A DNA stretch of 64,000 nt from an uncultured Chloroflexia bacterium (lineage in GTDB: Bacteria > Chloroflexota > Anaerolineae > Anaerolineales > Anaerolineaceae). The stretch is taken from assembly GCA_963749005.1 (NCBI GenBank), contig CAVVKI010000003.1, positions 5,533-69,532 of the forward strand. The letters run 5' to 3'. The notes under the pieces are model-generated. The model was not told the DNA's origin, searched no databases, and was given only the letters and a program-made list of their open reading frames with translations. How positions within the stretch are numbered: position 1 is the first letter of the stretch; the number at the start of each line of letters is the position of its first letter. Made by a program: the position numbers and the translations under genes. This document shows positions 1 to 64,000 of the stretch, piece after piece.

Positions 1-69
1 GGGGTGGATTTCTTTGAAATCCCAATCACACCCGAAATAATGAAAAAAGCGCTTGCGGAGAGAAAGTAG
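1..69 (+). CDS. 3' end of an upstream ORF (…GVDFFEIPITPEIMKKALAERK*), possibly the FAD-binding/medium subunit of the same molybdo-hydroxylase
   Basis: Frame 1 is open from the window edge to the TAG at 67-69, 12 nt before the 2Fe-2S subunit gene. The function is guessed from usual medium-small subunit gene order only. Confidence 0.25.
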   Translation, partial: GVDFFEIPITPEIMKKALAERK

Positions 70-81
70 AGGAATAAGATA

Positions 82-561
82 ATGGTAGAAAAAATTTCTT
101 TCACAATTAATGGGACTCCTCGTACAGTTGAGGTAGAACCTGAAATGATGTTAATTGATGTCATTCGCGATCACCTCGATTTAACCGGCACCAAGCATGG
201 TTGTGATAATGCCACCTGTGGTACCTGCACAATTATCTTAAATGGCAAAGCAATCAAGAGTTGCAACACACCGGTGAGAAAAGCAGATGATGGTGTAATT
301 TTGACGGTAGAAGGACTGGCTGTTGGCAAAGATCTGCACCCGATTCAAAAGTCGATTGCGGAAAGTGGTGCTGTTCAATGTGGATTCTGCACTCCTGGCA
401 TCGTAATGGAATTGTACGGACTGCTGGAAACAAAACCCGAAGCCACTGTGCTCGAAATTAATAACGCATTGAACAAACACCTCTGCCGCTGCACTGGCTA
501 CGAGCCCATACAGGACGGCGCTTTAATGGCGCAAAAACTTATACAAGATAGAAAAAATTAA
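82..561 (+). CDS. [2Fe-2S]-binding small subunit of the xanthine dehydrogenase / CO dehydrogenase (molybdo-hydroxylase) family
   Basis: 159 aa with both cluster motifs of the CoxS/XdhA-N family: CDNATCGTC, then CGFCTPG and CRCTGY. Confidence 0.9.
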   Translation: MVEKISFTINGTPRTVEVEPEMMLIDVIRDHLDLTGTKHGCDNATCGTCTIILNGKAIKSCNTPVRKADDGVILTVEGLAVGKDLHPIQKSIAESGAVQCGFCTPGIVMELYGLLETKPEATVLEINNALNKHLCRCTGYEPIQDGALMAQKLIQDRKN

Positions 562-591
562 TTTTTCATCCCAGAAAATGGAGGCAACAAA

Positions 592-1800
592 ATGAGTTTT
601 GATGTACTGATCAAGAATGCAAAAACGCGCACATCCCAGGGCGAACTGGTCCAAATAGCATTAAAAGATGGCAAGATCGCCAAAATTGCACCCGCAATTG
701 ATGGAGATGCCTCCCAGGTAGTAGATGCCAATGGCAACCTGGTAACCGAATCATTTATCAATGGTCATTTACACCTGTGTAAGGTCTACACCCTTGAAAT
801 GATGGACGATGAAGCCATGGGCGCCTATACAGATGGATCGATGGGCGGGGCAATGACTTCGATTGAGCTGGCTGCAAAGGTGAAAGAGAAGTACGACGAA
901 AGCTGGATAATTGAAAACGTTCGTAGAGCAGCTAATTTGGCACTCAAATTCGGAAATACACACATTCGCGCATTTGCAGATACCGATACGAAAGCCCGCC
1001 TGGAAGGTGTCAAAGCATTGCTTAAAGCACGTGAAGAGTTTAAAGGTAAGGTTGAGATCGAGGTGGTTGCCTTCCCTCAGGATGGCGTCGTTCGCGATCC
1101 TGGTGCGGAGCAATATATTGAAGAGGCTCTCAAGTTAGGTGCAGATGTGGTTGGCGGCATTCCGTGGATTGAGTACACTGATGCGGATTCGCAAGAACAC
1201 ATCGATCGCATGTTCGCACTTGCACGCAAGTATGATAAGCCAGTTTCAATGCTGATTGATGATGCCGGAGACCCCACCCTGAAATCTTTGGAAATGCTGG
1301 CCGTTACCACCATAAAGAATGGCTGGGAGGGTCGCGTGACTGCACAGCATAGCCGCGCAATGGCGCTCTATCCTGAACCATACTACCGCAAGATTGAATA
1401 TCTCCTCAAGCGCGCCAAAATTGGTGTCGTCTCAGACCCACAGACCGGACCGCTTTATGCCCGTGTCAGAGACCTATATAAAGCCGGTGTACGAATTGCG
1501 CTCGGTCAGGATGACATCTCAGATGCCTACTATCCATTTGGCCGAAACAATATGCTCGAAATCGCCTTCCTGGCCGCACACTTAATGTGGATGAACAGCC
1601 GCCAGGAAATGGAAATTTTATATGATCTCATTACCACCAATGCGGCAGAGTGCCTCAGTATTGAAGGTCACAAACTGGTTGAAGGTGGAAATGGTGATCT
1701 GGTCATTTTGAACGCCGATTCCATTTGGGAAGGGATTCGCAATCATGAAGCGCCTTTGTATGTCTTCAAAGATGGCAAAGACGTCACCCTGCGACAATAA
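592..1800 (+). CDS. Amidohydrolase, cytosine deaminase (CodA)/AtzC-like
   Basis: 402 aa. INGHLHL (HxH), VVAFPQDG, GADVVGGIPW, FALARKYD, VTAQHS and LGQDDISDAYYPFG are colinear with E. coli CodA as I recall it. Confidence 0.75.
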   Translation: MSFDVLIKNAKTRTSQGELVQIALKDGKIAKIAPAIDGDASQVVDANGNLVTESFINGHLHLCKVYTLEMMDDEAMGAYTDGSMGGAMTSIELAAKVKEKYDESWIIENVRRAANLALKFGNTHIRAFADTDTKARLEGVKALLKAREEFKGKVEIEVVAFPQDGVVRDPGAEQYIEEALKLGADVVGGIPWIEYTDADSQEHIDRMFALARKYDKPVSMLIDDAGDPTLKSLEMLAVTTIKNGWEGRVTAQHSRAMALYPEPYYRKIEYLLKRAKIGVVSDPQTGPLYARVRDLYKAGVRIALGQDDISDAYYPFGRNNMLEIAFLAAHLMWMNSRQEMEILYDLITTNAAECLSIEGHKLVEGGNGDLVILNADSIWEGIRNHEAPLYVFKDGKDVTLRQ

Positions 1801-1917
1801 AAATATTTCTCTCCCCATCGAACGCTGAAATGGGGTGTTCGACATCCCACCCGATTTTAATATCAATTATCGGGTGGGATTTTCTCAATATCGAATACCT
1901 TAATTTCTCACTTCTAA

Positions 1918-1947
1918 TTGCTAGTGAATGTGCCTTTATGTTATAAT
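1918..1947 (+). promoter_or_regulatory. Sigma70-like promoter for tRNA-Met (TTGCTA, 18-nt spacer, TATAAT)
   Basis: TTGCTA at 1918-1923 and TATAAT at 1942-1947. The -10 box ends 14 nt before the tRNA 5' end. Confidence 0.5.
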
Positions 1948-1961
1948 TTCGGTCGCCACCA

Positions 1962-2033
1962 GGGCTCGTAGCTCAGCGGCAGAGCGCGCGGCTCATAACC
2001 GCTTGGTCGAAGGTTCAAATCCTTCCGGGCCCA
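1962..2033 (+). tRNA. tRNA with CAT anticodon (elongator Met, or Ile2 if lysidine-modified)
   Basis: Cloverleaf read by hand. Acceptor GGGCTCG/CGGGCCC (one G-U), D arm GCTC-AGCGGCA-GAGC, anticodon loop CTCATAA, T arm GAAGG-TTCAAAT-CCTTC, discriminator A. The G1-C72 pair argues against an initiator. No CCA is encoded. Confidence 0.9.
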
Positions 2034-2036
2034 CAC

Positions 2037-2069
2037 AAAAAAACCAGCTCAATATGAGCTGGTTTTTTT
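2037..2069. terminator. Bidirectional intrinsic terminator (A7-CCAGCTC-AATAT-GAGCTGG-T7)
   Basis: Perfect 7-bp GC-rich stem flanked by an A7 run and a T7 run. It lies between the 3' end of tRNA-Met (+) and the stop of the small minus-strand ORF at 2084. Confidence 0.8.
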
Positions 2070-2083
2070 GTGTGAACTTTTTG

Positions 2084-2242
2084 TTATTTCGCCTTATCAC
2101 TTGGCAGGAAACGGGTGACTTTCGTTCCGCACAATGGGCAAAGGCCCTGCACCATTTTTCGGCCATTTTCAGTGGTTTTTACTTCACCGTTCTTGACAGT
2201 AACCTTTTTGCGATCTTTAACACAATATCCTTCGAATTCCAT
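2084..2242 (-). CDS. Small (52 aa) zinc-ribbon-like protein, DUF5679-like
   Basis: Not in the ORF track (under 60 aa). Hand translation: MEFEGYCVKDRKKVTVKNGEVKTTENGRKMVQGLCPLCGTKVTRFLPSDKAK*. AAGGAG lies 8 nt upstream of the ATG. The pattern YCVK…NG+…G.CP.CGT…R matches small actinobacterial/Chloroflexi proteins I remember as DUF5679. The stop sits next to the bidirectional terminator. Confidence 0.65.
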   Translation of the reverse strand: MEFEGYCVKDRKKVTVKNGEVKTTENGRKMVQGLCPLCGTKVTRFLPSDKAK

Positions 2243-2525
2243 GTTTTTGTCTCCTTTTAGGTAAAAAATTTGGACTAAATGGATTTTGCGAATTTATTCA
2301 CCGATAATCAAATTTCAATGAATTTTCGTTCCCTTATTTTAGTTTGTTTTACCAGAAAATAATAGTACTTGTCTAAGAAATATTCCAAGTTTAGCCTAGT
2401 AATCGTCATTTTTGACGCCTGAAGACCAATTTTCACCCCATTTTTACTTTTCAAAGACAAAAAAATACTTATAATCAATCGCATCGGGAATTAATTTCAG
2501 ACTTTTTGCATATGGAGGTCACATC

Positions 2526-3341
2526 ATGAAAGCCAAGTCTGTTTTCAGTTTGTTGATTTTTTTATTGTTTGTTACATCCAGCGTTTCAGTTTTTGCGCAA
2601 ACTACGCCACCTCCAACAGAACTCCTTCCTGGTGATATTGCCATAATCGGTTTTAATTCTGACGGCACAGATGATTTTACATTTGTTGTGCTTAGGGAAA
2701 TCAAATCAGGGACAGAAATTAGGTTTACCGACCGCGGTGGAGAAATTATGAAACCATTCCAGGTTGGTTTGTAAACTTTCCAGGATATGACTCTGGATTT
2801 TAATTTTATCATTAATAGTGATTAGACCATGGTTCCGTTATTCAAATCATTTCAGGTAGTGGCATTGAGACTTTTAGTTTAGACCCGGATGGAGATCAAG
2901 TTATTCGTATATAGCGGTAATGGTTCCACTGTTGAAAGGTGATTTTTGGTATAAATACATTCAATGCGGGTTGGATCGAATTGTCAGACTGACCCAGATA
3001 CTAAATTTTACAATTTAGTTCAGAACTTCCACTTGAATTAAATGGGTCAACAGCGATTTCTCTCTTGCCGCGCACAGAAAATGCATACTATAAAGGCTTG
3101 CGGTCATTTTCTCTCCGTGGATGAAGCAAGGAAGGAAATAGTTAAGATTTGGATAATTGGGAGACCAAGTAATGAAATTCTATCCCTCCCTACCACCCCT
3201 TTTGAATTTACAACCACGGATGTGCAGATACAAGATTTCAGCGTCATTGAGAACTACCCCTGGTTAATATCTGTTATCTTTCTTCTCACATGTGTATTTA
3301 TCTTTTGGCTAACAAATCCTAATAAGAGAAGGCAACGATAA
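2526..3341 (+). pseudogene. Decayed gene for a secreted or cell-surface protein (signal peptide, multiple frameshifts and stops, C-terminal anchor)
   Basis: ORF 2526-2774 opens with a Sec signal peptide (MKAKSVFSLLIFLLFVTSSVSVFAQ) and stops after 82 aa. Plausible continuations appear in other frames, interrupted by stops: DHGSVIQIISGSGIETFSLDPDGDQV and SELPLELNGSTAISLLPRTENAYYKG. The last fragment (3042-3341) ends in a hydrophobic helix plus basic tail, PWLISVIFLLTCVFIFWLTNPNKRRQR. Confidence 0.5.
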
Positions 3342-3443
3342 TTAAATTGACATTTCCTTGGCGGACGCCTTTTCAATTCTGATGCTGTGCAATTGGCTTG
3401 CCTTACCCGCTTCTTACTACTCACTTTATTGCCTCCGGTTCGC

Positions 3444-3472
3444 TTGACACCCTCCCCTTCCCTGACTATAAT
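3444..3472 (+). promoter_or_regulatory. Consensus sigma70 promoter for tRNA-Gly (TTGACA, 17-nt spacer, TATAAT)
   Basis: TTGACA at 3444-3449 and TATAAT at 3467-3472 with an exact 17-nt spacer. The tRNA starts 11 nt downstream. Confidence 0.65.
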
Positions 3473-3482
3473 CCAACTCATT

Positions 3483-3553
3483 GCGGGCATAGTTTAGGGG
3501 TAAAACGAATGCTTCCCAAGTATTAGTCACGGGTTCGATTCCCGTTGCCCGCT
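3483..3553 (+). tRNA. tRNA-Gly (CCC)
   Basis: Acceptor GCGGGCA/TGCCCGC, D arm GTTT-AGGGGTA-AAAC, anticodon arm AATGC-TTCCCAA-GTATT (anticodon CCC), T arm ACGGG-TTCGATT-CCCGT, discriminator T. Confidence 0.9.
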
Positions 3554-3561
3554 CTTCAAAG

Positions 3562-3587
3562 CAGACCACAAAAGGTGGTCTGTTTTT
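3562..3587 (+). terminator. Intrinsic terminator after tRNA-Gly
   Basis: CAGACCAC-AAAAG-GTGGTCTG followed by TTTTT. Confidence 0.75.
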
Positions 3588-3591
3588 AAAT

Positions 3592-3616
3592 AAAAAAAGC
3601 TGGAAAAACCAGCTTT
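3592..3616 (-). terminator. Intrinsic terminator after tRNA-His/hisS (minus strand)
   Basis: On the minus strand: AGCTGG-TTTTT-CCAGCT followed by T7, immediately 3' of tRNA-His. Confidence 0.6.
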
Positions 3617-3620
3617 CAGG

Positions 3621-3693
3621 GGTGCCTGGACGGTTTCGAACCCTCAACCTCCTCATCCACAGTGAGGCGCTCTGCCGTTGAGCTACAGGCACC
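3621..3693 (-). tRNA. tRNA-His (GTG) with genomically encoded G-1
   Basis: Minus strand reads G(-1)GTGCCTG TA GCTC AACGGCA GAGC G CCTCA CTGTGGA TGAGG AGGTT GAGGG TTCGAAA CCGTC CAGGCAC C. The anticodon is GTG, and the extra 5' G opposite C73 is the tRNA-His identity element. There is one G-G mismatch in the T stem. Confidence 0.85.
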
Positions 3694-3714
3694 ATAGCGC
3701 TCAAGATTCTATCA

Positions 3715-4995
3715 TTAAGCGGGGTCTTGCGCAAGTTTATTTTCCAGATAGGCAATCAATTCATCCTTTGGAACATTGATCTGGGATCTGCTTAACAGGT
3801 CTTTGACTGTCACTTCTTCTTTTTCCAACTCGTCTGGTCCCATAACAATCACAAGCGGTACCCCAATTCGATCTGCATATTTAAATTGTTTTACCAATTT
3901 ACTCACTTCGGTGACACTCACACAGTTGATCCCGGCAGATCGAATTTGACCGGCCAATTGGAGCGAGGCTGGCAGTAAATTTTCATCAAAAACGGTTACC
4001 AGCACACTGGCAGTTGTATTTTGAAAATGTGGTAAACAACCGTATTTTTCCAATACCAGGCGCATCATCACGTCTCCCATTGCAAAGCCTACACCCGGTA
4101 ATGGGTCGCCACCGACATCACCCACCAGGTTGCCGTAATGTCCGCCCCCTAGAATCGCCCGACCATCCTTGGCGACATCGCGGGCTTCAAACACAATTCC
4201 GGTGTAGTAGTCCAATCCACGGATAATTTGAGGGTCAAAACTGACATATTCCGCCAGTCCGATGGTATCCAGAGTGCTGAAAACGCTCACCAATTCATCC
4301 GATTTCTTCCATAAATCCTTATCACCGAGCGAGCTCTTCAATTTTTCAAATTGGGTTTCGTCCAATCCATTTTCGAGCGCCAGATCATGCCAGCTTTCGG
4401 CGGATAATTTATCTCGTTTGTCTATTAATTGAAAAACAGGCTGGCGCTTTTGAGCTTCGATCCCAATTTCAGCAATAACCAGCTCCATTAAATGACGGCT
4501 GTTGACCAGCACCTGAACTTGATTTGGCTTCAAACCTATGGTCTTGAAAAAAGTAGCGCAAATTGCCAGCAATTCGGCATCACTTTCGGCTGAATCCGCT
4601 CCCAATAAATCGATATTCCATTGGAAAAACTCTCGCGTTCTCCCTTTTTGCGGCCGTTCATAGCGCCAAAAAGGACCAAATGACCACCATCTTTGCGGGA
4701 AAGTCAACTGCTTCTGCCTTTGAGCAATCATTCTGGCAAGTGAAGGGGTCAATTCCGGACGCAAGGTAACGGCATCCCCCCCGCGATCTTCGAACACAAA
4801 TGCCTGTTCCCGCACAAGTTCTTCGCCGGATTTCGCCGCGTAGAGATCTATTCTTTCTAAAAATGGAGCATCAAATTCCAAATAGCCAAAGAGAGCCGAA
4901 ACTTCACGGATTTTCTGGTACATCCAACTGCGAATAAACATATCTTCCGGATAAAAATCCCTCGTTCCTTTTACTGGCGCAATGATTGAACCCAT
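3715..4995 (-). CDS. hisS: Histidine--tRNA ligase
   Basis: 426 aa. Class II aaRS/HisRS signatures: KGTRDFYPED, WRYERPQKGRTREFFQWNIDLLG, GGGHYGNLVG, and a C-terminal anticodon-binding domain. Confidence 0.95.
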   Translation of the reverse strand: MGSIIAPVKGTRDFYPEDMFIRSWMYQKIREVSALFGYLEFDAPFLERIDLYAAKSGEELVREQAFVFEDRGGDAVTLRPELTPSLARMIAQRQKQLTFPQRWWSFGPFWRYERPQKGRTREFFQWNIDLLGADSAESDAELLAICATFFKTIGLKPNQVQVLVNSRHLMELVIAEIGIEAQKRQPVFQLIDKRDKLSAESWHDLALENGLDETQFEKLKSSLGDKDLWKKSDELVSVFSTLDTIGLAEYVSFDPQIIRGLDYYTGIVFEARDVAKDGRAILGGGHYGNLVGDVGGDPLPGVGFAMGDVMMRLVLEKYGCLPHFQNTTASVLVTVFDENLLPASLQLAGQIRSAGINCVSVTEVSKLVKQFKYADRIGVPLVIVMGPDELEKEEVTVKDLLSRSQINVPKDELIAYLENKLAQDPA

Positions 4996-5399
4996 AATCC
5001 ATCCTTAAGAAATAAATATTATTAAAACGATTTTTTTTTTGCTCTCTGTTGATTTCCAGAAGTACAAAAATAATAACATAAACCTTCAATATCACCCATA
5101 AAATTCATAATTTATGGACTATTTTTTTCTCCATCCAACTCCCTTTGTATATTATAAACTTCGAAATCTTTATTAATCGGCTATGATTCTTTTTACACCT
5201 ATTCCATTCATTTGAAAATAGCAAATTTAATCAAATGGAAATTCTCAATAATCTCCGTACTCTCTCGACCGGTGAGCAAAGGACGTTTAACCGACAAAAT
5301 GAATATCATTAAAGAAATTTTTCACAATTTATATCTATTTTTCTACCATTATCGAGTAGAATATTAGTTATTACTTATTAATTTCCGTAAAAGGTCTGA

Positions 5400-5780
5400 A
5401 TGAATATAACTGAATTAATCGCAATTGTTGATGGGAAAGCACTCATATCAAATTTTGATGCAAATGTTGAAATTTTAGGCGGCTGTGGCGCAGATTTAAT
5501 GAGTGATGTACTGGCATCCATTGAACCAGGTGCTGTCCTGCTGACAGGCCTTTGCAATCCACAAGTAATTCGCACGGCTCTCATGGCAGATGTGGCGGCT
5601 GTGGTGCTTGTCCGCGGAAAAACACCGCCAGAGGCAACTATTGATTTGGCACAAAAAGAAGGAATACCACTGATAACCTCACCATCCGGTATGTTTGAAC
5701 TTTGTGGCAGGTTACATCTGGCAGGGTTACCAAGTTTGGAAAAAGTATTTGGCGACAACGAAGAGTGTGGCTGCGAATAG
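5400..5780 (+). CDS. DRTGG domain protein (hydrogenase-operon accessory/sensory)
   Basis: 126 aa. GADLMSDVL…LLTGL…VVLVRGKTPP…A…GIPLI pattern typical of DRTGG domains. Confidence 0.75.
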   Translation: MNITELIAIVDGKALISNFDANVEILGGCGADLMSDVLASIEPGAVLLTGLCNPQVIRTALMADVAAVVLVRGKTPPEATIDLAQKEGIPLITSPSGMFELCGRLHLAGLPSLEKVFGDNEECGCE

Positions 5781-5799
5781 CGATTTCTACAAAAATAAA

Positions 5800-6804
5800 A
5801 TGAACACACCCACCCCCCAAAAAACTCACATAATGACCGACCAGGAAGCAGAAAATATCTCCCGGGTTGAAGAACTTGCTTATGAAATTCGAATTAATGA
5901 GGTTATGAGTGAGTCACCTGTTTCACTGACACCTGACATGCACATGGGTGAAGTGCTCGAGATTTTTCGTAAAAAACGTATTTCAGGTGCACCTGTTATT
6001 ACATCCACTGGCAACCTGGTCGGTATTCTCAGCATGGAAGATCTGATTCGCTGCCTTATTGATTCGGACTTAAAAGCCAGCATTAATAAGTATATGACCA
6101 CGAAACTGATTACGGTTCTGAATACTGACCCATTGGTGGAAGCTTTGAAAAAGTTCGTAGCTACAAATTACGGGCGCTTACTGGTGGTAAATAAGGACCA
6201 GAAGCTGGCGGGTATTATTACCAAGGGAGATATCAATCGCGGCTTGTTAACTGCTCTCGAACACGATTACCAGACAGAAGAGGTAAAAAAGTACCGTGCC
6301 AGTCATCTATTTGATGATATTGAATCCGATCGTACCAGCCTGATCCTGCGCTACAAGATCAAGCAGGGCGATTTTACGCATGGAGGTCAGGCTTCCAGCA
6401 ATATTAAGAGGGCTTTAATCCGTCTGGGTGCATCGAAGCAAATTGCCCGCCGTTGTGGAATTGCAGTCTATGAAGCCGAGATGAACATGATTATTCACAC
6501 CACCGAAGGTGGCGTAATGCGGGTAGAAATTGAATCAAACCAGATTACTATTGATGCATATGATTACGGCCCAGGAATTCCGGATATTCAATTGGCCTTA
6601 AAAGCTGGATATTCAACTGCCAGTGAATCAGTACGGGAAATGGGGTTTGGTGCTGGCATGGGACTGGTAAACATTTCCCGTTGCGTCGACCAAATGAAAC
6701 TTGATTCGGTGTATGGCAAAGGAACGAGATTGAAAATGCGCTTATTCCTGGATAACGATCATCCGAACACAGGCTTAGAAATTGAATCTGAGGAGCGAAA
6801 TTAA
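5800..6804 (+). CDS. CBS-pair plus HATPase_c (RsbW/anti-sigma-type Ser/Thr kinase-like) protein
   Basis: Start taken at ATG 5800 (alternative 5833); the track start at 5695 would overlap the upstream gene. Two CBS motifs (ISGAPVITSTGNLVGILSMEDL; GRLLVVNKDQKLAGIITKGDI), then an ATPase G-box region YDYGPGIPD…GFGAGMGL. Confidence 0.75.
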   Translation: MNTPTPQKTHIMTDQEAENISRVEELAYEIRINEVMSESPVSLTPDMHMGEVLEIFRKKRISGAPVITSTGNLVGILSMEDLIRCLIDSDLKASINKYMTTKLITVLNTDPLVEALKKFVATNYGRLLVVNKDQKLAGIITKGDINRGLLTALEHDYQTEEVKKYRASHLFDDIESDRTSLILRYKIKQGDFTHGGQASSNIKRALIRLGASKQIARRCGIAVYEAEMNMIIHTTEGGVMRVEIESNQITIDAYDYGPGIPDIQLALKAGYSTASESVREMGFGAGMGLVNISRCVDQMKLDSVYGKGTRLKMRLFLDNDHPNTGLEIESEERN

Positions 6805-7151
6805 TGAACAATCTGGCACAAATTATTCAGGAATTGGATTTAACTTTGCTTACGGTAGAAAAGAATTTTGCTGACATCCAAGTATCATCTGGCTACACTT
6901 CAGATCTCTTGAGTTGTGTGATTGCGGGTGCACCGAACCAGGGGATCTGGGTTACCATTCAGGCACATCTTAATATTATTGCGGTGGCTGCTCTATTGGA
7001 GTTATCAGCGATCATTATCACCGAAGGTTCTGTACCGGATGCAGCCACCATTAAGAAAGCCAACGAAGAGGGTATCTCGCTTTTTAGCTCCAAAATGTCT
7101 TCGTTTTGGGTGGTGGGAAAATTGTGGGAGTCTGGCATTAGCGCCGAATAA
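6804..7151 (+). CDS. Second DRTGG domain protein
   Basis: 115 aa. SDLLSCV…IIAVAALLELSAIIITEGSVPD…A…GISLF. The start overlaps the upstream stop (TAATG). Confidence 0.7.
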   Translation: MNNLAQIIQELDLTLLTVEKNFADIQVSSGYTSDLLSCVIAGAPNQGIWVTIQAHLNIIAVAALLELSAIIITEGSVPDAATIKKANEEGISLFSSKMSSFWVVGKLWESGISAE

Positions 7152-7165
7152 CAGCCTTGCTACCC

Positions 7166-7915
7166 ATGCGGTCATTTAAAGCAGATTTACATGTGCACAC
7201 TGTCTTATCGCCCTGTGCTGAAATAGAAATGATTCCTCCGCTCATCGTCGAACGTGCCCTCGCCAATGGAATCTCGCTCATTGCTATCACCGACCATAAC
7301 GCTTCAGCCAACATTAAAGCGGTTCAAAAAGCTGCCGAGGGGACTGATCTGGCTGTCTTGCCTGGAATGGAAGTTCAGACGAAAGAAGATGTGCACGTCA
7401 TCTGTCTGTTTGACACATTAATGCAAATGGATCATTTTCAGAAAATCGTAGATTACAACTTGCCCACCATAAAAAATAAGGCCAGTTTTTTTGGTCATCA
7501 ATTAATAGTTGACGAAACAGGGTCGTATCTTGGAACTGAAGAACGTCTCCTGATCACATCTACTTTTTTATCCATTGATACAGTTTGGGCTGAAGTGGAA
7601 ATGTTAGGCGGCCTGATGATTCCCGCTCACATTAATCGAAAGGTTAATGGCTTGATCGAAATTTTAGGATTTGTTCCGCAGGAAATACCGATTGCTGCTC
7701 TGGAAATCTCACGCCACATCACCCCCTCGGAAGCCTTCCAATCTTATCCACAAATTAAAAATTACTCTTTAATTCAGAATGGCGATGTCCATCGTTTGAA
7801 TGAATTTTTAGGATCAACAATCTTTGAAATTCAAGAGCCAAATATTTTAGAAATTCGTCTAGCCCTGGCGCACAAAGAGGGGCGTGATTGTCGAATCGAA
7901 CCCCACAACCTATAG
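7166..7915 (+). CDS. PHP (polymerase/histidinol phosphatase) domain metal-dependent phosphoesterase
   Basis: DLHVHTVLSPCA…ISLIAITDHN…PAHINR motifs. ATG 7166 is preferred over TTG 7157. Confidence 0.75.
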   Translation: MRSFKADLHVHTVLSPCAEIEMIPPLIVERALANGISLIAITDHNASANIKAVQKAAEGTDLAVLPGMEVQTKEDVHVICLFDTLMQMDHFQKIVDYNLPTIKNKASFFGHQLIVDETGSYLGTEERLLITSTFLSIDTVWAEVEMLGGLMIPAHINRKVNGLIEILGFVPQEIPIAALEISRHITPSEAFQSYPQIKNYSLIQNGDVHRLNEFLGSTIFEIQEPNILEIRLALAHKEGRDCRIEPHNL

Positions 7916-8107
7916 TTTTACAAACAATTTCGACTGGACGAACTTCCATGTTTGATGTATATTTAATACTTCGTGAAATTTTTTACAATCGATCATTACT
8001 CCTATATGTTTTATGACTTTTGGCAATTATAGTTTACCCCCGGTGAAGGTACACTTAAAACGAACAAATATTACCGAATCAATCCTAATTTTTCATGGAG
8101 CCCATTA

Positions 8108-8614
8108 ATGGTGAAATATCTCAAAAATATACCGGCTAATGACCCCCTATTGATCCCTGAACAAAAAGCAATTATCGATCAGGTGATATCAGAGAATTGC
8201 AGCAAACCCGGCGCAACCATGGTCGTTTTGAGCGAATTACAAAATAAAATTGGTTATATTTCAGAGGCATTACAGGCCTATATTGCCGATGAGCTGGAAG
8301 TGCCGGTATCATCGGTACATGGCGTGGTCACTTTTTATTCCTTCTTCACCACCATCCCACGCGGAAAACATACCATCAAATTCTGTATGGGAACTGCTTG
8401 CTATGTTGGGGGTGTTCCCCAACTGATGGAAAAAGCAAAACAGGTATTAGGCATTGATATTGGTGAAACCACCCCAGATGGCAATATAACCCTGGAAATT
8501 TGCCGCTGTGTAGGAGCATGCAGCCAGGCTCCGGTCATTGTAATTGATGAAGAGGTGATGGGCCGTGTGAAACCCAGTAAGGTTCCTCAAATGATTAAGA
8601 AAGTTCAGGATTAA
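8108..8614 (+). CDS. NuoE/HydC-like [2Fe-2S] thioredoxin-fold subunit (copy 1)
   Basis: 168 aa. CMGTACYVGG … CRCVGACSQAPV (C-x4-C … C-x3-C). Confidence 0.85.
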   Translation: MVKYLKNIPANDPLLIPEQKAIIDQVISENCSKPGATMVVLSELQNKIGYISEALQAYIADELEVPVSSVHGVVTFYSFFTTIPRGKHTIKFCMGTACYVGGVPQLMEKAKQVLGIDIGETTPDGNITLEICRCVGACSQAPVIVIDEEVMGRVKPSKVPQMIKKVQD

Positions 8615-8625
8615 AAGAGTATATT

Positions 8626-9180
8626 GTGAAAGAAATCTCTCTCCACATTCTCGATATTGCAGAGAACAGTGTTGCAGCTGGAGCCACAAAGGTGACCATT
8701 GCAGTCCTGGAGGATATTGCCTACGACCGCTTGCGTCTCTGTGTTACGGATAATGGCAAAGGAATTGCGCCTGAAATGATTGCCAGCGTACTGGATCCTT
8801 TTACCACATCGCGCACAACCCGCAAGGTTGGTCTTGGAATCCCTCTCCTTAAAGCAGCCGCTGAAATGTGCCAGGGATTTTTGAATCTTGAATCTCAGCC
8901 AGGTATCGGTACCAGTCTGACTGTCGAATTTAAACGTAATCATATTGACCGTATGCCGATGGGTGATCTTACAGGCACAATTCTGCAATTGGTGATCAGC
9001 TATCCCGAAATTAACTGGGTTTTTATTTACGCAGTGGACGAAAATGAATTTGTTTTTGACGATCAGTTACTGAAAAAAGAACTGGAAGGAATCTCTTTAA
9101 CAGAACCAGTTGTTCTTTCATTTATCCGACAAGAAATTGAAAGCGGTTATTTGGAAATTCAACCATCATTGGAATTTTAA
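8626..9180 (+). CDS. Histidine-kinase-like ATPase (HATPase_c only) protein
   Basis: 184 aa. N-box ILDIAENSV, DNGKGI, TTRKVGLGIPLLK. Its position between NuoE-like and ferredoxin genes matches hyd operons of Thermoanaerobacter-type organisms. Confidence 0.7.
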   Translation: MKEISLHILDIAENSVAAGATKVTIAVLEDIAYDRLRLCVTDNGKGIAPEMIASVLDPFTTSRTTRKVGLGIPLLKAAAEMCQGFLNLESQPGIGTSLTVEFKRNHIDRMPMGDLTGTILQLVISYPEINWVFIYAVDENEFVFDDQLLKKELEGISLTEPVVLSFIRQEIESGYLEIQPSLEF

Positions 9181-9204
9181 TAAATATTAAGAAAGAGGAA
9201 ACAA

Positions 9205-9573
9205 ATGCCTACCATCAATAGTTTGGACGATTTAAAAAGAGTACGGGAAGAAGCTTTACGAAAAAGAGATATGAAGAGTGCCGCAGGGCAGAAACAGATA
9301 ATTATCGGCATGGGTACCTGCGGAATTGCTGCTGGTGCTCGCGATACCATGAAGGCCATTCTGGAAAAAATTGAAGGAGAAGGGTTATCCGGCATATCTG
9401 TTACACAAACCGGCTGTATTGGCTTATGTGAAATGGAACCCATTGTTCAGGTTCAAATTGGTGACTCAGAAAAAGTAACGTACGGAAAAGTAAACTCTGA
9501 AATAGCCGCACAAATAGTGGAGAAACATGTATTGGGCGGAAACGTTTTTAAAGAATATGTAATTAATTTATAA
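9205..9573 (+). CDS. Thioredoxin-like [2Fe-2S] ferredoxin (HydD-like)
   Basis: 122 aa. GMGTCGIAAGA … TGCIGLCEMEPIV. Good SD (AAGAGGAAA). Confidence 0.75.
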   Translation: MPTINSLDDLKRVREEALRKRDMKSAAGQKQIIIGMGTCGIAAGARDTMKAILEKIEGEGLSGISVTQTGCIGLCEMEPIVQVQIGDSEKVTYGKVNSEIAAQIVEKHVLGGNVFKEYVINL

Positions 9574-9610
9574 GTATTAAGTACCGATTATTGGAAGCAG
9601 GTTACCAAGT

Positions 9611-11392
9611 ATGAAATATTTTCGTTCCCATGTTCTTGTATGTGTTGACCCGGAATGTCTCGCAAAGGGTGCACATCAGATATTAGATTCTCTCAATGAT
9701 GAACTGGTTGCTACCGGGTTGATTGACGAGATACAGGTTCTGGAAACTTCTCGCATCGGTGCGTGTGCATCCGGACCGGAAATTATGGTTTATCCTGAAG
9801 GTGTTCATTACGTCGGCCTCACGCCAGACGATCTTCCATATCTGGTGGATGAGCACTTCTTAAAAGGCCGTATCGCCACGAAGTTTCAGGCCGTAACGAA
9901 AAAAATTACAGATGAAGAGCTTTCCGCGCCGACATCCAAAGAAGTCCGGATCGTATTAAGAAATTGCGGTGTCATTGACCCAGAAAATATCGAGGACTAT
10001 ATCGCCCAGGATGGTTATATGGCACTCGCTAAAGCCTTGAGCGAAATGAGTTCCGATGACATTCTGGCTGAAATGAAAAAATCCGGGTTGCGCGGGCGCG
10101 GTGGGGCTGGATTTCCCACTTATTTGAAATGGCAATTCACCCGCGATTCCAAATCAGATCTACGCTATATCGTTTGTAATGCAGATGAAGGTGACCCTGG
10201 CGCTTTTATGAATCGCCGTGTTCTTGAATCTGATCCTCATTCTGTCATAGAAGGTATGGCCATTGCTGCCTATACCATTGGAGCACGGTACGGTTATATA
10301 TACTGTCGGGCTGAATATCCGATCGCTGTGCAAACACTCAACCTGGCAATCAAACAAGCGAAAATGATGGGCCTGCTTGGCGAGAATATCATGGGCTCCG
10401 ATTTTTCATTCGATCTGGAAGTGAGAATGGGTGCCGGTGCCTTTGTTTGTGGGGAAGAAACCGCCTTGATGAACTCGATTGAAGGCAAAAGAGGCGAACC
10501 ACGACCTCGTCCTCCCTTCCCGTCAGTAAAAGGGCTCTGGGAAAAACCTACCAATATTAATAACGTTGAAACGTATGCCAATGTTCCCCAAATTATCTTA
10601 AAAGGAGCAGAATGGTTTGCCAGTTTTGGTACCGAAAAGAGCAAGGGCACCAAAACATTCGCACTTGCCGGTGATATCAATCATACCGGCTTGATCGAAG
10701 TTCCACTTGGAATCAGCTTGCGAGAGATTATTTTTGATGTGGGTATGGGCATAAAGGACAATAAAGGCTTTAAAGCTGTGCAAACCGGTGGTCCAATGGG
10801 CGGCTGCTTACCTTCCGATGAACTCGATTTATCTGTCGATTATGAATCATTGATTGCAGCAGGTTCGATGATGGGTTCCGGCGGAATGATCGTCATGGAT
10901 GAAGATACCTGCATGGTGGATATTGCCCGCTATTTCATGGATTTTACCCAGGACGAAAGCTGTGGAAAATGTACCCCCTGCCGTGTAGGCACAAAGCGAA
11001 TTCTGGATGTTCTGGAACGCATTTGCGATGGTAAAGGGCAGGAAGGTGATATTGAATTATTGGAAGAGTTATGTGTCCAGGTCAAATCTAATTCACTGTG
11101 TGGTCTTGGCCAGGGCGCTCCAAACCCTGTGGAAAGCACATTGCGCCATTTTCGTTCAGAATACGAAGCCCACATTTATGAAAAGAAATGCCCGGCTAAA
11201 GTTTGCAAGGCGTTGATTCGATATGAAATTCATGAAGAAGCCTGCACCGGTTGTACTGTCTGTGCCCGAAACTGTCCGGTTGACGCGATCAGCGGCGAAA
11301 GACGCTCTCCGCATTTTATCAATCCGGATGTTTGTGTTCGCTGTGGTATTTGCTTACAGGTGTGTAATTTTAATGCGATCGAGGTAGTTTAA
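9611..11392 (+). CDS. NuoF/HydB-like FMN- and NAD(H)-binding flavoprotein subunit with a C-terminal 2x[4Fe-4S] ferredoxin domain (copy 1)
   Basis: 593 aa. GLRGRGGAGFPT (FMN/NADH), ESCGKCTPCR (N3 cluster), N-terminal Trx-like domain with CVDPEC…GAC, and C-terminal CTGCTVCARNCP plus CVRCGICLQVC. Confidence 0.9.
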   Translation: MKYFRSHVLVCVDPECLAKGAHQILDSLNDELVATGLIDEIQVLETSRIGACASGPEIMVYPEGVHYVGLTPDDLPYLVDEHFLKGRIATKFQAVTKKITDEELSAPTSKEVRIVLRNCGVIDPENIEDYIAQDGYMALAKALSEMSSDDILAEMKKSGLRGRGGAGFPTYLKWQFTRDSKSDLRYIVCNADEGDPGAFMNRRVLESDPHSVIEGMAIAAYTIGARYGYIYCRAEYPIAVQTLNLAIKQAKMMGLLGENIMGSDFSFDLEVRMGAGAFVCGEETALMNSIEGKRGEPRPRPPFPSVKGLWEKPTNINNVETYANVPQIILKGAEWFASFGTEKSKGTKTFALAGDINHTGLIEVPLGISLREIIFDVGMGIKDNKGFKAVQTGGPMGGCLPSDELDLSVDYESLIAAGSMMGSGGMIVMDEDTCMVDIARYFMDFTQDESCGKCTPCRVGTKRILDVLERICDGKGQEGDIELLEELCVQVKSNSLCGLGQGAPNPVESTLRHFRSEYEAHIYEKKCPAKVCKALIRYEIHEEACTGCTVCARNCPVDAISGERRSPHFINPDVCVRCGICLQVCNFNAIEVV

Positions 11393-11459
11393 AAACCTGG
11401 GGATATGGTTCGAAAATTGAACTTTTCCCGGAGCTGAAAAAATTTTGAAGGAGCTGTGC

Positions 11460-11942
11460 ATGACGATTGAAGGAGTTTTTAATATTGAAATACAAGAAGC
11501 CGTTGATAAAGCAATTTTGTCACATGGAGAGTCGCGTGCTGAATTAATTCCTATTTTGAACGATGTCAATCGTGCGCTGGGTTATTTGCCGGCAGAAGCC
11601 CTGGAAGAAATCAGCCACCGCCTTAAGTCTCCGCGATCTTCACTATTCTCGGTGGCAAGTTTTTATCATATGTTATCAACCAAACCGCGCGGAAAGCATG
11701 TGATTCAATTTTGCGAGAGTGCACCATGTCATGTCGCTGGCGGTCGCGAAGTATGGCAGACATTAAGAGACCTTGTCGAGCTTGAAGATGGTGAAACATC
11801 AACGGATGGAAAATGGTCCTTGATCACCACCAGCTGTTTGGGTCTCTGCGGCGTCGGTCCCGTCATTGTGATCGACGAGGATGCCTATGGCAATGTGAAA
11901 CCTGATCAAATCGCCGAAATTTTAGCGAAATACACGGATTGA
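11460..11942 (+). CDS. hoxE: NuoE/HoxE-like [2Fe-2S] subunit (copy 2)
   Basis: ATG 11460 preceded by GAAGGAG. CESAPCHVAGG … CLGLCGVGPV. Confidence 0.85.
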   Translation: MTIEGVFNIEIQEAVDKAILSHGESRAELIPILNDVNRALGYLPAEALEEISHRLKSPRSSLFSVASFYHMLSTKPRGKHVIQFCESAPCHVAGGREVWQTLRDLVELEDGETSTDGKWSLITTSCLGLCGVGPVIVIDEDAYGNVKPDQIAEILAKYTD

Positions 11943-11953
11943 GGAGAATACCA

Positions 11954-13588
11954 ATGAAAACGATACGATCAATGGTTTTAGTATCCAGCGATCCCATAAG
12001 TATGGAGCGTGGTGGTCAATCAATTTTTGATAATCTACAAACTGAAATTCAAAAGTTCGGCATACAGGATGAAATATCGATCACTCAAGTCGGAGATATC
12101 GGCCGCCACGATGCCTTACCAGTCGTGATTGTCTATCCGGAAGCAGTCATCTACGGCCCGGTTCTTCCCGAAAATGTAGCCTTCCTGGTAGAAGAACATT
12201 TATATAAAGGACGTGTGGCCAGTGAATTTCAAGCCTCACCAAAAGAACTTACCGGTAAAATTGCCTGGCTAAATGCTCGCAAAGGTACCATGCCAGCCGA
12301 ACAGCGCATTGTTCTCCAAAGAGCAGGCATCATCGATCCCACCAATATTGAAGACTACATCTTACATGAAGGTTACCAGGCAATTGGTAAAGTCCTTGCA
12401 GAAATGACTCCCAAAGATGTTATGGATGAGTTGAAAAATTCCGGTCTGCGTGGTCGGGGTGGTGCAGGTTTCCCCACAGGTCTCAAATGGACATTTGTCG
12501 CAGGTGCCAAAGGCGATAAGAAATATGTCATCTGTAATGCAGATGAATCCGAACCTGGAACTTTCAAGGATCGATTAATCCTGGAAGGTGACCCGCATAG
12601 TATTATCGAAGCTTTGATGATTGCAGCTTATGCGGTTGGATCGGATGAGGGTTATCTCTACATTCGCGGAGAATATGCTCTCGCTCAGGAAAGAGTGAAA
12701 ATTGCCATCTCGCAGGCGCGTGAAATGGGTCTGCTTGGTAAAAATATCTTCGGAAGTGAATTTAGCTTTGATTTACACATTCATAGCGGTGCAGGTGCTT
12801 ATATCTGCGGGGAAGAAACAGCCTTGCTGGAGTCAATCGAAGGTCGTCGTGGTGAACCCCGTGCAAGACCACCTTACCCAACCACATCCGGTTTATGGGG
12901 TAAGCCAACCCTTGTCAACAATGTCGAGACCCTGGCAAATGTGCCTGCAATAATCCGCAATGGTGCTGAATGGTATAAAAGTTTTGGAACCCCATCGAGC
13001 CCGGGCACAAAGGTATACACAATTCTCGGCAATGTAAATGTGACTGGATTAATAGAAGTTCCTATGGGAATCACCCTTCGCGAAGTCATATCCATTTATG
13101 CCAAAGGCATGAAAAATAATGCCACTTTCAAAATGGCACAAACAGGCGGTTCCAGTGGATCCATTATTCCAGCCAGTCTGCAGGATACCCCTATGGATTT
13201 CGATTCCTTCCAAAAGGCAGGTGTTGCCCTCGGTTCTGGTGCATTGTTAATTTGTGATGATAACAACTGCGTCGTTGATCTGGCAAAGGTTCTCCAAAAC
13301 TTCTTCCGCAAAGAAAGCTGCAGTAAGTGCAATCCCTGTCGCATTGGCAACGAACGGGCTTTTTCAATTTTAGAAAACATTTCCCAGGGTACTGGCACCA
13401 TGCAGGATTTGGATGACTTGCTGCTAATCAGCAAAAATCTGAATGAACTTTCAAACTGTGGTTTAGGACAAACAGCCGGAACACCAGTTCATGATATATT
13501 GACCCACTTCCGAGCCGAAGTGGAAGCTCACATAAAATTAAAAGTATGTCCCGCTGGCATTTGCCAAATGAGCGGCATCCGAATATAA
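11954..13588 (+). CDS. hoxF: NuoF/HoxF-like flavoprotein subunit (copy 2, no C-terminal ferredoxin domain)
   Basis: ATG 11954 preceded by GAGGAG. GLRGRGGAGFPT and ESCSKCNPCR. The N-terminal Trx-like domain has no Cys, and the protein ends shortly after the core. Confidence 0.9.
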   Translation: MKTIRSMVLVSSDPISMERGGQSIFDNLQTEIQKFGIQDEISITQVGDIGRHDALPVVIVYPEAVIYGPVLPENVAFLVEEHLYKGRVASEFQASPKELTGKIAWLNARKGTMPAEQRIVLQRAGIIDPTNIEDYILHEGYQAIGKVLAEMTPKDVMDELKNSGLRGRGGAGFPTGLKWTFVAGAKGDKKYVICNADESEPGTFKDRLILEGDPHSIIEALMIAAYAVGSDEGYLYIRGEYALAQERVKIAISQAREMGLLGKNIFGSEFSFDLHIHSGAGAYICGEETALLESIEGRRGEPRARPPYPTTSGLWGKPTLVNNVETLANVPAIIRNGAEWYKSFGTPSSPGTKVYTILGNVNVTGLIEVPMGITLREVISIYAKGMKNNATFKMAQTGGSSGSIIPASLQDTPMDFDSFQKAGVALGSGALLICDDNNCVVDLAKVLQNFFRKESCSKCNPCRIGNERAFSILENISQGTGTMQDLDDLLLISKNLNELSNCGLGQTAGTPVHDILTHFRAEVEAHIKLKVCPAGICQMSGIRI

Positions 13589-13626
13589 ACCTGAAATTAT
13601 AGAATTGGATTAAGGAGAAAATCGAT

Positions 13627-15561
13627 ATGTATCATCTAATCATCGATGACAAAGAAATCGAAGTACCGGAAGGGACAACTGTTTTAAATGCAGCCCGTAT
13701 CGCGGGAGTTGAAATTCCAACGCTTTGTGACCATCCAGCACTTGAACCTTATGGTGGCTGCCGCCTTTGTCTGGTGGATATTGAAGGGGCACGGACGTTA
13801 CAACCGGCCTGTACTTTACCAGCCAGCGAAAATATGGTTGTGCATACCCAAACCAAAAAAGTAAAAGATGCGCGTAAGTTCGTGTTATCTATGATCTTTA
13901 GCGAACGCAACCATTTTTGCCCTTACTGCCAGGTAAGCGGTGGTGATTGTGAATTGCAAAATTCTGCCTACGCAGAAGATATAACTCACTGGCCACTACA
14001 ACCAAATTGGCATCCTTTTGAAGTAGATGCCTCACATCCTTATTTTGTCCTTGATCACAACCGCTGCATTTTATGCCGGCGCTGTGTGCGTGCCTGTGCT
14101 GAGCTGGTAGGAAATTATACGCTGGGAATGGAAGAACGCGGTTCCAAGACGATCCTCGTTGCAGATTTAGGGGTACCCCTCGGAAGCAGCTCGTGCATCT
14201 CTTGCGGCGTATGTGTCCAAATTTGCCCAACTGGCGCATTGATTGATCGCTGGAGTGCTTATCGCGGTCATGAAACGGATATCCAAAAAACTGACACTAT
14301 TTGTGTAGGTTGTTCACTCGGCTGTGGAATCGACGTGCTCACCCGAAATAATAGTCTCGTTCGTATTGAAGGTGATTGGGATGCAGAAATTAACGGCGGC
14401 GTTCTTTGTGAAGTCGGCCGCTTCTTGCCCATGGCTGATAAACGCCAAAAGATTGTCACACCCATGATTCGTAAAAATGGCAGTTTGAAAGCTGCTACCT
14501 GGGAAGAAGCCATGTCAGTCGTCTATAGCAAACTACAGCCCCTGATTGGCCATCCTGAGGATGGCGTTGCTGCTATCGCTTCTACACGTCTGCCCGTCGA
14601 GAGCCTGGATTTATTCAAGCAGATATTCTCTGATAAATTCGGCAGCAAAATGGTAACCTCAACAGAAGAGGGCTATTTTACAGCCGGACTCGATGGATCA
14701 GAAATAGAGCTAACACATCAGGAAGGACTTAAAGCCATTGGAAAATCCGATCTGATTCTGACGATTGGGGTTGATTTGACCAATGACCATCAAGTGGCTG
14801 GCTTTTTCGTGAAAAGGTCCATTGAAAAAGGGACCAAAGTTATCCCTGTCTACACAGAAAAAACCGGAATGGATACATTAACCCAGTATGCCACTTTGAT
14901 TCGCGAAGGCAGTGAAATTAATTTTATCCAGGCTCTCAATGCAAAATTGAATGGCGAAGCGTATGAAGAGAAATTAACCAGGAGTGGCGTTCCTTCCTCA
15001 AAATTAGATAAAATTGCAGATATGCTGAAACAGGCTGAAAATGTGTTGTTAATTTTCGGTAGTGAATTTTCTGTTAAAAACAAAGCGGAAGTCGTTCAAG
15101 CAATCGTACAACTGGCGAAAAATAACCATTACAACTATGTTAATTTTAAAGGCAAGGCGAACTCTACCGCAGCCCTGGAATTGGACCTCGAAAACGTTTT
15201 TGGAGTCAATAACCATCAGGTTGCCTATCTGGCACTCGGCGATGAGGAACCCAGTCAATTGCTGTTGCAACGCGTTGAGGATGTTCCATTCATGGTTGTT
15301 CAAGCCAGTTATCATTCAGCTATCACCGCGAAAGCAGATGTTGTTCTGCCGGTTACAAATTGGCTCGAGCAAGATGGTCACTATATTAACGCCGATGGAA
15401 TTGTTCAGAAAGCAATTGGCGCGTTGCAACCATCCGTTGATGTGCGTTCTAACCAAGCAGTTCTGGAAAATCTGGCGGCAGGTCTCCAACTGGAAGTAAA
15501 CCAGGAATGGATACAATCCATTTTGCAATCAACAAGGTCTGCTGAATTTCAGGCGGCATAA
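13627..15561 (+). CDS. hoxU: NuoG/HoxU-like Fe-S subunit with an extended molybdopterin-oxidoreductase-like C-terminal domain
   Basis: 644 aa. [2Fe-2S] C-x10-C-x2-C-x13-C at the N-terminus; HFCPYCQVSGGDC (His-ligated 4Fe-4S); CILCRRCVRAC and CISCGVCVQICP; CVGCSLGC…C (Mo-enzyme-type 4Fe-4S). About 380 further aa resemble the non-catalytic NuoG C-terminal domain. No H-cluster motifs. Confidence 0.8.
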   Translation: MYHLIIDDKEIEVPEGTTVLNAARIAGVEIPTLCDHPALEPYGGCRLCLVDIEGARTLQPACTLPASENMVVHTQTKKVKDARKFVLSMIFSERNHFCPYCQVSGGDCELQNSAYAEDITHWPLQPNWHPFEVDASHPYFVLDHNRCILCRRCVRACAELVGNYTLGMEERGSKTILVADLGVPLGSSSCISCGVCVQICPTGALIDRWSAYRGHETDIQKTDTICVGCSLGCGIDVLTRNNSLVRIEGDWDAEINGGVLCEVGRFLPMADKRQKIVTPMIRKNGSLKAATWEEAMSVVYSKLQPLIGHPEDGVAAIASTRLPVESLDLFKQIFSDKFGSKMVTSTEEGYFTAGLDGSEIELTHQEGLKAIGKSDLILTIGVDLTNDHQVAGFFVKRSIEKGTKVIPVYTEKTGMDTLTQYATLIREGSEINFIQALNAKLNGEAYEEKLTRSGVPSSKLDKIADMLKQAENVLLIFGSEFSVKNKAEVVQAIVQLAKNNHYNYVNFKGKANSTAALELDLENVFGVNNHQVAYLALGDEEPSQLLLQRVEDVPFMVVQASYHSAITAKADVVLPVTNWLEQDGHYINADGIVQKAIGALQPSVDVRSNQAVLENLAAGLQLEVNQEWIQSILQSTRSAEFQAA

Positions 15562-15587
15562 TGATTGTAGAAAAGAGGAAATAATCG

Positions 15588-16130
15588 ATGAGTAAACCAA
15601 AAGTAGCAACAGATTGGATGGCTGGCTGTGCCGGCTGTCATATGTCCTTACTGGATATGGACGAGCGCATCTTGCAGGTGCTTGATCTTGTTAATTTACG
15701 TTCTTCACCCATCACTGACTTGAAAGAGGCAGACGAAGATGGTGTTGCAGTAGGAATCCTCGAAGGAGGAATTAATAACACTTCCAATGAACATCAGGCA
15801 AAATTAATGCGTTCGCGCTGTACATATTTAGTCGCCCTGGGCGATTGTGCTGTGTTCGGAGGCGTTCCCGCCATGCGCAACTTTTTTACACTGGAAGAGA
15901 CTTTGCGACGTGCTTATGTAGAAACAGAAAGCACGGATAGCGAAGGCTTTATCCCTACCGATCCCGAATTGGCTGTACCCACTCGTGTGCGGGCAGTTCA
16001 GGAAGTCGTTCCTGTTGACCTTCACGTTCCTGGCTGTCCTCCGGATGCCGATGTTATATTTTACGTGTTGGCTGAGCTGGCTCAAGGTCGCATCCCGGAA
16101 TTAAAGGGCGACAAACTGCATTGGCACTAG
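15588..16130 (+). CDS. hoxY: [NiFe] hydrogenase small subunit, group 3 (HoxY-like)
   Basis: 180 aa with no Tat signal. CAGCHMSLLD, GDCAVFGG and PGCPP proximal-cluster cysteines. Confidence 0.85.
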   Translation: MSKPKVATDWMAGCAGCHMSLLDMDERILQVLDLVNLRSSPITDLKEADEDGVAVGILEGGINNTSNEHQAKLMRSRCTYLVALGDCAVFGGVPAMRNFFTLEETLRRAYVETESTDSEGFIPTDPELAVPTRVRAVQEVVPVDLHVPGCPPDADVIFYVLAELAQGRIPELKGDKLHWH

Positions 16131-16138
16131 GAGAAATA

Positions 16139-17566
16139 ATGGTTGCACAAAAAATAACAATCGAACCGGTAACCCGGATTGAAGGACATGCGAAGATCAC
16201 AATTCACACCAAAGAGGATGGATTGGTTGACCATGCCTACCTGCATGTCAATGAATTCCGTGGCTTTGAAAAGTTTTGCGAAGGCAGAATGGTTTTCGAA
16301 ATGCCTTTGATTACTCCCCGAATTTGTGGGATCTGTCCAGTCAGCCATCACCTGGCGGCAGCAAAAGCCGGCGATGCTGTACTGGGAGCTCCCCCTCCCC
16401 GCCCGGCTTCGCTACTCCGGGAATTAATGCACATGGGTCAAATTATCCAATCGCATGGCATGCATTTCTTTGAATTGGCTGGACCTGATTTACTGTTGGG
16501 TTTTGATGCAGACCCAGAAATTCGCAATGTGGTTGGCTTGATTCAGGCTGCTCCAGAAATCGCAATTAAAGCAGTGGCTTTACGCAAGTACGGTCAGGAA
16601 ATTATCCATTTGCTGGGTGGCCGTCGCATTCATCCAGTATTTGCTGTTCCAGGCGGTGTAAACAAAGCCTTAACCATTACTGAACGTGATGAAATTCTGG
16701 CAGGTCTGGATGAAACGATTGCAACAACTCAGCTTGGCATCCAAATAATGCGTGATTGGGCTGAGAAAAATATGGAAGACGTCCAAAAATTTGCTGTGTT
16801 TCCCACCGGCTACCTTGGTTTAATTACACCAGAAAATGGTCTGGAATTGTACGACGGCAAAATTCGCCTGGTTGATCAGACAGGGATCCAACTCGAACGT
16901 TTCGATGTAGCTGATTATCTGGAGAATATCTCCGAACATGTTGAAAACTGGTCTTATTTGAAGTTCCCATATTACAAAAAAATGGGTTGGCCGGCAGGTG
17001 TTTATCGGGTGGGACCATTAGGTCGACTTAACATTGCTGATAAGATTGATACACCCCTGGCACAGGAAGAATTTTTGCGCTATCGCAAAATCAATGATGG
17101 CCGGCCGATCGAAAATACGCTCTATTATCACTATGCCCGCCTGATCGAAACATTGTTCGCTGCCGAACGCGTGCAAGTACTTCTGGATGATGAGGACATA
17201 CTTTCTAATGACATCCTCAACACCCAACATAATTTCCAGGGTGTAGGTGTCGGCGTTATTGAAGCACCACGCGGCACATTGATCCACCATTATCAGGCGA
17301 ATGAAAATGGACAGCTTGAGAAAGTCAATCTCATTGTTTCCACCGGACACAACAATTATGCTATGAGCAAAGCCGTGGATATGGTCGCAAAAACATATAT
17401 TACCGGACCGAATGTATCCGAAGGCATCCTAAACAGGATTGAAGCGGCTGTTCGTGCACATGATCCCTGCCTTTCTTGTTCCACCCACGCAGTCGGTCAA
17501 ATGCCGATCATGATTGATATTGTTAATCCGGAAGGAAAAACGATCCAGACTATCCGCAGGGATTAA
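16139..17566 (+). CDS. hoxH: [NiFe] hydrogenase large subunit, group 3 (HoxH-like)
   Basis: ATG 16139 preceded by GGAG. RIEGH, L1 motif [10 protein letters not shown] and L2 motif DPCLSCSTH, followed by a 25-aa cleavable C-terminal extension. Confidence 0.95.
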
Positions 17567-17569
17567 TGG

Positions 17570-18130
17570 ATGATTGCTGAAAGTAAAGATTCTGCCAATC
17601 AGCAGCGTATTTTGACGACCGATTGGCAGAATCTGCCTCGCACTTTAATCGTAGGCTACGGCAACCCTGACCGTGAAGATGATGGCGTCGCCTGGCATGT
17701 TTTACAATCAATCGCATATAAGTTCGGAATCCCAATATCTAATGATACCGATGTAGGCATTTTTCCGGATGGGAACCAACTCGATTTTTGGTTTAATTTG
17801 CAATTGATGCCGGAAATGGCTCCAGATATGTTGGTCTACCAGCGTATCTGTTTCATTGACGCGCATACGGGTGCAATTCCTGATGAAATCAGGATCGAAC
17901 ATATCCAGTCAAAGTTCCAGAATTCACCACTGACCCACCACCTTACGCCGGAAACAATCGTCTCAATCCTGGAGCATTTATATCAACATAAACCAGAAGT
18001 GATATTGGTATCAATACGCGGCTATCAATTTCGTTTTGAACATGGACTTTCAGCAAAAACTTTCCGCTTGAGCCGAAAAGCCGCGGATAGGGTTGTTTCC
18101 TGGATATTAAATAGTCATATAGAAGAATAA
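17570..18130 (+). CDS. hoxW: Hydrogenase maturation endopeptidase (HoxW/HycI family)
   Basis: LIVGYGNPDREDDGVAW, FIDAH, SPLTHH. Confidence 0.85.
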   Translation: MIAESKDSANQQRILTTDWQNLPRTLIVGYGNPDREDDGVAWHVLQSIAYKFGIPISNDTDVGIFPDGNQLDFWFNLQLMPEMAPDMLVYQRICFIDAHTGAIPDEIRIEHIQSKFQNSPLTHHLTPETIVSILEHLYQHKPEVILVSIRGYQFRFEHGLSAKTFRLSRKAADRVVSWILNSHIEE

Positions 18131-18257
18131 CCTTCTACAACCTTTCTCATGTGACTATTAGCAAGCCGATCGAGGAGGTTTACCACTTATTAACTTACCT
18201 CTTGAATGATAAAAAAGAGTATACATTCAGAACTGATTTTTCTTAACAATATTCCAG

Positions 18258-18743
18258 GTGAACGTACTCATCATGATCGATAAAGCCGCAATTAAGCCAA
18301 CATTACAAAGTATTCCCTGGTTAATGGATTTAACTCCGTTACAGATAGATACCCTGCGCCAAATTTCTGGTACTCGCTTCCTAGAATGCGGTGAAGTTCT
18401 TTTCCGGGAAGGCGATGACGATAATCTCATTTATATTCTCTCCGAAGGGAAGTTGACGATCGAGATAACCGTGCCGTATCATGGTCAAATTTGTATCTAT
18501 CATGCTGAACCCCTGGATGTCGTCGGCTGGGATAGTATGACACCGGTCGCAAGACAACGGATAACATCCGCACGGGCAATTCAAAATTCATCAGTTATTT
18601 TCATTAATGCCACCGAGTTGACGGAGTTATGCGATAGCGACCCGGCTCTAGGATTAATCCTGATGCGCCGTATCTCAAATGTAATTACCAGTCGCATGCT
18701 ATCCATGCGGATTAAATTATTGGATTTGTTGATCCAGAAATAA
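18258..18743 (+). CDS. Stand-alone cyclic-nucleotide-binding (cNMP/Crp-type effector) domain protein, no HTH
   Basis: 161 aa. FLECGEVLFREGDDDNLIYILSEGKLTIEI … ARQRITSARA. The protein is too short to carry a DNA-binding domain. Confidence 0.7.
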   Translation: MNVLIMIDKAAIKPTLQSIPWLMDLTPLQIDTLRQISGTRFLECGEVLFREGDDDNLIYILSEGKLTIEITVPYHGQICIYHAEPLDVVGWDSMTPVARQRITSARAIQNSSVIFINATELTELCDSDPALGLILMRRISNVITSRMLSMRIKLLDLLIQK

Positions 18744-18835
18744 GGCAGTCTATCGAAATCATAGATGGTTTGGTTTGGTGCTAGCATGCGCATTGGACCG
18801 GCGATTTTTGACCTTTTTGGTATTATAATTACCAA

Positions 18836-19180
18836 ATGCATGAGCTTGCGGTAACAGAGAATATTTTGAGCATTGCCAAAAAGCATGCAATCATCGCAAA
18901 TGCAAGTAAAGTAACCGATGTTTATATAGTAATTGGCAAATTCTCAAGTATTGTTGATGATAGCGTACAATTTTACTGGGATATCCTCTCTCAAGAAACC
19001 ATTTGTGAGAATTCAACATTGCACTTTAACCGTATTCCTGCCCGTTTTAGCTGCCTTGATTGCTCAATGGAATATGACGTCGATGCTGAAATGATGCCAT
19101 GCCCAAATTGCCAGTCGGTTCGCGTGAAAATTATCAGCGGTGAGGAATTTTGGCTGGATAGCATTGAGATCGAAAGGTAA
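18836..19180 (+). CDS. hypA: Hydrogenase nickel incorporation protein HypA
   Basis: MHELAVTENIL N-terminus (MHE Ni site). Zinc site CLDC…CPNC. Confidence 0.9.
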   Translation: MHELAVTENILSIAKKHAIIANASKVTDVYIVIGKFSSIVDDSVQFYWDILSQETICENSTLHFNRIPARFSCLDCSMEYDVDAEMMPCPNCQSVRVKIISGEEFWLDSIEIER

Positions 19181-19187
19181 AAAAGTA

Positions 19188-19859
19188 ATGAGCCAACAAA
19201 AAGTACAAATTGTTGAAAAAATAATGGATGCGAATGACCAGATAGCTTCACAAAATCAGGACATTCTCGATAGCCACCACATTTTTGCAATCAACATTAT
19301 GGCTTCTCCCGGTGCAGGGAAAACCAGCGTAATTTTGAAAACCATTCAAATGCTGAAGGATCACATAAGAATCGCTGTAATTGAAGGTGATACTGCTGCA
19401 GTTACTATTGATGCAGACAAAGTCTCTGCCCTGGGTGCACCTGCAGTTCAGATCAACACGGGCGGCCAATGCCATCTGGATGCACCAATGATGAATCGAG
19501 CGCTCTCCTCCCTTGATTTAACTCAAATCGATTTGCTTATCATCGAAAATGTCGGTAATCTCATTTGCCCGGCATCCTTTAAAATTGGTACGCACGCCAA
19601 CATCGTGATCGCCAGTGTACCTGAAGGTGATGACAAGCCGTATAAGTACCCCAACATTTATCGCGGTATCGACACACTTATCTTGAATAAAACCGATCTC
19701 TTACCTTACATCGATTTTCGTAAAGATTATTTCCAACAAGGGATTGAACTGCTTAACCCCGGTCTTGAGATTTTCGAACTTTCCTGCAAAACCGAAGATG
19801 GATTTCCTGCCTGGATCGAGTGGTTGAAATCCAAAGTAACCACCCAGAAGAATTTGTAA
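19188..19859 (+). CDS. hypB: Hydrogenase nickel incorporation GTPase HypB
   Basis: ATG 19188, just after the hypA stop. P-loop SPGAGKTS, ENVGNLICP, NKTDL. Confidence 0.9.
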   Translation: MSQQKVQIVEKIMDANDQIASQNQDILDSHHIFAINIMASPGAGKTSVILKTIQMLKDHIRIAVIEGDTAAVTIDADKVSALGAPAVQINTGGQCHLDAPMMNRALSSLDLTQIDLLIIENVGNLICPASFKIGTHANIVIASVPEGDDKPYKYPNIYRGIDTLILNKTDLLPYIDFRKDYFQQGIELLNPGLEIFELSCKTEDGFPAWIEWLKSKVTTQKNL

Positions 19860-19867
19860 ACATAAAA

Positions 19868-22159
19868 ATGAATGTAGGGCTGACAATTACAATTAAGGGA
19901 ATCGTCCAGGGGGTGGGTTTCCGCCCTTTCGTTTATCATCTGGCGCTGGAAAACCACCTGACAGGCTGGGTATTAAATAGTTCAAGTGGGGTGGAAATTG
20001 AAGTAGCAGGATCCCAAATGGATCTGGATAATTTTGCTTCGCAGTTATCTCAAAATCCACCTCCTCTGGCAAAAATTGAATCGCTTCAGATTAAGCAGAT
20101 TGAGTCTGAAATGGCTTATACGACTTTCGAAATTCGTGAAAGTATTTCCAAAGACGACGAATTTATGCCAATATCCCCCGATATTTGCACATGTGAGCAA
20201 TGCCTGGCAGAGATGAACGATCGGAATGATATTCGCTACCGTTACCCGTTTATCAATTGTACCAATTGCGGTCCGCGCTTTTCTATCATCGAGAATATTC
20301 CATATGATCGTCTGAAAACCACAATGGCTTCTTTTGAAATGTGTCCAGAATGCCTGACCGAATACCTGGATCCATTCAACCGCAGATTTCATGCCCAGCC
20401 GATCGCCTGTCCAAAATGCGGACCTCAAATAGCACTATTACAGAGCGGTCATATTTTGGCAGAAAAAGAACAAGCACTACAATTAGCTCGAACCGCATTA
20501 CGCGAAGGGAAAATTATTGCACTAAAAGGGTTGGGTGGGTATCAAATTGTTTGTGACGCTGGCAATGCTAATGCAGTCAATCGAATTCGTAATCGCAAAA
20601 AACGTAGTGATAAACCTTTCGCATTGATGGCAAATAATCTGGTCCAAATCGAAAAATATGCCCATATCACTCCGCAAGAACGGCAACTTTTAGAAAGCAG
20701 CCAGCATCCTATCGTCCTCCTTGAAAAGAAAGATAATAATGATTTACCAGATTCGATCGCACCTGGTCAGTCAACATTGGGATTCATGCTTTCGTACACA
20801 CCCCTCCATTACCTCTTGTTGGAAACTGAAGAAGGTTTTCCGGATGTATTCGTGATGACCAGCGGAAACATGAGCGAAGAACCCATCGCATATCAAGATG
20901 CCGATGCCAAAGCAAGGCTGGAATCAATAGCAGATTTATTTCTGGTTCACAATCGGCCAATCCATATGCGTGTGGATGATTCGGTCACGCGCGTAATAAA
21001 TTCTCGTCCGTATATTCTGCGTCGTGCGCGGGGATATGCTCCCGATTTTCTGCCATTTCCCTTCGAAAGCCAATCGATCTTTGCCGCTGGTGCTGAATTG
21101 AAGAATAGCTTCTGTTTGACCAGGGAAAATCAGGCTTACCTGAGTCATCATATTGGCGATCTGGAAAACTTCGAAACTCTCCAATCCTTTGAAGAAGGTG
21201 TCAAGCATTACGAAAAACTTTTCCGCATAAATCCTCAAATCTTTGCTTGTGATTTACACCCCGATTATCTGGCCACACGCTATGCGATTTCGCGGGCAGA
21301 CAATGAAAGGAAACCACTTTATTTTATTCAACACCACCACGCACACCTGGCAGCTTGCCTGGCGGAAAACAAATACGATAGTAATGAACCTGTGATTGGT
21401 GTATGTTTTGATGGAACCGGCTATGGAAGTGACCGGGCAATTTGGGGCGGAGAGGTACTAATTGGTGCATACCAACAATTCGTTCGTCGCTTCCACTTGA
21501 AATATGTTCCACTCGCAGGTGGCGATATTTCTGTACGCAGCCCTGCGCGAATGGCTCTCGCCCACCTTTGGTCTGCCGGCTTAGATTGGCAGTCAGAATT
21601 TGCATGTACCCAGGGATTATGCATGGAGGAAAGAACTGCACTGCATATACAACTGGAGAAACAAATTAACTCCCCATTTACATCCAGCATGGGCAGATTA
21701 TTTGATGCCGCATCTGCCTTCATTGGTGTTCGCCAACATGTTAATTATGAAGGACAGGCTGCCATTGAGATGGAGACGATCGTTAATCAAGATGAAAATG
21801 GTTTCTATCCTTTTGATATCAATCAAACAGATTTCGACCCGGCACCATTTTGGAAAGGTTTGATTCACGATTATCTTTCAGGTATGTCACAAGGGAAAAT
21901 GGCGGCTCGTATTCATAACAGTATTGCCCAGCTTGCCTTACAAATATGTCTTTTAATACACGAAGAAGAAAATATGGATACTGTTGCCCTTTCTGGCGGA
22001 GTATGGCAGAACAAGGTATTATTAACCAACACGATTGAGTTGTTACAGGCAGCGGATTTCAACGTGTTGTGGCATCAGCATGTCCCGACCAATGACGGTG
22101 GCATCGCTTATGGACAGGCATGTATTGCTGCAAATGTAGATAACCTTACGAACAGATAA
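19868..22159 (+). CDS. hypF: Carbamoyltransferase HypF
   Basis: Acylphosphatase domain GIVQGVGFRPFVYHLA, two CxxC…CxxC zinc fingers, and YrdC-like and Kae1-like domains. About 763 aa from ATG 19868. Confidence 0.95.
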   Translation: MNVGLTITIKGIVQGVGFRPFVYHLALENHLTGWVLNSSSGVEIEVAGSQMDLDNFASQLSQNPPPLAKIESLQIKQIESEMAYTTFEIRESISKDDEFMPISPDICTCEQCLAEMNDRNDIRYRYPFINCTNCGPRFSIIENIPYDRLKTTMASFEMCPECLTEYLDPFNRRFHAQPIACPKCGPQIALLQSGHILAEKEQALQLARTALREGKIIALKGLGGYQIVCDAGNANAVNRIRNRKKRSDKPFALMANNLVQIEKYAHITPQERQLLESSQHPIVLLEKKDNNDLPDSIAPGQSTLGFMLSYTPLHYLLLETEEGFPDVFVMTSGNMSEEPIAYQDADAKARLESIADLFLVHNRPIHMRVDDSVTRVINSRPYILRRARGYAPDFLPFPFESQSIFAAGAELKNSFCLTRENQAYLSHHIGDLENFETLQSFEEGVKHYEKLFRINPQIFACDLHPDYLATRYAISRADNERKPLYFIQHHHAHLAACLAENKYDSNEPVIGVCFDGTGYGSDRAIWGGEVLIGAYQQFVRRFHLKYVPLAGGDISVRSPARMALAHLWSAGLDWQSEFACTQGLCMEERTALHIQLEKQINSPFTSSMGRLFDAASAFIGVRQHVNYEGQAAIEMETIVNQDENGFYPFDINQTDFDPAPFWKGLIHDYLSGMSQGKMAARIHNSIAQLALQICLLIHEEENMDTVALSGGVWQNKVLLTNTIELLQAADFNVLWHQHVPTNDGGIAYGQACIAANVDNLTNR

Positions 22160-22170
22160 AAGAGGAAAAT

Positions 22171-22431
22171 ATGTGTTTAGGTATCCCCGGAAAAATTGTT
22201 GAAATTAACCAAACCATCGGCGTCAAAATGGCAAAAATCGATTTTGGCGGCGTATTCCGTGAAGCTTGTATTGAAGCTATTCCAGACGCAAAAATAGGGG
22301 ATTACACCATCATTCATGCTGGTTTCGCTATAAATGTCCTCAGCGAAGAAGAAGCGCTCGATACGCTTTCTTTACTGCAGGAAATTTCGGATTTTAATAG
22401 CGAGTTAAGTGTAGATGACTCTGAAATTTGA
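22171..22431 (+). CDS. hypC: Hydrogenase assembly chaperone HypC
   Basis: [13 protein letters not shown]-terminus with the essential Cys2. Confidence 0.9.
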
Positions 22432-23533
22432 TTTTTCAAGCTCTTTTCGAAATCCCCGCTTGGTTCAGGGGGTTGTGACAGAAATTCAAAAATGCATTAC
22501 CCAACCCTGGATGATGATGGAAATCTGTGGTGGCCAGACCCATGCTATCATGCAATACGGCCTCGACCAAATTTTACCACCTGAAATAGAGCTGGTTCAT
22601 GGCCCTGGCTGTCCGGTATGTGTTACCCCACTGGATCAAATCGACCGTGCACATGCTATCGCGCAATTACCCAATGTCATTTTTTGTTCTTTTGGCGACA
22701 TGTTACGCGTACCTGGTTCAACTACCGATCTTTTCAAACTTCGAGCGGAGGGTGCTCAGGTACGAATTGTTTATTCTCCACTTGACGCAGTTAAGATTGC
22801 GCAGGAAAACCCGGATAAACAAATCGTGTTTTTTGCGATTGGTTTTGAGACAACGGTGCCTGTTAATGCGGCCAGTGTTTTGCAAGCCCGCGCATTAGGT
22901 TTGAAAAATTTTTCTATCCTGGTCTCTCAGGTTACGGTACCTCCAGCCATGCATGCCATTTTGAGTTCCCCGGCTAACCGCGTTCAAGCATTTTTAGCGG
23001 CAGGTCATGTTTGTGCAGTAATGGGTTACTGGCAATACCATAGCATTGCTGAACGCTATCAAGTTCCGATCGTTGTGTCTGGCTTTGAACCATTAGATTT
23101 ACTGCAGGGCATTTTAAAAACCGTTCAGCAGTTGGAAAGCGGAAAACATTTCGTTGAAAATTGTTATCCCCGTGTCGTATCCGAACACGGCAATGCAGCT
23201 GCCCAAAAAATGATAAACCAGGTATTTGAGCCATGTGACCGAAATTGGCGCGGAATTGGACTTATACCCATGAGTGGACTCGGTTTGAGATCTGAATTTG
23301 CACAATTTGATTCAGAGAATCGCTTCCACGTCGAGCACATTCAGACGCAAGAACCTGAAGTTTGCATTGCCGGTGAAATTTTACAAGGACTGAGCAAACC
23401 AAATCAATGTTCTGCGTTCGGCACGTTGTGCACCCCAGTCAACCCACTGGGTGCTCCCATGGTTAGTTCGGAGGGTGCATGTGCGGCCTATTACCGTTAT
23501 GGCAGCCTGACCGCGGAAGAGATGGGGAAATAA
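22415..23533 (+). CDS. hypD: Hydrogenase formation protein HypD
   Basis: 372 aa. [14 protein letters not shown], and C-terminal Cys-rich motifs. Confidence 0.95.
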
Positions 23534-24603
23534 TGGAAGACTCACTCTTTTCTGCTGTCAGCGGACCCTTCTGCCCGATCCCACTTGTTCATGCTGATAC
23601 GATCGTCATGGGACACGGTAGTGGCGGAATGATGACCAATGATTTAATCCGGCTCGTTTTTCAAAAACATTTTGATAACCTCTATTTAGCAGCTGGCAAC
23701 GATTTTGCCCTTGCAAAACTCCCGGATGGAAAAGGTCATCTTTCTATTTCTACCGATGCCCACATTGTTTCACCACTCTTTTTTCCAGGCGGCGATATCG
23801 GCAAGCTGGCTGTGTGTGGCACAGTCAATGATATGAGTATGTCAGGTGCAACACCTTTATATCTGACTGCCAGCTTTATCCTCGAGGAAGGCTTGTCGAT
23901 AGCCGATTTGGAAAGAGTAGTGATTTCTATGCAAACGGCCGCAGAAGAGGCTGGAGTAGTAATTGTTGCCGGTGATACAAAGGTTGTAGAAAAAGGAAAG
24001 GGTGATGGGATTTTCATCTCTACCAGCGGTGTAGGTTGGGTTAACGAAGAGCGAAAAATTGGCGGCGAAATGGCCAAAGCTGGAGATGCTGTTCTCATCT
24101 CAGGTACGCTTGGAGATCATGGAATTGCAGTGCTCTCTGCGCGGGGCGATTTAGGAATCGAAACGGATATTACCTCAGATGTTGCCCCATTAAATGCCAT
24201 GATAGCTGAAATTTTAGCGATAACACCTGATATCCATGTATTACGAGATCCAACACGCGGTGGATTGGCTACTACCCTTAACGAAATTGCCCGGCAATCA
24301 TCACTCGGAATCATTATCCATGAGAATCGTATTCCTCTTACGCAATCTGTTCGGTCTGCCAGTGAAATGCTCGGGTTTGATCCTCTATATATAGCAAACG
24401 AAGGTAAATTGATTGTGATTGCTCCTGCAAAACACCAACATCCAATTTTGGAATGCATGCAAGCCAACAAATATGGGCAAAACTCCGCGATCATCGGTGA
24501 AGTGTGTGAAAATCATCCAGGACGTGTAATTATGAGAACATATATTGGCACTTCCCGTATTCTGGATGTAATGGCAGGAGAAATGTTACCCAGAATCTGC
24601 TAG
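23533..24603 (+). CDS. hypE: Hydrogenase expression/formation protein HypE
   Basis: ATG 23533 overlaps the hypD stop (TAATG). PurM-like fold, and the protein ends …PRIC with the C-terminal cyanation Cys. Confidence 0.95.
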   Translation: MEDSLFSAVSGPFCPIPLVHADTIVMGHGSGGMMTNDLIRLVFQKHFDNLYLAAGNDFALAKLPDGKGHLSISTDAHIVSPLFFPGGDIGKLAVCGTVNDMSMSGATPLYLTASFILEEGLSIADLERVVISMQTAAEEAGVVIVAGDTKVVEKGKGDGIFISTSGVGWVNEERKIGGEMAKAGDAVLISGTLGDHGIAVLSARGDLGIETDITSDVAPLNAMIAEILAITPDIHVLRDPTRGGLATTLNEIARQSSLGIIIHENRIPLTQSVRSASEMLGFDPLYIANEGKLIVIAPAKHQHPILECMQANKYGQNSAIIGEVCENHPGRVIMRTYIGTSRILDVMAGEMLPRIC

Positions 24604-24624
24604 CTTAACTTGACAGTCTCTATT

Positions 24625-24653
24625 TACCTTTTATACTTACAAAAGGTATTTTT
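24625..24653 (+). terminator. Candidate intrinsic terminator after hypE
   Basis: TACCTTTT-ATACTTAC-AAAAGGTA followed by TTTTT. The stem is AT-rich and therefore weak. Confidence 0.5.
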
Positions 24654-24748
24654 GTTATGTCAGAGGAAAATCAAATTAATTTCTCTGTCATTGTAATCAT
24701 CATTACTTCCGTGAAAATGGTAGTTCATTTAAGAATAATTGGAGAAAA

Positions 24749-25549
24749 ATGAAAATAGACTATCGCGAAACAACCAATGATCTTTTAAAAAGAATCGACA
24801 TCCATTCACAATACGGATCAAAGAATATTGACCAATGGATGCTTGATATCATTCAAATCAAGCCCGGTATGAACATCCTTGATGTTGGTTGCGGTGCCGG
24901 CAAACAATGCTTTTCCTATCATAATTATTTGAAGGGGAATGTTAAGATCACTGGCGGAGATGTGAATGCCGAACTACTTGCAAAAGCAAAAAGCGAAAAC
25001 GCCCGCCTCCAAACCGGAATCAAATTTATTGATCTGGATTTTAATATGGCCTTTCCGCTGGAGGATAACCAATTTGATTTTGCATCCTGTTGTTTCGCCA
25101 TTTACTATGCGGAGGACATTCCTTTTACCATACGTGAAATGCACCGCGTTCTGAAACCTGGTGGTCGCTTATTTAGTAGCGGACCAATGCCGGAAAATAA
25201 GCGCGTTTTCTACGATATTATCACTGAGGCTACCGGTAAGGTGATCCCACCCATGCCGGGAAGTTCCCGCTATTCCAGCCAGATTCTAGCAGCCATGCGT
25301 GCAACATTTCGCAACGTGGATGTTGAAATTTTCGAAAACCCATTGACGTTTGAGACCAGTGAACCATTCCTGGCGTACACAAGAGCTTCATTATCTGAAG
25401 ACCGTAAATTGTGGGGCAGTTTCTTTAAAACGCACGATGATTTCGAAAAAATCATGGATGCAATCTCAGCCGTGGCAGAAAAACGCCTCAAAAAAGACGG
25501 CAAACTGATCATGACCAAGGTCGTTGGCGGCTTTATCGCCACAAAATAA
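24749..25549 (+). CDS. Class I SAM-dependent methyltransferase
   Basis: Motif I ILDVGCGAGK, and post-I/II motifs (GGDVN, LKPGGRL). Confidence 0.8.
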   Translation: MKIDYRETTNDLLKRIDIHSQYGSKNIDQWMLDIIQIKPGMNILDVGCGAGKQCFSYHNYLKGNVKITGGDVNAELLAKAKSENARLQTGIKFIDLDFNMAFPLEDNQFDFASCCFAIYYAEDIPFTIREMHRVLKPGGRLFSSGPMPENKRVFYDIITEATGKVIPPMPGSSRYSSQILAAMRATFRNVDVEIFENPLTFETSEPFLAYTRASLSEDRKLWGSFFKTHDDFEKIMDAISAVAEKRLKKDGKLIMTKVVGGFIATK

Positions 25550-25555
25550 GGAAAT

Positions 25556-26200
25556 ATGAATCATAACTTATTGCTTTACGGGAAAAAAGTCTGCTTTATC
25601 GGAGCTCATCCTGATGACATCGAATTAGGATGTGGTGCACTCATCGCCAATATTGCCCATCGTGCTGAAGTCTTATGTGTTACTTTATCGGATAACCAGA
25701 AGAATCCAGCGCTGCTTAATCTGGTGAAAGAGCACCGAGCCAGCATGAATGTACTTGGTGTAACGCAAGATCATGACTTGCTGATGGATTTTGAAACCCG
25801 CCGCTTTCCCCAACTAAGGCAGGAAATATTAGAGACATTGATAAATATTAAGCGCACCTTTCAACCAGACATCATCTTTGTTCACACCAGGAATGATATT
25901 CATCAAGATCATGTGACTGTCATGGATGAGGCGATCCGAGCTTTTCGAGGGACAACCGTTCTTGGTTTTGATGTCCTCCGCAGCAGTTATGGATTCTTCC
26001 CCCATTTTTTATTTGAAGTTTGTGAAGATGATGTAGAGAAAAAATTGGCTGCACTGGCAGAGTACAAAACCTACACTGATCGCTATTATTTTGAATCAGA
26101 GATTACACGCGCAACGATGATTCGCCACGGTGCATTGGCAGAACGACCGTTTGCAGAGGGATTTGATATTCACCGAGTAGTCGCCCAATTCGGAAAATAA
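25556..26200 (+). CDS. PIG-L/LmbE family N-acetylglucosaminyl deacetylase
   Basis: FIGAHPDDIELGCGA and HQDH zinc-site motifs. Confidence 0.8.
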   Translation: MNHNLLLYGKKVCFIGAHPDDIELGCGALIANIAHRAEVLCVTLSDNQKNPALLNLVKEHRASMNVLGVTQDHDLLMDFETRRFPQLRQEILETLINIKRTFQPDIIFVHTRNDIHQDHVTVMDEAIRAFRGTTVLGFDVLRSSYGFFPHFLFEVCEDDVEKKLAALAEYKTYTDRYYFESEITRATMIRHGALAERPFAEGFDIHRVVAQFGK

Positions 26201-26390
26201 AGTTTTCCCAAAACTGAGTGTATTCGAATTAACACCAAACACTTTAGATTAAAGGATAATCCTCTACCGAGCATTCCAATTCATAGCTGAATGAAAAAGC
26301 ATTTCGTGCAAAAACCACCCATTTTCTAGTTTTCTTAAATTGAAAGTAAGAGTGGGTAATCGGGTGTTTGAAGACTGGGCTCGGAGGTCT

Positions 26391-26729
26391 TTAGGTTTTC
26401 AGTAACCCAATTTCAATCTGACCGGCAATAATCCGAGTTGGGTATGCTATGGTGGGCTCCACCGCAGGTAAGGTTAACGCCTTGCCAGTGATGATATCAA
26501 ATTTGGCACCATGCCGCGGACATGTGACAACATGATCTTCAAGGTCACCATCACCTAATGGCCCATCATCATGTGTGCAGCGATCGCCGATGGCAAAAAT
26601 ATCACCACCCACATTGAAAATAACAATTGGGTCATCACCAATTTCCACAAAGATACGCTCGCCGGCAGATAATTCATCGTAAGGGCAAACTGCTAAAAAT
26701 GTGTAACGGTTTTCATCTATCTCCCCCAT
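26391..26729 (-). CDS. Rieske [2Fe-2S] ferredoxin-type protein (last gene of the suf operon)
   Basis: CTHDDGPLG … CPRHGAKF Rieske motifs. The start overlaps the sufU stop. Confidence 0.85.
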   Translation of the reverse strand: MGEIDENRYTFLAVCPYDELSAGERIFVEIGDDPIVIFNVGGDIFAIGDRCTHDDGPLGDGDLEDHVVTCPRHGAKFDIITGKALTLPAVEPTIAYPTRIIAGQIEIGLLKT

Positions 26730-27127
26730 TATATCTCCTTGAGTTCCTGGTCAATTTCACTGACCCCATAAATACCCGCTTTTAAGACTTTCAATGATAA
26801 TAAGGCGCATTTCAAACGCACTGGTCCCAATTCTATCCCTAGAAGATCTAAAATCGTTTCCTTGGAAACATGCTTTACTTCCTCCAGCGACTTTCCGATC
26901 ACATATTCCAGCAGGAGATCAGCACTTGCCAGGGATATTGCACAACCATGTCCACTAAATCTCGCTTCGGTAATGATATTTTGATCATCAACCACCAGAT
27001 CAATTTTAATATGGTCACCGCAAAGCGGGTTTTCATCTTCATATGAAAAATCAGATTGCTCAAGTTCTCCCTTGAATTGTGGGTTCTTGTAACGATCCAC
27101 GATCAACTCACGATAAAAGTCATCCAT
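26729..27127 (-). CDS. sufU: SufU-type Fe-S cluster scaffold / sulfur acceptor
   Basis: LCGD, GHGCAIS and KCALL, the three conserved Cys. Confidence 0.9.
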   Translation of the reverse strand: MDDFYRELIVDRYKNPQFKGELEQSDFSYEDENPLCGDHIKIDLVVDDQNIITEARFSGHGCAISLASADLLLEYVIGKSLEEVKHVSKETILDLLGIELGPVRLKCALLSLKVLKAGIYGVSEIDQELKEI

Positions 27128-27142
27128 TGTAATTAATTCTTT

Positions 27143-28366
27143 CTAAGCAAACATGTCATTGACAATTTGTAATCCTTCGACCAAACGATCAATTTCGCTT
27201 GTTGTATTATATAAATAAAAACTTGCCCGCGTTGTTGCAGGAATTCCAAATTTTTCATGAAGGGGCATGGCACAATGATGTCCGGCTCGGACAGCCACCC
27301 CTACACTATCGAGAATCTGAGCTACATCATGCGGATGCACATTCGCCATCTCAAAAGAAATGACACCACCTCGCCCATTATTTTTTCCAAAAATCTTCAG
27401 GTTTTCAACGCCCATTAAGCGCTCGAAGGCATATTTTGTTAATTCATGCTCGTGAGCCGCAATATTATCCATGCCCAACGCTTGCAGATAATCAATTGCC
27501 GCTGCTGTGCCAATTGCTTCAGCTATCGCCGGAGTTCCTGCTTCAAATTTATGCGGAAGATCATTCGGTTTGAATGAACGTAGCTGCACCTTTTTAATCA
27601 TATCTCCCCCACCCATGAAAGGTGGTGTCATATCAAGAAGTTTTTCTTTTCCATATAAAATCCCAAAACCGGTGGGACCAATCATTTTATGAGCAGAAAA
27701 CGCATAGAAATCTGCATCTAAATCTTGCACATCCACAGCAAAGTGTGGTACAGATTGTGCTCCATCGACTAACACGATCGCCCCAACTTCATGAGCAGCT
27801 GAAATCATTTCCCTGGCAGGATTTATCGTACCGAGCACATTCGACATATGGCTGAATGCAACTAATTTTGGCGATTTTATAAGAAGTTCTTTATAGGTGT
27901 CCAGATCTAATAGACCATCCTTGTTTACAGAGACAAACTCAAGCTCCAGGTTTTTTTCGGATGCCAGCATCTGCCATGGCACCAGATTCGAGTGATGCTC
28001 CATTTCTGTTAGAACGATCAGGTCACCGCTATTCAGAAACTTATAGCCCCAACTCTTAGCCACCAGGTTGATTGATTCAGTTGTATTACGAGTGAAAACA
28101 ATCTCACGAGCATATTTGGCATGAATAAATTGGCCAATTTTGATTCGCGCATTTTCATACATCATCGTTGCTTCTTCCGCCAATGTATGCACGCCTCGAT
28201 GAATATTAGCATTATGCATTTGATAATACTCATCCATTGCTGAGATTACCTGTTGTGGTTTTTGGGCAGTAGCAGTCGAATCCAGATAGGCTAGCGGGAT
28301 TCCTTTACGTATTTCCCGAGATAATATTGGAAAATCTGCTCTCACTTTGTCAATATCGTAGGTCAT
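27143..28366 (-). CDS. sufS: Cysteine desulfurase SufS (class II)
   Basis: 407 aa. SAHKMIGPTG (PLP Lys) and RAGHHCA (catalytic Cys loop). Confidence 0.95.
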   Translation of the reverse strand: MTYDIDKVRADFPILSREIRKGIPLAYLDSTATAQKPQQVISAMDEYYQMHNANIHRGVHTLAEEATMMYENARIKIGQFIHAKYAREIVFTRNTTESINLVAKSWGYKFLNSGDLIVLTEMEHHSNLVPWQMLASEKNLELEFVSVNKDGLLDLDTYKELLIKSPKLVAFSHMSNVLGTINPAREMISAAHEVGAIVLVDGAQSVPHFAVDVQDLDADFYAFSAHKMIGPTGFGILYGKEKLLDMTPPFMGGGDMIKKVQLRSFKPNDLPHKFEAGTPAIAEAIGTAAAIDYLQALGMDNIAAHEHELTKYAFERLMGVENLKIFGKNNGRGGVISFEMANVHPHDVAQILDSVGVAVRAGHHCAMPLHEKFGIPATTRASFYLYNTTSEIDRLVEGLQIVNDMFA

Positions 28367-28392
28367 AGAAAATGCCTCATTGAAAATCTTAT

Positions 28393-28680
28393 CTACAATT
28401 CGTCAGGTATTACATCCGGTCTTTTACGAGGTTTTCTAATCTGGGTGGAAAGTTGAGGAAACCATAAAATATGGTCAGGAACCATCCAACCATCCGTTAA
28501 ATAAACATTCGACCGAAACTGAACAGCAACCATTTTGGGGTCTGTTTGCACGACAATTCCACGCAACCAACCGCGTACCCGTTCACTTTTGCGGTCATGG
28601 TCACAAAAAACCTCAACAGTGTCCCCAACTTCGTATTCACTATCTGGCGCAGGTGGGCGCATATAGGGTGCAGATGACAT
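28393..28680 (-). CDS. Hypothetical 95-aa protein embedded in the suf operon
   Basis: Strong SD (GGAGGG, 7 nt spacing). Same strand as sufD and sufS, 26 nt before sufS. No motif I recognise; the beta-rich core followed by a basic tail suggests an SH3/Tudor-like fold. Confidence 0.55.
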   Translation of the reverse strand: MSSAPYMRPPAPDSEYEVGDTVEVFCDHDRKSERVRGWLRGIVVQTDPKMVAVQFRSNVYLTDGWMVPDHILWFPQLSTQIRKPRKRPDVIPDEL

Positions 28681-28782
28681 TAATTTCCCTCCAAAGGAAT
28701 AAGCTGCGAATCTATTAATTTTATCATATTCAAATTTAATTATTACTTACTGAAGGCTAAAATTTCCTTTGAAAGGATAATT

Positions 28783-30135
28783 TTAGCCTTTGTATGCACC
28801 CATTTTTTCGGATATCGCTGTCTGAAAGCGTTCACGCACGCCTTCAAACGGAATACGCTGCATGATCGGATCAAAAAAGCCTTCTACAATCAATCTTTCA
28901 GCATCTAATCGTGGTATTCCACGAGCCATCAGATAAAATATTTGCTCAGCATCAATTTTGCCAACAGTGGCCCCGTGGGTGCAGCGCACATCATCCGCTA
29001 AAATTTCCAATCCAGGGATCGAATCGGCTCTGGCTTGCCGGCTTAACAGCAAGTTGCGATTGGCTTGATAACCATCTGTTTTATCGGCACCGGGAGCGAC
29101 GTAGATCATTCCCTGCCAGACCGACCGGCTGTTTTCAACCAGCGCTCCTTTAAACAATAGATCGCTGGTCGTGTGTGGTGCCAGATGATTTTGTTGTGAA
29201 TCATAATCAAGGTGCTGATTTTGGTCTGTAAAATAGAAACCTGACATTTTGCCAACAGAGCCAGATGCAATTAAATCGAGTTCAGCAAAATTTTTGGTCA
29301 GGTGACCGCCAATCGCACCAAATATCCAATCTACTCTAGCATCCCGATCGACGTGGACACGTTCATGAGTGAAATTCCAGACATGACGCCCCCAAGATTG
29401 AAGTTCTACAAATCGTAAGCTGGAATTCTGTCCTACGTACATCTCAATATTTGCAGCTTGAAAACTTTGACCTTCGGTCAGGGTATCTGATGCAAATTCA
29501 TGTACATAAGTGACGCTTGAATCGGGTTCCAGGTAAACGAGGATGTGCGAGAGATTGGCACTGTAATCATCTGCTCCCCAGATAAGACTGTGCAAAGGAG
29601 CCTCAACGTTTACCCCTTTTGGAACATAGAGCAGAATCCCATTTTGAGCAAGGGCAGTCGCCATTGCAGCAAATTTACCTTCAGTGGGTGAGACTATTTT
29701 GCCCATAATCTTTTCCAGTAGATGAGGGAATTCCTTTTCTGCAGTCAACAAATCAGTAAAAACAACACCCTGCTCTACCAGTTTTGGTTCAAGATAAATG
29801 GTAGGATGATTTCGGTTAAGGATAATCTGGCCACCGTGATCACCACCCGCTAATGGTTTAAGCAAATCCACGGGCACTTTTTGTAAATTGGTTTTGTAGG
29901 TTGAATCCACCAGCGAGAATTTATTTGCCTGCATAGCGCGAATATCAGTCCGCCGCCATGCTTCTTCTTTAACCGTTGGAAGCGGTGTATTGTTGTATAT
30001 TTCCCAGGCATGGCTACGCAAATCATCCAAGTAGGCATTATCCGTTGTGCGAACCTGTTCTTGAGAAAACTTGAATGTCGGGCTTTCGGTACGTGTGCGT
30101 GATTGGCGTACAACCACAGGTGTTTGTTCACTCAT
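28783..30135 (-). CDS. sufD: Fe-S cluster assembly protein SufD
   Basis: 450 aa. SufBD beta-helix repeats, and C-terminal CTHGATVGKIDAEQIFYLMARGI. Confidence 0.9.
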   Translation of the reverse strand: MSEQTPVVVRQSRTRTESPTFKFSQEQVRTTDNAYLDDLRSHAWEIYNNTPLPTVKEEAWRRTDIRAMQANKFSLVDSTYKTNLQKVPVDLLKPLAGGDHGGQIILNRNHPTIYLEPKLVEQGVVFTDLLTAEKEFPHLLEKIMGKIVSPTEGKFAAMATALAQNGILLYVPKGVNVEAPLHSLIWGADDYSANLSHILVYLEPDSSVTYVHEFASDTLTEGQSFQAANIEMYVGQNSSLRFVELQSWGRHVWNFTHERVHVDRDARVDWIFGAIGGHLTKNFAELDLIASGSVGKMSGFYFTDQNQHLDYDSQQNHLAPHTTSDLLFKGALVENSRSVWQGMIYVAPGADKTDGYQANRNLLLSRQARADSIPGLEILADDVRCTHGATVGKIDAEQIFYLMARGIPRLDAERLIVEGFFDPIMQRIPFEGVRERFQTAISEKMGAYKG

Positions 30136-30164
30136 GAGCTAAGATATTTCCTTCCAATTTCCAA

Positions 30165-31577
30165 TTAGCCAACCGAACCTTCCATCTGGAGTTGAATAAG
30201 GCGGTTCATTTCCACTGCATATTCCATTGGCAGTTCTCTAACGAGCGGTTCAATGAAACCGGAAACTACCATTGTAGTTGCTTCCTCTTCGCTTAAACCC
30301 CTGCTCATCAAATAAAAAAGCTGTTCTTCGCCTACTTTTGAGACACTTGCCTCATGACCGATTGATACATCCTCCTCATCAATTTCTATATATGGATAGG
30401 TATCCGAACGACTCTCCTTGTTGAGAAGAAGCGCATCACAGACTACATTGGAGCGTGAATTTACCGCCCCTTTGTGAACCTTAAGTAAACCACGATAGGA
30501 AGAACGCCCCGTGCCCTTACTGATTGACTTAGAGGTAATCTTGCTGGAAGTATCAGGTGCGAAGTGAAGAATCTTTCCCCCTGCATCCTGGTGTTGACCA
30601 TCTGAAGCAAAAGCTACCGATAAAATCTCTCCGTGTGCGCGAGGACCCATCAGATAACAAGAGGGATACTTCATGGTTACTTTTGAGCCGAGATTACAAT
30701 CAACCCATTCCATGGTTCCACCTTCAGCCACCATGGCGCGCTGTGTGACCAAATTATAGACATTGGTCGACCAGTTCTGAATGGTGGAATAACGCACTCT
30801 TGCATTCTTCTTCACCACGATTTCAATGACACCACTATGAAACGAATCAGTGGTGTAGCTCGGTGCAGTACACCCTTCAACATAGTGCACTTGTGAACCT
30901 TCATCTGCAATAATTAATGATCGTTCAAATTGACCGATATTAGCCACATTCAATCGAAAATAAGCCTGTAATGGCAAATCGACCTTGACACCTTTGGGAA
31001 CGTAGACAAATGAGCCACCCGACCAGACAGCGCTATTAAGCGCCGCAAATTTATTATCTTCGATTGGTATGACCGTCCCAAAATATTCTCGAAATAAGTC
31101 CGGATATTGGCGCAGACCATCTTCAATGCTCAAGAAGATGACACCCTGCTTTGAAAGGTGTTCTTGAATGCTGTGATAAACCATCTCAGATTCATATTGC
31201 GCACCAACGCCGGCAAGAAATTTTTGTTCTGCTTCCGGGATGCCAAGTTTATTAAATGTGTCCTTGATGTTTTCAGGAACATCATCCCAGGAAGTGCTCG
31301 ACTTTTCTGTTGGCCGGACGTAATATAAAATATTCTCAAGGTCCAACTTCGAAAGATCAGCGCCCCAGGTTGGCATCGCACGTAGTCTGTAGTGCTTCAA
31401 AGCCTTTAATCTGAACTCCAACATCCACTCAGGTTCAGCTTTCATCGCGGAGATTTGTCGCACTGTCTCTTCGCTTAACCCTCGTTGGGTCTTAAAAACG
31501 GATAAATCCGGGTCATTGAACCCGTATTGGTAATCCCCTAATTTTTCTAGGAATGCATCCTGTACTTGTTCACTCAT
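30165..31577 (-). CDS. sufB: Fe-S cluster assembly protein SufB
   Basis: 470 aa. [21 protein letters not shown], plus the typical SufB N-terminus. Confidence 0.95.
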
Positions 31578-31620
31578 GATATTCTCCTAACAATAATTAC
31601 AGGTAATGTTAATGTTCGCA

Positions 31621-32391
31621 CTAAGCTACACCATTGACTTTTTCACGAATCCATTCATAACCATGTTCCTCCAAATGGATTGCCAATTCCTTGCCGCCGG
31701 ATTCTACAATCCTGCCGCCCATCATGACGTGTACTACATCTGGTTCGATGTAATTTAATATGCGCTGGTAATGGGTAATAACAAGCACACCGAGATCATT
31801 TCCTTTGAGTGCATTGACACCATCAGAAACGATTTTTAATGCATCTATGTCGAGTCCGGAGTCCGTCTCGTCAAGAATGGCAATCTCTGGTCTCAGCATA
31901 GCCATTTGCAAGATCTCTGCGCGCTTTTTTTCTCCACCGGAAAAACCATCATTAAGATAGCGTCCAGCAAAGGCTGTATCCATTTTTAGGAGCTCCATTT
32001 GGGCTTTCACCTCACGGCGGAACTCCATCAATGGCACTCCTTTATCCTCGGGATTATGCGCCCGTCTGCGGGCGTTAACGGCTGATCGGATGAAATTGGC
32101 AACAGTCACACCTGGAATCCCTACCGGGTACTGAAAAGCGAGAAAGATCCCGAGCAGCGAGCGTTCATTCGCAGCAAGATCGAGGACGTTTTGACCACGA
32201 TAAAGAACCTCCCCCTCTGTTACTTCATATGAAGGGTGACCCATTAATGTGTAAGCCAGTGTCGATTTTCCGGTTCCATTTGGGCCCATAATTGCATGGA
32301 CTTCACCCTGAGGCAAAGTTAAATCCAATCCTTTCAAGATTTCCTTGCCTTCAATACTTACATGCAAATTACGGATGACTAATTCTGCCAT
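31621..32391 (-). CDS. sufC: Fe-S cluster assembly ATPase SufC
   Basis: Walker [13 protein letters not shown] signature FSGGEKKR, Walker [12 protein letters not shown]. Confidence 0.95.
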
Positions 32392-32469
32392 TGAAAGAAA
32401 CTCCTTGTGAGGTTTTTTTAATATTTTTCAGCAATTTTTCATATAAAAAAGTGAGCTGAATTGCCAAAA

Positions 32470-32498
32470 ATTATATCACGGCATTCTTCATCAGTCAA
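32470..32498 (-). promoter_or_regulatory. sufCBD… promoter (minus strand TTGACT, 17-nt spacer, TATAAT)
   Basis: Read on the minus strand: TTGACT (32498-32493) and TATAAT (32475-32470) with a 17-nt spacer. The -35 box lies inside the left arm of the palindrome. Confidence 0.6.
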
Positions 32499-32527
32499 TA
32501 TTTATTATAATAATCATAAATATTGAC
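32494..32527. promoter_or_regulatory. Perfect 12-bp inverted repeat GTCAATATTTAT-N10-ATAAATATTGAC (candidate SufR operator)
   Basis: Read directly from the sequence. It lies in the 204-nt divergent sufC/sufR intergenic region, and each arm contains one of the two -35 hexamers. Confidence 0.6.
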
Positions 32528-32552
32528 AAATTCAGGAGAAAACGGTTATACT
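32523..32552 (+). promoter_or_regulatory. sufR promoter (TTGACA, 18-nt spacer, TATACT)
   Basis: TTGACA at 32523-32528 and TATACT at 32547-32552. Confidence 0.5.
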
Positions 32553-32595
32553 CAATAAATAATAATCATATATCCGCTTGAGAACGAGGCTTTGT

Positions 32596-33225
32596 ATGAA
32601 GAGTACCAGAGAAAAAATTTTATTGTCCCTTCTTAAAAAACCACAGTCTACTGTAAGTGACCTGGCGGAGGCTGTGAATATTAACAACATCTCAGTGCGT
32701 CATCATCTCTCAAACTTGCAGGCTGATAATCTCATCACAGCTGAAGAGGAACGGCATGGTGTAGGTCGGCCACGCTTGGTATATTCACTTACAGAAGATG
32801 GAATGGAAAAATTCCCCACCCGCTACTGGCGTTTGACTAACCGAATTTTGGGTCAAGTTCGTAATTCACTGACACCTCAACAATTGAAAGATTTATTTTC
32901 TTCAATTGCAAGTGACATAGCCAATGACCATAAGAAGAATGTCAGCCAATTAAGTTTTGAAGAAAAAATTAATTACGTCAATCAGTTATTGAACGAAGAA
33001 GGTTTTGAAGTTGAATTGGAGAAGAAAGATTCGCATTATGTTTTGCATGAGGTCAATTGTCCCTATATTCAAGTCGTACAGAACCACCCGGAAGTGTGCA
33101 CATTTGATCAGGTCTTAATTAGTCAGATGCTTTCAATTCCTATTGAAAAAATTAACTGCATTATGAGTGGAGCAAAAAAGTGCAGCTATATAATTCCCTT
33201 AAATAATTCTATGGAGAAAGTCTAA
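32596..33225 (+). CDS. sufR: SufR-like winged-helix transcriptional regulator with a C-terminal Cys4 (Fe-S sensing) domain
   Basis: ATG 32596. N-terminal wHTH (STVSDLAEAVNINNISVRHHLSNLQADNLI … GRPRLVYSLT) and a C-terminal C-x14-C-x20-C-x8-C. It is divergent from the suf operon, as cyanobacterial sufR is. Confidence 0.7.
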   Translation: MKSTREKILLSLLKKPQSTVSDLAEAVNINNISVRHHLSNLQADNLITAEEERHGVGRPRLVYSLTEDGMEKFPTRYWRLTNRILGQVRNSLTPQQLKDLFSSIASDIANDHKKNVSQLSFEEKINYVNQLLNEEGFEVELEKKDSHYVLHEVNCPYIQVVQNHPEVCTFDQVLISQMLSIPIEKINCIMSGAKKCSYIIPLNNSMEKV

Positions 33226-33572
33226 TGGAACCTCAACCAGGAACAAACAGACCGATTTGGTTATCTGAAACAACTCATCCAGAACTCAGTGAAAGACTGA
33301 AGATCGGATTGAGTGAAGTAATTGATCCAGAAATTGGTTTTAATATTATCCAATTGGGTCTGGTTCGAAATGTAACGATCGATGACAATCGGGCGGTTGT
33401 CAGCATGATTCTTACAACACCATTCTGCCCTTATGGACCAGCTATGCTTGAACAAACTCGCTCTAAAGCCGAAGAAGTGCTCGCAAAAACAACTTCTATT
33501 GATTTTGGTGTAGACCCCTGGGACTTCTCGATGATGGAAGAGGGTTTGATGGACGATTGGGGACTTTATTAG
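33225..33572 (+). CDS. sufT: DUF59/SufT-like Fe-S assembly protein
   Basis: VIDPEIGFNIIQLGLV…PFCPYG, the DUF59 (MIP18) signature with its conserved Cys. Confidence 0.8.
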   Translation: MEPQPGTNRPIWLSETTHPELSERLKIGLSEVIDPEIGFNIIQLGLVRNVTIDDNRAVVSMILTTPFCPYGPAMLEQTRSKAEEVLAKTTSIDFGVDPWDFSMMEEGLMDDWGLY

Positions 33573-33585
33573 GCTGGCTCAGGCG

Positions 33586-33948
33586 TTATTGCCACTGTGC
33601 TGATAATTCTTCAGGTATTGAAAAAAGGTGAGAAATTTTTATCGCCAGATTAAGGCTGCCGGCAAAACGAACTTTACCAAGCATAAAAGCCTTCATGGCA
33701 TCCATTTTTCCAGTAACAATGTCCAATATATCTTGTGCTTTGGCAGTTAGTTTTAAGTCCGGATTTTCAATTAATCCCTCAAGAACAGAACATTCATTGT
33801 CCTCAATGTGAATGTGCCATTCTCCGCCATCTTCGCCTTTGGCGATTATTTGAATAGAAACACACGTCGGGTTCAAACTATCTTCATTAGCTGGCTGGTA
33901 TGCAGACGGCAGCATCTCTATTAATTTTCCTACGGTAAGTTCACTCAT
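33586..33948 (-). CDS. SCP2 sterol-carrier-like domain protein
   Basis: 120 aa. C-terminal GKMDAMKAFMLGKVRFAGSLNLAIKISHLF is typical of SCP2. Confidence 0.7.
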   Translation of the reverse strand: MSELTVGKLIEMLPSAYQPANEDSLNPTCVSIQIIAKGEDGGEWHIHIEDNECSVLEGLIENPDLKLTAKAQDILDIVTGKMDAMKAFMLGKVRFAGSLNLAIKISHLFSIPEELSAQWQ

Positions 33949-34008
33949 TTACGAAAACTCCTCAATACGAATAATGCGCACAATCGTATCACAAACCGCC
34001 AATTGCAG

Positions 34009-34617
34009 TTAATGCAATTTTTTGATTATTATGAAATAGTTAACCGAATCACGTTCTATTTTCAATGTGAAGTCTTCAAAATCAATCATCTTTACAATTT
34101 CATTCACACGAAAAAACTTACTTCGCATTCCTGCTATTTTCTCCCCCAGAGCAATCAACTTAACCTGCCACTTTTCTATATCAGGTTCTTCCAGAATGAA
34201 AATAGCACCTACCTTCATAACTCGTAATACTTCTTGCATTGCAGACTTTTGATCGATTAGATGATGAAATGCATCCACCATTACAATACTATCGAAAGCT
34301 TGATCACAGTATGGGAGTAATTCAACCTGACAGCAGGTTTCCAGAAATAAATTCTTTTTATGGGCTGCACGCAGCATTGGAAAAGAAAAATCTGCCAAAA
34401 ATAGAAAAGGGATAGCTGGATGGAAATTTTGGGTTATTCTTCCGGTTCCCCCGCCGATATCCAGCAAATTTCTGATATGGACATCTTCCAGATAATGAGC
34501 CCAGGGAAGAGACTTGCGCGGATGTATAAAGCGCTCATAAATTAAAGCCAGAAGGCGGAAATCGTCATTTTGTTTTGTTTTCACAGTGAACCAATTGTAA
34601 TCGCATATAGCTCCCAT
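34009..34617 (-). CDS. Class I SAM-dependent methyltransferase
   Basis: LLDIGGGTGR motif I, VMVDAFHH, and MKVGAIFIL. Confidence 0.75.
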   Translation of the reverse strand: MGAICDYNWFTVKTKQNDDFRLLALIYERFIHPRKSLPWAHYLEDVHIRNLLDIGGGTGRITQNFHPAIPFLFLADFSFPMLRAAHKKNLFLETCCQVELLPYCDQAFDSIVMVDAFHHLIDQKSAMQEVLRVMKVGAIFILEEPDIEKWQVKLIALGEKIAGMRSKFFRVNEIVKMIDFEDFTLKIERDSVNYFIIIKKLH

Positions 34618-34712
34618 TTAGATCCTTATTTATTCAAATATTGCCTATTGACAATATAGTAATTATGTTCTATTATATCAATTAGAAATTGTTTTCTACT
34701 TACAGGAGGAAT

Positions 34713-35453
34713 ATGATCCGCTCAACTACTCAACCCAATCGCTTTTCAATTACTTTCCGGAAATGGTTTTCACAGAATCGTCTGTCCGTAACCAGTATGA
34801 TTCTCATTGTAGGATTGATCTCTTTTGAGATGTTCAATTACAGCACAACAGATTTTGCCCTGCGTGATTTATTGGGAGACCTGAAATTTTTTGGTATCTT
34901 CTGGTCAACCATTCTAGCCATAGCATTTTGCGGCATTGATTTCGCAGGAATCATCCGCCTATTCATGCCAGATGAGCAGATTGATCAAAAAGAAAATTGG
35001 TTTCTCTTTGGAGCCTGGTTCCTGGCAGCAACCATGAATGCCATACTGACCTGGTGGGGAGTTGCGATGTCTTTGACAAATCACCCAATTCGCAGCACCG
35101 CTATTATGGATCCAACAACCATCAGTCAGATTGTCCCGATCTTCGTAGCTATCATGGTTTGGCTGACACGCATTTTATTAATCGGCAGCTTTTCATTAAA
35201 AAACAAGAACCGTCCAACCACAAATGCGAATGTTCAACCTGGTCACCGTGCATCAAGCACCATTCAAAAAACTACGCAAGTTCCAACAATTCAACCCGTA
35301 CGAATGAATTCATCTTCCTCACAGTCAGGGAGATCTTCCAACCGCATTGTCAACCGTCCTGAACCAGAATACATCAGCGATGGAAACCCAATCAATACCC
35401 AACCGACTTATGCTGCTTCCGCTACAAATCAGCAAAATTCGCGCAGATTCTAG
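34713..35453 (+). CDS. Integral membrane protein, unknown function, with a low-complexity polar C-terminal tail
   Basis: ATG 34713 preceded by AGGAGG. Four or five hydrophobic segments, then an S/T/N/Q/P-rich tail. Confidence 0.6.
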   Translation: MIRSTTQPNRFSITFRKWFSQNRLSVTSMILIVGLISFEMFNYSTTDFALRDLLGDLKFFGIFWSTILAIAFCGIDFAGIIRLFMPDEQIDQKENWFLFGAWFLAATMNAILTWWGVAMSLTNHPIRSTAIMDPTTISQIVPIFVAIMVWLTRILLIGSFSLKNKNRPTTNANVQPGHRASSTIQKTTQVPTIQPVRMNSSSSQSGRSSNRIVNRPEPEYISDGNPINTQPTYAASATNQQNSRRF

Positions 35454-36700
35454 CAGAGACGATCATTACAAGCAGACAACGCCTGGTTTATCGAAGGATA
35501 AATACAGGCGTTTTCATTTTTTAATGACAGTATCTTTTGTCCATCCAGCGCAATTCCATAGGTATGTACCAAAGCATGGATACCATTATAAAAAAACATG
35601 GCTTGCATTTTTCTAACAGCTTGCATGCCAACATTGGAGTCTTCAAAAACATGGAAATGAATCCTGGAATGATTGATCCATTCCTGAAAACAGGGCTCGT
35701 CAAATTCGTGTAAATTTACATAGGGAGCTGCACACTTTATTTGGTCAGATATAAACTTTATAGTATGTGGTAAAGGAATTGAGAGTGCCTGACAAAAAGC
35801 CAGGAACGCATGGTAAAGGGAGGGCTTAATAATCTCATCCACTGTCAATTGTGAGGATGCACATAACAATTGAATTTGCCCAAACCCGGCCAAAGGTAGA
35901 AATTTCAAGCCGGTTTTCTTCAGGCTGATTTCCGCTTCAGGATAAATATTTGCAATTTCATGCTGGTCTCTATCTTTTTCCAGGATATATGACGGCCTGG
36001 CTGTCATCGTCGAAAGAATTACATTGTCTGAAACCATCAATTCTCGAAGAAAATTGACTTTTCTAGAATCAATCAATGGCTCATCATGTATCAGCAAGTA
36101 TGAATCATCACCAGCTAATTCTTGCCATTCCCCATCTTTTTCGACAATTTCTTTCGTTTGAATTTTCTTCTGATACTCACTCAATAATTTAAAAGAACTT
36201 GAATCAGTACCTCCACTCAAAAGTTCTTGTTGAACCCACTTCTGAGCGATGAGGGATGGAAAATACTTACAGGAAAGACTTTGATTTGCAAAAACATTCA
36301 AAAAAGCTCTGGTTGGAGATGATCCACGCATGAAGAACTTGTGAGAATGTAAAATAAGTTCCAGATTTGAAACATGTTTTTCTTTATTAATCCCCAGTAT
36401 TTCAATCAGATCCTGCCAGTTTGTCACGTTTCTTTGGTTTGGATGTTTTTGAGAATTAGACTCAAGCCAGGTGATGATATACAGAGGGATCATATCCCAT
36501 TCCGATGTAATCCCCTGGGATTCAAATGCGGCGATCTCTTCTTCCAGAACAACAACGTTTGGTATCCCATTTTCCCGAAAGAACTTCCCCAATGTGTCAA
36601 AAACTGCCTTTCGGTATCCAACGGGGTCCACCAAAACACCATCGATATCCAGCAGTAAAACGTGCTTGTCATTGATCTGCAATGTCATCACCATGCCCAA
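35450..36700 (-). CDS. HAD-superfamily hydrolase-like protein with a very large cap insertion
   Basis: 416 aa. Candidate HAD motifs I LLLDIDGVLVDP, II STMTARP, III IKPS and IV FEDSNVG. The function is unknown. Confidence 0.55.
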   Translation of the reverse strand: MGMVMTLQINDKHVLLLDIDGVLVDPVGYRKAVFDTLGKFFRENGIPNVVVLEEEIAAFESQGITSEWDMIPLYIITWLESNSQKHPNQRNVTNWQDLIEILGINKEKHVSNLELILHSHKFFMRGSSPTRAFLNVFANQSLSCKYFPSLIAQKWVQQELLSGGTDSSSFKLLSEYQKKIQTKEIVEKDGEWQELAGDDSYLLIHDEPLIDSRKVNFLRELMVSDNVILSTMTARPSYILEKDRDQHEIANIYPEAEISLKKTGLKFLPLAGFGQIQLLCASSQLTVDEIIKPSLYHAFLAFCQALSIPLPHTIKFISDQIKCAAPYVNLHEFDEPCFQEWINHSRIHFHVFEDSNVGMQAVRKMQAMFFYNGIHALVHTYGIALDGQKILSLKNENACIYPSINQALSACNDRLC

Positions 36701-36741
36701 AAAATTCGATTTGGATACAAATCGTTATGCCGTAAAAGTTC

Positions 36742-37920
36742 TCAAATAATACCGATTTGTTTCCCCACCTGCTCGAAAATGGCCAATACTTTATCTAACT
36801 GCTCATCGCTGTGTGTTGCCATATAGCTGGTCCGTAATAACTGGTGCCCTGCCGATACTGCCGGGCTAATAACCGGATTAACAAAAACACCGGCATCAAA
36901 TAGAAGCTTCCAAAACAAAAATGTCTTGTCATTATCACCAATGATAATCGGAACAACAGGCGTTTGCGACTGACCGATCTCAAATCCAAGCGATTTGAAA
37001 CCTTTTCGCATTTTCTCCCCGATTTTAATCACACGGGCAATACGGTCAGGCTCATCACGCATAACTTGCAAGGCTGCCAAAGCTGCAGCTGCATTCGAAG
37101 GGGGAATGCTGGCACTAAAAATCAGTGAGCGCGCAAAGTGTTTTATGTAATGGACAACCTCCTCTTTACCGGCTATAAAGCCACCTAAAGAGGCAAAGGA
37201 TTTACTGAAGGTAGACATTATTAAATCAACTTCATCTGTCAATCCGAACTCAGCGACTGTGCCGCGCCCTCCACCCATTACTCCCATACCATGGGCATCA
37301 TCGACCATTATGCGAGTATTGTATTTTTTCGCCATTGGAACCAGCTCGTCAAGTTTTGCAAGGTCTCCCTCCATACTGAAAAGCCCATCGACTACCAGCA
37401 ATCGGCCTCCCTCTTCAGGCAGTGATTTTAACACCCGCTCGAGATGATCGACATCATTATGCCGGTAGCGTTCTATCTTGCCATAACCCAATCTGGCCCC
37501 ATCGACAATTGACGCATGATCATCTTTATCCAAAATAACCGTATCATTACGCCCCACCAATGCAGAGACAGAACCAAGGTTTACTTGCATTCCCGTTGAA
37601 AAAACCAGGGCTGCTTCTTTTCCCACCCATTCAGCTAATTCATTTTCCAATCGTTCGTGGAATTCAAGTGTTCCATTTAGAAATCTTGAGCCTGTGCAAC
37701 TCGTACCAAAACGCTCAGTCGCTGCACATGCCGCCTCACGGACTTTGGGATGTGTTGTCAATCCAAGATAGTTATTCGATCCACACATGATCAATCGATG
37801 CCCTTTATATTCCACCTCTGTTCCTTCATTTTCAGTTAAGGGAATAAAATAGGGGTAAATACCATGTGCCATTGCATCTTTAGCTGTTGTAAATGAAAAA
37901 CACTTCTCAAAAATATCCAT
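36742..37920 (-). CDS. PLP-dependent alpha-oxoamine synthase (serine palmitoyltransferase/Kbl/BioF family; Spt-like)
   Basis: 392 aa. SNNYLGL, GSRFLNGT, HASIVDG, VDDAHGMG, STFSKSFASLGG (PLP Lys). The C-terminal region GVFVNPVISPAVSAGHQLLRTSYMATHSDEQL…GKQIGII closely parallels the Sphingomonas Spt C-terminus as I recall it. Confidence 0.85.
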   Translation of the reverse strand: MDIFEKCFSFTTAKDAMAHGIYPYFIPLTENEGTEVEYKGHRLIMCGSNNYLGLTTHPKVREAACAATERFGTSCTGSRFLNGTLEFHERLENELAEWVGKEAALVFSTGMQVNLGSVSALVGRNDTVILDKDDHASIVDGARLGYGKIERYRHNDVDHLERVLKSLPEEGGRLLVVDGLFSMEGDLAKLDELVPMAKKYNTRIMVDDAHGMGVMGGGRGTVAEFGLTDEVDLIMSTFSKSFASLGGFIAGKEEVVHYIKHFARSLIFSASIPPSNAAAALAALQVMRDEPDRIARVIKIGEKMRKGFKSLGFEIGQSQTPVVPIIIGDNDKTFLFWKLLFDAGVFVNPVISPAVSAGHQLLRTSYMATHSDEQLDKVLAIFEQVGKQIGII

Positions 37921-38124
37921 GGGTTTCCTCTAAACAATTATTATATAAATTATAGAAATTAAATCTTTTGTAGAACTATTCATAAAATCACACAATTATA
38001 CCTTTAAAAAGATGGCGTATCGCAACGTAGTCATTTCTTATTCATCCTTTGAAGGGTTGATAAGTTTTTCAATCGAATGCCAATGCTATAATAAACCATA
38101 AATTAAACGATTTGTGAGGTTTGC

Positions 38125-39021
38125 ATGCCACAATATTACGCTGGAATAGAAGCCGGAGGTACAAAATTTGTTTGTGCAATTGGCAATGGTCCTGAAGCAA
38201 TACTAATAGAAGAACGCTTTCCGACCACCAGCCCACGGGAAACCCTCTCCCGTTCGATAGCTTTTTTCCTTGATAAAAAAAGGGAATTGGGTATCCAATT
38301 AACCGCGCTTGGTATTGGCTGTTTTGGTCCGATCGACATAAACCCAGGCTCGCCTACCTATGGTTATATTACATCGACCCCGAAACCTGGTTGGTTGGAT
38401 GCTGATGTTGTTGGTCCATTATCAGATGCATTGAATATCCCCATCGCCTTTGATACGGATGTGAATGCCGCTGCTATTGCAGAAGGCAAGTGGGGTGCAG
38501 GAATTGAGATCGATAATTTTCTTTATCTGACAATAGGAACAGGTGTCGGTGGTGGTGCAATTATCAACAATAAACCACTTCACGGTCTCATTCACCCCGA
38601 AATGGGTCACTTATTATTAAATCCTGATCCTTCAGACACTTACAAAGGAAAATGCCCGTATCACCACAATTGTTTTGAAGGACTTGCGAGTGGACCTGCG
38701 ATTTCGGATAGGTGGAGCTGCCCCACCCATTCATTATTACCTGACCATCCAGCCTGGGACCTCGAGGCGAGGTATATCGCACAGGCATTGAGCAGTCTTA
38801 TTTGTTGTTTCTCACCACAGAAAATTATCCTCGGTGGCGGAGTTATGGAACAAAAACAACTGTTTCCGAAAATTCACAAATTAACCCGTGAGTATTTGAA
38901 TAATTACGTTCAATCGGATCTCATTATTAATCATATCGAAGAATACATTGTTCCTCCGGGGCTGGGCAACCAGGCCGGTATTTTAGGCGCAATTGCAATG
39001 GCACAGGAACTTAACGACTGA
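38125..39021 (+). CDS. ROK family sugar kinase (fructokinase/Mak-like)
   Basis: YAGIEAGGTKFVCAIG ATP-binding N-terminus, LTIGTGVGGG, and zinc motif H…CPYHHNCFEGLASG. Confidence 0.85.
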   Translation: MPQYYAGIEAGGTKFVCAIGNGPEAILIEERFPTTSPRETLSRSIAFFLDKKRELGIQLTALGIGCFGPIDINPGSPTYGYITSTPKPGWLDADVVGPLSDALNIPIAFDTDVNAAAIAEGKWGAGIEIDNFLYLTIGTGVGGGAIINNKPLHGLIHPEMGHLLLNPDPSDTYKGKCPYHHNCFEGLASGPAISDRWSCPTHSLLPDHPAWDLEARYIAQALSSLICCFSPQKIILGGGVMEQKQLFPKIHKLTREYLNNYVQSDLIINHIEEYIVPPGLGNQAGILGAIAMAQELND

Positions 39022-39044
39022 TTTTACGAAACAAATTATCAAGA

Positions 39045-41819
39045 TTACGCCTGCCAGATCTCGTCGATGCCGGCTCCTTTCAAACGGAACCAAATCACTG
39101 CCCGCCCCTGGCTTTTTAGGGATTCATAATCACCAATTGCCTGAGCCAAAATCAGATCCTGGAAACCTAAACCCCAGCCGGGTATTTTCACCTCCGGCAT
39201 CATTTCATTTGTGATCATCACAAATAAACCTTGATTGGGTCCTCCTTTATGTAATTGCCCGGTGGAGTGTAAGAAGCGAGGTCCGAAACCAAGCGTAGTG
39301 GCACTGCCTGTCCTTTCTAAGATATAAGAGCGCATCAGCTGTAAGGATTTAAAATTGTCATTATTCCGCTGTACATAAGCATTAATCGCAATATAGCAAT
39401 TTTCCTTAGCTGAGTCGAGAGCAAAATCCAACGTTTTCTTTAAAGTGTCGGCACCATTTAGTTCAATGTTTTCTGAGTGAAGAATAAGTCCATTTGAAAG
39501 TTCAAGAGCGGGTTTTTCAACATCAAATTTTCCTTCCTTCTTGAAATCCTCAATCTTTTCTTGTGTACGCAGCTTATTTTCCTGAACGTTGGGCTGGTCG
39601 AATGCATTGACTCCCATGATTGAACATGCAATTGCCGTTGCGATTTCCCAGCGATAAAACTCTTGACCGAGCGCATAAGGGCTTTTTAAATCAAAAGTAA
39701 TTACTGGATGATTATGTTGGATAAGTTGGTCTACCTGGGTTTGAAAATCTCCTCCATTGCGCAAATAAACAAAAAACCGGTCTCTTTGATAGTTTTCTAT
39801 GCTTGTAAATGGTTCACTATCAATTGGAACAATACCCAGCCCCATCTTTCCACTGGATTCGGCGATCAGCTGTTCCAGCCACGAGCCAAAGGATCGAAAA
39901 GGCTCTTCTGCGATGATCGTTAATTTATTTTTTCCGGATTGTAATGCTTCTCCCAGTATTGCTCCAAGAACCAGGCCAGGGTTCCTGCCTGTGGCAACTT
40001 CTGGCTGGCAATCTTTAGCAAAGTCAATTGTTTTATCAATAAATTCTTGCAAACCTATGCCCAATAATGCTGCTGGAACAAGACCAAACATAGTCAGAGC
40101 TGAATACCTCCCGCCTACATTTGGGTCTGCTTCAAAAACCTTTCGGAAACCCATTTCCCTGGCTTGATTAACGAGCAACGTACCCGGGTCGCTAATTGCA
40201 ATGAAATAATCACCCGCTTCAGCTCCATGTTTATCCTTCATCTTTTGATAAAAATAAGAAAGATTCGCCTGTACTTCACTGGTGCTGCCTGATTTACTGG
40301 CAACAATAAAGAGGGTCTTTTCTTGTTCATTACGCTCATCTTCTGCAAGCACCTGGCCAGGTTCAGTCGAGTCTAATATGGAAAGCGAGAGACCATGCAT
40401 TTGGCCAGCAAAAGATTGACCTATCACTTCTGCCGCCAGAGATGATCCTCCCATTCCTAAAAGAAGAAGGTGGGTAAAACCTTGCTCTTGAATTTCTTTC
40501 CAAAAAGCAGATAAGGCTGGTATCTTGCTCTTAGCTGTAAAAGGTGCCTGCAGCCAGCCCAGACGTTTTTGAATTTCTAATTGGGCGATAGAGTCTTTTG
40601 TCCAAAGAGAGCCATCTTTTGCAAACATGCGCGGCATGGTCTCATTTTCAGCTAAATTTTCGATTTCTTTTATGACTTTTTTTTCCAGGAAATGAAACGA
40701 ATTTTGAAACTCCTTTTTCCTTGCTTCTATCGTTTCGATTAAAGATGAAAATGCATTGGCAAATGACCTGACTCCTTCATCCTCCAGTTCTTGCGTAATT
40801 TCATCCAAATGAATACCGTAACTAGCAAGTTCATTTAAGAAATCATGGGCTTTATCAACCCCAGTGCCAATCGTCAGGTTGGTTTTTCCGTGATCACGAA
40901 AAGCCTGCAAAGTCTTTGGAGGAACCGTATTAACTGTGTTGTTACCAATCAGTTCTTCCACGTACATCACATCTGAATAGGCTGGATTTTTCGTACTGGT
41001 GGATGCCCAAAGTGGTCTCTGAGGCAGCCCACCAGCATTAATCAACTTCTGAGCTCGCTCACTTGAAAACATTTCTTCAAAAAGCTGATAAGCAACTTTT
41101 GAATTTGCAATAGCCGCTTTTCCCATGAGAGTTTTTGCTTTTTCCTTCGACAGATTACCAGCAGAAACAAATTCTTCCAGTTTTTTATCGATTTTGCTGT
41201 CCACCCGCGAGACAAAAAATGAGGCCACGGAGTTTATCTGCCCAATGGAAAGTCCATTTCGAAGGCGGTCTTCCAACCCGCTCAAATAGGCATCAATCAC
41301 CTCAGCATACCTTTGCACAGAAAAAATCAGTGTGACATTGATATTCTTTCCAGCAGCAATAGATTTGCGAATAGCGATCAAACCTTCTTTGGTTGCTGGA
41401 ATTTTAACCATCAGATTCGGACGATTTACCAACTTCCACAGGTTTAACACTTGCTGGTAAGTTGCTTCAGCATCATAAGCCAATTTTGGGTTCACTTCGA
41501 GGCTGACAAAGCCGTCTTTCCCGTCTGTTTTTTTGAAAAGGGGAGCAAAAAGATCCGCCGTATCTTGAATATCTTCTATCGCAAGCTGAAAAAAAATATC
41601 TTCCGCATCCCACCCAGCCCATGACATCGTTTGTAATGCATCATCATAATCACTGGAATTCGAGATAGCATTTTGAAATATGGACGGATTTGAGGTAACA
41701 CCGCGAATATCACCTGCTTCAATCAAAGCAGCCATTTCGCCATTTTTTAAAAGACGCCGTTCAATATTGTCATACCACAATGATTGACCCAATTCGTGTA
41801 ATTTTGTAATACTGACCAT
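39045..41819 (-). CDS. Bifunctional transaldolase / glucose-6-phosphate isomerase
   Basis: Start at ATG 41819 (MVSITKLHELGQSLWYDNIER). N-terminal transaldolase motifs (GVTSNPSIF, MVKIPAT) and a C-terminal PGI SIS domain (LLLGMGGSSL, ASKSGSTSE). Confidence 0.9.
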   Translation of the reverse strand: MVSITKLHELGQSLWYDNIERRLLKNGEMAALIEAGDIRGVTSNPSIFQNAISNSSDYDDALQTMSWAGWDAEDIFFQLAIEDIQDTADLFAPLFKKTDGKDGFVSLEVNPKLAYDAEATYQQVLNLWKLVNRPNLMVKIPATKEGLIAIRKSIAAGKNINVTLIFSVQRYAEVIDAYLSGLEDRLRNGLSIGQINSVASFFVSRVDSKIDKKLEEFVSAGNLSKEKAKTLMGKAAIANSKVAYQLFEEMFSSERAQKLINAGGLPQRPLWASTSTKNPAYSDVMYVEELIGNNTVNTVPPKTLQAFRDHGKTNLTIGTGVDKAHDFLNELASYGIHLDEITQELEDEGVRSFANAFSSLIETIEARKKEFQNSFHFLEKKVIKEIENLAENETMPRMFAKDGSLWTKDSIAQLEIQKRLGWLQAPFTAKSKIPALSAFWKEIQEQGFTHLLLLGMGGSSLAAEVIGQSFAGQMHGLSLSILDSTEPGQVLAEDERNEQEKTLFIVASKSGSTSEVQANLSYFYQKMKDKHGAEAGDYFIAISDPGTLLVNQAREMGFRKVFEADPNVGGRYSALTMFGLVPAALLGIGLQEFIDKTIDFAKDCQPEVATGRNPGLVLGAILGEALQSGKNKLTIIAEEPFRSFGSWLEQLIAESSGKMGLGIVPIDSEPFTSIENYQRDRFFVYLRNGGDFQTQVDQLIQHNHPVITFDLKSPYALGQEFYRWEIATAIACSIMGVNAFDQPNVQENKLRTQEKIEDFKKEGKFDVEKPALELSNGLILHSENIELNGADTLKKTLDFALDSAKENCYIAINAYVQRNNDNFKSLQLMRSYILERTGSATTLGFGPRFLHSTGQLHKGGPNQGLFVMITNEMMPEVKIPGWGLGFQDLILAQAIGDYESLKSQGRAVIWFRLKGAGIDEIWQA

Positions 41820-41867
41820 ATAAATTTTCCTTTCATTCCATTTGAATCTGGCTACCAATCTCGAATT

Positions 41868-42323
41868 CTACAGATGACCAAATTGTTCAAGTTTTTCGAC
41901 TTTTCCCATTCGTCTTATAAATCGTTCATCCAAATCCTTATCAGCTGAAAGAAATGCCTCTGTAACTTCATCTGCAATTGCGGCACCAATTATCCTTGCT
42001 CCTATACAGAGCACATTCATGTGGTCGTGTTCAACACCTTGATGAGCGGAATAATGATCGTGACATAAACCTGCCAGAATTCCATCCATTTTATTTGCAG
42101 CAATCGAAGCACCAACTCCCGATCCACATATGATAATCCCGCGCTCGGCCACACCACGTTGTATAGCATCACCCACTTTGAATACATAATCCGGAAAATC
42201 AACGCTGATTTGCCCATTATCAGTCCCGTAATCAATTACTTCGTGACCGAGTTGTACAACTTTATCTATTACGACCTGCTTCAGTGGAAAACCTCCGTGA
42301 TCACAAGCTATTGCTACACGCAT
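41868..42323 (-). CDS. rpiB: Ribose-5-phosphate isomerase B
   Basis: 151 aa. [15 protein letters not shown] and [14 protein letters not shown]. Confidence 0.9.
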
Positions 42324-42325
42324 TC

Positions 42326-44339
42326 TTACTCCTTTTCAAGTAATTCGTGGGCAACTTCAATGACATGGCTGCTGGTAATACCCAGATGTTCATATACATC
42401 CTGGTATTTTCCCGATTCACCAAAACGATCAAGACCTATCGTTACCCCATAATCACCTACCCATTGATGCCAACCAAATGTCACTCCGGCTTCCAGCGAA
42501 ATTCGTCTCTTTAAAGTTGGTAAAAGTACTTCTTGCTGATAACTTTTTGGCTGCTTTTTGAAAAGGTAAAATGACGGGAAAGAAACAACTCGAATTGAGT
42601 AGCCTTCCTGCTCAAGTTTTTCTGCAGCATCAATTAAAATCGCAATCTCTGAACCGGATCCCATCAAAATCGCCTGCGGATCATTCTTGCCGTAATCTCG
42701 AAGGATGTAAGCCCCTCTATGAAGTCCTTTTGCCGAAGAAAAATCGACTCGATTGATGGTGGGTAAATTTTGGCGGGACAAAGCCAGAAGTACAGGCTTG
42801 TTTTTGCTCATGATAGCTACCTTCCAGGCTTCACGCACTTCATTTGCATCGGCAGGGCGTAAGTCAATTAATTCCGGGATAGCGCGGAGTGAGGCCATAT
42901 GCTCAACCGGTTGGTGCGTCGGACCATCTTCTCCCACGCCTATGGAATCATGGGTAAATACCCATTTAACTGGATATCCCGAAAGTGCCGAAAGTCGAAT
43001 CGCCGGCCTGGCATAGTCAGTGAAAACCAGAAAAGATGCGCCATAGGCAATAACGCCTTTATGAACCGCCATGCCATTTAAAATTGCACCCATCGCGTGT
43101 TCGCGTACTCCGAAATGAAGGTAATGCCCCGAATGGTTGTCAGCTTGAAATGAAGTTCCACCTTCAATCCATGTGTTATTCGATGGAGTTAAAATCTGCA
43201 GACCCGCCCATCAATTCAGGTAATTTTTTAGCGAGGGCATTAAGTACTTTGCCAGAGGCAACCCGCGAACCCATCCCCTTTTCATCTGAAGGAAAAACTG
43301 GCAAGTCGAGATCCCAATCGTCTGGTAAATTGCCTTCTATTCGGCGAATGAATTCGGTGGCGAGTTCGGAATATTGGATTGCATAATCTTGCAATAATTT
43401 AGCCCAATTTGTGTCAAGTTCATGTCCTATGAGTAATGATTGTCGGAAAAATGAAAGGACTTCGTCCGGAACACAAAATCTGGGGGAAATTGGCCAGTTA
43501 ATTCGTTCTTTGGCTGCATTTAATTCCTCATCTCCAGGCGGTTTCCCATGGGCATCAGCTGTATCTTGCACCGTCGGCAAACCATATCCGATATGAGTTT
43601 TGCAAATTATTAATGTCGGCCGATCATCATTTTTTGCGTCATTGATTGCACGATCAATTAAATCGACATCATTTCCATCGGAGACGTGTAAGACCTGCCA
43701 ATGATACGCCTCAAAGCGTTTCGCCACATCTTCAGTGAATGCTAAATTTGTTTGACCATCAATTGTTATACCGTTATCGTCATAACAATAGATTAACTTT
43801 CCTAACTTGAGATGCCCAGCCAATGAAGCAGCTTCAGCTGTTACTCCTTCCATCAGGTCCCCATCCGTGACAATGGCATAGACATAATGGTCAACCAGAT
43901 CAAACTCAGCGCGGTTGTAAACTGAAGCCATGTGTGCCTCGGCAATTGCCATGCCAACCCCATTGGAAAAACCTTGCCCTAAGGGACCAGTTGTTACTTC
44001 CACCCCGGGTGTTAAGCCAAATTCAGGATGTCCTGGTGTTATACTCCCCACCTGGCGGAAATTCTGAAGATCTTCCATTGAAACTGAATAACCGCTGAGA
44101 TAAAGCAGAGAGTAAAGCAACATTGAGCCATGTCCGCCGGATAAAATAAAACGGTCACGGTTAAACCAGCCTGGATTGGCCGGGTTATGTCGCAAGTGTT
44201 TCATCCAAATGGTAAATGCAATTGCCGCTGTTCCCATTGGTAAACCCGGGTGACCACTATTTGCCTTCTGAACCCCATCAACCGCCAAAAATCGAATTGT
44301 GTTAATTGCTTTTTCCTGAAAATTATTGTCAAGAGTCAT
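42326..44339 (-). pseudogene. tkt: Transketolase interrupted by a single +1 frameshift (otherwise full length)
   Basis: ORFs 43176-44339 (TPP/PP domain, …[10 protein letters not shown]) and 42326-43093 (Pyr-C domains) are contiguous. The downstream frame reads …[40 protein letters not shown] upstream of its first Met. Removing one T from the coding-strand T4 run (plus-strand AAAA 43191-43194) restores the canonical GGSADLTPSNNT. Confidence 0.85.
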
Positions 44340-44440
44340 TTTGAACCTTTCTTTCGCTTAAAAAAATAATTGCTGGAATTATTATATCCTCTTGACTTTT
44401 ATAATTCGCATCTAAGTTCATTGTTAATATCGATTTATTA

Positions 44441-44468
44441 TTGACACGTCCAATTTACCTGATAATAT
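44441..44468 (+). promoter_or_regulatory. Promoter for tlpA-lgt (TTGACA, 16-nt spacer, TAATAT), positioned for a leaderless transcript
   Basis: TTGACA at 44441-44446 and TAATAT at 44463-44468. The ATG at 44476 is only 7 nt after the -10 box, and there is no SD. Confidence 0.5.
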
Positions 44469-44475
44469 TCCAGAT

Positions 44476-45027
44476 ATGCCCAACTTAAAATCCGTTCGCC
44501 TTCTCAGTAATTTAGCACTCATCGTTTTTTCAATTGTTTGGATTACTTTTACGAGTATCCGCGATACTAAGACGACAGAAGTCAAAAACGTCCAACCGCA
44601 AAAAGGGTTTCTCGCACCTAACTTTAGTTTACAAAGCATTTCAGGCGATACGTATAAGCTAAGTGCCCTGCATGGTAAACCAGTTTTAGTAAACGTCTGG
44701 GCGAGTTGGTGCACCCCCTGCCAGACGGAAATGCCTGCCATCCAAAGAATGTTTGATCGTTATGGATCCAAAATAGCCATCCTTGCGGTAAACAGCACAA
44801 CCCAGGATTCGATTGCGAATGTTACTGACTTCATCACGAAAAACCACTTTACTTTTCCGGTTCTACTGGATAAAGATGGATCTGTGACAAAAAGCTATCA
44901 AGTTCAGGCACTCCCGACAACATTTTTTATTAACGCCAATGGTATTATTCAGGAAGCCATAATTGGTGGACCCATGTCTGAAACCTTACTCGAAATTCGT
45001 ATCCAAAAACTCCTGGGTGAAGAGTAA
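44476..45027 (+). CDS. TlpA/ResA-family thiol-disulfide oxidoreductase (membrane-anchored thioredoxin)
   Basis: N-terminal TM helix, WASWCTPCQTEMP (CxxC), ALPTTFFI. Confidence 0.85.
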   Translation: MPNLKSVRLLSNLALIVFSIVWITFTSIRDTKTTEVKNVQPQKGFLAPNFSLQSISGDTYKLSALHGKPVLVNVWASWCTPCQTEMPAIQRMFDRYGSKIAILAVNSTTQDSIANVTDFITKNHFTFPVLLDKDGSVTKSYQVQALPTTFFINANGIIQEAIIGGPMSETLLEIRIQKLLGEE

Positions 45028-45782
45028 TGCTGCCAATTCTTAACATTGGTCCGTTGGCAATTCAAACTCCCGGTCTGATCATATTGATCGGCATCTGGCT
45101 GGGGTTGACTGCAATTGAAAGTAATAGTTCAAAATTCAGTCTAAATGGTAATACTCTCAGCAATCTGGTCTTGTTGTCTCTTCTATCCATGGTGTTCTTT
45201 GCCCGAATTGGATACATCTCGCAATATACGGCCATCTTTGCTGAAAGACCATTATCAGTGTTTTCACCAAACCTTTCACTTTTTGACCCGCTTTCAGGTC
45301 TGACGCTGGGGACAGTATTCTTTCTTGTTATGAGTCAACGCAAAAAACTACCGGTTCGTAATGTCCTAAACGCAATCACACCCGGTTTATCTGTCTTTGT
45401 TATTTTTTTCTTCTTATCTCTATTAGCCTCAGGAAATTATTACGGCCAGCCTTCCGCTCTTCCCTGGTCAATCTATCTATGGGGTCTCCACCGGCACCCC
45501 TTGCAACTCTATTATGTGTTAGCGCTTGTTTTACTTTGCGCGAGAATATTCTGGTTGATCGGAAAACCACAAGAAAGGCACATCCTTTTTTTTGAATTTC
45601 TACGCTGGTTTTCGGTAATCATCATCTTCCTCGATTTTTTCCGTGGAGATCTCGAAATGCGCATGGGCACTGTGCATGTATTACAAATTTCTGCATTCAT
45701 AAGTCTACTGATTTCGACCGCGTTGGTTAATAAGTTCCGAGAGAACCCGATCATCGAACATGCATTTTCTCCATCTCATTAG
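45027..45782 (+). CDS. Prolipoprotein diacylglyceryl transferase (Lgt) family membrane protein
   Basis: Polytopic. The N-terminus LNIGPLAIQTPGLIILIGIWLG, and GNYYGQPSALPWSIYLWGLHRHPLQLYYV, resemble the Lgt GNFxNxE…PW…RHPxQLYE block. Several canonical residues differ. Confidence 0.55.
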   Translation: MLPILNIGPLAIQTPGLIILIGIWLGLTAIESNSSKFSLNGNTLSNLVLLSLLSMVFFARIGYISQYTAIFAERPLSVFSPNLSLFDPLSGLTLGTVFFLVMSQRKKLPVRNVLNAITPGLSVFVIFFFLSLLASGNYYGQPSALPWSIYLWGLHRHPLQLYYVLALVLLCARIFWLIGKPQERHILFFEFLRWFSVIIIFLDFFRGDLEMRMGTVHVLQISAFISLLISTALVNKFRENPIIEHAFSPSH

Positions 45783-46153
45783 TTTTGCAAATTTATTCCT
45801 CAACTTCTTTAATGTTTATTGACAATTTCAGGTCTATTTGCTGAATTTCTCCATATGGTTTTCTTTTGGCCAACCATATAAAAGAATCGCTCTTGTAAAA
45901 AACCATGGTTGCCGGATGAACTTTGCGCCCTTCTGATAATGTTAGCGACGCACTCTGTTCAACCTAATTTACCAGCTTGAAAGAATAACGAAAAGTGAAA
46001 TATAAGATTCTCTACATTCCAAAACTAATTTAAACGAAATAAGGGGGATGGTTGATAGGTTTTCTTTCGAAAAATACATTCAAAAAATAGCTCAATTTTG
46101 TAATAATAAAAATTACTTTTTACTTCTATCAGATAAGACATGAAGGATGGTTG

Positions 46154-47170
46154 TCAGTTGTCTCGTTTGATAAGTTGATTGGTCAGTTCTTTAATCGTAG
46201 CCAAATCCTCAGGTTTAACAGAGGTTAATGCAATCAGCGATTTATTTGCCAAATTTGAGTAATACTGGGAAACATTTTCCGCATACTTGCGCGCACCGAT
46301 TTTTTCCAGTTCCATGATCAATCTGGCGATATCTTCTTCCTTTTTTTCCTGATTGCTCATTAAATCAATAATGGCGGGGTTATTTTCAAAACCAAAGACA
46401 ACCGGGAGCGTCTTTTTTCCATCTCTCAGGTCGGAAGAATTGGATTTTCCCGTTTTTTCTTCATTTCCCCAAATGCCCAGGACATCATCCCAAACCTGAA
46501 AAGCGATCCCCAGCGATTCACCAAAAGTACGCAGATAGTTTCTATTCATTTTAGAGGATTGAGCAATAATCGCGCCAAGTTCAGCCGATGCAGCCATCAG
46601 GGCAGCCGTTTTACCTGTGATCATTTCGAAATAATCATCACGTGAAATCTCTTCTCTTGTTTCGAATGTCATATCCAGGTATTGACCACCTGTGAGTGCG
46701 ATACAAGTCTGATTAAGAAGACAGGAAGCTTCGTATGCGACCATTGGATTAACCTTTGGACCCAGATGAAGCATGCTTAATTGTGCTAATGAAAACATTG
46801 CATCGCCACAATTTACAGCCTGATTTACTCCCCATAATTTCCACACGGTTGGTTTTCCACGTCTGAATTGGGACTGATCTTCGATATCGTCATGAATCAA
46901 GGAAAAATTATGCAGCAACTCAATTGAAGCAGCAGCCGGTAAAGCCTTTTGCCACTCTCCGCCACATAGTTGTGTGGTCAGCAATACAATCAATGGCCGA
47001 ATCCTCTTACCCTGGGTGTTTTGAGCACCTTCCTGACTTTGCCAACCCATATGGTAAGCCATCATTTCTTTAATGCCAGAAAATTGGGAGGGGATGTGCT
47101 GAAAAACGAGTTCCTTTAGAACTTCTTCAATATCAGGCAGCATTTCAGAAATTGTGTCCTGGAGGCTCAT
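46154..47170 (-). CDS. Polyprenyl (geranylgeranyl) diphosphate synthase
   Basis: FARM LIHDDIED, SARM DDVLGIWG, GKTAAL. Confidence 0.9.
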   Translation of the reverse strand: MSLQDTISEMLPDIEEVLKELVFQHIPSQFSGIKEMMAYHMGWQSQEGAQNTQGKRIRPLIVLLTTQLCGGEWQKALPAAASIELLHNFSLIHDDIEDQSQFRRGKPTVWKLWGVNQAVNCGDAMFSLAQLSMLHLGPKVNPMVAYEASCLLNQTCIALTGGQYLDMTFETREEISRDDYFEMITGKTAALMAASAELGAIIAQSSKMNRNYLRTFGESLGIAFQVWDDVLGIWGNEEKTGKSNSSDLRDGKKTLPVVFGFENNPAIIDLMSNQEKKEEDIARLIMELEKIGARKYAENVSQYYSNLANKSLIALTSVKPEDLATIKELTNQLIKRDN

Positions 47171-47171
47171 A

Positions 47172-48215
47172 TTATTTCTCTATCTTTTCAATTTTGTGGT
47201 TTTTGAAGTCTATCAGATTAATCGAACCCGTGGCAAACATCGTGATTCGAAATATGCGTGAGATCACTTCAATTTCTTTTTCAAGCTGATCAGAAGACAT
47301 CGCTGCTTTCTTGAGAAGTGCGCCTGCCATTCCGGCCAAATCTGCCCCCAGAGCTATTGCCTTTGCCATTTCCAATCCATTACGCAAGCCACCTGATGCA
47401 AAAACATTCAAGTTCAGATGTTTCTCAACAATATCTGTGAGGGACTTTGAGGTGGGTAGTCCCCAATCCAGAAAGGATTCAGCTACTCGAATTTCATGTT
47501 CGTCAACTAATCGATAACGCTCCACTTGTGACCATGAAGTTCCACCTGCTCCAGAAACATCGATCGCAGAAACCCCTGCATCCATAAACTTTTTTGCCAC
47601 TACGGCAGAAATTCCCCAGCCTACTTCTTTTATAATCAGAGGAACCGGTAGATCGCGAGCAATTTGTTCAATTTTCAACAAAAGACCTTCAAAATTCGTA
47701 TCCCCATTTTTCTGTAAAGCCTCTTGAAGTGGATTTAAATGTAAAATTAAACCATCAGCCTCGATCATTTCGACAGCCTGAATGCATTCACGAATTCCAT
47801 ATCCATAATTGAATTGAACTGCTCCCAGGTTTGCAAACAACAAAATTGAGGGCGCATAACTGCGGACTTGAAAAGATGATGCTAATTTGGGGTTTTCAAT
47901 AGCAGCTCGCTGTGAACCCAATCCCATGGCCAGACCAAATTTTTCCGCCACTGTAGCCAATCTGTGGTTAATTTCGGCAGCGCGATCTGTTCCCCCTGTC
48001 ATAGAAGATATGAGCAGTGGAAAAGCCACTGTCTTCGCAAAAAGCTGCTGACTGGTATCTATTTTAGCAAGATCAATTTCAGGTAGTGCACAGTGCAGAA
48101 AACGATATGCCTCAAAACCATTACTTAACGTAGACGAGACATTCTTCTCAAGATTAATACTGATATGATCGTTTTTCCGATTAACAATAATTTCATCATC
48201 CATAACTTTTCTCAT
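47172..48215 (-). CDS. fni: Type 2 (FMN-dependent) isopentenyl-diphosphate delta-isomerase
   Basis: SSMTGGT, IIKEVGWGIS, SGAGGTSW, and ASGGLRNGLE TIM-barrel motifs. Confidence 0.9.
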   Translation of the reverse strand: MRKVMDDEIIVNRKNDHISINLEKNVSSTLSNGFEAYRFLHCALPEIDLAKIDTSQQLFAKTVAFPLLISSMTGGTDRAAEINHRLATVAEKFGLAMGLGSQRAAIENPKLASSFQVRSYAPSILLFANLGAVQFNYGYGIRECIQAVEMIEADGLILHLNPLQEALQKNGDTNFEGLLLKIEQIARDLPVPLIIKEVGWGISAVVAKKFMDAGVSAIDVSGAGGTSWSQVERYRLVDEHEIRVAESFLDWGLPTSKSLTDIVEKHLNLNVFASGGLRNGLEMAKAIALGADLAGMAGALLKKAAMSSDQLEKEIEVISRIFRITMFATGSINLIDFKNHKIEKIEK

Positions 48216-48281
48216 TCAAGGGGTATTAATACTATAAGTTATTGTTACTACATGAATTATAAATTCTTAAATAGATTTTAC

Positions 48282-48309
48282 TTGACAGAATGAAAAGGCA
48301 CGTTACAAT
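48282..48309 (+). promoter_or_regulatory. Promoter for the ACP gene (TTGACA, 16-nt spacer, TACAAT)
   Basis: TTGACA at 48282-48287 and TACAAT at 48304-48309. Confidence 0.5.
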
Positions 48310-48347
48310 TTTCATGTAAACAGGCTAGATATTTTCAGGAGGTATAA

Positions 48348-48584
48348 ATGAGCGATGTTTTTAACCAGGTCAAGGCGATTATTGTCGATGTTCTTAAAGT
48401 CGATGAAAACGAACTTGAAATGGACACACGATTTATTGAGGATTTAAAGGCAGACTCAATGGACCAATTCTTTCTCATAGATGGTTTCAGCGAAAAATTT
48501 GATTTGCAAATCCCGGATGAGGATGCCCGACAAATTAAATCTATTGGCGATGCGGTTCATTTCATAGAACAAAATTTAAATTAA
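48348..48584 (+). CDS. Acyl carrier protein (stand-alone)
   Basis: 78 aa. The phosphopantetheine site is DLKADSMDQF (DSxD variant of DSLD), and the layout is a four-helix ACP. Confidence 0.8.
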   Translation: MSDVFNQVKAIIVDVLKVDENELEMDTRFIEDLKADSMDQFFLIDGFSEKFDLQIPDEDARQIKSIGDAVHFIEQNLN

Positions 48585-48612
48585 TCTTCTTGCCTTGTCG
48601 AATTAATGATAG

Positions 48613-48638
48613 AAAAATGTGCCTTCGTGGCACATTTT
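48613..48638. terminator. Bidirectional intrinsic terminator between acp (+) and sucD (-)
   Basis: AAAATGTGCC-TTCGT-GGCACATTTT, a perfect 10-bp stem that includes A/T runs on both sides. Confidence 0.7.
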
Positions 48639-48640
48639 CA

Positions 48641-49507
48641 TTATCTCACCAGCAAATCAGCAATTTCTTCCGGGTGACGGGCAATCTGAACTCCGGAGAT
48701 ACGTAATGCATGAATCTTTTCAGCAGCCGTCCCTTCACCATCTTCGATAATAGCACCCGCATGTCCCATTCGCTTCCCTTCCGGTGCGGAATCACCAGCG
48801 ATGAAAGCCACGACTGGTTTAGTCATAAACCGCGCAATGTAATCAGCTGCCTTTTGCTCGTCATTTCCTCCTATTTCCCCAATCATCACCACCTGATCCG
48901 TTTGAGGATCTGTTTCAAACATTTCTAATAAGTCGATGAAATCTAATCCGTGAATCGGATCACCACCAATTCCAACACAAGTGCTGGCTCCTATATCTTG
49001 CATCAACATTGCTTGCAGCACTTCATATGTCAACGTTCCTGACCGCGAGATAACACCTACGCTACCAGGCTTGGAAATATTTCCCGGAATGATTCCGACT
49101 TTAGATTCTCCAGGTGTTAATAAACCCGGGCAGTTCGGTCCTACTAATTTTACATTGTGTTGGTCCAGGTACATCCGCACCCGCATCATATCTCGTACCG
49201 GAACACCTTCTGTAATACATACGACCAACGGAATACCAGCATCCGCCGCTTCGATCATTGCATCAGCTGCATAAATCGCAGGGACAAAGATTACACTGAC
49301 ATTTGCACCAGTTGCGTTTCTAGCTACTTTTACTGAATCAAAAATAGGCGTTTTGCCGTCAAAAATCCAATCTCCACCTTTTCCCGGGGTTACACCAGCC
49401 ACAATATTGGTACCATACTGAACCATTTGCCAGCTATGAAAGAGTCCTTCATTTCCAGTAATTCCTTGAACGATTACACGGCTGTTTTTATTGATGAGAA
49501 TGCTCAT
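48641..49507 (-). CDS. sucD: Succinate--CoA ligase subunit alpha
   Basis: [24 protein letters not shown], and MGHAGAI (phosphohistidine). Confidence 0.95.
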
Positions 49508-50646
49508 ATGGTTCCTCCTTCAGCCAATATCACCGCTGCTCTGGCCGCCTGTACCAGTGAAGTTGCGGTGTGGATTTCTGATTCTGCCAGTAATCTACGC
49601 CCTTCTTCAGCATTGGTTCCAACCAGGCGTACAACGACTGGTATTTTTACTTTCACATCTTTGAAGGCGGTAAGAATCCCGCGAGCCACTTCATCGCAAC
49701 GTGTTATGCCGCCAAAAATATTTATCAAGATCACACGCACATTCGGGTCTGACAAAATAATCCTCAGGGCAGCAGAAACTTTTTCAGAACCTGCGCCTCC
49801 GCCAATATCAAGAAAATTGGCAGGTAAACCACCCGATTGTTGAATAATATCCATCGTTGCCATCGCCAAACCCGCTCCATTCACCATGCAGCCAATCTGG
49901 CCATCCAGTTTAATAAACGCAAGACCATACTTGCGTGCCTCAATTTCAGCGGGTGCTTCGACATCCAGGTCACGAAGTTCCATAAAATCGGGATGTCGAT
50001 AGAGGGCATTATCATCGATGATCATTTTGGCATCTAGGGCTAGCAAACGACGATCTTTTGTGATGACCAATGGATTAATTTCCGCCAGCGTTGCATCGCT
50101 TTCCCAATAAACTCGAAACAGCCCGTGCAGAATTTTTATGAAACTCTTCCAATATTCCCGTGGAAGGTCGATCCCGAGAGCAATATCACGGGCTTGAAAG
50201 TCTTGTAAACCGATCAGCGGATTTATCGTAACCCTGACAATCTTTTCAGGTGACAACTGAGCAACTTCCTCAATATCGACACCCCCAGCGGCAGAAGCCA
50301 TTACGATTGGCGATTTTGAAACACGGTCGTTTACAATTGCCAGGTATATTTCTCTTTCAATACCTACAGCTTCGTCAACCAGGATTTTACGCACCGGCAA
50401 TCCTTTAATTTCCATCCCCAGAATATCAGTTGCAAATTGTTTCGCTTCAGACGGATCGCGTGCCAGCTTTATCCCTCCTGCTTTTCCCCGTCCACCTACC
50501 AATACTTGTGACTTAATGACGACTCGACCACCCAATTCTTCAGCAATCTGTTTAACTTCCGATGCAATATTGGCAATTCTGCCACGTGGTATCGGCACCT
50601 GATATTTTTCAAACAACTTCTTCGATTGGTATTCATGTAATTTCAT
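49504..50646 (-). CDS. sucC: Succinate--CoA ligase subunit beta
   Basis: Start [12 protein letters not shown] at 50646 with SD GAGGGAG. ATP-grasp domain, [21 protein letters not shown]. Confidence 0.95.
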
Positions 50647-50812
50647 TAATTCTCCCTCACCAAAATCGAACAAAGATCCTTCACGATTTATAAAAAATTA
50701 TACATGCAGGCGCATTAGATTATTGGCATATGTATAAAGCAGTTCTGAAAATAGACAATAAAAAACCGGGAGATTACGAGCCTCCCGGTTATTGCATTTA
50801 CAAAAAAAGTCT

Positions 50813-51871
50813 TTAGCCTTTCAAGAAATCTTCAAGGGCGGATTTGCTGATACGGTAAGCAGTACCGATTTTTCTCGCCTTTAAATCTCCGCTTTGTATT
50901 GCAGCAAGGATATCCTCTTCCGAAACGCGTACAATCACGGCAGCTTCAGCTGGGGTCATTACATCACCCATCCCATTACTGGCAGCACCTGCTCCGGAAG
51001 CAGCTGCTGCTCCACCGGCTGAAGAACCAGTCATGCCAGACAATGATTGCGAGATAACATTCCCGAGGCCAACACCAGCACCAATTCCAGCTGTCAATCC
51101 TGCGCCACCACTTTCATTGCGAGCGGCATCGCGGAGTGCATCGGCAGCCTGAAGTTGTGTGTAGGTTTGCATATCCAGCATACCCATAGCCCGCAATTCC
51201 TCGGCTGATTTTTCAGAAGGTTTGATATTTGATATATAGAAAGACTTCAAGAGCAAACCGATGGCAGCAAAATCATCCTGCGCTTTTGCGCGAACACCAG
51301 CTCCAATTTCTTCGGTTAAGCCAATCAATTCGGCAACGCTCTTAACCGCTCCAGTCTCACCAAGGAGATCCTGTAATTTTGAAAGAAGCATTGCTCGCAA
51401 GCGACCTTCGATTTCTGACATGCGGTAAATGCCATTCGCACCGACCACCTGCGTAACGAATTGCTGTGCGTCTTTCACCTGGAAGCTGAAGCTTCCGAAA
51501 CCCTGCAATAAGGCAACACCCAGACCCATACCTGGATTACGGACAAGAATCGGTTGAGGCGTACCCCATTTCCGATCAACAAATTCGCGCATTGAGACAT
51601 AGTAGATTTCGGCTGTAAACGGGGTACGATCATTAAACACTTTCCCCACCAAATTGACGAGCAATGGAATGTTGGCGGTAACGATTGTATGCCGGCCAGG
51701 GCCAAATTCGTCTAAAGCGCGACCATCACGAAAGAAGATTGCCTTTTGAGATTCTCGCACGATCACCTGAGATCCAATGCGCAAATCTGCTACACCCACT
51801 TCCGGAAAACGGTGGACAATCTCATCTTTCATTTCACTTGCATATTCAACGACATCAAATACTCTAGCCAT
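50813..51871 (-). CDS. SPFH/Band-7 (YdjI/COG4260-like) protein fused to a C-terminal excisionase-type helix-turn-helix
   Basis: The N-terminal 250 aa parallel B. subtilis YdjI (VVEY…IGSQVIVRESQKAIFFRDGR…GPGRHT…KWGTPQPI). A Gly/Ala-rich linker follows, then MTPAEAAVIVRVSEEDILAAIQSGDLKARKIGTAYRISKSALEDFL (HTH_17-like). Confidence 0.7.
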   Translation of the reverse strand: MARVFDVVEYASEMKDEIVHRFPEVGVADLRIGSQVIVRESQKAIFFRDGRALDEFGPGRHTIVTANIPLLVNLVGKVFNDRTPFTAEIYYVSMREFVDRKWGTPQPILVRNPGMGLGVALLQGFGSFSFQVKDAQQFVTQVVGANGIYRMSEIEGRLRAMLLSKLQDLLGETGAVKSVAELIGLTEEIGAGVRAKAQDDFAAIGLLLKSFYISNIKPSEKSAEELRAMGMLDMQTYTQLQAADALRDAARNESGGAGLTAGIGAGVGLGNVISQSLSGMTGSSAGGAAAASGAGAASNGMGDVMTPAEAAVIVRVSEEDILAAIQSGDLKARKIGTAYRISKSALEDFLKG

Positions 51872-51911
51872 TTTTTACTCCATTTGTAATCTAATTATTT
51901 ACATTTATGAA

Positions 51912-52448
51912 TCAGGGAGTTTGTTCGGTATTGATACCACCCATGATCACTTCAGACCGTTTGTTATACGCATCCAAAGATTGTTGCGCCGTTGAAGTCA
52001 AATGCCGGATTGCCGCAGGCAAACCATCTGTTCCAAAGGATGCTTCTACATTATCGACGGCGCGACTGAGGAGATCCGCATGATCTAATAAAGCAAGATC
52101 ATACTGGTATACTGCCGCCAATTCTTCCTCACGGATTTTAACCGCATCAAAAAATGGGGCATATCCATAGGTCGCATGCCGAATCCTATCGATAAACTGT
52201 CGGATTTTTATTGCCCCTCTTTCAATATCATCGACCCATTCAAGCCCACCAGTGCTTATAAGTTCGGTTTGTAATCCGGAGATGCGATGCCACTGCTCTT
52301 CAAATCGATCCGCAACAGCTTCCCGCAAAATCTTGTCTGAAGCCCTGCGGTTTTCCCGCTCAATGTATCCATTAAAACCTGGAATTTTACTCAACAATTT
52401 CTTGATCACATCCTGATTGGCAGTTACGCGATCGAATAAATCACTCAT
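51912..52448 (-). CDS. Hypothetical alpha-helical protein, co-oriented 40 nt upstream of the SPFH-HTH gene
   Basis: 178 aa with a strong SD (AAGGAGGAG). No recognisable motif; the N-terminus is loosely PspA-like but the rest is not. Confidence 0.55.
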   Translation of the reverse strand: MSDLFDRVTANQDVIKKLLSKIPGFNGYIERENRRASDKILREAVADRFEEQWHRISGLQTELISTGGLEWVDDIERGAIKIRQFIDRIRHATYGYAPFFDAVKIREEELAAVYQYDLALLDHADLLSRAVDNVEASFGTDGLPAAIRHLTSTAQQSLDAYNKRSEVIMGGINTEQTP

Positions 52449-52462
52449 ATCTCCTCCTTCAT

Positions 52463-52492
52463 TAAGGTCTCATTCAATAAGGTCTCATTCAA
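52463..52492. repeat. Perfect tandem duplication of a 15-mer (TAAGGTCTCATTCAA x2)
   Basis: Read directly. It lies in the 5' leader of the minus-strand gene starting at 52448, directly upstream of its SD. Confidence 0.9.
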
Positions 52493-52750
52493 TTAATTAT
52501 TTATCGCATTTTTTATTATAGCTTAATCTGATGTTAAGCGAACACAATTCTATCTACACTATATACGTAAAACCATATTTTTCGTTTCTAGCCCCTATTT
52601 GATCGAAAAAAGGTGTTTTAGGCGTAAAATTTGCGTAAATACGACCTTTCCTGTAAGGTATCTGTAATGTAAACCTATTGCAATACTGACCGGAGAGGTT
52701 ATAATATGACTAACATTTTAGAAAATAAATTTGGGAAGGAGGTGACAAAC

Positions 52751-52897
52751 ATGTTATTCGCACCGAAAGAAAAAGGCCAAGGTTTAGTTGAGTACGCATT
52801 AATTCTTGTTTTAGTAGCTGTTGTTGTAATTGTTATTTTGGCGTTACTCGGACCGGCAATTGGTAATATCTTCAGTAATATCGTAACCGCAATCTAA
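52751..52897 (+). CDS. flp: Flp family type IVb pilin
   Basis: 48 aa from ATG 52751, with a very strong SD (GGAAGGAGGTGA). MLFAPKEKGQGLVEYALILVLVAVVVIVILALLGPAIGNIF carries the G/xxxEY Flp processing motif and a hydrophobic helix. Confidence 0.85.
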   Translation: MLFAPKEKGQGLVEYALILVLVAVVVIVILALLGPAIGNIFSNIVTAI

Positions 52898-52918
52898 TTG
52901 CACCAAGCATTGAATTGT

Positions 52919-52948
52919 AAAAGAGATCTCTCATGGGAGGTCTCTTTT
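52919..52948 (+). terminator. Intrinsic terminator after flp
   Basis: AAAAGAGATCTC-TCATGG-GAGGTCTCTTTT (one G-U). Confidence 0.7.
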
Positions 52949-53261
52949 CAAATTAATTACATTTTTTGGCTATGGGGAATTAACTCAAATTTTACTGTTT
53001 TCTGGTTTGTATCACCTTACAATACTGCAAAATGGACTTGCAAAATTGATTAATAATTTTTTCATTATGGTTGTATAATCAAAATGATCTCAAATCAAGT
53101 CCGACATCTAATATATTGGCACAATTTATGCATTATTCTAATATGTAAAGACGGCAGGGGAATACCATCATTTGTATGTTTGTGATCAATTTCAGTTTTT
53201 TAATTGCCGGATAATAAACAAATTGGTTAGTTTCCCGAACATTTAATAAGGAGACGTGGGC

Positions 53262-54347
53262 ATGGCTAAAAGTGGAACAAAAAGTGGAAGAGTAATAATT
53301 ATTGTGGCACTAGTTTTAATCGTTATTGTTTTAGGGGTTGCGTACGCATATATTCAGCTACGGCCATTGCTCCAACCCCAGGTCACGGATGTTCAACAAC
53401 CACAGGCAGTAGTTGAGGAAATGGTCGACATCGTAATTACGACCCAGGCAATTGCGCGTGGTGATGTAATTACAGAAAACGTTGTCGCTACGATTCCGTT
53501 TCCCAAGAAAGAACTGGTAGAGGGAACTTTTGTGACTGAATTGGATCAGGTTATTGGCAAAAAGGCGATGTATCCTCTCAAGCCACGCATGCCTATCACC
53601 CCAAGCTTGTTGATTGATTCGGTTACCGGGGGTTCAATTCCTGCCTTCGATATCCCAGTTGATAAGACAGCACTTTCGATACCTATCGATCGCGAAGCAT
53701 TGGTCGCCTTTGCACCACAACCAGGAGATCATGTGATGGTAATAGGCTGCATGTGGTTGGTAGACATCGATCCGGAATATCAAACCATTCTTCCGAACTA
53801 TACCGCTTCTGTGACAAAACAACTTTTTAATGCAGAAAGCACTGTAGAATCACTTTCCATTAATATTCAGGGCGGCAGCGATGCGTCTGCACAAGGTCGA
53901 ACTGAACTGGATCCAACGCTAAATGAACCTATTTACGTTCAGCCCTCGGAGACACAACGACCGCGTCTGGTTTGTCAAAATGTGATTCAAGATGCCATCA
54001 TTCTTCGAGTAGGCGATTTCCCATTGGACGGCGTTGATGAACCTGTAGTCACAGAAGTACCTGCGCCAGTACCTGGTCAGGAAGCAGCACCCGTTGAACC
54101 TCCACCTGATCCCGATATTGTCACTCTGGTAGTATCTCCGCAGGATGCAGTATTGATGAGTTATTTGAAACTCGCTAAAGTTTCATATACGCTCGCACTA
54201 CGAAACCCCAACAATATACAAGAGATCGTCACCGATGCTGTTACACAACAATATCTAATGGATCAGAAGAATATTCCTTTACCGGCAAAATTACCTTTTG
54301 CAATCGAAACACGATCTGGAGATTCTGCACCATTAACTAATCAATAA
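53262..54347 (+). CDS. cpaB: Flp pilus assembly protein CpaB/RcpC (SAF domain)
   Basis: ATG 53262 after AAGGAG. N-terminal TM anchor, SAF-like IARGDVITENVV, Pro-rich linker. Confidence 0.8.
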   Translation: MAKSGTKSGRVIIIVALVLIVIVLGVAYAYIQLRPLLQPQVTDVQQPQAVVEEMVDIVITTQAIARGDVITENVVATIPFPKKELVEGTFVTELDQVIGKKAMYPLKPRMPITPSLLIDSVTGGSIPAFDIPVDKTALSIPIDREALVAFAPQPGDHVMVIGCMWLVDIDPEYQTILPNYTASVTKQLFNAESTVESLSINIQGGSDASAQGRTELDPTLNEPIYVQPSETQRPRLVCQNVIQDAIILRVGDFPLDGVDEPVVTEVPAPVPGQEAAPVEPPPDPDIVTLVVSPQDAVLMSYLKLAKVSYTLALRNPNNIQEIVTDAVTQQYLMDQKNIPLPAKLPFAIETRSGDSAPLTNQ

Positions 54348-54412
54348 ACAAAATACTTAGGAAGTAAATAAATACCACATCACTTCCACAGAAATTGGAG
54401 TCATATCTTTAA

Positions 54413-55651
54413 ATGGCCGGACCAGAAAAAATTCGGGTACTCATCGTCGATGATATTCAAGAAACACGTGAAAACATTCGTCGGATGCTGCAGTTCGATC
54501 CATCAATTGAAATTATTGCTGAAGCGAGAACTGGCAAAGAGGCGATTGATTTAACACATCAGAAGCAACCCGATGTCGTAGTAATGGATATTAATATGCC
54601 TGATATGGATGGGCTGGTTGCAACCGAAGCAATTCGGCGGCGCTTGCCCTACATTCAGATTATTATCCTTTCAGTACAAAATGATCTAAGCTATATGCGC
54701 CGAGCTATGCTGGCTGGAGCTCGTGACTTCTTATCCAAACCGCCTATGATTGACGAACTTACGAATGCCATTCGTCAGGCCGGTAAGATGGCAATCGAAG
54801 AGAAACGAAAAGCTCAGGTAAATCTCGCCACAATTGAAGCTGCCAGCAGTTCTGCCGCCGGCCAACGAGCATTGGGCAAAATTGTCGTCGTATATAGCCC
54901 TAAAGGTGGAACAGGTTGTACAACGATTGCCACAAACGTTGCTCTTGGTCTTCAAACAGAAACAACGCCTGCAGTTTTAATCGATGCCAGCCTTCAATTT
55001 GGTGATGTTGCTGTCTTTCTTAACGAGCAAGGTCGCAATTCGATTATCGACCTGACGCCACGTGCTGATGAACTCGATCCGGATATCATTGAAGAAGTTA
55101 TGATCAATCATAAATCTTCCGACCTGGATATATTAGCCGCCCCTCCCCGTCCTGAATATGCCGACAGTATCTCATCAGATCAATTTTCGAAAGTGCTGTC
55201 TTATTTACAAAAAATGTATTCATATATTGTTGTAGATACAGCCTCCTACTTGACCGACGTAGTCCAATCATGCCTGGATGTCGCCAGCGTCATTATCCTT
55301 GTAGCCACTCAGGATATCCCTTCCATTAAGAATGCCAACTTATTCCTGGGATTATCAGATGCTTCTGGAATCAACCGTAAACGTATTTTGTTCGTCATCA
55401 ATCGCTTTGATAAACGAGTCTCGATTTCAGCAGAGAGAATTGGGGAAAGTTTGCGCCAACCAGTAGAAGCGGTAATTCCATTTGAAGATCGAATTGTAAC
55501 CACTTCCATAAATCGCGGAACACCTTTCATAATTGAAAACAAGGCATCAATTCTATCCAAAAGCATTTATACTGTGATTGAAAAAATTAATGAAAAGATA
55601 GCTGAACAACATGAAGAAGAATCAGTCGCACAGGCATCTTCCAGATATTAG
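54413..55651 (+). CDS. cpaE: Response-regulator receiver fused to a CpaE/TadZ ParA-type ATPase
   Basis: Canonical REC residues are present (LIVDD, VVMDINMPDMDG, IILS, LSKP). Deviant Walker A SPKGGTGCTT. Confidence 0.85.
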   Translation: MAGPEKIRVLIVDDIQETRENIRRMLQFDPSIEIIAEARTGKEAIDLTHQKQPDVVVMDINMPDMDGLVATEAIRRRLPYIQIIILSVQNDLSYMRRAMLAGARDFLSKPPMIDELTNAIRQAGKMAIEEKRKAQVNLATIEAASSSAAGQRALGKIVVVYSPKGGTGCTTIATNVALGLQTETTPAVLIDASLQFGDVAVFLNEQGRNSIIDLTPRADELDPDIIEEVMINHKSSDLDILAAPPRPEYADSISSDQFSKVLSYLQKMYSYIVVDTASYLTDVVQSCLDVASVIILVATQDIPSIKNANLFLGLSDASGINRKRILFVINRFDKRVSISAERIGESLRQPVEAVIPFEDRIVTTSINRGTPFIIENKASILSKSIYTVIEKINEKIAEQHEEESVAQASSRY

Positions 55652-55670
55652 GTAAAAAAGGGGTTTAAGT

Positions 55671-57077
55671 ATGTCAATTCTCAGGCGTATTCAGGGTGAA
55701 GGGCAAAACAATGGTGCACAACCGCCTAAACCCGGTGGCTCGGATCCTTTACGCAACCCTGCTTTGCAATCCAGGCGTATTAACGCACCATCATCTTCCA
55801 GTTCAAATGATACCTATCAAGACCTAAAAAACCGCGTTCAAACAAAGTTATTGGGGACTTTGGACCCCACTATGGATGTCACGCAAACAGCCGATGTGAA
55901 GAGAACAATACAGGAATTGTTTGAACAAATTTTGAATGAAGAAAATATTATCCTTTCGCGACCAGAACGATCACGAATGTTTGAGCAGATATCTGCTGAA
56001 ATTCTCGGATTTGGTCCTCTCCAGCGATTGTTAGAAGATGAGACGATTACAGAAATCATGGTTAACGGAGCAAAGAATATCTATATCGAGCGCTCTGGAA
56101 AAATCCTCAGGGAACCTATGGCATTTGAAAATGATGAACACGTAATGCGAATCATTGAAAGAATCGTTGCACCTCTTGGTCGTAGAATTGATGAATCGTC
56201 TCCGTATGTAGATGCACGTTTACCAGATGGATCTCGTGTAAATGCCGTCATTCCTCCTATCTCACTGGTTGGACCGGTGCTTACCATTCGTAAATTTGCG
56301 AAAACTCCGATCACTGTTGAAAAGCTGATTGAGTTTGGCTCGCTAACCCCAGAATCAATTCAATTCTTAGATGCCTGCGTGAAAGCGCGCTTGAATATTG
56401 TCATTTCCGGTGGTACAGGTTCTGGAAAAACAACCCTGTTAAATGTATTGTCTGGATTCATTCCTTCTGACGAGCGAATTGTCACAGTTGAAAATGCAGC
56501 AGAGCTCCAATTGAGGCAGGAACATGTGGTTACACTGGAATCCCGCCCACAAAACATTGAGGGCAAAGGCGAAATTACCATTCGTCAGCTGGTAGTAAAC
56601 ACATTGCGTATGAGACCGGACCGCATCATCGTTGGTGAGATCCGAGACGAAGCCGCCCTGGATATGTTGCAGGCCATGAACACCGGTCATGATGGTTCCA
56701 TGACCACTGCCCACTCGAATACACCGCGTGATACATTATCCCGTATGGAAACGATGACTCTGATGGCCGGAATGGAATTGCCGGTGCGTGCGATTAGAGA
56801 ACAAATTTCTTCAGCTATCGATTTAATTGTTCATCAATCCCGTATGCGTGATGGAACGCGTAAAGTAGTCAATATTACCGATGTAACCGGTATGGAAGGC
56901 GATATTATCACCATGACCGATGTGTTTGTTTTTGAACAAGCCGGTTTTGAAAACGGTCGTGTGATTGGCAGATTACGCCCTACCGGTTTACGTCCAAAAT
57001 TTATGGAAAAAATTGAACAGTCAGGCATTCACCTACCTCCTTCCATCTTTGGAATTGGAGACCGACGCCGCTACTAA
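55671..57077 (+). CDS. cpaF: CpaF/TadA secretion ATPase
   Basis: Walker [10 protein letters not shown], Asp box, Walker [10 protein letters not shown], His box [11 protein letters not shown]. Confidence 0.95.
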
Positions 57078-57098
57078 AAAAGAAAGCAGGCATAGCTT

Positions 57099-58088
57099 AT
57101 GGACCTCGCCCAACTTTTCAACCAAATTGACCCAATTGTAATCATCGCCACGGGAGCTGGAATCTCTTTTGTCCTGTTAATTATCGGCATAATCATAACC
57201 GTAACTGGTGATCGCAAGACAATGGAGCTGGAACGTCTGGGAAAGTATATTGCAGAAGATGAGTTATTATCCGAAAGAGAACGCTCAACCCCGCTGACCG
57301 ACTGGCTCAACCGGCGTGTTGAACGCTCTTCAATTGGTGAAAAATTATCTCAGAGTCTCTCACGCGCCGATTTAAAATTAAAACCTGGCGAATACATTGC
57401 CATTATGGTAATCGCTGCCTTCTTGGTAGGGTTTGTGCTCTGGTTTATTGGGGGAAGAGTAATTGTTATAGGTATTCTCGGAGCGGTTATTGGTTCATTC
57501 TTACCCCGCATGTATGTCAGTAGTCAACAGAAAAAACGTCTGGTCAAATTCGACAATCAATTACCGGATATGCTGAATTTAATGGTCAACGGTCTCCGGG
57601 CAGGTTTTTCCACCATGCAAGCAATGGAGGCGGTCTCGCGCGAATTACCGGCACCAATAAGCGATGAATTTCGGCGGGTCGTTCAGGAAATGCAGCTTGG
57701 CGTACCGATGGAACGCGCTTTGGATAACTTATTAGTACGCATACCCAGTGATGACCTGGACCTGACCATCACCGCTATCAACGTGCAACGCGAGGTTGGT
57801 GGTAATCTGGCGGAGATTATGGAAACAATATCGCATACGATTCGCGAACGTATTCGTATCAAAGGAGAAATTCGTGTTTTAACAACCCAAGTCATGTATT
57901 CCGGGCGCTTTCTCTCCATGTTGCCTATCTTTGTTATGGGTATTTTATACTTACTCAACCGGGAATACATGATGGAGTTTTTTAAACCGTCCAGTGCTCC
58001 ATGCGGTTACATTTCACTGGCTGTATCCGCGTTACTAATTTTCTTTGGCTATCTCGCTATGAACAAACTGGGTGATATTGAAATTTAA
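57099..58088 (+). CDS. tadB: Type II secretion system F family protein TadB
   Basis: 329 aa. T2SSF domain (LPDMLNLMVNGLRAGFS…A) flanked by TM helices. Confidence 0.85.
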   Translation: MDLAQLFNQIDPIVIIATGAGISFVLLIIGIIITVTGDRKTMELERLGKYIAEDELLSERERSTPLTDWLNRRVERSSIGEKLSQSLSRADLKLKPGEYIAIMVIAAFLVGFVLWFIGGRVIVIGILGAVIGSFLPRMYVSSQQKKRLVKFDNQLPDMLNLMVNGLRAGFSTMQAMEAVSRELPAPISDEFRRVVQEMQLGVPMERALDNLLVRIPSDDLDLTITAINVQREVGGNLAEIMETISHTIRERIRIKGEIRVLTTQVMYSGRFLSMLPIFVMGILYLLNREYMMEFFKPSSAPCGYISLAVSALLIFFGYLAMNKLGDIEI

Positions 58089-58107
58089 GGATTGAAAAGA
58101 GGGAAAA

Positions 58108-59058
58108 ATGGTTGTTTTATATATAATAATTGCAGTTGTTGTCATAGGAGCCATATTTCTCACAGTTATTGGTTTGCGTAATCCTGGCGCTTCAGATGAT
58201 CGTCTACTGGAATCTCGTTTGGAGGAACTTAACCAATCTGAAGAGCCTGTAACACTTAGAAAGTTGGAACTATCGCAACCCTTCCGTGATCGTGTTATTT
58301 TCCCTGTAGCACAAAAATTTGGCGATCTTGCCATCCGCTTTACACCTCAAAATGCACGCCAATCGATAGAGAAGAAATTGGAACTTGCCGGAGCATCTTC
58401 AAAGATGGATCCGACCATAATTCTTTTCTTGCAATTCATTGGTATGGTCTTTTTTGGTGGTGTCGTGATGTTTGTTCTTTCTATCGGGTCACTCGACTGG
58501 CCCTTTGGGCGTAAATTGATTGTCGCATTCGTATTTGGCTTGATTGGCTTCTATTTCCCGAACCTGATGCTATCTTCACAAATTTCTCGCAGGCAAAAAG
58601 AAATACGGAAAGCAATGCCCGATGCGCTGGATCTTCTCACAATTTGCGTAGAGGCAGGTTTGGGATTTGACGCCGCCATGGCAAAAGTAAGTGAAAAATG
58701 GGAAACCCAACTTTCCATGGCATTCGCGCGTGTAATTCAGGAAATTCAATTGGGAAAAGTCCGCAAAGAAGCCTTGCGTGATATGGCTGATCGCATTGGC
58801 TTATCAGAAATGACCAGCTTTGTTGCAGCTGTAATCCAAAGCGAGCAATTAGGAGTCAGTTTATCAAAGGTTCTTCGTATCCAGGCAGATCAGATGAGAA
58901 TTCGCAGACGCCAATATGCAGAAGAAGAAGCCCACAAAGCACCAATTAAGATGTTAATCCCAATGGCTGGGCTTATCTTCCCATCTTTAATGATTGTTCT
59001 GCTAACACCGGCAGGCCTACGATTATTCCACTCTGCCCTGGGGGGAATGTTCAACTAA
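58108..59058 (+). CDS. tadC: Type II secretion system F family protein TadC
   Basis: 316 aa. T2SSF domain (MPDALDLLTICVEAGLGFDAA) flanked by TM helices. Confidence 0.85.
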   Translation: MVVLYIIIAVVVIGAIFLTVIGLRNPGASDDRLLESRLEELNQSEEPVTLRKLELSQPFRDRVIFPVAQKFGDLAIRFTPQNARQSIEKKLELAGASSKMDPTIILFLQFIGMVFFGGVVMFVLSIGSLDWPFGRKLIVAFVFGLIGFYFPNLMLSSQISRRQKEIRKAMPDALDLLTICVEAGLGFDAAMAKVSEKWETQLSMAFARVIQEIQLGKVRKEALRDMADRIGLSEMTSFVAAVIQSEQLGVSLSKVLRIQADQMRIRRRQYAEEEAHKAPIKMLIPMAGLIFPSLMIVLLTPAGLRLFHSALGGMFN

Positions 59059-59071
59059 ATAATCCTTCGGA

Positions 59072-59866
59072 GTGTTCATGTCTAACCAGGGGATTAACAA
59101 ACGTCCATTCTCCGCAGATGCATACCATTTATTTTGGGAATGTGTTGACTTGTTTATTCCCAGCCGTTGTGGAGGCTGCAATGAACTTGGATATCGTTGG
59201 TGCCAACAATGTAGTGAAAAGGTAAAACCGGTATCGGGGCCGATATGTCTTCGTTGCGGCGAACCTATAACAAATCCTACTTCATCAGAACCCTGCCATT
59301 GCGCCAGCTTCCTCACGGATATCGACCAGATCCGTTCGTTTGGCAAATACGAAGACCCTCTGTCGACTGCGATTCATAAACTCAAATATCAACGGGATAT
59401 CGGCATTGCGGAATCACTGGCAATATATCTTGTGAAATTGTACAATTCTATTGATTGTGAGGCTGATATGATCATCCCGGTGCCGCTTAATAAAATGCGT
59501 TACCAGGAACGTGGATACAATCAGGCTTTATTACTCGCCATGCCTTTTTCCTATACAATTGGACGTCCAATGAAAACGCATGCTCTCAAACGCATACAAA
59601 ATACTCGTTCACAAGTAGGCCTCAGTCGCATTGAACGCAGCGCCAATGTTCAAGATGCATTTTCAGCGGACGAAAAAACAGTAAAAGGAAAGGTTATTTT
59701 CTTGATCGATGACGTTTCTACTACAGGTTCTACAATGGATGCCTGTGCAAAAGCTTTGAAAAAAGAAGGAGCTAAATATATAGTAGGATTAACACTGGCA
59801 CGTGCTTTTAAGACTCATAACGGTTATAGTGATTTGATTCCAATTCAAGAATTTAGGCAAACATAG
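59072..59866 (+). CDS. comFC: ComF family protein (phosphoribosyltransferase domain, ComFC-like)
   Basis: N-terminal CGGC…CQQC…CLRCG zinc-finger cysteines, and the PRTase motif FLIDDVSTTGST. Confidence 0.8.
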   Translation: MFMSNQGINKRPFSADAYHLFWECVDLFIPSRCGGCNELGYRWCQQCSEKVKPVSGPICLRCGEPITNPTSSEPCHCASFLTDIDQIRSFGKYEDPLSTAIHKLKYQRDIGIAESLAIYLVKLYNSIDCEADMIIPVPLNKMRYQERGYNQALLLAMPFSYTIGRPMKTHALKRIQNTRSQVGLSRIERSANVQDAFSADEKTVKGKVIFLIDDVSTTGSTMDACAKALKKEGAKYIVGLTLARAFKTHNGYSDLIPIQEFRQT

Positions 59867-59882
59867 ACTAGAGGAGGTAATT

Positions 59883-60446
59883 ATGGCAGTCAAAGTTGAT
59901 ATCTTCGCAAAAAATTTAAAGGTTACAGAGCGTATAGAAGAATACCTTAATAAAAAAATTACCAAACTTTACCGTTATTTGAATGATATTGAAGAAACAA
60001 GGGTAGATCTCACTTACACCAAATCTGCGCGCAACGCAGCCGATCGTCAGGTTGCTCAAATCACGATCAGGGGACGGGGCTACATACTCCGGACTGAAGA
60101 AAGAGCTGAGGATATTTTCGCTGCAATTGATGAAGCAATTGAAAAAATGCAACGGCAAATTTCGCGCTTGAAGGGAAAACGAGAAAGAGGACGAGGTGAT
60201 GGAACTCCATTATCTGATTTAGCTGCAGAATTGCCCGAACTCGATGAAACGGAAGAACAATCCGAAATTGCACGTAGAAAAACTTTTACACTGATACCGA
60301 TGGATGAATATGAAGCTATGGAACAGATGAAATTACTCGGTCATGAAAACTTTTTCGTTTTCTTTGATATGAATTCCCAAAGTGTCAATGTTCTTTACCG
60401 TCGCCGTGATGGTGGATATGGCATTATCGAACCTAAGTTGGGCTAA
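59883..60446 (+). CDS. hpf: Ribosome hibernation-promoting factor, long form
   Basis: 187 aa. RaiA/S30AE N-domain, and a C-terminal dimerisation domain (EAMEQMKLLGHENFFVFFD…NVLYRRRDGGYGIIEP). Confidence 0.9.
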   Translation: MAVKVDIFAKNLKVTERIEEYLNKKITKLYRYLNDIEETRVDLTYTKSARNAADRQVAQITIRGRGYILRTEERAEDIFAAIDEAIEKMQRQISRLKGKRERGRGDGTPLSDLAAELPELDETEEQSEIARRKTFTLIPMDEYEAMEQMKLLGHENFFVFFDMNSQSVNVLYRRRDGGYGIIEPKLG

Positions 60447-60464
60447 TTCATTATGAGTGCATAG

Positions 60465-60496
60465 ACGGGGCAACCAGGATTGCCCCGTTTTGTTTT
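60465..60496 (+). terminator. Intrinsic terminator after hpf
   Basis: ACGGGGCAA-CCAGGA-TTGCCCCGT followed by TTTGTTTT. Confidence 0.75.
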
Positions 60497-60855
60497 AATC
60501 AATGTGCAATTTTAGTTTTGAGGTTTATCCAGGATATACGATAACAAAAAGTATTTCTCTAAGAAGAAAACCATATTTTAAGATTGTAAACGGATTATTA
60601 ATCCTAACAAATATTGGTCGATGGCGAAACCAATAAATAAATTTATTAGCTAAATTCTAAAAAATCTTGTGTCTCCAATCCCCTTCACATCCAATCCCAA
60701 ACCGTCAATCCCCTAAAAATCGGAGGTACTTTTCAAGTGATACTTTTAAATCACGCACGCCATTGGCGCAACTGCACTTTCATTGATTTTATTCTTTTTA
60801 GAGCACGCAAACAAAAAATGTAATTGGCGGAAATTCCCCACATCGATCGTGCGCC

Positions 60856-60884
60856 TTGTCACGCTTAAGACCATACGCTATAAT
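60856..60884 (+). promoter_or_regulatory. Promoter for efp (TTGTCA, 17-nt spacer, TATAAT)
   Basis: TTGTCA at 60856-60861 and TATAAT at 60879-60884 with an exact 17-nt spacer, 35 nt before the efp ATG. Confidence 0.6.
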
Positions 60885-60918
60885 TGGCCTGTTAAAAATC
60901 AAGGAAAAAGGTGCATAA

Positions 60919-61479
60919 ATGATTGATGTTAATGAATTACGTAAAGGTGTGACCTTTGAATTCGATGGGAACTTATTCAAAGTTGTTGAATATAGCCACA
61001 ATAAACCCGGACGCGGTGGGGCGACCATTCGTATTAAAGCAAAGAATTTAATTACCGGTTCTAATATTGAAAAGACTTTCAATTCAGGTGAAAGAGTTCA
61101 GGATGTGCGCCTGGATTATCATAATGCTTCATACCTCTACACTGATGGGGATTTCTTCTATTTTATGGACAATGAGACCTTTGAACAATATCCATTAAAA
61201 GGGGAGATACTGGGAGATTCTGTCAATTTTCTTAAAGAAAATATGGAAGTGAAGATCACTTTTTATAACGCTCTGGCAATTGATATTGAACTCCCAACTT
61301 CAGTGGAACTGGAAGTTACCTGGGCTGAACTGGCAATTCGTGGTGATACAGCGTCCGCGCAGACCAAAAAAGTTAAAGTCGAGACTGGCGCTGAAGTGAA
61401 CACCCCCTATTTTATCGAAACTGGTGACATCATACGAGTAGATACACGTACGGGTGATTATCTTACCCGTGTTTCGTAG
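60919..61479 (+). CDS. efp: Elongation factor P (Arg at the loop tip: KPGRGGA)
   Basis: 186 aa. MIDVNELRKG…VVEYSHNKPGRGGATIRIKAKNLITG, with three OB/KOW-like domains. Confidence 0.95.
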   Translation: MIDVNELRKGVTFEFDGNLFKVVEYSHNKPGRGGATIRIKAKNLITGSNIEKTFNSGERVQDVRLDYHNASYLYTDGDFFYFMDNETFEQYPLKGEILGDSVNFLKENMEVKITFYNALAIDIELPTSVELEVTWAELAIRGDTASAQTKKVKVETGAEVNTPYFIETGDIIRVDTRTGDYLTRVS

Positions 61480-61484
61480 ATAAA

Positions 61485-61817
61485 ATGCAAACCCCTTACG
61501 GAAAAGAATGCCGTTATTTTTATGGCGATTATTTTCGTGGACGCCACCATGAAGAGTGCCGCTTATTGGAACCTGCTGTTTCTTCCTCACAATGGAACAG
61601 TAAACTCTGTAAGAATTGCCCTGTTCCTGGCATCCTGCGCGCTAACGCATGTGAAAACATGGTCTTGAAAGGTCAAATCAATTCAGGGTTATTGGGGATA
61701 GGAAAATCTATGAAAATCAGTGCCTATTGTATCAAAAGTGAAAAGGTAGTTACGGAACCACATATTGGCTGTGGGCTATGTCATCCATTAAATGACATTG
61801 TTATGATTGATAAATGA
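61485..61817 (+). CDS. Cys-rich hypothetical protein (8 Cys, CxxC pairs)
   Basis: 110 aa. It starts 5 nt after the efp stop, and its stop overlaps the next start (ATGA). CKNC and CGLC pairs plus 4 more Cys. No family recognised. Confidence 0.55.
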   Translation: MQTPYGKECRYFYGDYFRGRHHEECRLLEPAVSSSQWNSKLCKNCPVPGILRANACENMVLKGQINSGLLGIGKSMKISAYCIKSEKVVTEPHIGCGLCHPLNDIVMIDK

Positions 61818-63031
61818 CTGCTACACTTTTATTTGATTTAGATGATACTTTGCTTCAAAACGCAATGAGTTCATTCCTGCCCGTTTATCTGGGTGGACTG
61901 AGTGATCATTTAGGATCTTTCCAACTGGGTATTGATATCAAGCAAGCTGTTTTGGAAGGTACCGAATATATGATCCGAAATACAGATCCTTCCATAACGT
62001 TAGAGGAAAGTTTTGACACTCACTTTTATCCACGTTTGGGGCTGGGGAAAAAAGATCTACAAAAGGATATTAACCATTTTTATCAAAACATTTTTCCAGA
62101 ATTTGCATTTATTACAAATCCAATTCCCGCAGCGCAATCCAAATTTGCCATTCTAGCGAAAAATGACGTAAATCTTGTGATTGCCACCAACCCATTATTT
62201 CCACTTCCCGCTGTTTTGCACCGCCTACAATGGGCAAATCTGGGCGTGAATCCAGATCGCTTTTCATTAATAACAAGTTACGAGCAATTTCACTTTGCCA
62301 AACCCAACCCGGCTTATTTTGCAGAGATCTTAGCTTATCTCGGTTGGCCTGAAGGATCAATTGCAATGATTGGCAACGATTGGGAAATGGATATTTTGCC
62401 AGCGGAAACAATTGGCATACCCACATTCTTTCTGGGTACTCCACCAATGGCTGATTTGTCTTCCCGACACCGACTTAGCAGCCACGGTAGTTGGAAAGAA
62501 TTAGATAACTGGATTGATGAACGAATATCTACAGAAGATTCTTTTGACCTTAAACGCTCAAAACCGGCTATCACAGCAGTCCTTTCAGCAACAGCCGCCT
62601 ATTTAGATTCCCTCAGACGCCAGTTCGATGAAATAAATTTTTGGAATACACGCCCGAAACCTGACGAATGGAGCCTGGTTGAAATCATTTCGCATATTGC
62701 AGACGTGGATGCAGAAGTAAACCTTCCGCGATTAAGAATTTTAGAAGATCAGGCTTTCCCTTTCTTCTCAGCAATTGAAACGGATCAGTGGGCTCAGGAA
62801 CGGGGTTACATCGAAAATGATGCCTGCGAACAAATTGAAAAATTTATAACGAATCGCAAAATACTGATCAATGAATTTTCAAACCTTACTGAAAAAGAGA
62901 TGGCTAAGCCAATTCAGCATGCGATCTTTGGACCAACCTCAGTTTTGGAAATATTTAAGTTCATTGCCCAACATGATCGTATTCATATTAATCAGATTTC
63001 CAAGGTAATCTCTTCCCAACGTCTGAAATAA
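61814..63031 (+). CDS. HAD-like hydrolase fused to a DinB/YfiT-like four-helix-bundle metal-binding domain
   Basis: N-terminus LLFDLDDTLL (HAD motif I), ATNP and IGNDWEMD (motif IV-like). The C-terminal 150 aa have WSLVEIISHIADVD … HDRIHINQI, matching the DinB_2 His triad pattern. Confidence 0.7.
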   Translation: MTATLLFDLDDTLLQNAMSSFLPVYLGGLSDHLGSFQLGIDIKQAVLEGTEYMIRNTDPSITLEESFDTHFYPRLGLGKKDLQKDINHFYQNIFPEFAFITNPIPAAQSKFAILAKNDVNLVIATNPLFPLPAVLHRLQWANLGVNPDRFSLITSYEQFHFAKPNPAYFAEILAYLGWPEGSIAMIGNDWEMDILPAETIGIPTFFLGTPPMADLSSRHRLSSHGSWKELDNWIDERISTEDSFDLKRSKPAITAVLSATAAYLDSLRRQFDEINFWNTRPKPDEWSLVEIISHIADVDAEVNLPRLRILEDQAFPFFSAIETDQWAQERGYIENDACEQIEKFITNRKILINEFSNLTEKEMAKPIQHAIFGPTSVLEIFKFIAQHDRIHINQISKVISSQRLK

Positions 63032-63266
63032 GCAGAAAAGCAAATAGTAAAACAAAAAATTCTTGTTTTATCTCCAAAATTTCCCACGTAATACATGGAG
63101 CGCGAAATCGTTCAATTTTCGTGGACCATTTCGCTAAAAGTAGCCAGGCAACTTACTCACCGTGACTATCATTTCTACACTAAAACATCTTTTGACAAGG
63201 CAATATAAGAAATACATTAGATTACCTGTTATTGTTGTTCAAAAACTAGTCCACCTAGATATAGAT

Positions 63267-63275
63267 TGGTATAAT
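63267..63275 (+). promoter_or_regulatory. Extended -10 element TGGTATAAT upstream of ftsH
   Basis: Read directly, about 50 nt before the GTG start. Confidence 0.4.
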
Positions 63276-63288
63276 TCCAACCAGTTAA

Positions 63289-64000
<712 letters not shown>

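Follow-up and report, generated by a model that had tools for sequence, protein, structure and literature searches.

The closest described relative of the locus considered here is the NiFe-HydABCSL hydrogenase of Acetomicrobium mobile (NiFe-Bfu, type 3 Bfu; PDB 7T2R/7T30), whose operon comprises HydC, HisK, HydD, HydB, HydA, HydS, HydL, and HydP (PMC8880783, PMC9304861), with HydC-HisK-HydD-HydB lying directly 5′ of an H-cluster-less HydA and HydSL (PMC8880783). HydB and HydC are subunits of the purified enzyme, from which HisK and HydD are absent (PMC8880783, PMC9304861). In the A. mobile and cyanobacterial enzymes, pentamers assemble into dimers or higher oligomers in which HydC contacts HydC and HydB contacts HydL, and in known relatives HydA/NuoG has one docking site for the flavoprotein pair.

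We analyzed a 64-kb stretch of DNA (hereafter, the window) from a member of the Chloroflexota, A. mobile being a member of the Synergistota. ORFs, Pfam, and NCBIfam agree on the gene order from the DRTGG gene to hypABFCDE, all on the + strand, as the first-pass annotation had given it (Table 1). The operon reads HydC(E1)-HisK-HydD-HydB(F1)-[E2-F2]-HydA(G)-HydS-HydL-HydP, with the hyp genes after it; a DRTGG/CBS-HATPase/DRTGG/PHP set, which we describe for the window side of the comparison only, stands 5′ of it. The backbone HydC-HisK-HydD-HydB-HydA-HydS-HydL-HydP is common to both systems, and among solved structures the A. mobile chains match four of the six subunits best (L, G, F2, and E2) and come a close second for F1 and E1, such that the earlier choice of this enzyme as the relevant comparison was well-founded. 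As judged from gene order and homology, the block at 8108–11392 is the normal HydC-HisK-HydD-HydB front half of an A. mobile-type operon, and 13627–18130 is the rest. These comparisons identify the locus as the Anaerolineae counterpart of the operon that encodes the electron-bifurcating NiFe-HydABCSL hydrogenase (type 3 Bfu) in A. mobile. What appears to be new is a second pair of putatively non-bifurcating type, E2F2, inside this known type of bifurcating [NiFe] operon, placed between HydB (F1) and HydA (G). F1 is the nearer homologue of A. mobile HydB (847 bits, versus 601 bits for F2, whose best solved-structure match this also is), and therefore E2F2, not E1F1, is the extra element. We found no paper describing the double-flavoprotein arrangement or this gene complement, for which the annotation likewise knew of no described enzyme.

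Table 1. Features of the hydrogenase locus, in window coordinates
Feature	Position	Strand	Support
DRTGG-domain protein, first gene of putative sensory/regulatory set	5400..5780	+	Pfam PF07085, E 9e-8
CBS pair + GHKL-type HATPase protein	about 5800..6804	+	Pfam CBS E 6e-29, HATPase_c E 1e-8
Second, weak DRTGG-like protein	6804..7151	+	Pfam DRTGG E 4.5e-4, under family cut-off; conserved in relatives
PHP-domain phosphoesterase-like protein	7157..7915	+	Pfam PF02811, E 3e-8
E1, HydC/BfuC-type NuoE-like [2Fe-2S] subunit	8108..8614	+	Pfam PF01257, E 1e-45
"HisK", HATPase_c domain only, without phospho-acceptor domain	8626..9180	+	Pfam HATPase_c, E 4e-15
HydD-like small thioredoxin-like ferredoxin, only 3 Cys	9205..9573	+	Weak Pfam PF01257 and NCBIfam 2Fe-2S ferredoxin matches
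F1, HydB/BfuB, bifurcating-type NuoF-like flavoprotein	9611..11392	+	Full-length HydB matches
E2, second NuoE-like [2Fe-2S] subunit	11460..11942	+	Pfam PF01257, E 1e-43
F2, second NuoF-like flavoprotein, non-bifurcating type (predicted)	11954..13588	+	Residue states, 49.6% identity to F1
G, HydA/BfuA, NuoG-like subunit without H-cluster	13627..15561	+	Pfam domains
HydS, short small subunit, one [4Fe-4S] cluster	15588..16130	+	Pfam PF01058
HydL, [NiFe] large subunit	16139..17566	+	Pfam PF00374
HydP, hydrogenase maturation endopeptidase	17570..18130	+	NCBIfam TIGR00072 E 1e-10, whole profile, score under cut-off
cNMP-binding-domain-only protein between hydP and hypA	18258..18743	+	Pfam PF00027, E 1e-11
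hypA, hypB, hypF, hypC, hypD, hypE, [NiFe] maturation	18836..24603	+	Pfam HypA, CobW/HypB, HypF domains, HypC, HypD; HypE by Pfam AIRS/AIRS_C

Order and domains bear out the view that two NuoE/NuoF pairs precede one NuoG-like/[NiFe] core, and the junctions from E1 to the protease are indeed short or overlapping (−10 to 67 nt). The sole long gap of the locus, 192 nt and AT-rich, lies between the PHP gene and E1 (7916–8107). Terminator-like and promoter-like sites both occur at chance frequency in the window, with none in the intergenic gaps of the structural block, in agreement with the annotation, which saw no terminator between the genes. E2 has a GGAG ribosome-binding site 7 nt upstream; across loci, the median E2-F2 gap is 11 nt, close enough for coupled translation, and F2 lies directly 5′ of G, at a median distance of 33 nt. 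For the CBS-HATPase, E2, F2, and large-subunit genes, the longest ORFs are too long compared to orthologous gene calls, from which (323–335 aa) the CBS-HATPase start at 5800 was taken, the longest ORF beginning at 5695. The HATPase-only gene stands where the operon of A. mobile has hisK (PMC8880783, PMC9304861). The HydP gene, whose product has no Pfam match, is conserved immediately 3′ of the HydL gene. The protease is followed by hypABFCDE in the order previously described, but not directly, as the cNMP-binding-domain gene intervenes.

The systematic difference between F1 and F2 at residues diagnostic of bifurcation, using positions that separate bifurcating from non-bifurcating enzymes (Losey 2020, Schut 2022, and a 2026 Hox preprint), is the most informative feature of the locus. 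F1 matches T. kivui HydB (849 bits) and A. mobile HydB practically equally over its full length, and carries, as A. mobile HydB does, all of the bifurcation signatures, namely A198-F-M200, F278, GGPMG, and two [4Fe-4S] clusters in a C-terminal domain; these signatures, the B2-site ligands, and the eight C-terminal-domain Cys show no or almost no variation (n = 57 orthologues). Cluster B5 is doubtful, because the N-terminal domain of F1 has only three Cys, which is a difference from A. mobile. Where F1 has A-F-M, Phe, and GGPxG, F2 carries T-F-K, Tyr, and GGSSG; it lacks the C-terminal 2×[4Fe-4S] domain and thus clusters B3/B4, its N-terminal cluster Cys are replaced by Ser such that the B5 ligands are absent, and these diagnostic states are invariant (n = 67 orthologues). 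This F1/F2 contrast is not mentioned in the first-pass annotation.

F2 retains FMN/NADH-site motifs that equal the complex-I consensus ADESEPGTFKDR, together with the B1 cluster and a B2-like site, and it clusters with K/Y-type sequences in neighbor-joining trees. The same Thr/Lys NADH loop and a Tyr near the FMN are found in the flavoprotein subunits of non-bifurcating, NADH-dependent hydrogenases (S. wolfei Hyd1B and S. aciditrophicus HydB) and in complex-I NuoF/Nqo1, all of which, like F2, lack GGPSG and the C-terminal 2×[4Fe-4S] domain. Unlike the S. wolfei and S. aciditrophicus subunits, however, F2 belongs to a [NiFe] rather than an [FeFe] operon, and it differs from these and from NuoF in having a thioredoxin-like N-terminal domain of the HydB type, devoid of cluster ligands, as well as the B2-like Cys/His site. 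E1 and E2, which are 33.6% identical, each have four Cys that are 100% conserved; the best solved-structure match of E1 is T. kivui HydC (144 bits), narrowly ahead of A. mobile HydC (128 bits), which is in turn the best match of E2 (134 bits). F2 is the unusual element of the locus, and E2F2 could be an ancient Bfu duplicate, as opposed to an import of complex-I type.

G, like A. mobile HydA, lacks an H-cluster and has ligands for clusters A1–A5, along with a molybdopterin-like C-terminal domain. Its best sequence match is 7t2r_A; in Foldseek, its AlphaFold model matches 7t30_A best, along its entire length although at only about 30% identity; its cluster Cys/His are all invariant (n = 20 homologues). 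In HydS, C14, C17, C87, and C150 are 100% conserved, and HydL carries a ten-residue motif and DPCLSCSTH, with a C-terminal extension beyond the His. The [NiFe] part of the earlier "[NiFe] Hox-type" assignment stands, but "Hox-type" is only approximate, as HydL is nearer to A. mobile HydL (7t2r_D, 591 bits) than to MvhA (421 bits) or Hox (416 bits). The bidirectional group 3d HoxEFUYH hydrogenases and the enzyme predicted for the window do have in common that they are soluble [NiFe] enzymes linked to NAD(H), with a NuoE/NuoF/NuoG-like diaphorase, a short small subunit, and a protease. However, HoxU is a truncated NuoG of roughly 240 aa, whereas G has 644 aa with an A5 cluster and the molybdopterin-like domain, and cyanobacterial HoxF has the bifurcation motifs (2026 Hox preprint) that F2 lacks.

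Comparison of synteny across related genomes, which the annotation had proposed, found the gene order collinear in 59 species-level genomes, down to ~51% identity of G; this order is not due to chance. Carriers include L017 and L060, both with complete genomes, and of these L060 is the cultured Leptolinea sp. HRD-7. Among the 67 informative Chloroflexota loci at species level, 59 carry both pairs, and the double arrangement is the ancestral, conserved state across Anaerolineae. Median identities to the window proteins are 75.3% for F1, 75.3% for F2, 76.7% for S, and 75.1% for L, and both flavoprotein pairs are evidently as constrained as the catalytic subunits. Single-module variants are rare, and all keep an intact G-S-L-P. 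Loss of E1F1 has at least two origins (L025; L026/L035/L028), with remnants of PHP, E1, or HisK in L025 and L026 and no gene remnants in the stretch tested in L035. E2F2 was lost once, in L071, which carries E2 and F2 remnants. The DRTGG gene has a counterpart in 53 of the 59 double-module loci, and the cNMP-binding-domain gene in 33. The HydD-like gene is retained in F1-only as well as F2-only variants, while the sensory set is lost or decayed in F2-only loci and retained in the F1-only locus; this set appears to be tied to the bifurcating module. In some relatives, an extra Fdh-Bfu cluster adjoins the locus.

We propose, with a probability of about 0.5, that one HydA-HydS-HydL core can dock either E1F1 or E2F2, the two being alternative electron modules. 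In the first case, H2 would be coupled to NAD(H) and ferredoxin (bifurcation/confurcation), and in the second, to NAD(H) alone. The intact core of the single-module variants and the conservation of both pairs are consistent with this proposal; that E2F2 would dock on G we infer from the gene order and from how the family behaves. Several points weigh against the proposal. The diagnostic motifs are correlative, and the missing C-terminal domain of F2 alone proves little, because cyanobacterial HoxF has no tethered ferredoxin domain and yet bifurcates (2026 Hox preprint). F2 has, despite its non-bifurcating residue states, a B2-like Cys/His site of the kind considered unique to bifurcating enzymes (Feng et al.), and E2 is at least as near to A. 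mobile HydC as E1 is. The missing module of single-module genomes could be encoded outside the ~20 kb read per genome, and it is not obviously economical for an operon to express two modules equally (1:1) when there is one core. Both pairs might instead be permanent parts of one larger complex with two FMN/NADH sites at once, either as a mixed dimer, (G-S-L)2·E1F1·E2F2, or with E2F2 stacked on the bifurcating module. In 59 species the pairs are collinear, lie close together, and are conserved to the same degree, and mixed protomers are conceivable because the A. mobile and cyanobacterial enzymes are oligomers of pentamers with the contacts noted above; nevertheless, we consider this unlikely, as natural variants without one pair keep an intact core and maturation genes, known relatives have a single flavoprotein docking site, and nothing in G suggests a second one.

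It is still less likely that E2F2-G-S-L is the only hydrogenase, Hox-like and NAD(H)-linked, with E1-HisK-HydD-F1 serving another catalytic partner, encoded at a different site, or acting as a redox sensor. The F2 pair adjoins G, papers on metagenome-assembled genomes (MAGs) label the Anaerolineae enzyme HoxEFUHY, BfuBC pairs without an adjacent BfuA exist as type 4 (Schut et al.), some relatives have the Fdh-Bfu cluster beside the locus, and E1F1 was lost at least twice but E2F2 once. However, these clusters carry their own HydB/HydC, HydC-HisK-HydD-HydB followed by HydA-S-L is the characterized operon of A. mobile, whose enzyme has HydB and HydC as subunits, and F1-only L071 keeps G-S-L-P with no E2F2 in the ~20 kb read around the locus. 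A role for E2F2, alone or together with G, as the NADH input module of some other complex (e.g., an 11-subunit complex I), with the hydrogenase genes as mere neighbors, seems very improbable: the F2 NADH-site motif does equal the complex-I consensus, F2 scores above the cut-off of one NCBIfam NuoF model, and G aligns over the whole NCBIfam NuoG model, but E2-F2-G-S-L-P is strictly syntenic and closely spaced in at least 59 species, the best sequence and structure match of G is the hydrogenase subunit HydA, and complex-I NuoF lacks the HydB-type N-terminal domain and B2-like site of F2. The sensory genes and the HydC-HisK-HydD-HydB order also occur in [FeFe] operons of Thermoanaerobacter-like bacteria. 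The HydC...HydB part of [FeFe] HydABC(D) (T. maritima, T. kivui, Caldanaerobacter) is homologous to and collinear with E1, HATPase, HydD, and F1, and F1 is as near to the T. kivui [FeFe] HydB as to the A. mobile protein. The annotation saw an [FeFe]-type cassette without HydA and a cassette swap or merger; on such a reading, hydA would have been lost or exported, and the set would serve an orphan HydA in trans or stem from a recent merger. We give this the slightest chance of all. The window lacks an H-cluster subunit, as the annotation had itself stated (a six-frame scan of the whole 64 kb found no H-cluster motif, strict or loose), and catalysis is predicted to be by a [NiFe] dimer; the identical order is native to a characterized NiFe enzyme, and the arrangement is ancestral and stable over the whole class, not a one-off merger. 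The upstream block was rejected as an orphan [FeFe] cassette because the same order is that of the published A. mobile NiFe operon (PMC8880783).

If the two pairs are indeed alternative modules, H2 production from NADH alone would require a very low H2 pressure, such as that beside a hydrogen-consuming methanogen partner, and possession of two modules may let one catalytic core run in two redox modes.

ORF calling combined with Pfam and NCBIfam annotation places the hydrogenase genes in a single co-directional block, with gaps of -10 to 67 nt between the structural genes (see the table of features below). This bears out the gene order and content proposed in the first-pass annotation, although some of its start codons did not hold and a gene for a cNMP-binding-domain protein had been missed. 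Its statement that the window contains no H-cluster ORF also stands, as no strict or loose match to the H-cluster motifs TSCCPxW, MPCxxKxxE, and ExMxCxxGCxxG was obtained in six frames of the 64-kb window. The numbers of promoter- and terminator-like sites in the window equal the shuffled expectation, and are thus uninformative on transcription units.

Features of the hydrogenase locus and neighboring genes (window positions).
Feature	Position	Strand	Annotation
Entire co-directional block	5400-24603	+	ORF calls; Pfam + NCBIfam
DRTGG protein	5400-5780	+	Pfam/NCBIfam
CBS pair + HATPase	~5800-6804	+	Pfam/NCBIfam
Weak DRTGG-like protein	6804-7151	+	Pfam/NCBIfam
PHP protein	7157-7915	+	Pfam/NCBIfam
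AT-rich gap, 192 nt	7916-8107		
NuoE-like E1	8108-8614	+	Pfam/NCBIfam
HATPase-only protein	8626-9180	+	Pfam/NCBIfam
Thioredoxin-like ferredoxin (HydD), 122 aa	9205-9573	+	Pfam/NCBIfam
NuoF-like F1, 593 aa, with C-terminal 2x[4Fe-4S] domain	9611-11392	+	Pfam/NCBIfam
F1 N-terminal domain	9611-9900		
NuoE-like E2	11460-11942	+	Pfam/NCBIfam
NuoF-like F2, 544 aa, without C-terminal 2x[4Fe-4S] domain	11954-13588	+	Pfam/NCBIfam
NuoG-like G, 644 aa	13627-15561	+	Pfam/NCBIfam
[NiFe] small subunit (S)	15588-16130	+	Pfam PF01058
[NiFe] large subunit (L)	16139-17566	+	Pfam PF00374; NiFe-binding motifs present
Maturation protease	17570-18130	+	TIGR00072, E 1e-10, under cut-off
cNMP-binding-domain protein, 161 aa	18258-18743	+	Pfam/NCBIfam
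Terminator-like hairpin	18770-18801		
hypABFCDE	18836-24603	+	Pfam/NCBIfam
SUF operon	26391-32391	-	
Rieske-type ferredoxin	26391-26729	-	
NifU-like gene	26729-27127	-	
sufS	27143-28366	-	
sufD	28783-30135	-	
sufB	30165-31577	-	
sufC	31621-32391	-	
Pentose-phosphate gene group	39045-44339	-	
Transaldolase-phosphoglucose isomerase fusion, 937 aa	39045-41858	-	
RpiB	41868-42323	-	
Split transketolase, C-terminal gene	42326-43093	-	
Split transketolase, N-terminal gene	43176-44339	-	

The cNMP-binding protein, encoded between the maturation protease and hypA, has no detectable DNA-binding domain; 33 of 59 related loci carry its gene, and the terminator-like hairpin lies on its 3' side. About 2 kb downstream of hypE is a complete SUF operon, such that a locus encoding ~20 Fe-S clusters adjoins genes for Fe-S assembly. 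The window also contains a pentose-phosphate gene group.

Comparison at the sequence level establishes the locus as homologous to a characterized bifurcating NiFe enzyme, namely NiFe-HydABCSL of Acetomicrobium mobile (type 3 BfuABC-SL, or NiFe-Bfu). The best solved-structure matches of L, the NuoG-like HydA (G), F2, and E2 are the A. mobile chains (7T2R/7T30); for F1 and E1, the A. mobile match nearly equals that to T. kivui HydB and HydC. The alignment of F1 with A. mobile HydB (7t2r_B) covers its full length and scores 847 bits; that of F2 scores 601 bits, and F2 stops where the HydB C-terminal domain starts. In G, the Cys and His ligands of clusters A1-A5, A3 included, are invariant in 20 homologues, and its AlphaFold model (pLDDT 67, of moderate quality with poor Fe-S regions, and hence used for fold matching only) has 7t30_A as its best Foldseek match, spanning the entire length with 30% identity. 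The S and L genes sit directly downstream of G, as type 3 BfuABC-SL requires.

In their account of the A. mobile operon, Feng et al. describe HydABC homologues, the HydA having no H-cluster, beside HydS and HydL (PMC8880783). Three additional genes, HydD, HydP, and HisK, are mentioned for the same operon, with the subunit genes given as Anamo_1675-1678 and 1681 (PMC8880783; PMC9304861), a numbering that leaves two genes between HydC and HydB. The A. mobile order is thus that of E1-HATPase-ferredoxin-F1 ... G-S-L-protease in the window. What had been read as an [FeFe]-type cassette without HydA is, on this comparison, how a NiFe-Bfu operon normally begins, so that the unusual part of the locus is E2F2, which interrupts the HydB-HydA order, and not E1F1. 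From its sequence features, the locus would be classed as type 3 NiFe-Bfu, an exception being a doubtful cluster B5 in F1. Enzymes of this type are ABCSL pentamers with tightly coupled H2 : NAD+ : ferredoxin bifurcation; with the additional E2F2 pair, the subunit composition here may differ. We note that the part of Schut et al. that lists NiFe-Bfu enzymes names only Synergistetes and the archaeal Halorhabdus, and none for Chloroflexi (PMC9304861).

The Hox-type label initially given to the catalytic module holds only approximately. In group 3d Hox enzymes, HoxU comprises ~240 aa and corresponds to the N-terminal part of NuoG only, whereas G is far longer, with Molybdop_Fe4S4 and molybdopterin-like domains; L scores 416 bits against Hox (5xf9_D) as compared to 591 bits against A. 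mobile HydL (7t2r_D). The length of G and the affinity of L both argue against a group 3d HoxEFUYH enzyme, and the H-cluster motif scan of the 64-kb window argues against an [FeFe] HydABC enzyme.

The two flavoprotein pairs carry opposite diagnostic states. As set out in the criteria of Losey et al. (PMC7311640), bifurcating homologues have Ala/Glu and Met in the NADH loop (T. maritima HydB positions 232/234) where non-bifurcating ones have Thr/Ser and Lys/Ser/Ala, and differ further by Phe vs Tyr near FMN, by presence or absence of GGPSG, and by extra Fe-S domains. Where Schut et al. repeat these criteria, they add that clusters B2-B5 are missing from non-bifurcating homologues (PMC9304861), and a 2026 preprint on cyanobacterial Hox relies, in its motif assignments, on the three same motifs.

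Diagnostic positions of the two NuoF-like proteins.
Position	F1	F2
NADH loop	PGAFMN (A198/M200)	PGTFKD (T208/K210), inside ADESEPGTFKDR, the complex-I consensus
Near FMN	GAGAF (F278)	GAGAY (Y288)
SLBB motif	GGPMG	GGSSG
C-terminal domain	eight Cys (B3, B4)	terminates 7 residues past CxxxxC of B2-like site
N-terminal cluster Cys	C11, C16, C52	replaced by Ser, Ser, mostly His

Across 57 orthologues, the loop, FMN, and SLBB states of F1 show little or no variation, and the same holds for C434/C472/H521/C527/C532 (B1/B2) and the eight C-terminal cysteines; those of F2, which are non-bifurcating at all three sites, are invariant in 67. Variation is confined to the third N-terminal position in F2, two of the three N-terminal cysteines of F1, and the middle residue in the GGPxG motif. 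F2 lacks B3/B4, together with the C-terminal domain, and the B5 ligands, but retains the B1 cysteines and an invariant B2-like Cys/His/Cys/Cys site (C444, H531, C537, C542; 67 orthologues). In the NuoE-like subunits, the four cluster C1 ligands of E1, which matches HydC chains, are 100% conserved (C93, C98, C134, C138), and E2 likewise has four fully conserved cysteines for a [2Fe-2S] cluster. The doubt over B5 arises from the F1 N-terminal domain, which has three cysteines where BfuB has four, C11 and C52 being missing in about 20% of the 57 orthologues; in the discussion of Feng et al., B5 is viewed as a dead-end cluster (PMC8880783). HydD, like the F1 N-terminal domain, has three cysteines compared to the four of thioredoxin-like [2Fe-2S] proteins, with losses in roughly 15-20% of orthologues, and the [2Fe-2S] clusters of both may be absent or unusually ligated.

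At 49.6% identity, F2 is no closer to F1 than to unrelated representatives, making a recent tandem duplication of F1 unlikely; E1 and E2 share 33.6% identity. When F2 was set against 135 unnamed representatives of 50%-identity clusters in a rough neighbor-joining tree from which the diagnostic columns had been removed, 81 of 97 valid bootstrap replicates gave it nearest neighbors of which 80% or more were K/Y-type. No named relatives of F2 were found among these clusters, the names being only the generic "NuoF" or "HndC". There is thus moderate support for an origin of F2 in a non-bifurcating lineage rather than as a recent copy of F1. A. mobile HydC is equally close to E2 and to E1, so an ancient duplication could still account for the pair.

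Homologues of G number in the thousands, although a look-up of the exact G sequence gave no record; its relatives at 92%, 72%, and 57% identity lie in the same locus, with hisS upstream and a methyltransferase downstream (three contexts). Scanning a single genome for each species returned 574 relatives, the best 80 of which all come from Chloroflexota, most of them from Anaerolineae and some from Caldilineae and Ardenticatenia. Gene content upstream of G could be scored in the 67 loci with sufficient upstream DNA: 59 have both pairs in the window order, three have F2 only (L025, L026, and L035), one has F1 only (L071), and four have no adjacent flavoprotein gene. A further locus, L028, resembles the F2-only loci but was left out of the count, having too little upstream DNA. 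The double arrangement is thus ancestral and conserved in Anaerolineae, and not the cassette swap or merger first envisaged. Median identities to the window of 75.3% for both F1 and F2, alongside 76.7% for S, 75.1% for L, and 52.8% for G, show strong purifying selection on both flavoprotein pairs.

The single-module loci are secondary, and remnants of the deleted genes show loss from an ancestor with both modules. Translated remnants of E2 (residues 2-43) and F2 (residues 516-549) lie between F1 and G in L071 (9580-9970), and remnants of PHP, E1, or HisK precede HydD in L025 (6720-7360) and L026 (6400-7330); L035 gave no clear remnants in the stretch tested. The F2-only state has at least two independent origins. 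Across the four variant genomes, the sensory genes (DRTGG/CBS-HATPase/DRTGG/PHP) are gone or decayed in the F2-only loci and intact in the F1-only locus, which suggests, from these four genomes only, that they are tied to the F1 module; HydD is retained in both kinds of locus.

Loci with G-S-L alone were considered as a different enzyme, a reading that was dropped; their upstream genes (ABC transporter, mreBC) are unrelated. In the Caldilineaceae locus L046 (11581-13953), a G-S-L core without adjacent NuoE/F is followed by a 790-aa fusion of GltD-like (Fer4_20, Pyr_redox_2) and HdrD-like (Fer4_17, CCG) domains, which could be another electron partner for the core. Several close relatives (L007, at 14739-19705, and also L010, L012, L013, and L015) carry, between hydP and the cNMP gene, a formate-dehydrogenase-type Bfu cluster that is absent from the window, with a HydC-like gene, a 916-aa FdhA, and a 549-aa HydB paralogue that is 70% identical to F1 and has A-F-M, GGPMG, and the C-terminal domain but not the N-terminal domain. 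In L040 (4578-7661) and L077 (4607-7747), the stop-to-stop ORF containing F1 spans ~1030-1046 aa, suggesting an upstream in-frame extension, a fusion with the preceding region, or an artifact of ORF extraction.

In natural variants, the core stays intact at loci where only one or the other pair is left, and we put at about 0.5 the probability that E1F1 and E2F2 are alternative modules, each serving the same G-S-L core. Each pair would dock on G at the site used by the HydBC/NuoEF module in all solved relatives, giving two enzyme forms. E1F1-G-S-L would link H2 to both NAD(H) and ferredoxin, the latter being reached along C1-B2-B3/B4, while E2F2-G-S-L, as F2 has no B3/B4 and an FMN pocket of the non-bifurcating kind, would pass electrons solely between H2 and NAD(H). 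By established thermodynamics, and according to Losey et al., NADH-only H2 production is restricted to H2 pressures of a few tens of pascals, a limit that fits life beside hydrogenotrophs. It is conceivable, if rather doubtful, that the enzyme is a mode-switching [NiFe] hydrogenase with exchangeable E1F1 (ferredoxin- and NADH-confurcating) and E2F2 (NADH-only) modules, the choice being made post-transcriptionally, according to energy or redox state, through the co-conserved CBS/HATPase/DRTGG/PHP and HisK-like proteins.

A single complex holding both pairs would suit their joint retention at most loci, but the cores that persist with one pair, and the single docking site that HydA/NuoG offers in known relatives, make this unlikely. 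The F2-only loci would also suit a hydrogenase composed of E2F2-G-S-L only, with E1F1 serving something else; this is at odds with the F1-only locus and with the place of E1F1 in the A. mobile order, and we regard it as quite improbable. That E2F2 instead belongs to another complex would agree with the complex-I consensus around the F2 NADH loop, and is very improbable in light of the conserved E2-F2-G-S-L-protease order and of the B2-like site retained by F2. As for an orphan [FeFe] cassette, the same sensory set is found upstream of [FeFe] operons in Thermoanaerobacter-like bacteria, and the T. kivui HydB match of F1 points the same way; given the shared A. mobile gene order and a window free of H-cluster motifs, this reading is scarcely credible.

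The double-module locus is widespread yet unrecognized: in the literature searched, the supplement of Schut et al. 2022 included, no mention was found of NiFe loci from Anaerolineae having a second NuoEF pair. One MAG paper, where it treats the cytosolic enzyme of an Anaerolineae MAG, names it HoxEFUHY, and under the present labels of "HoxEFUYH" plus stray "NuoEF" neither the duplication nor the bifurcating module is apparent. Bifurcating and non-bifurcating HydB/NuoF homologues on shared partners would provide a useful natural comparison for the determinants of the Bfu flavin site. Anaerolineae are among the most abundant fermenters of anaerobic digesters, sediments, and subsurface habitats, and grow better with hydrogen-consuming partners. 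If one [NiFe] core couples to NADH and ferredoxin or to NADH alone, this would be a compact means of keeping redox carriers in balance across widely differing H2 pressures, and, if mode switching is true, these fermenters would need no second hydrogenase to move between high-H2 conditions and syntrophic ones at low H2.
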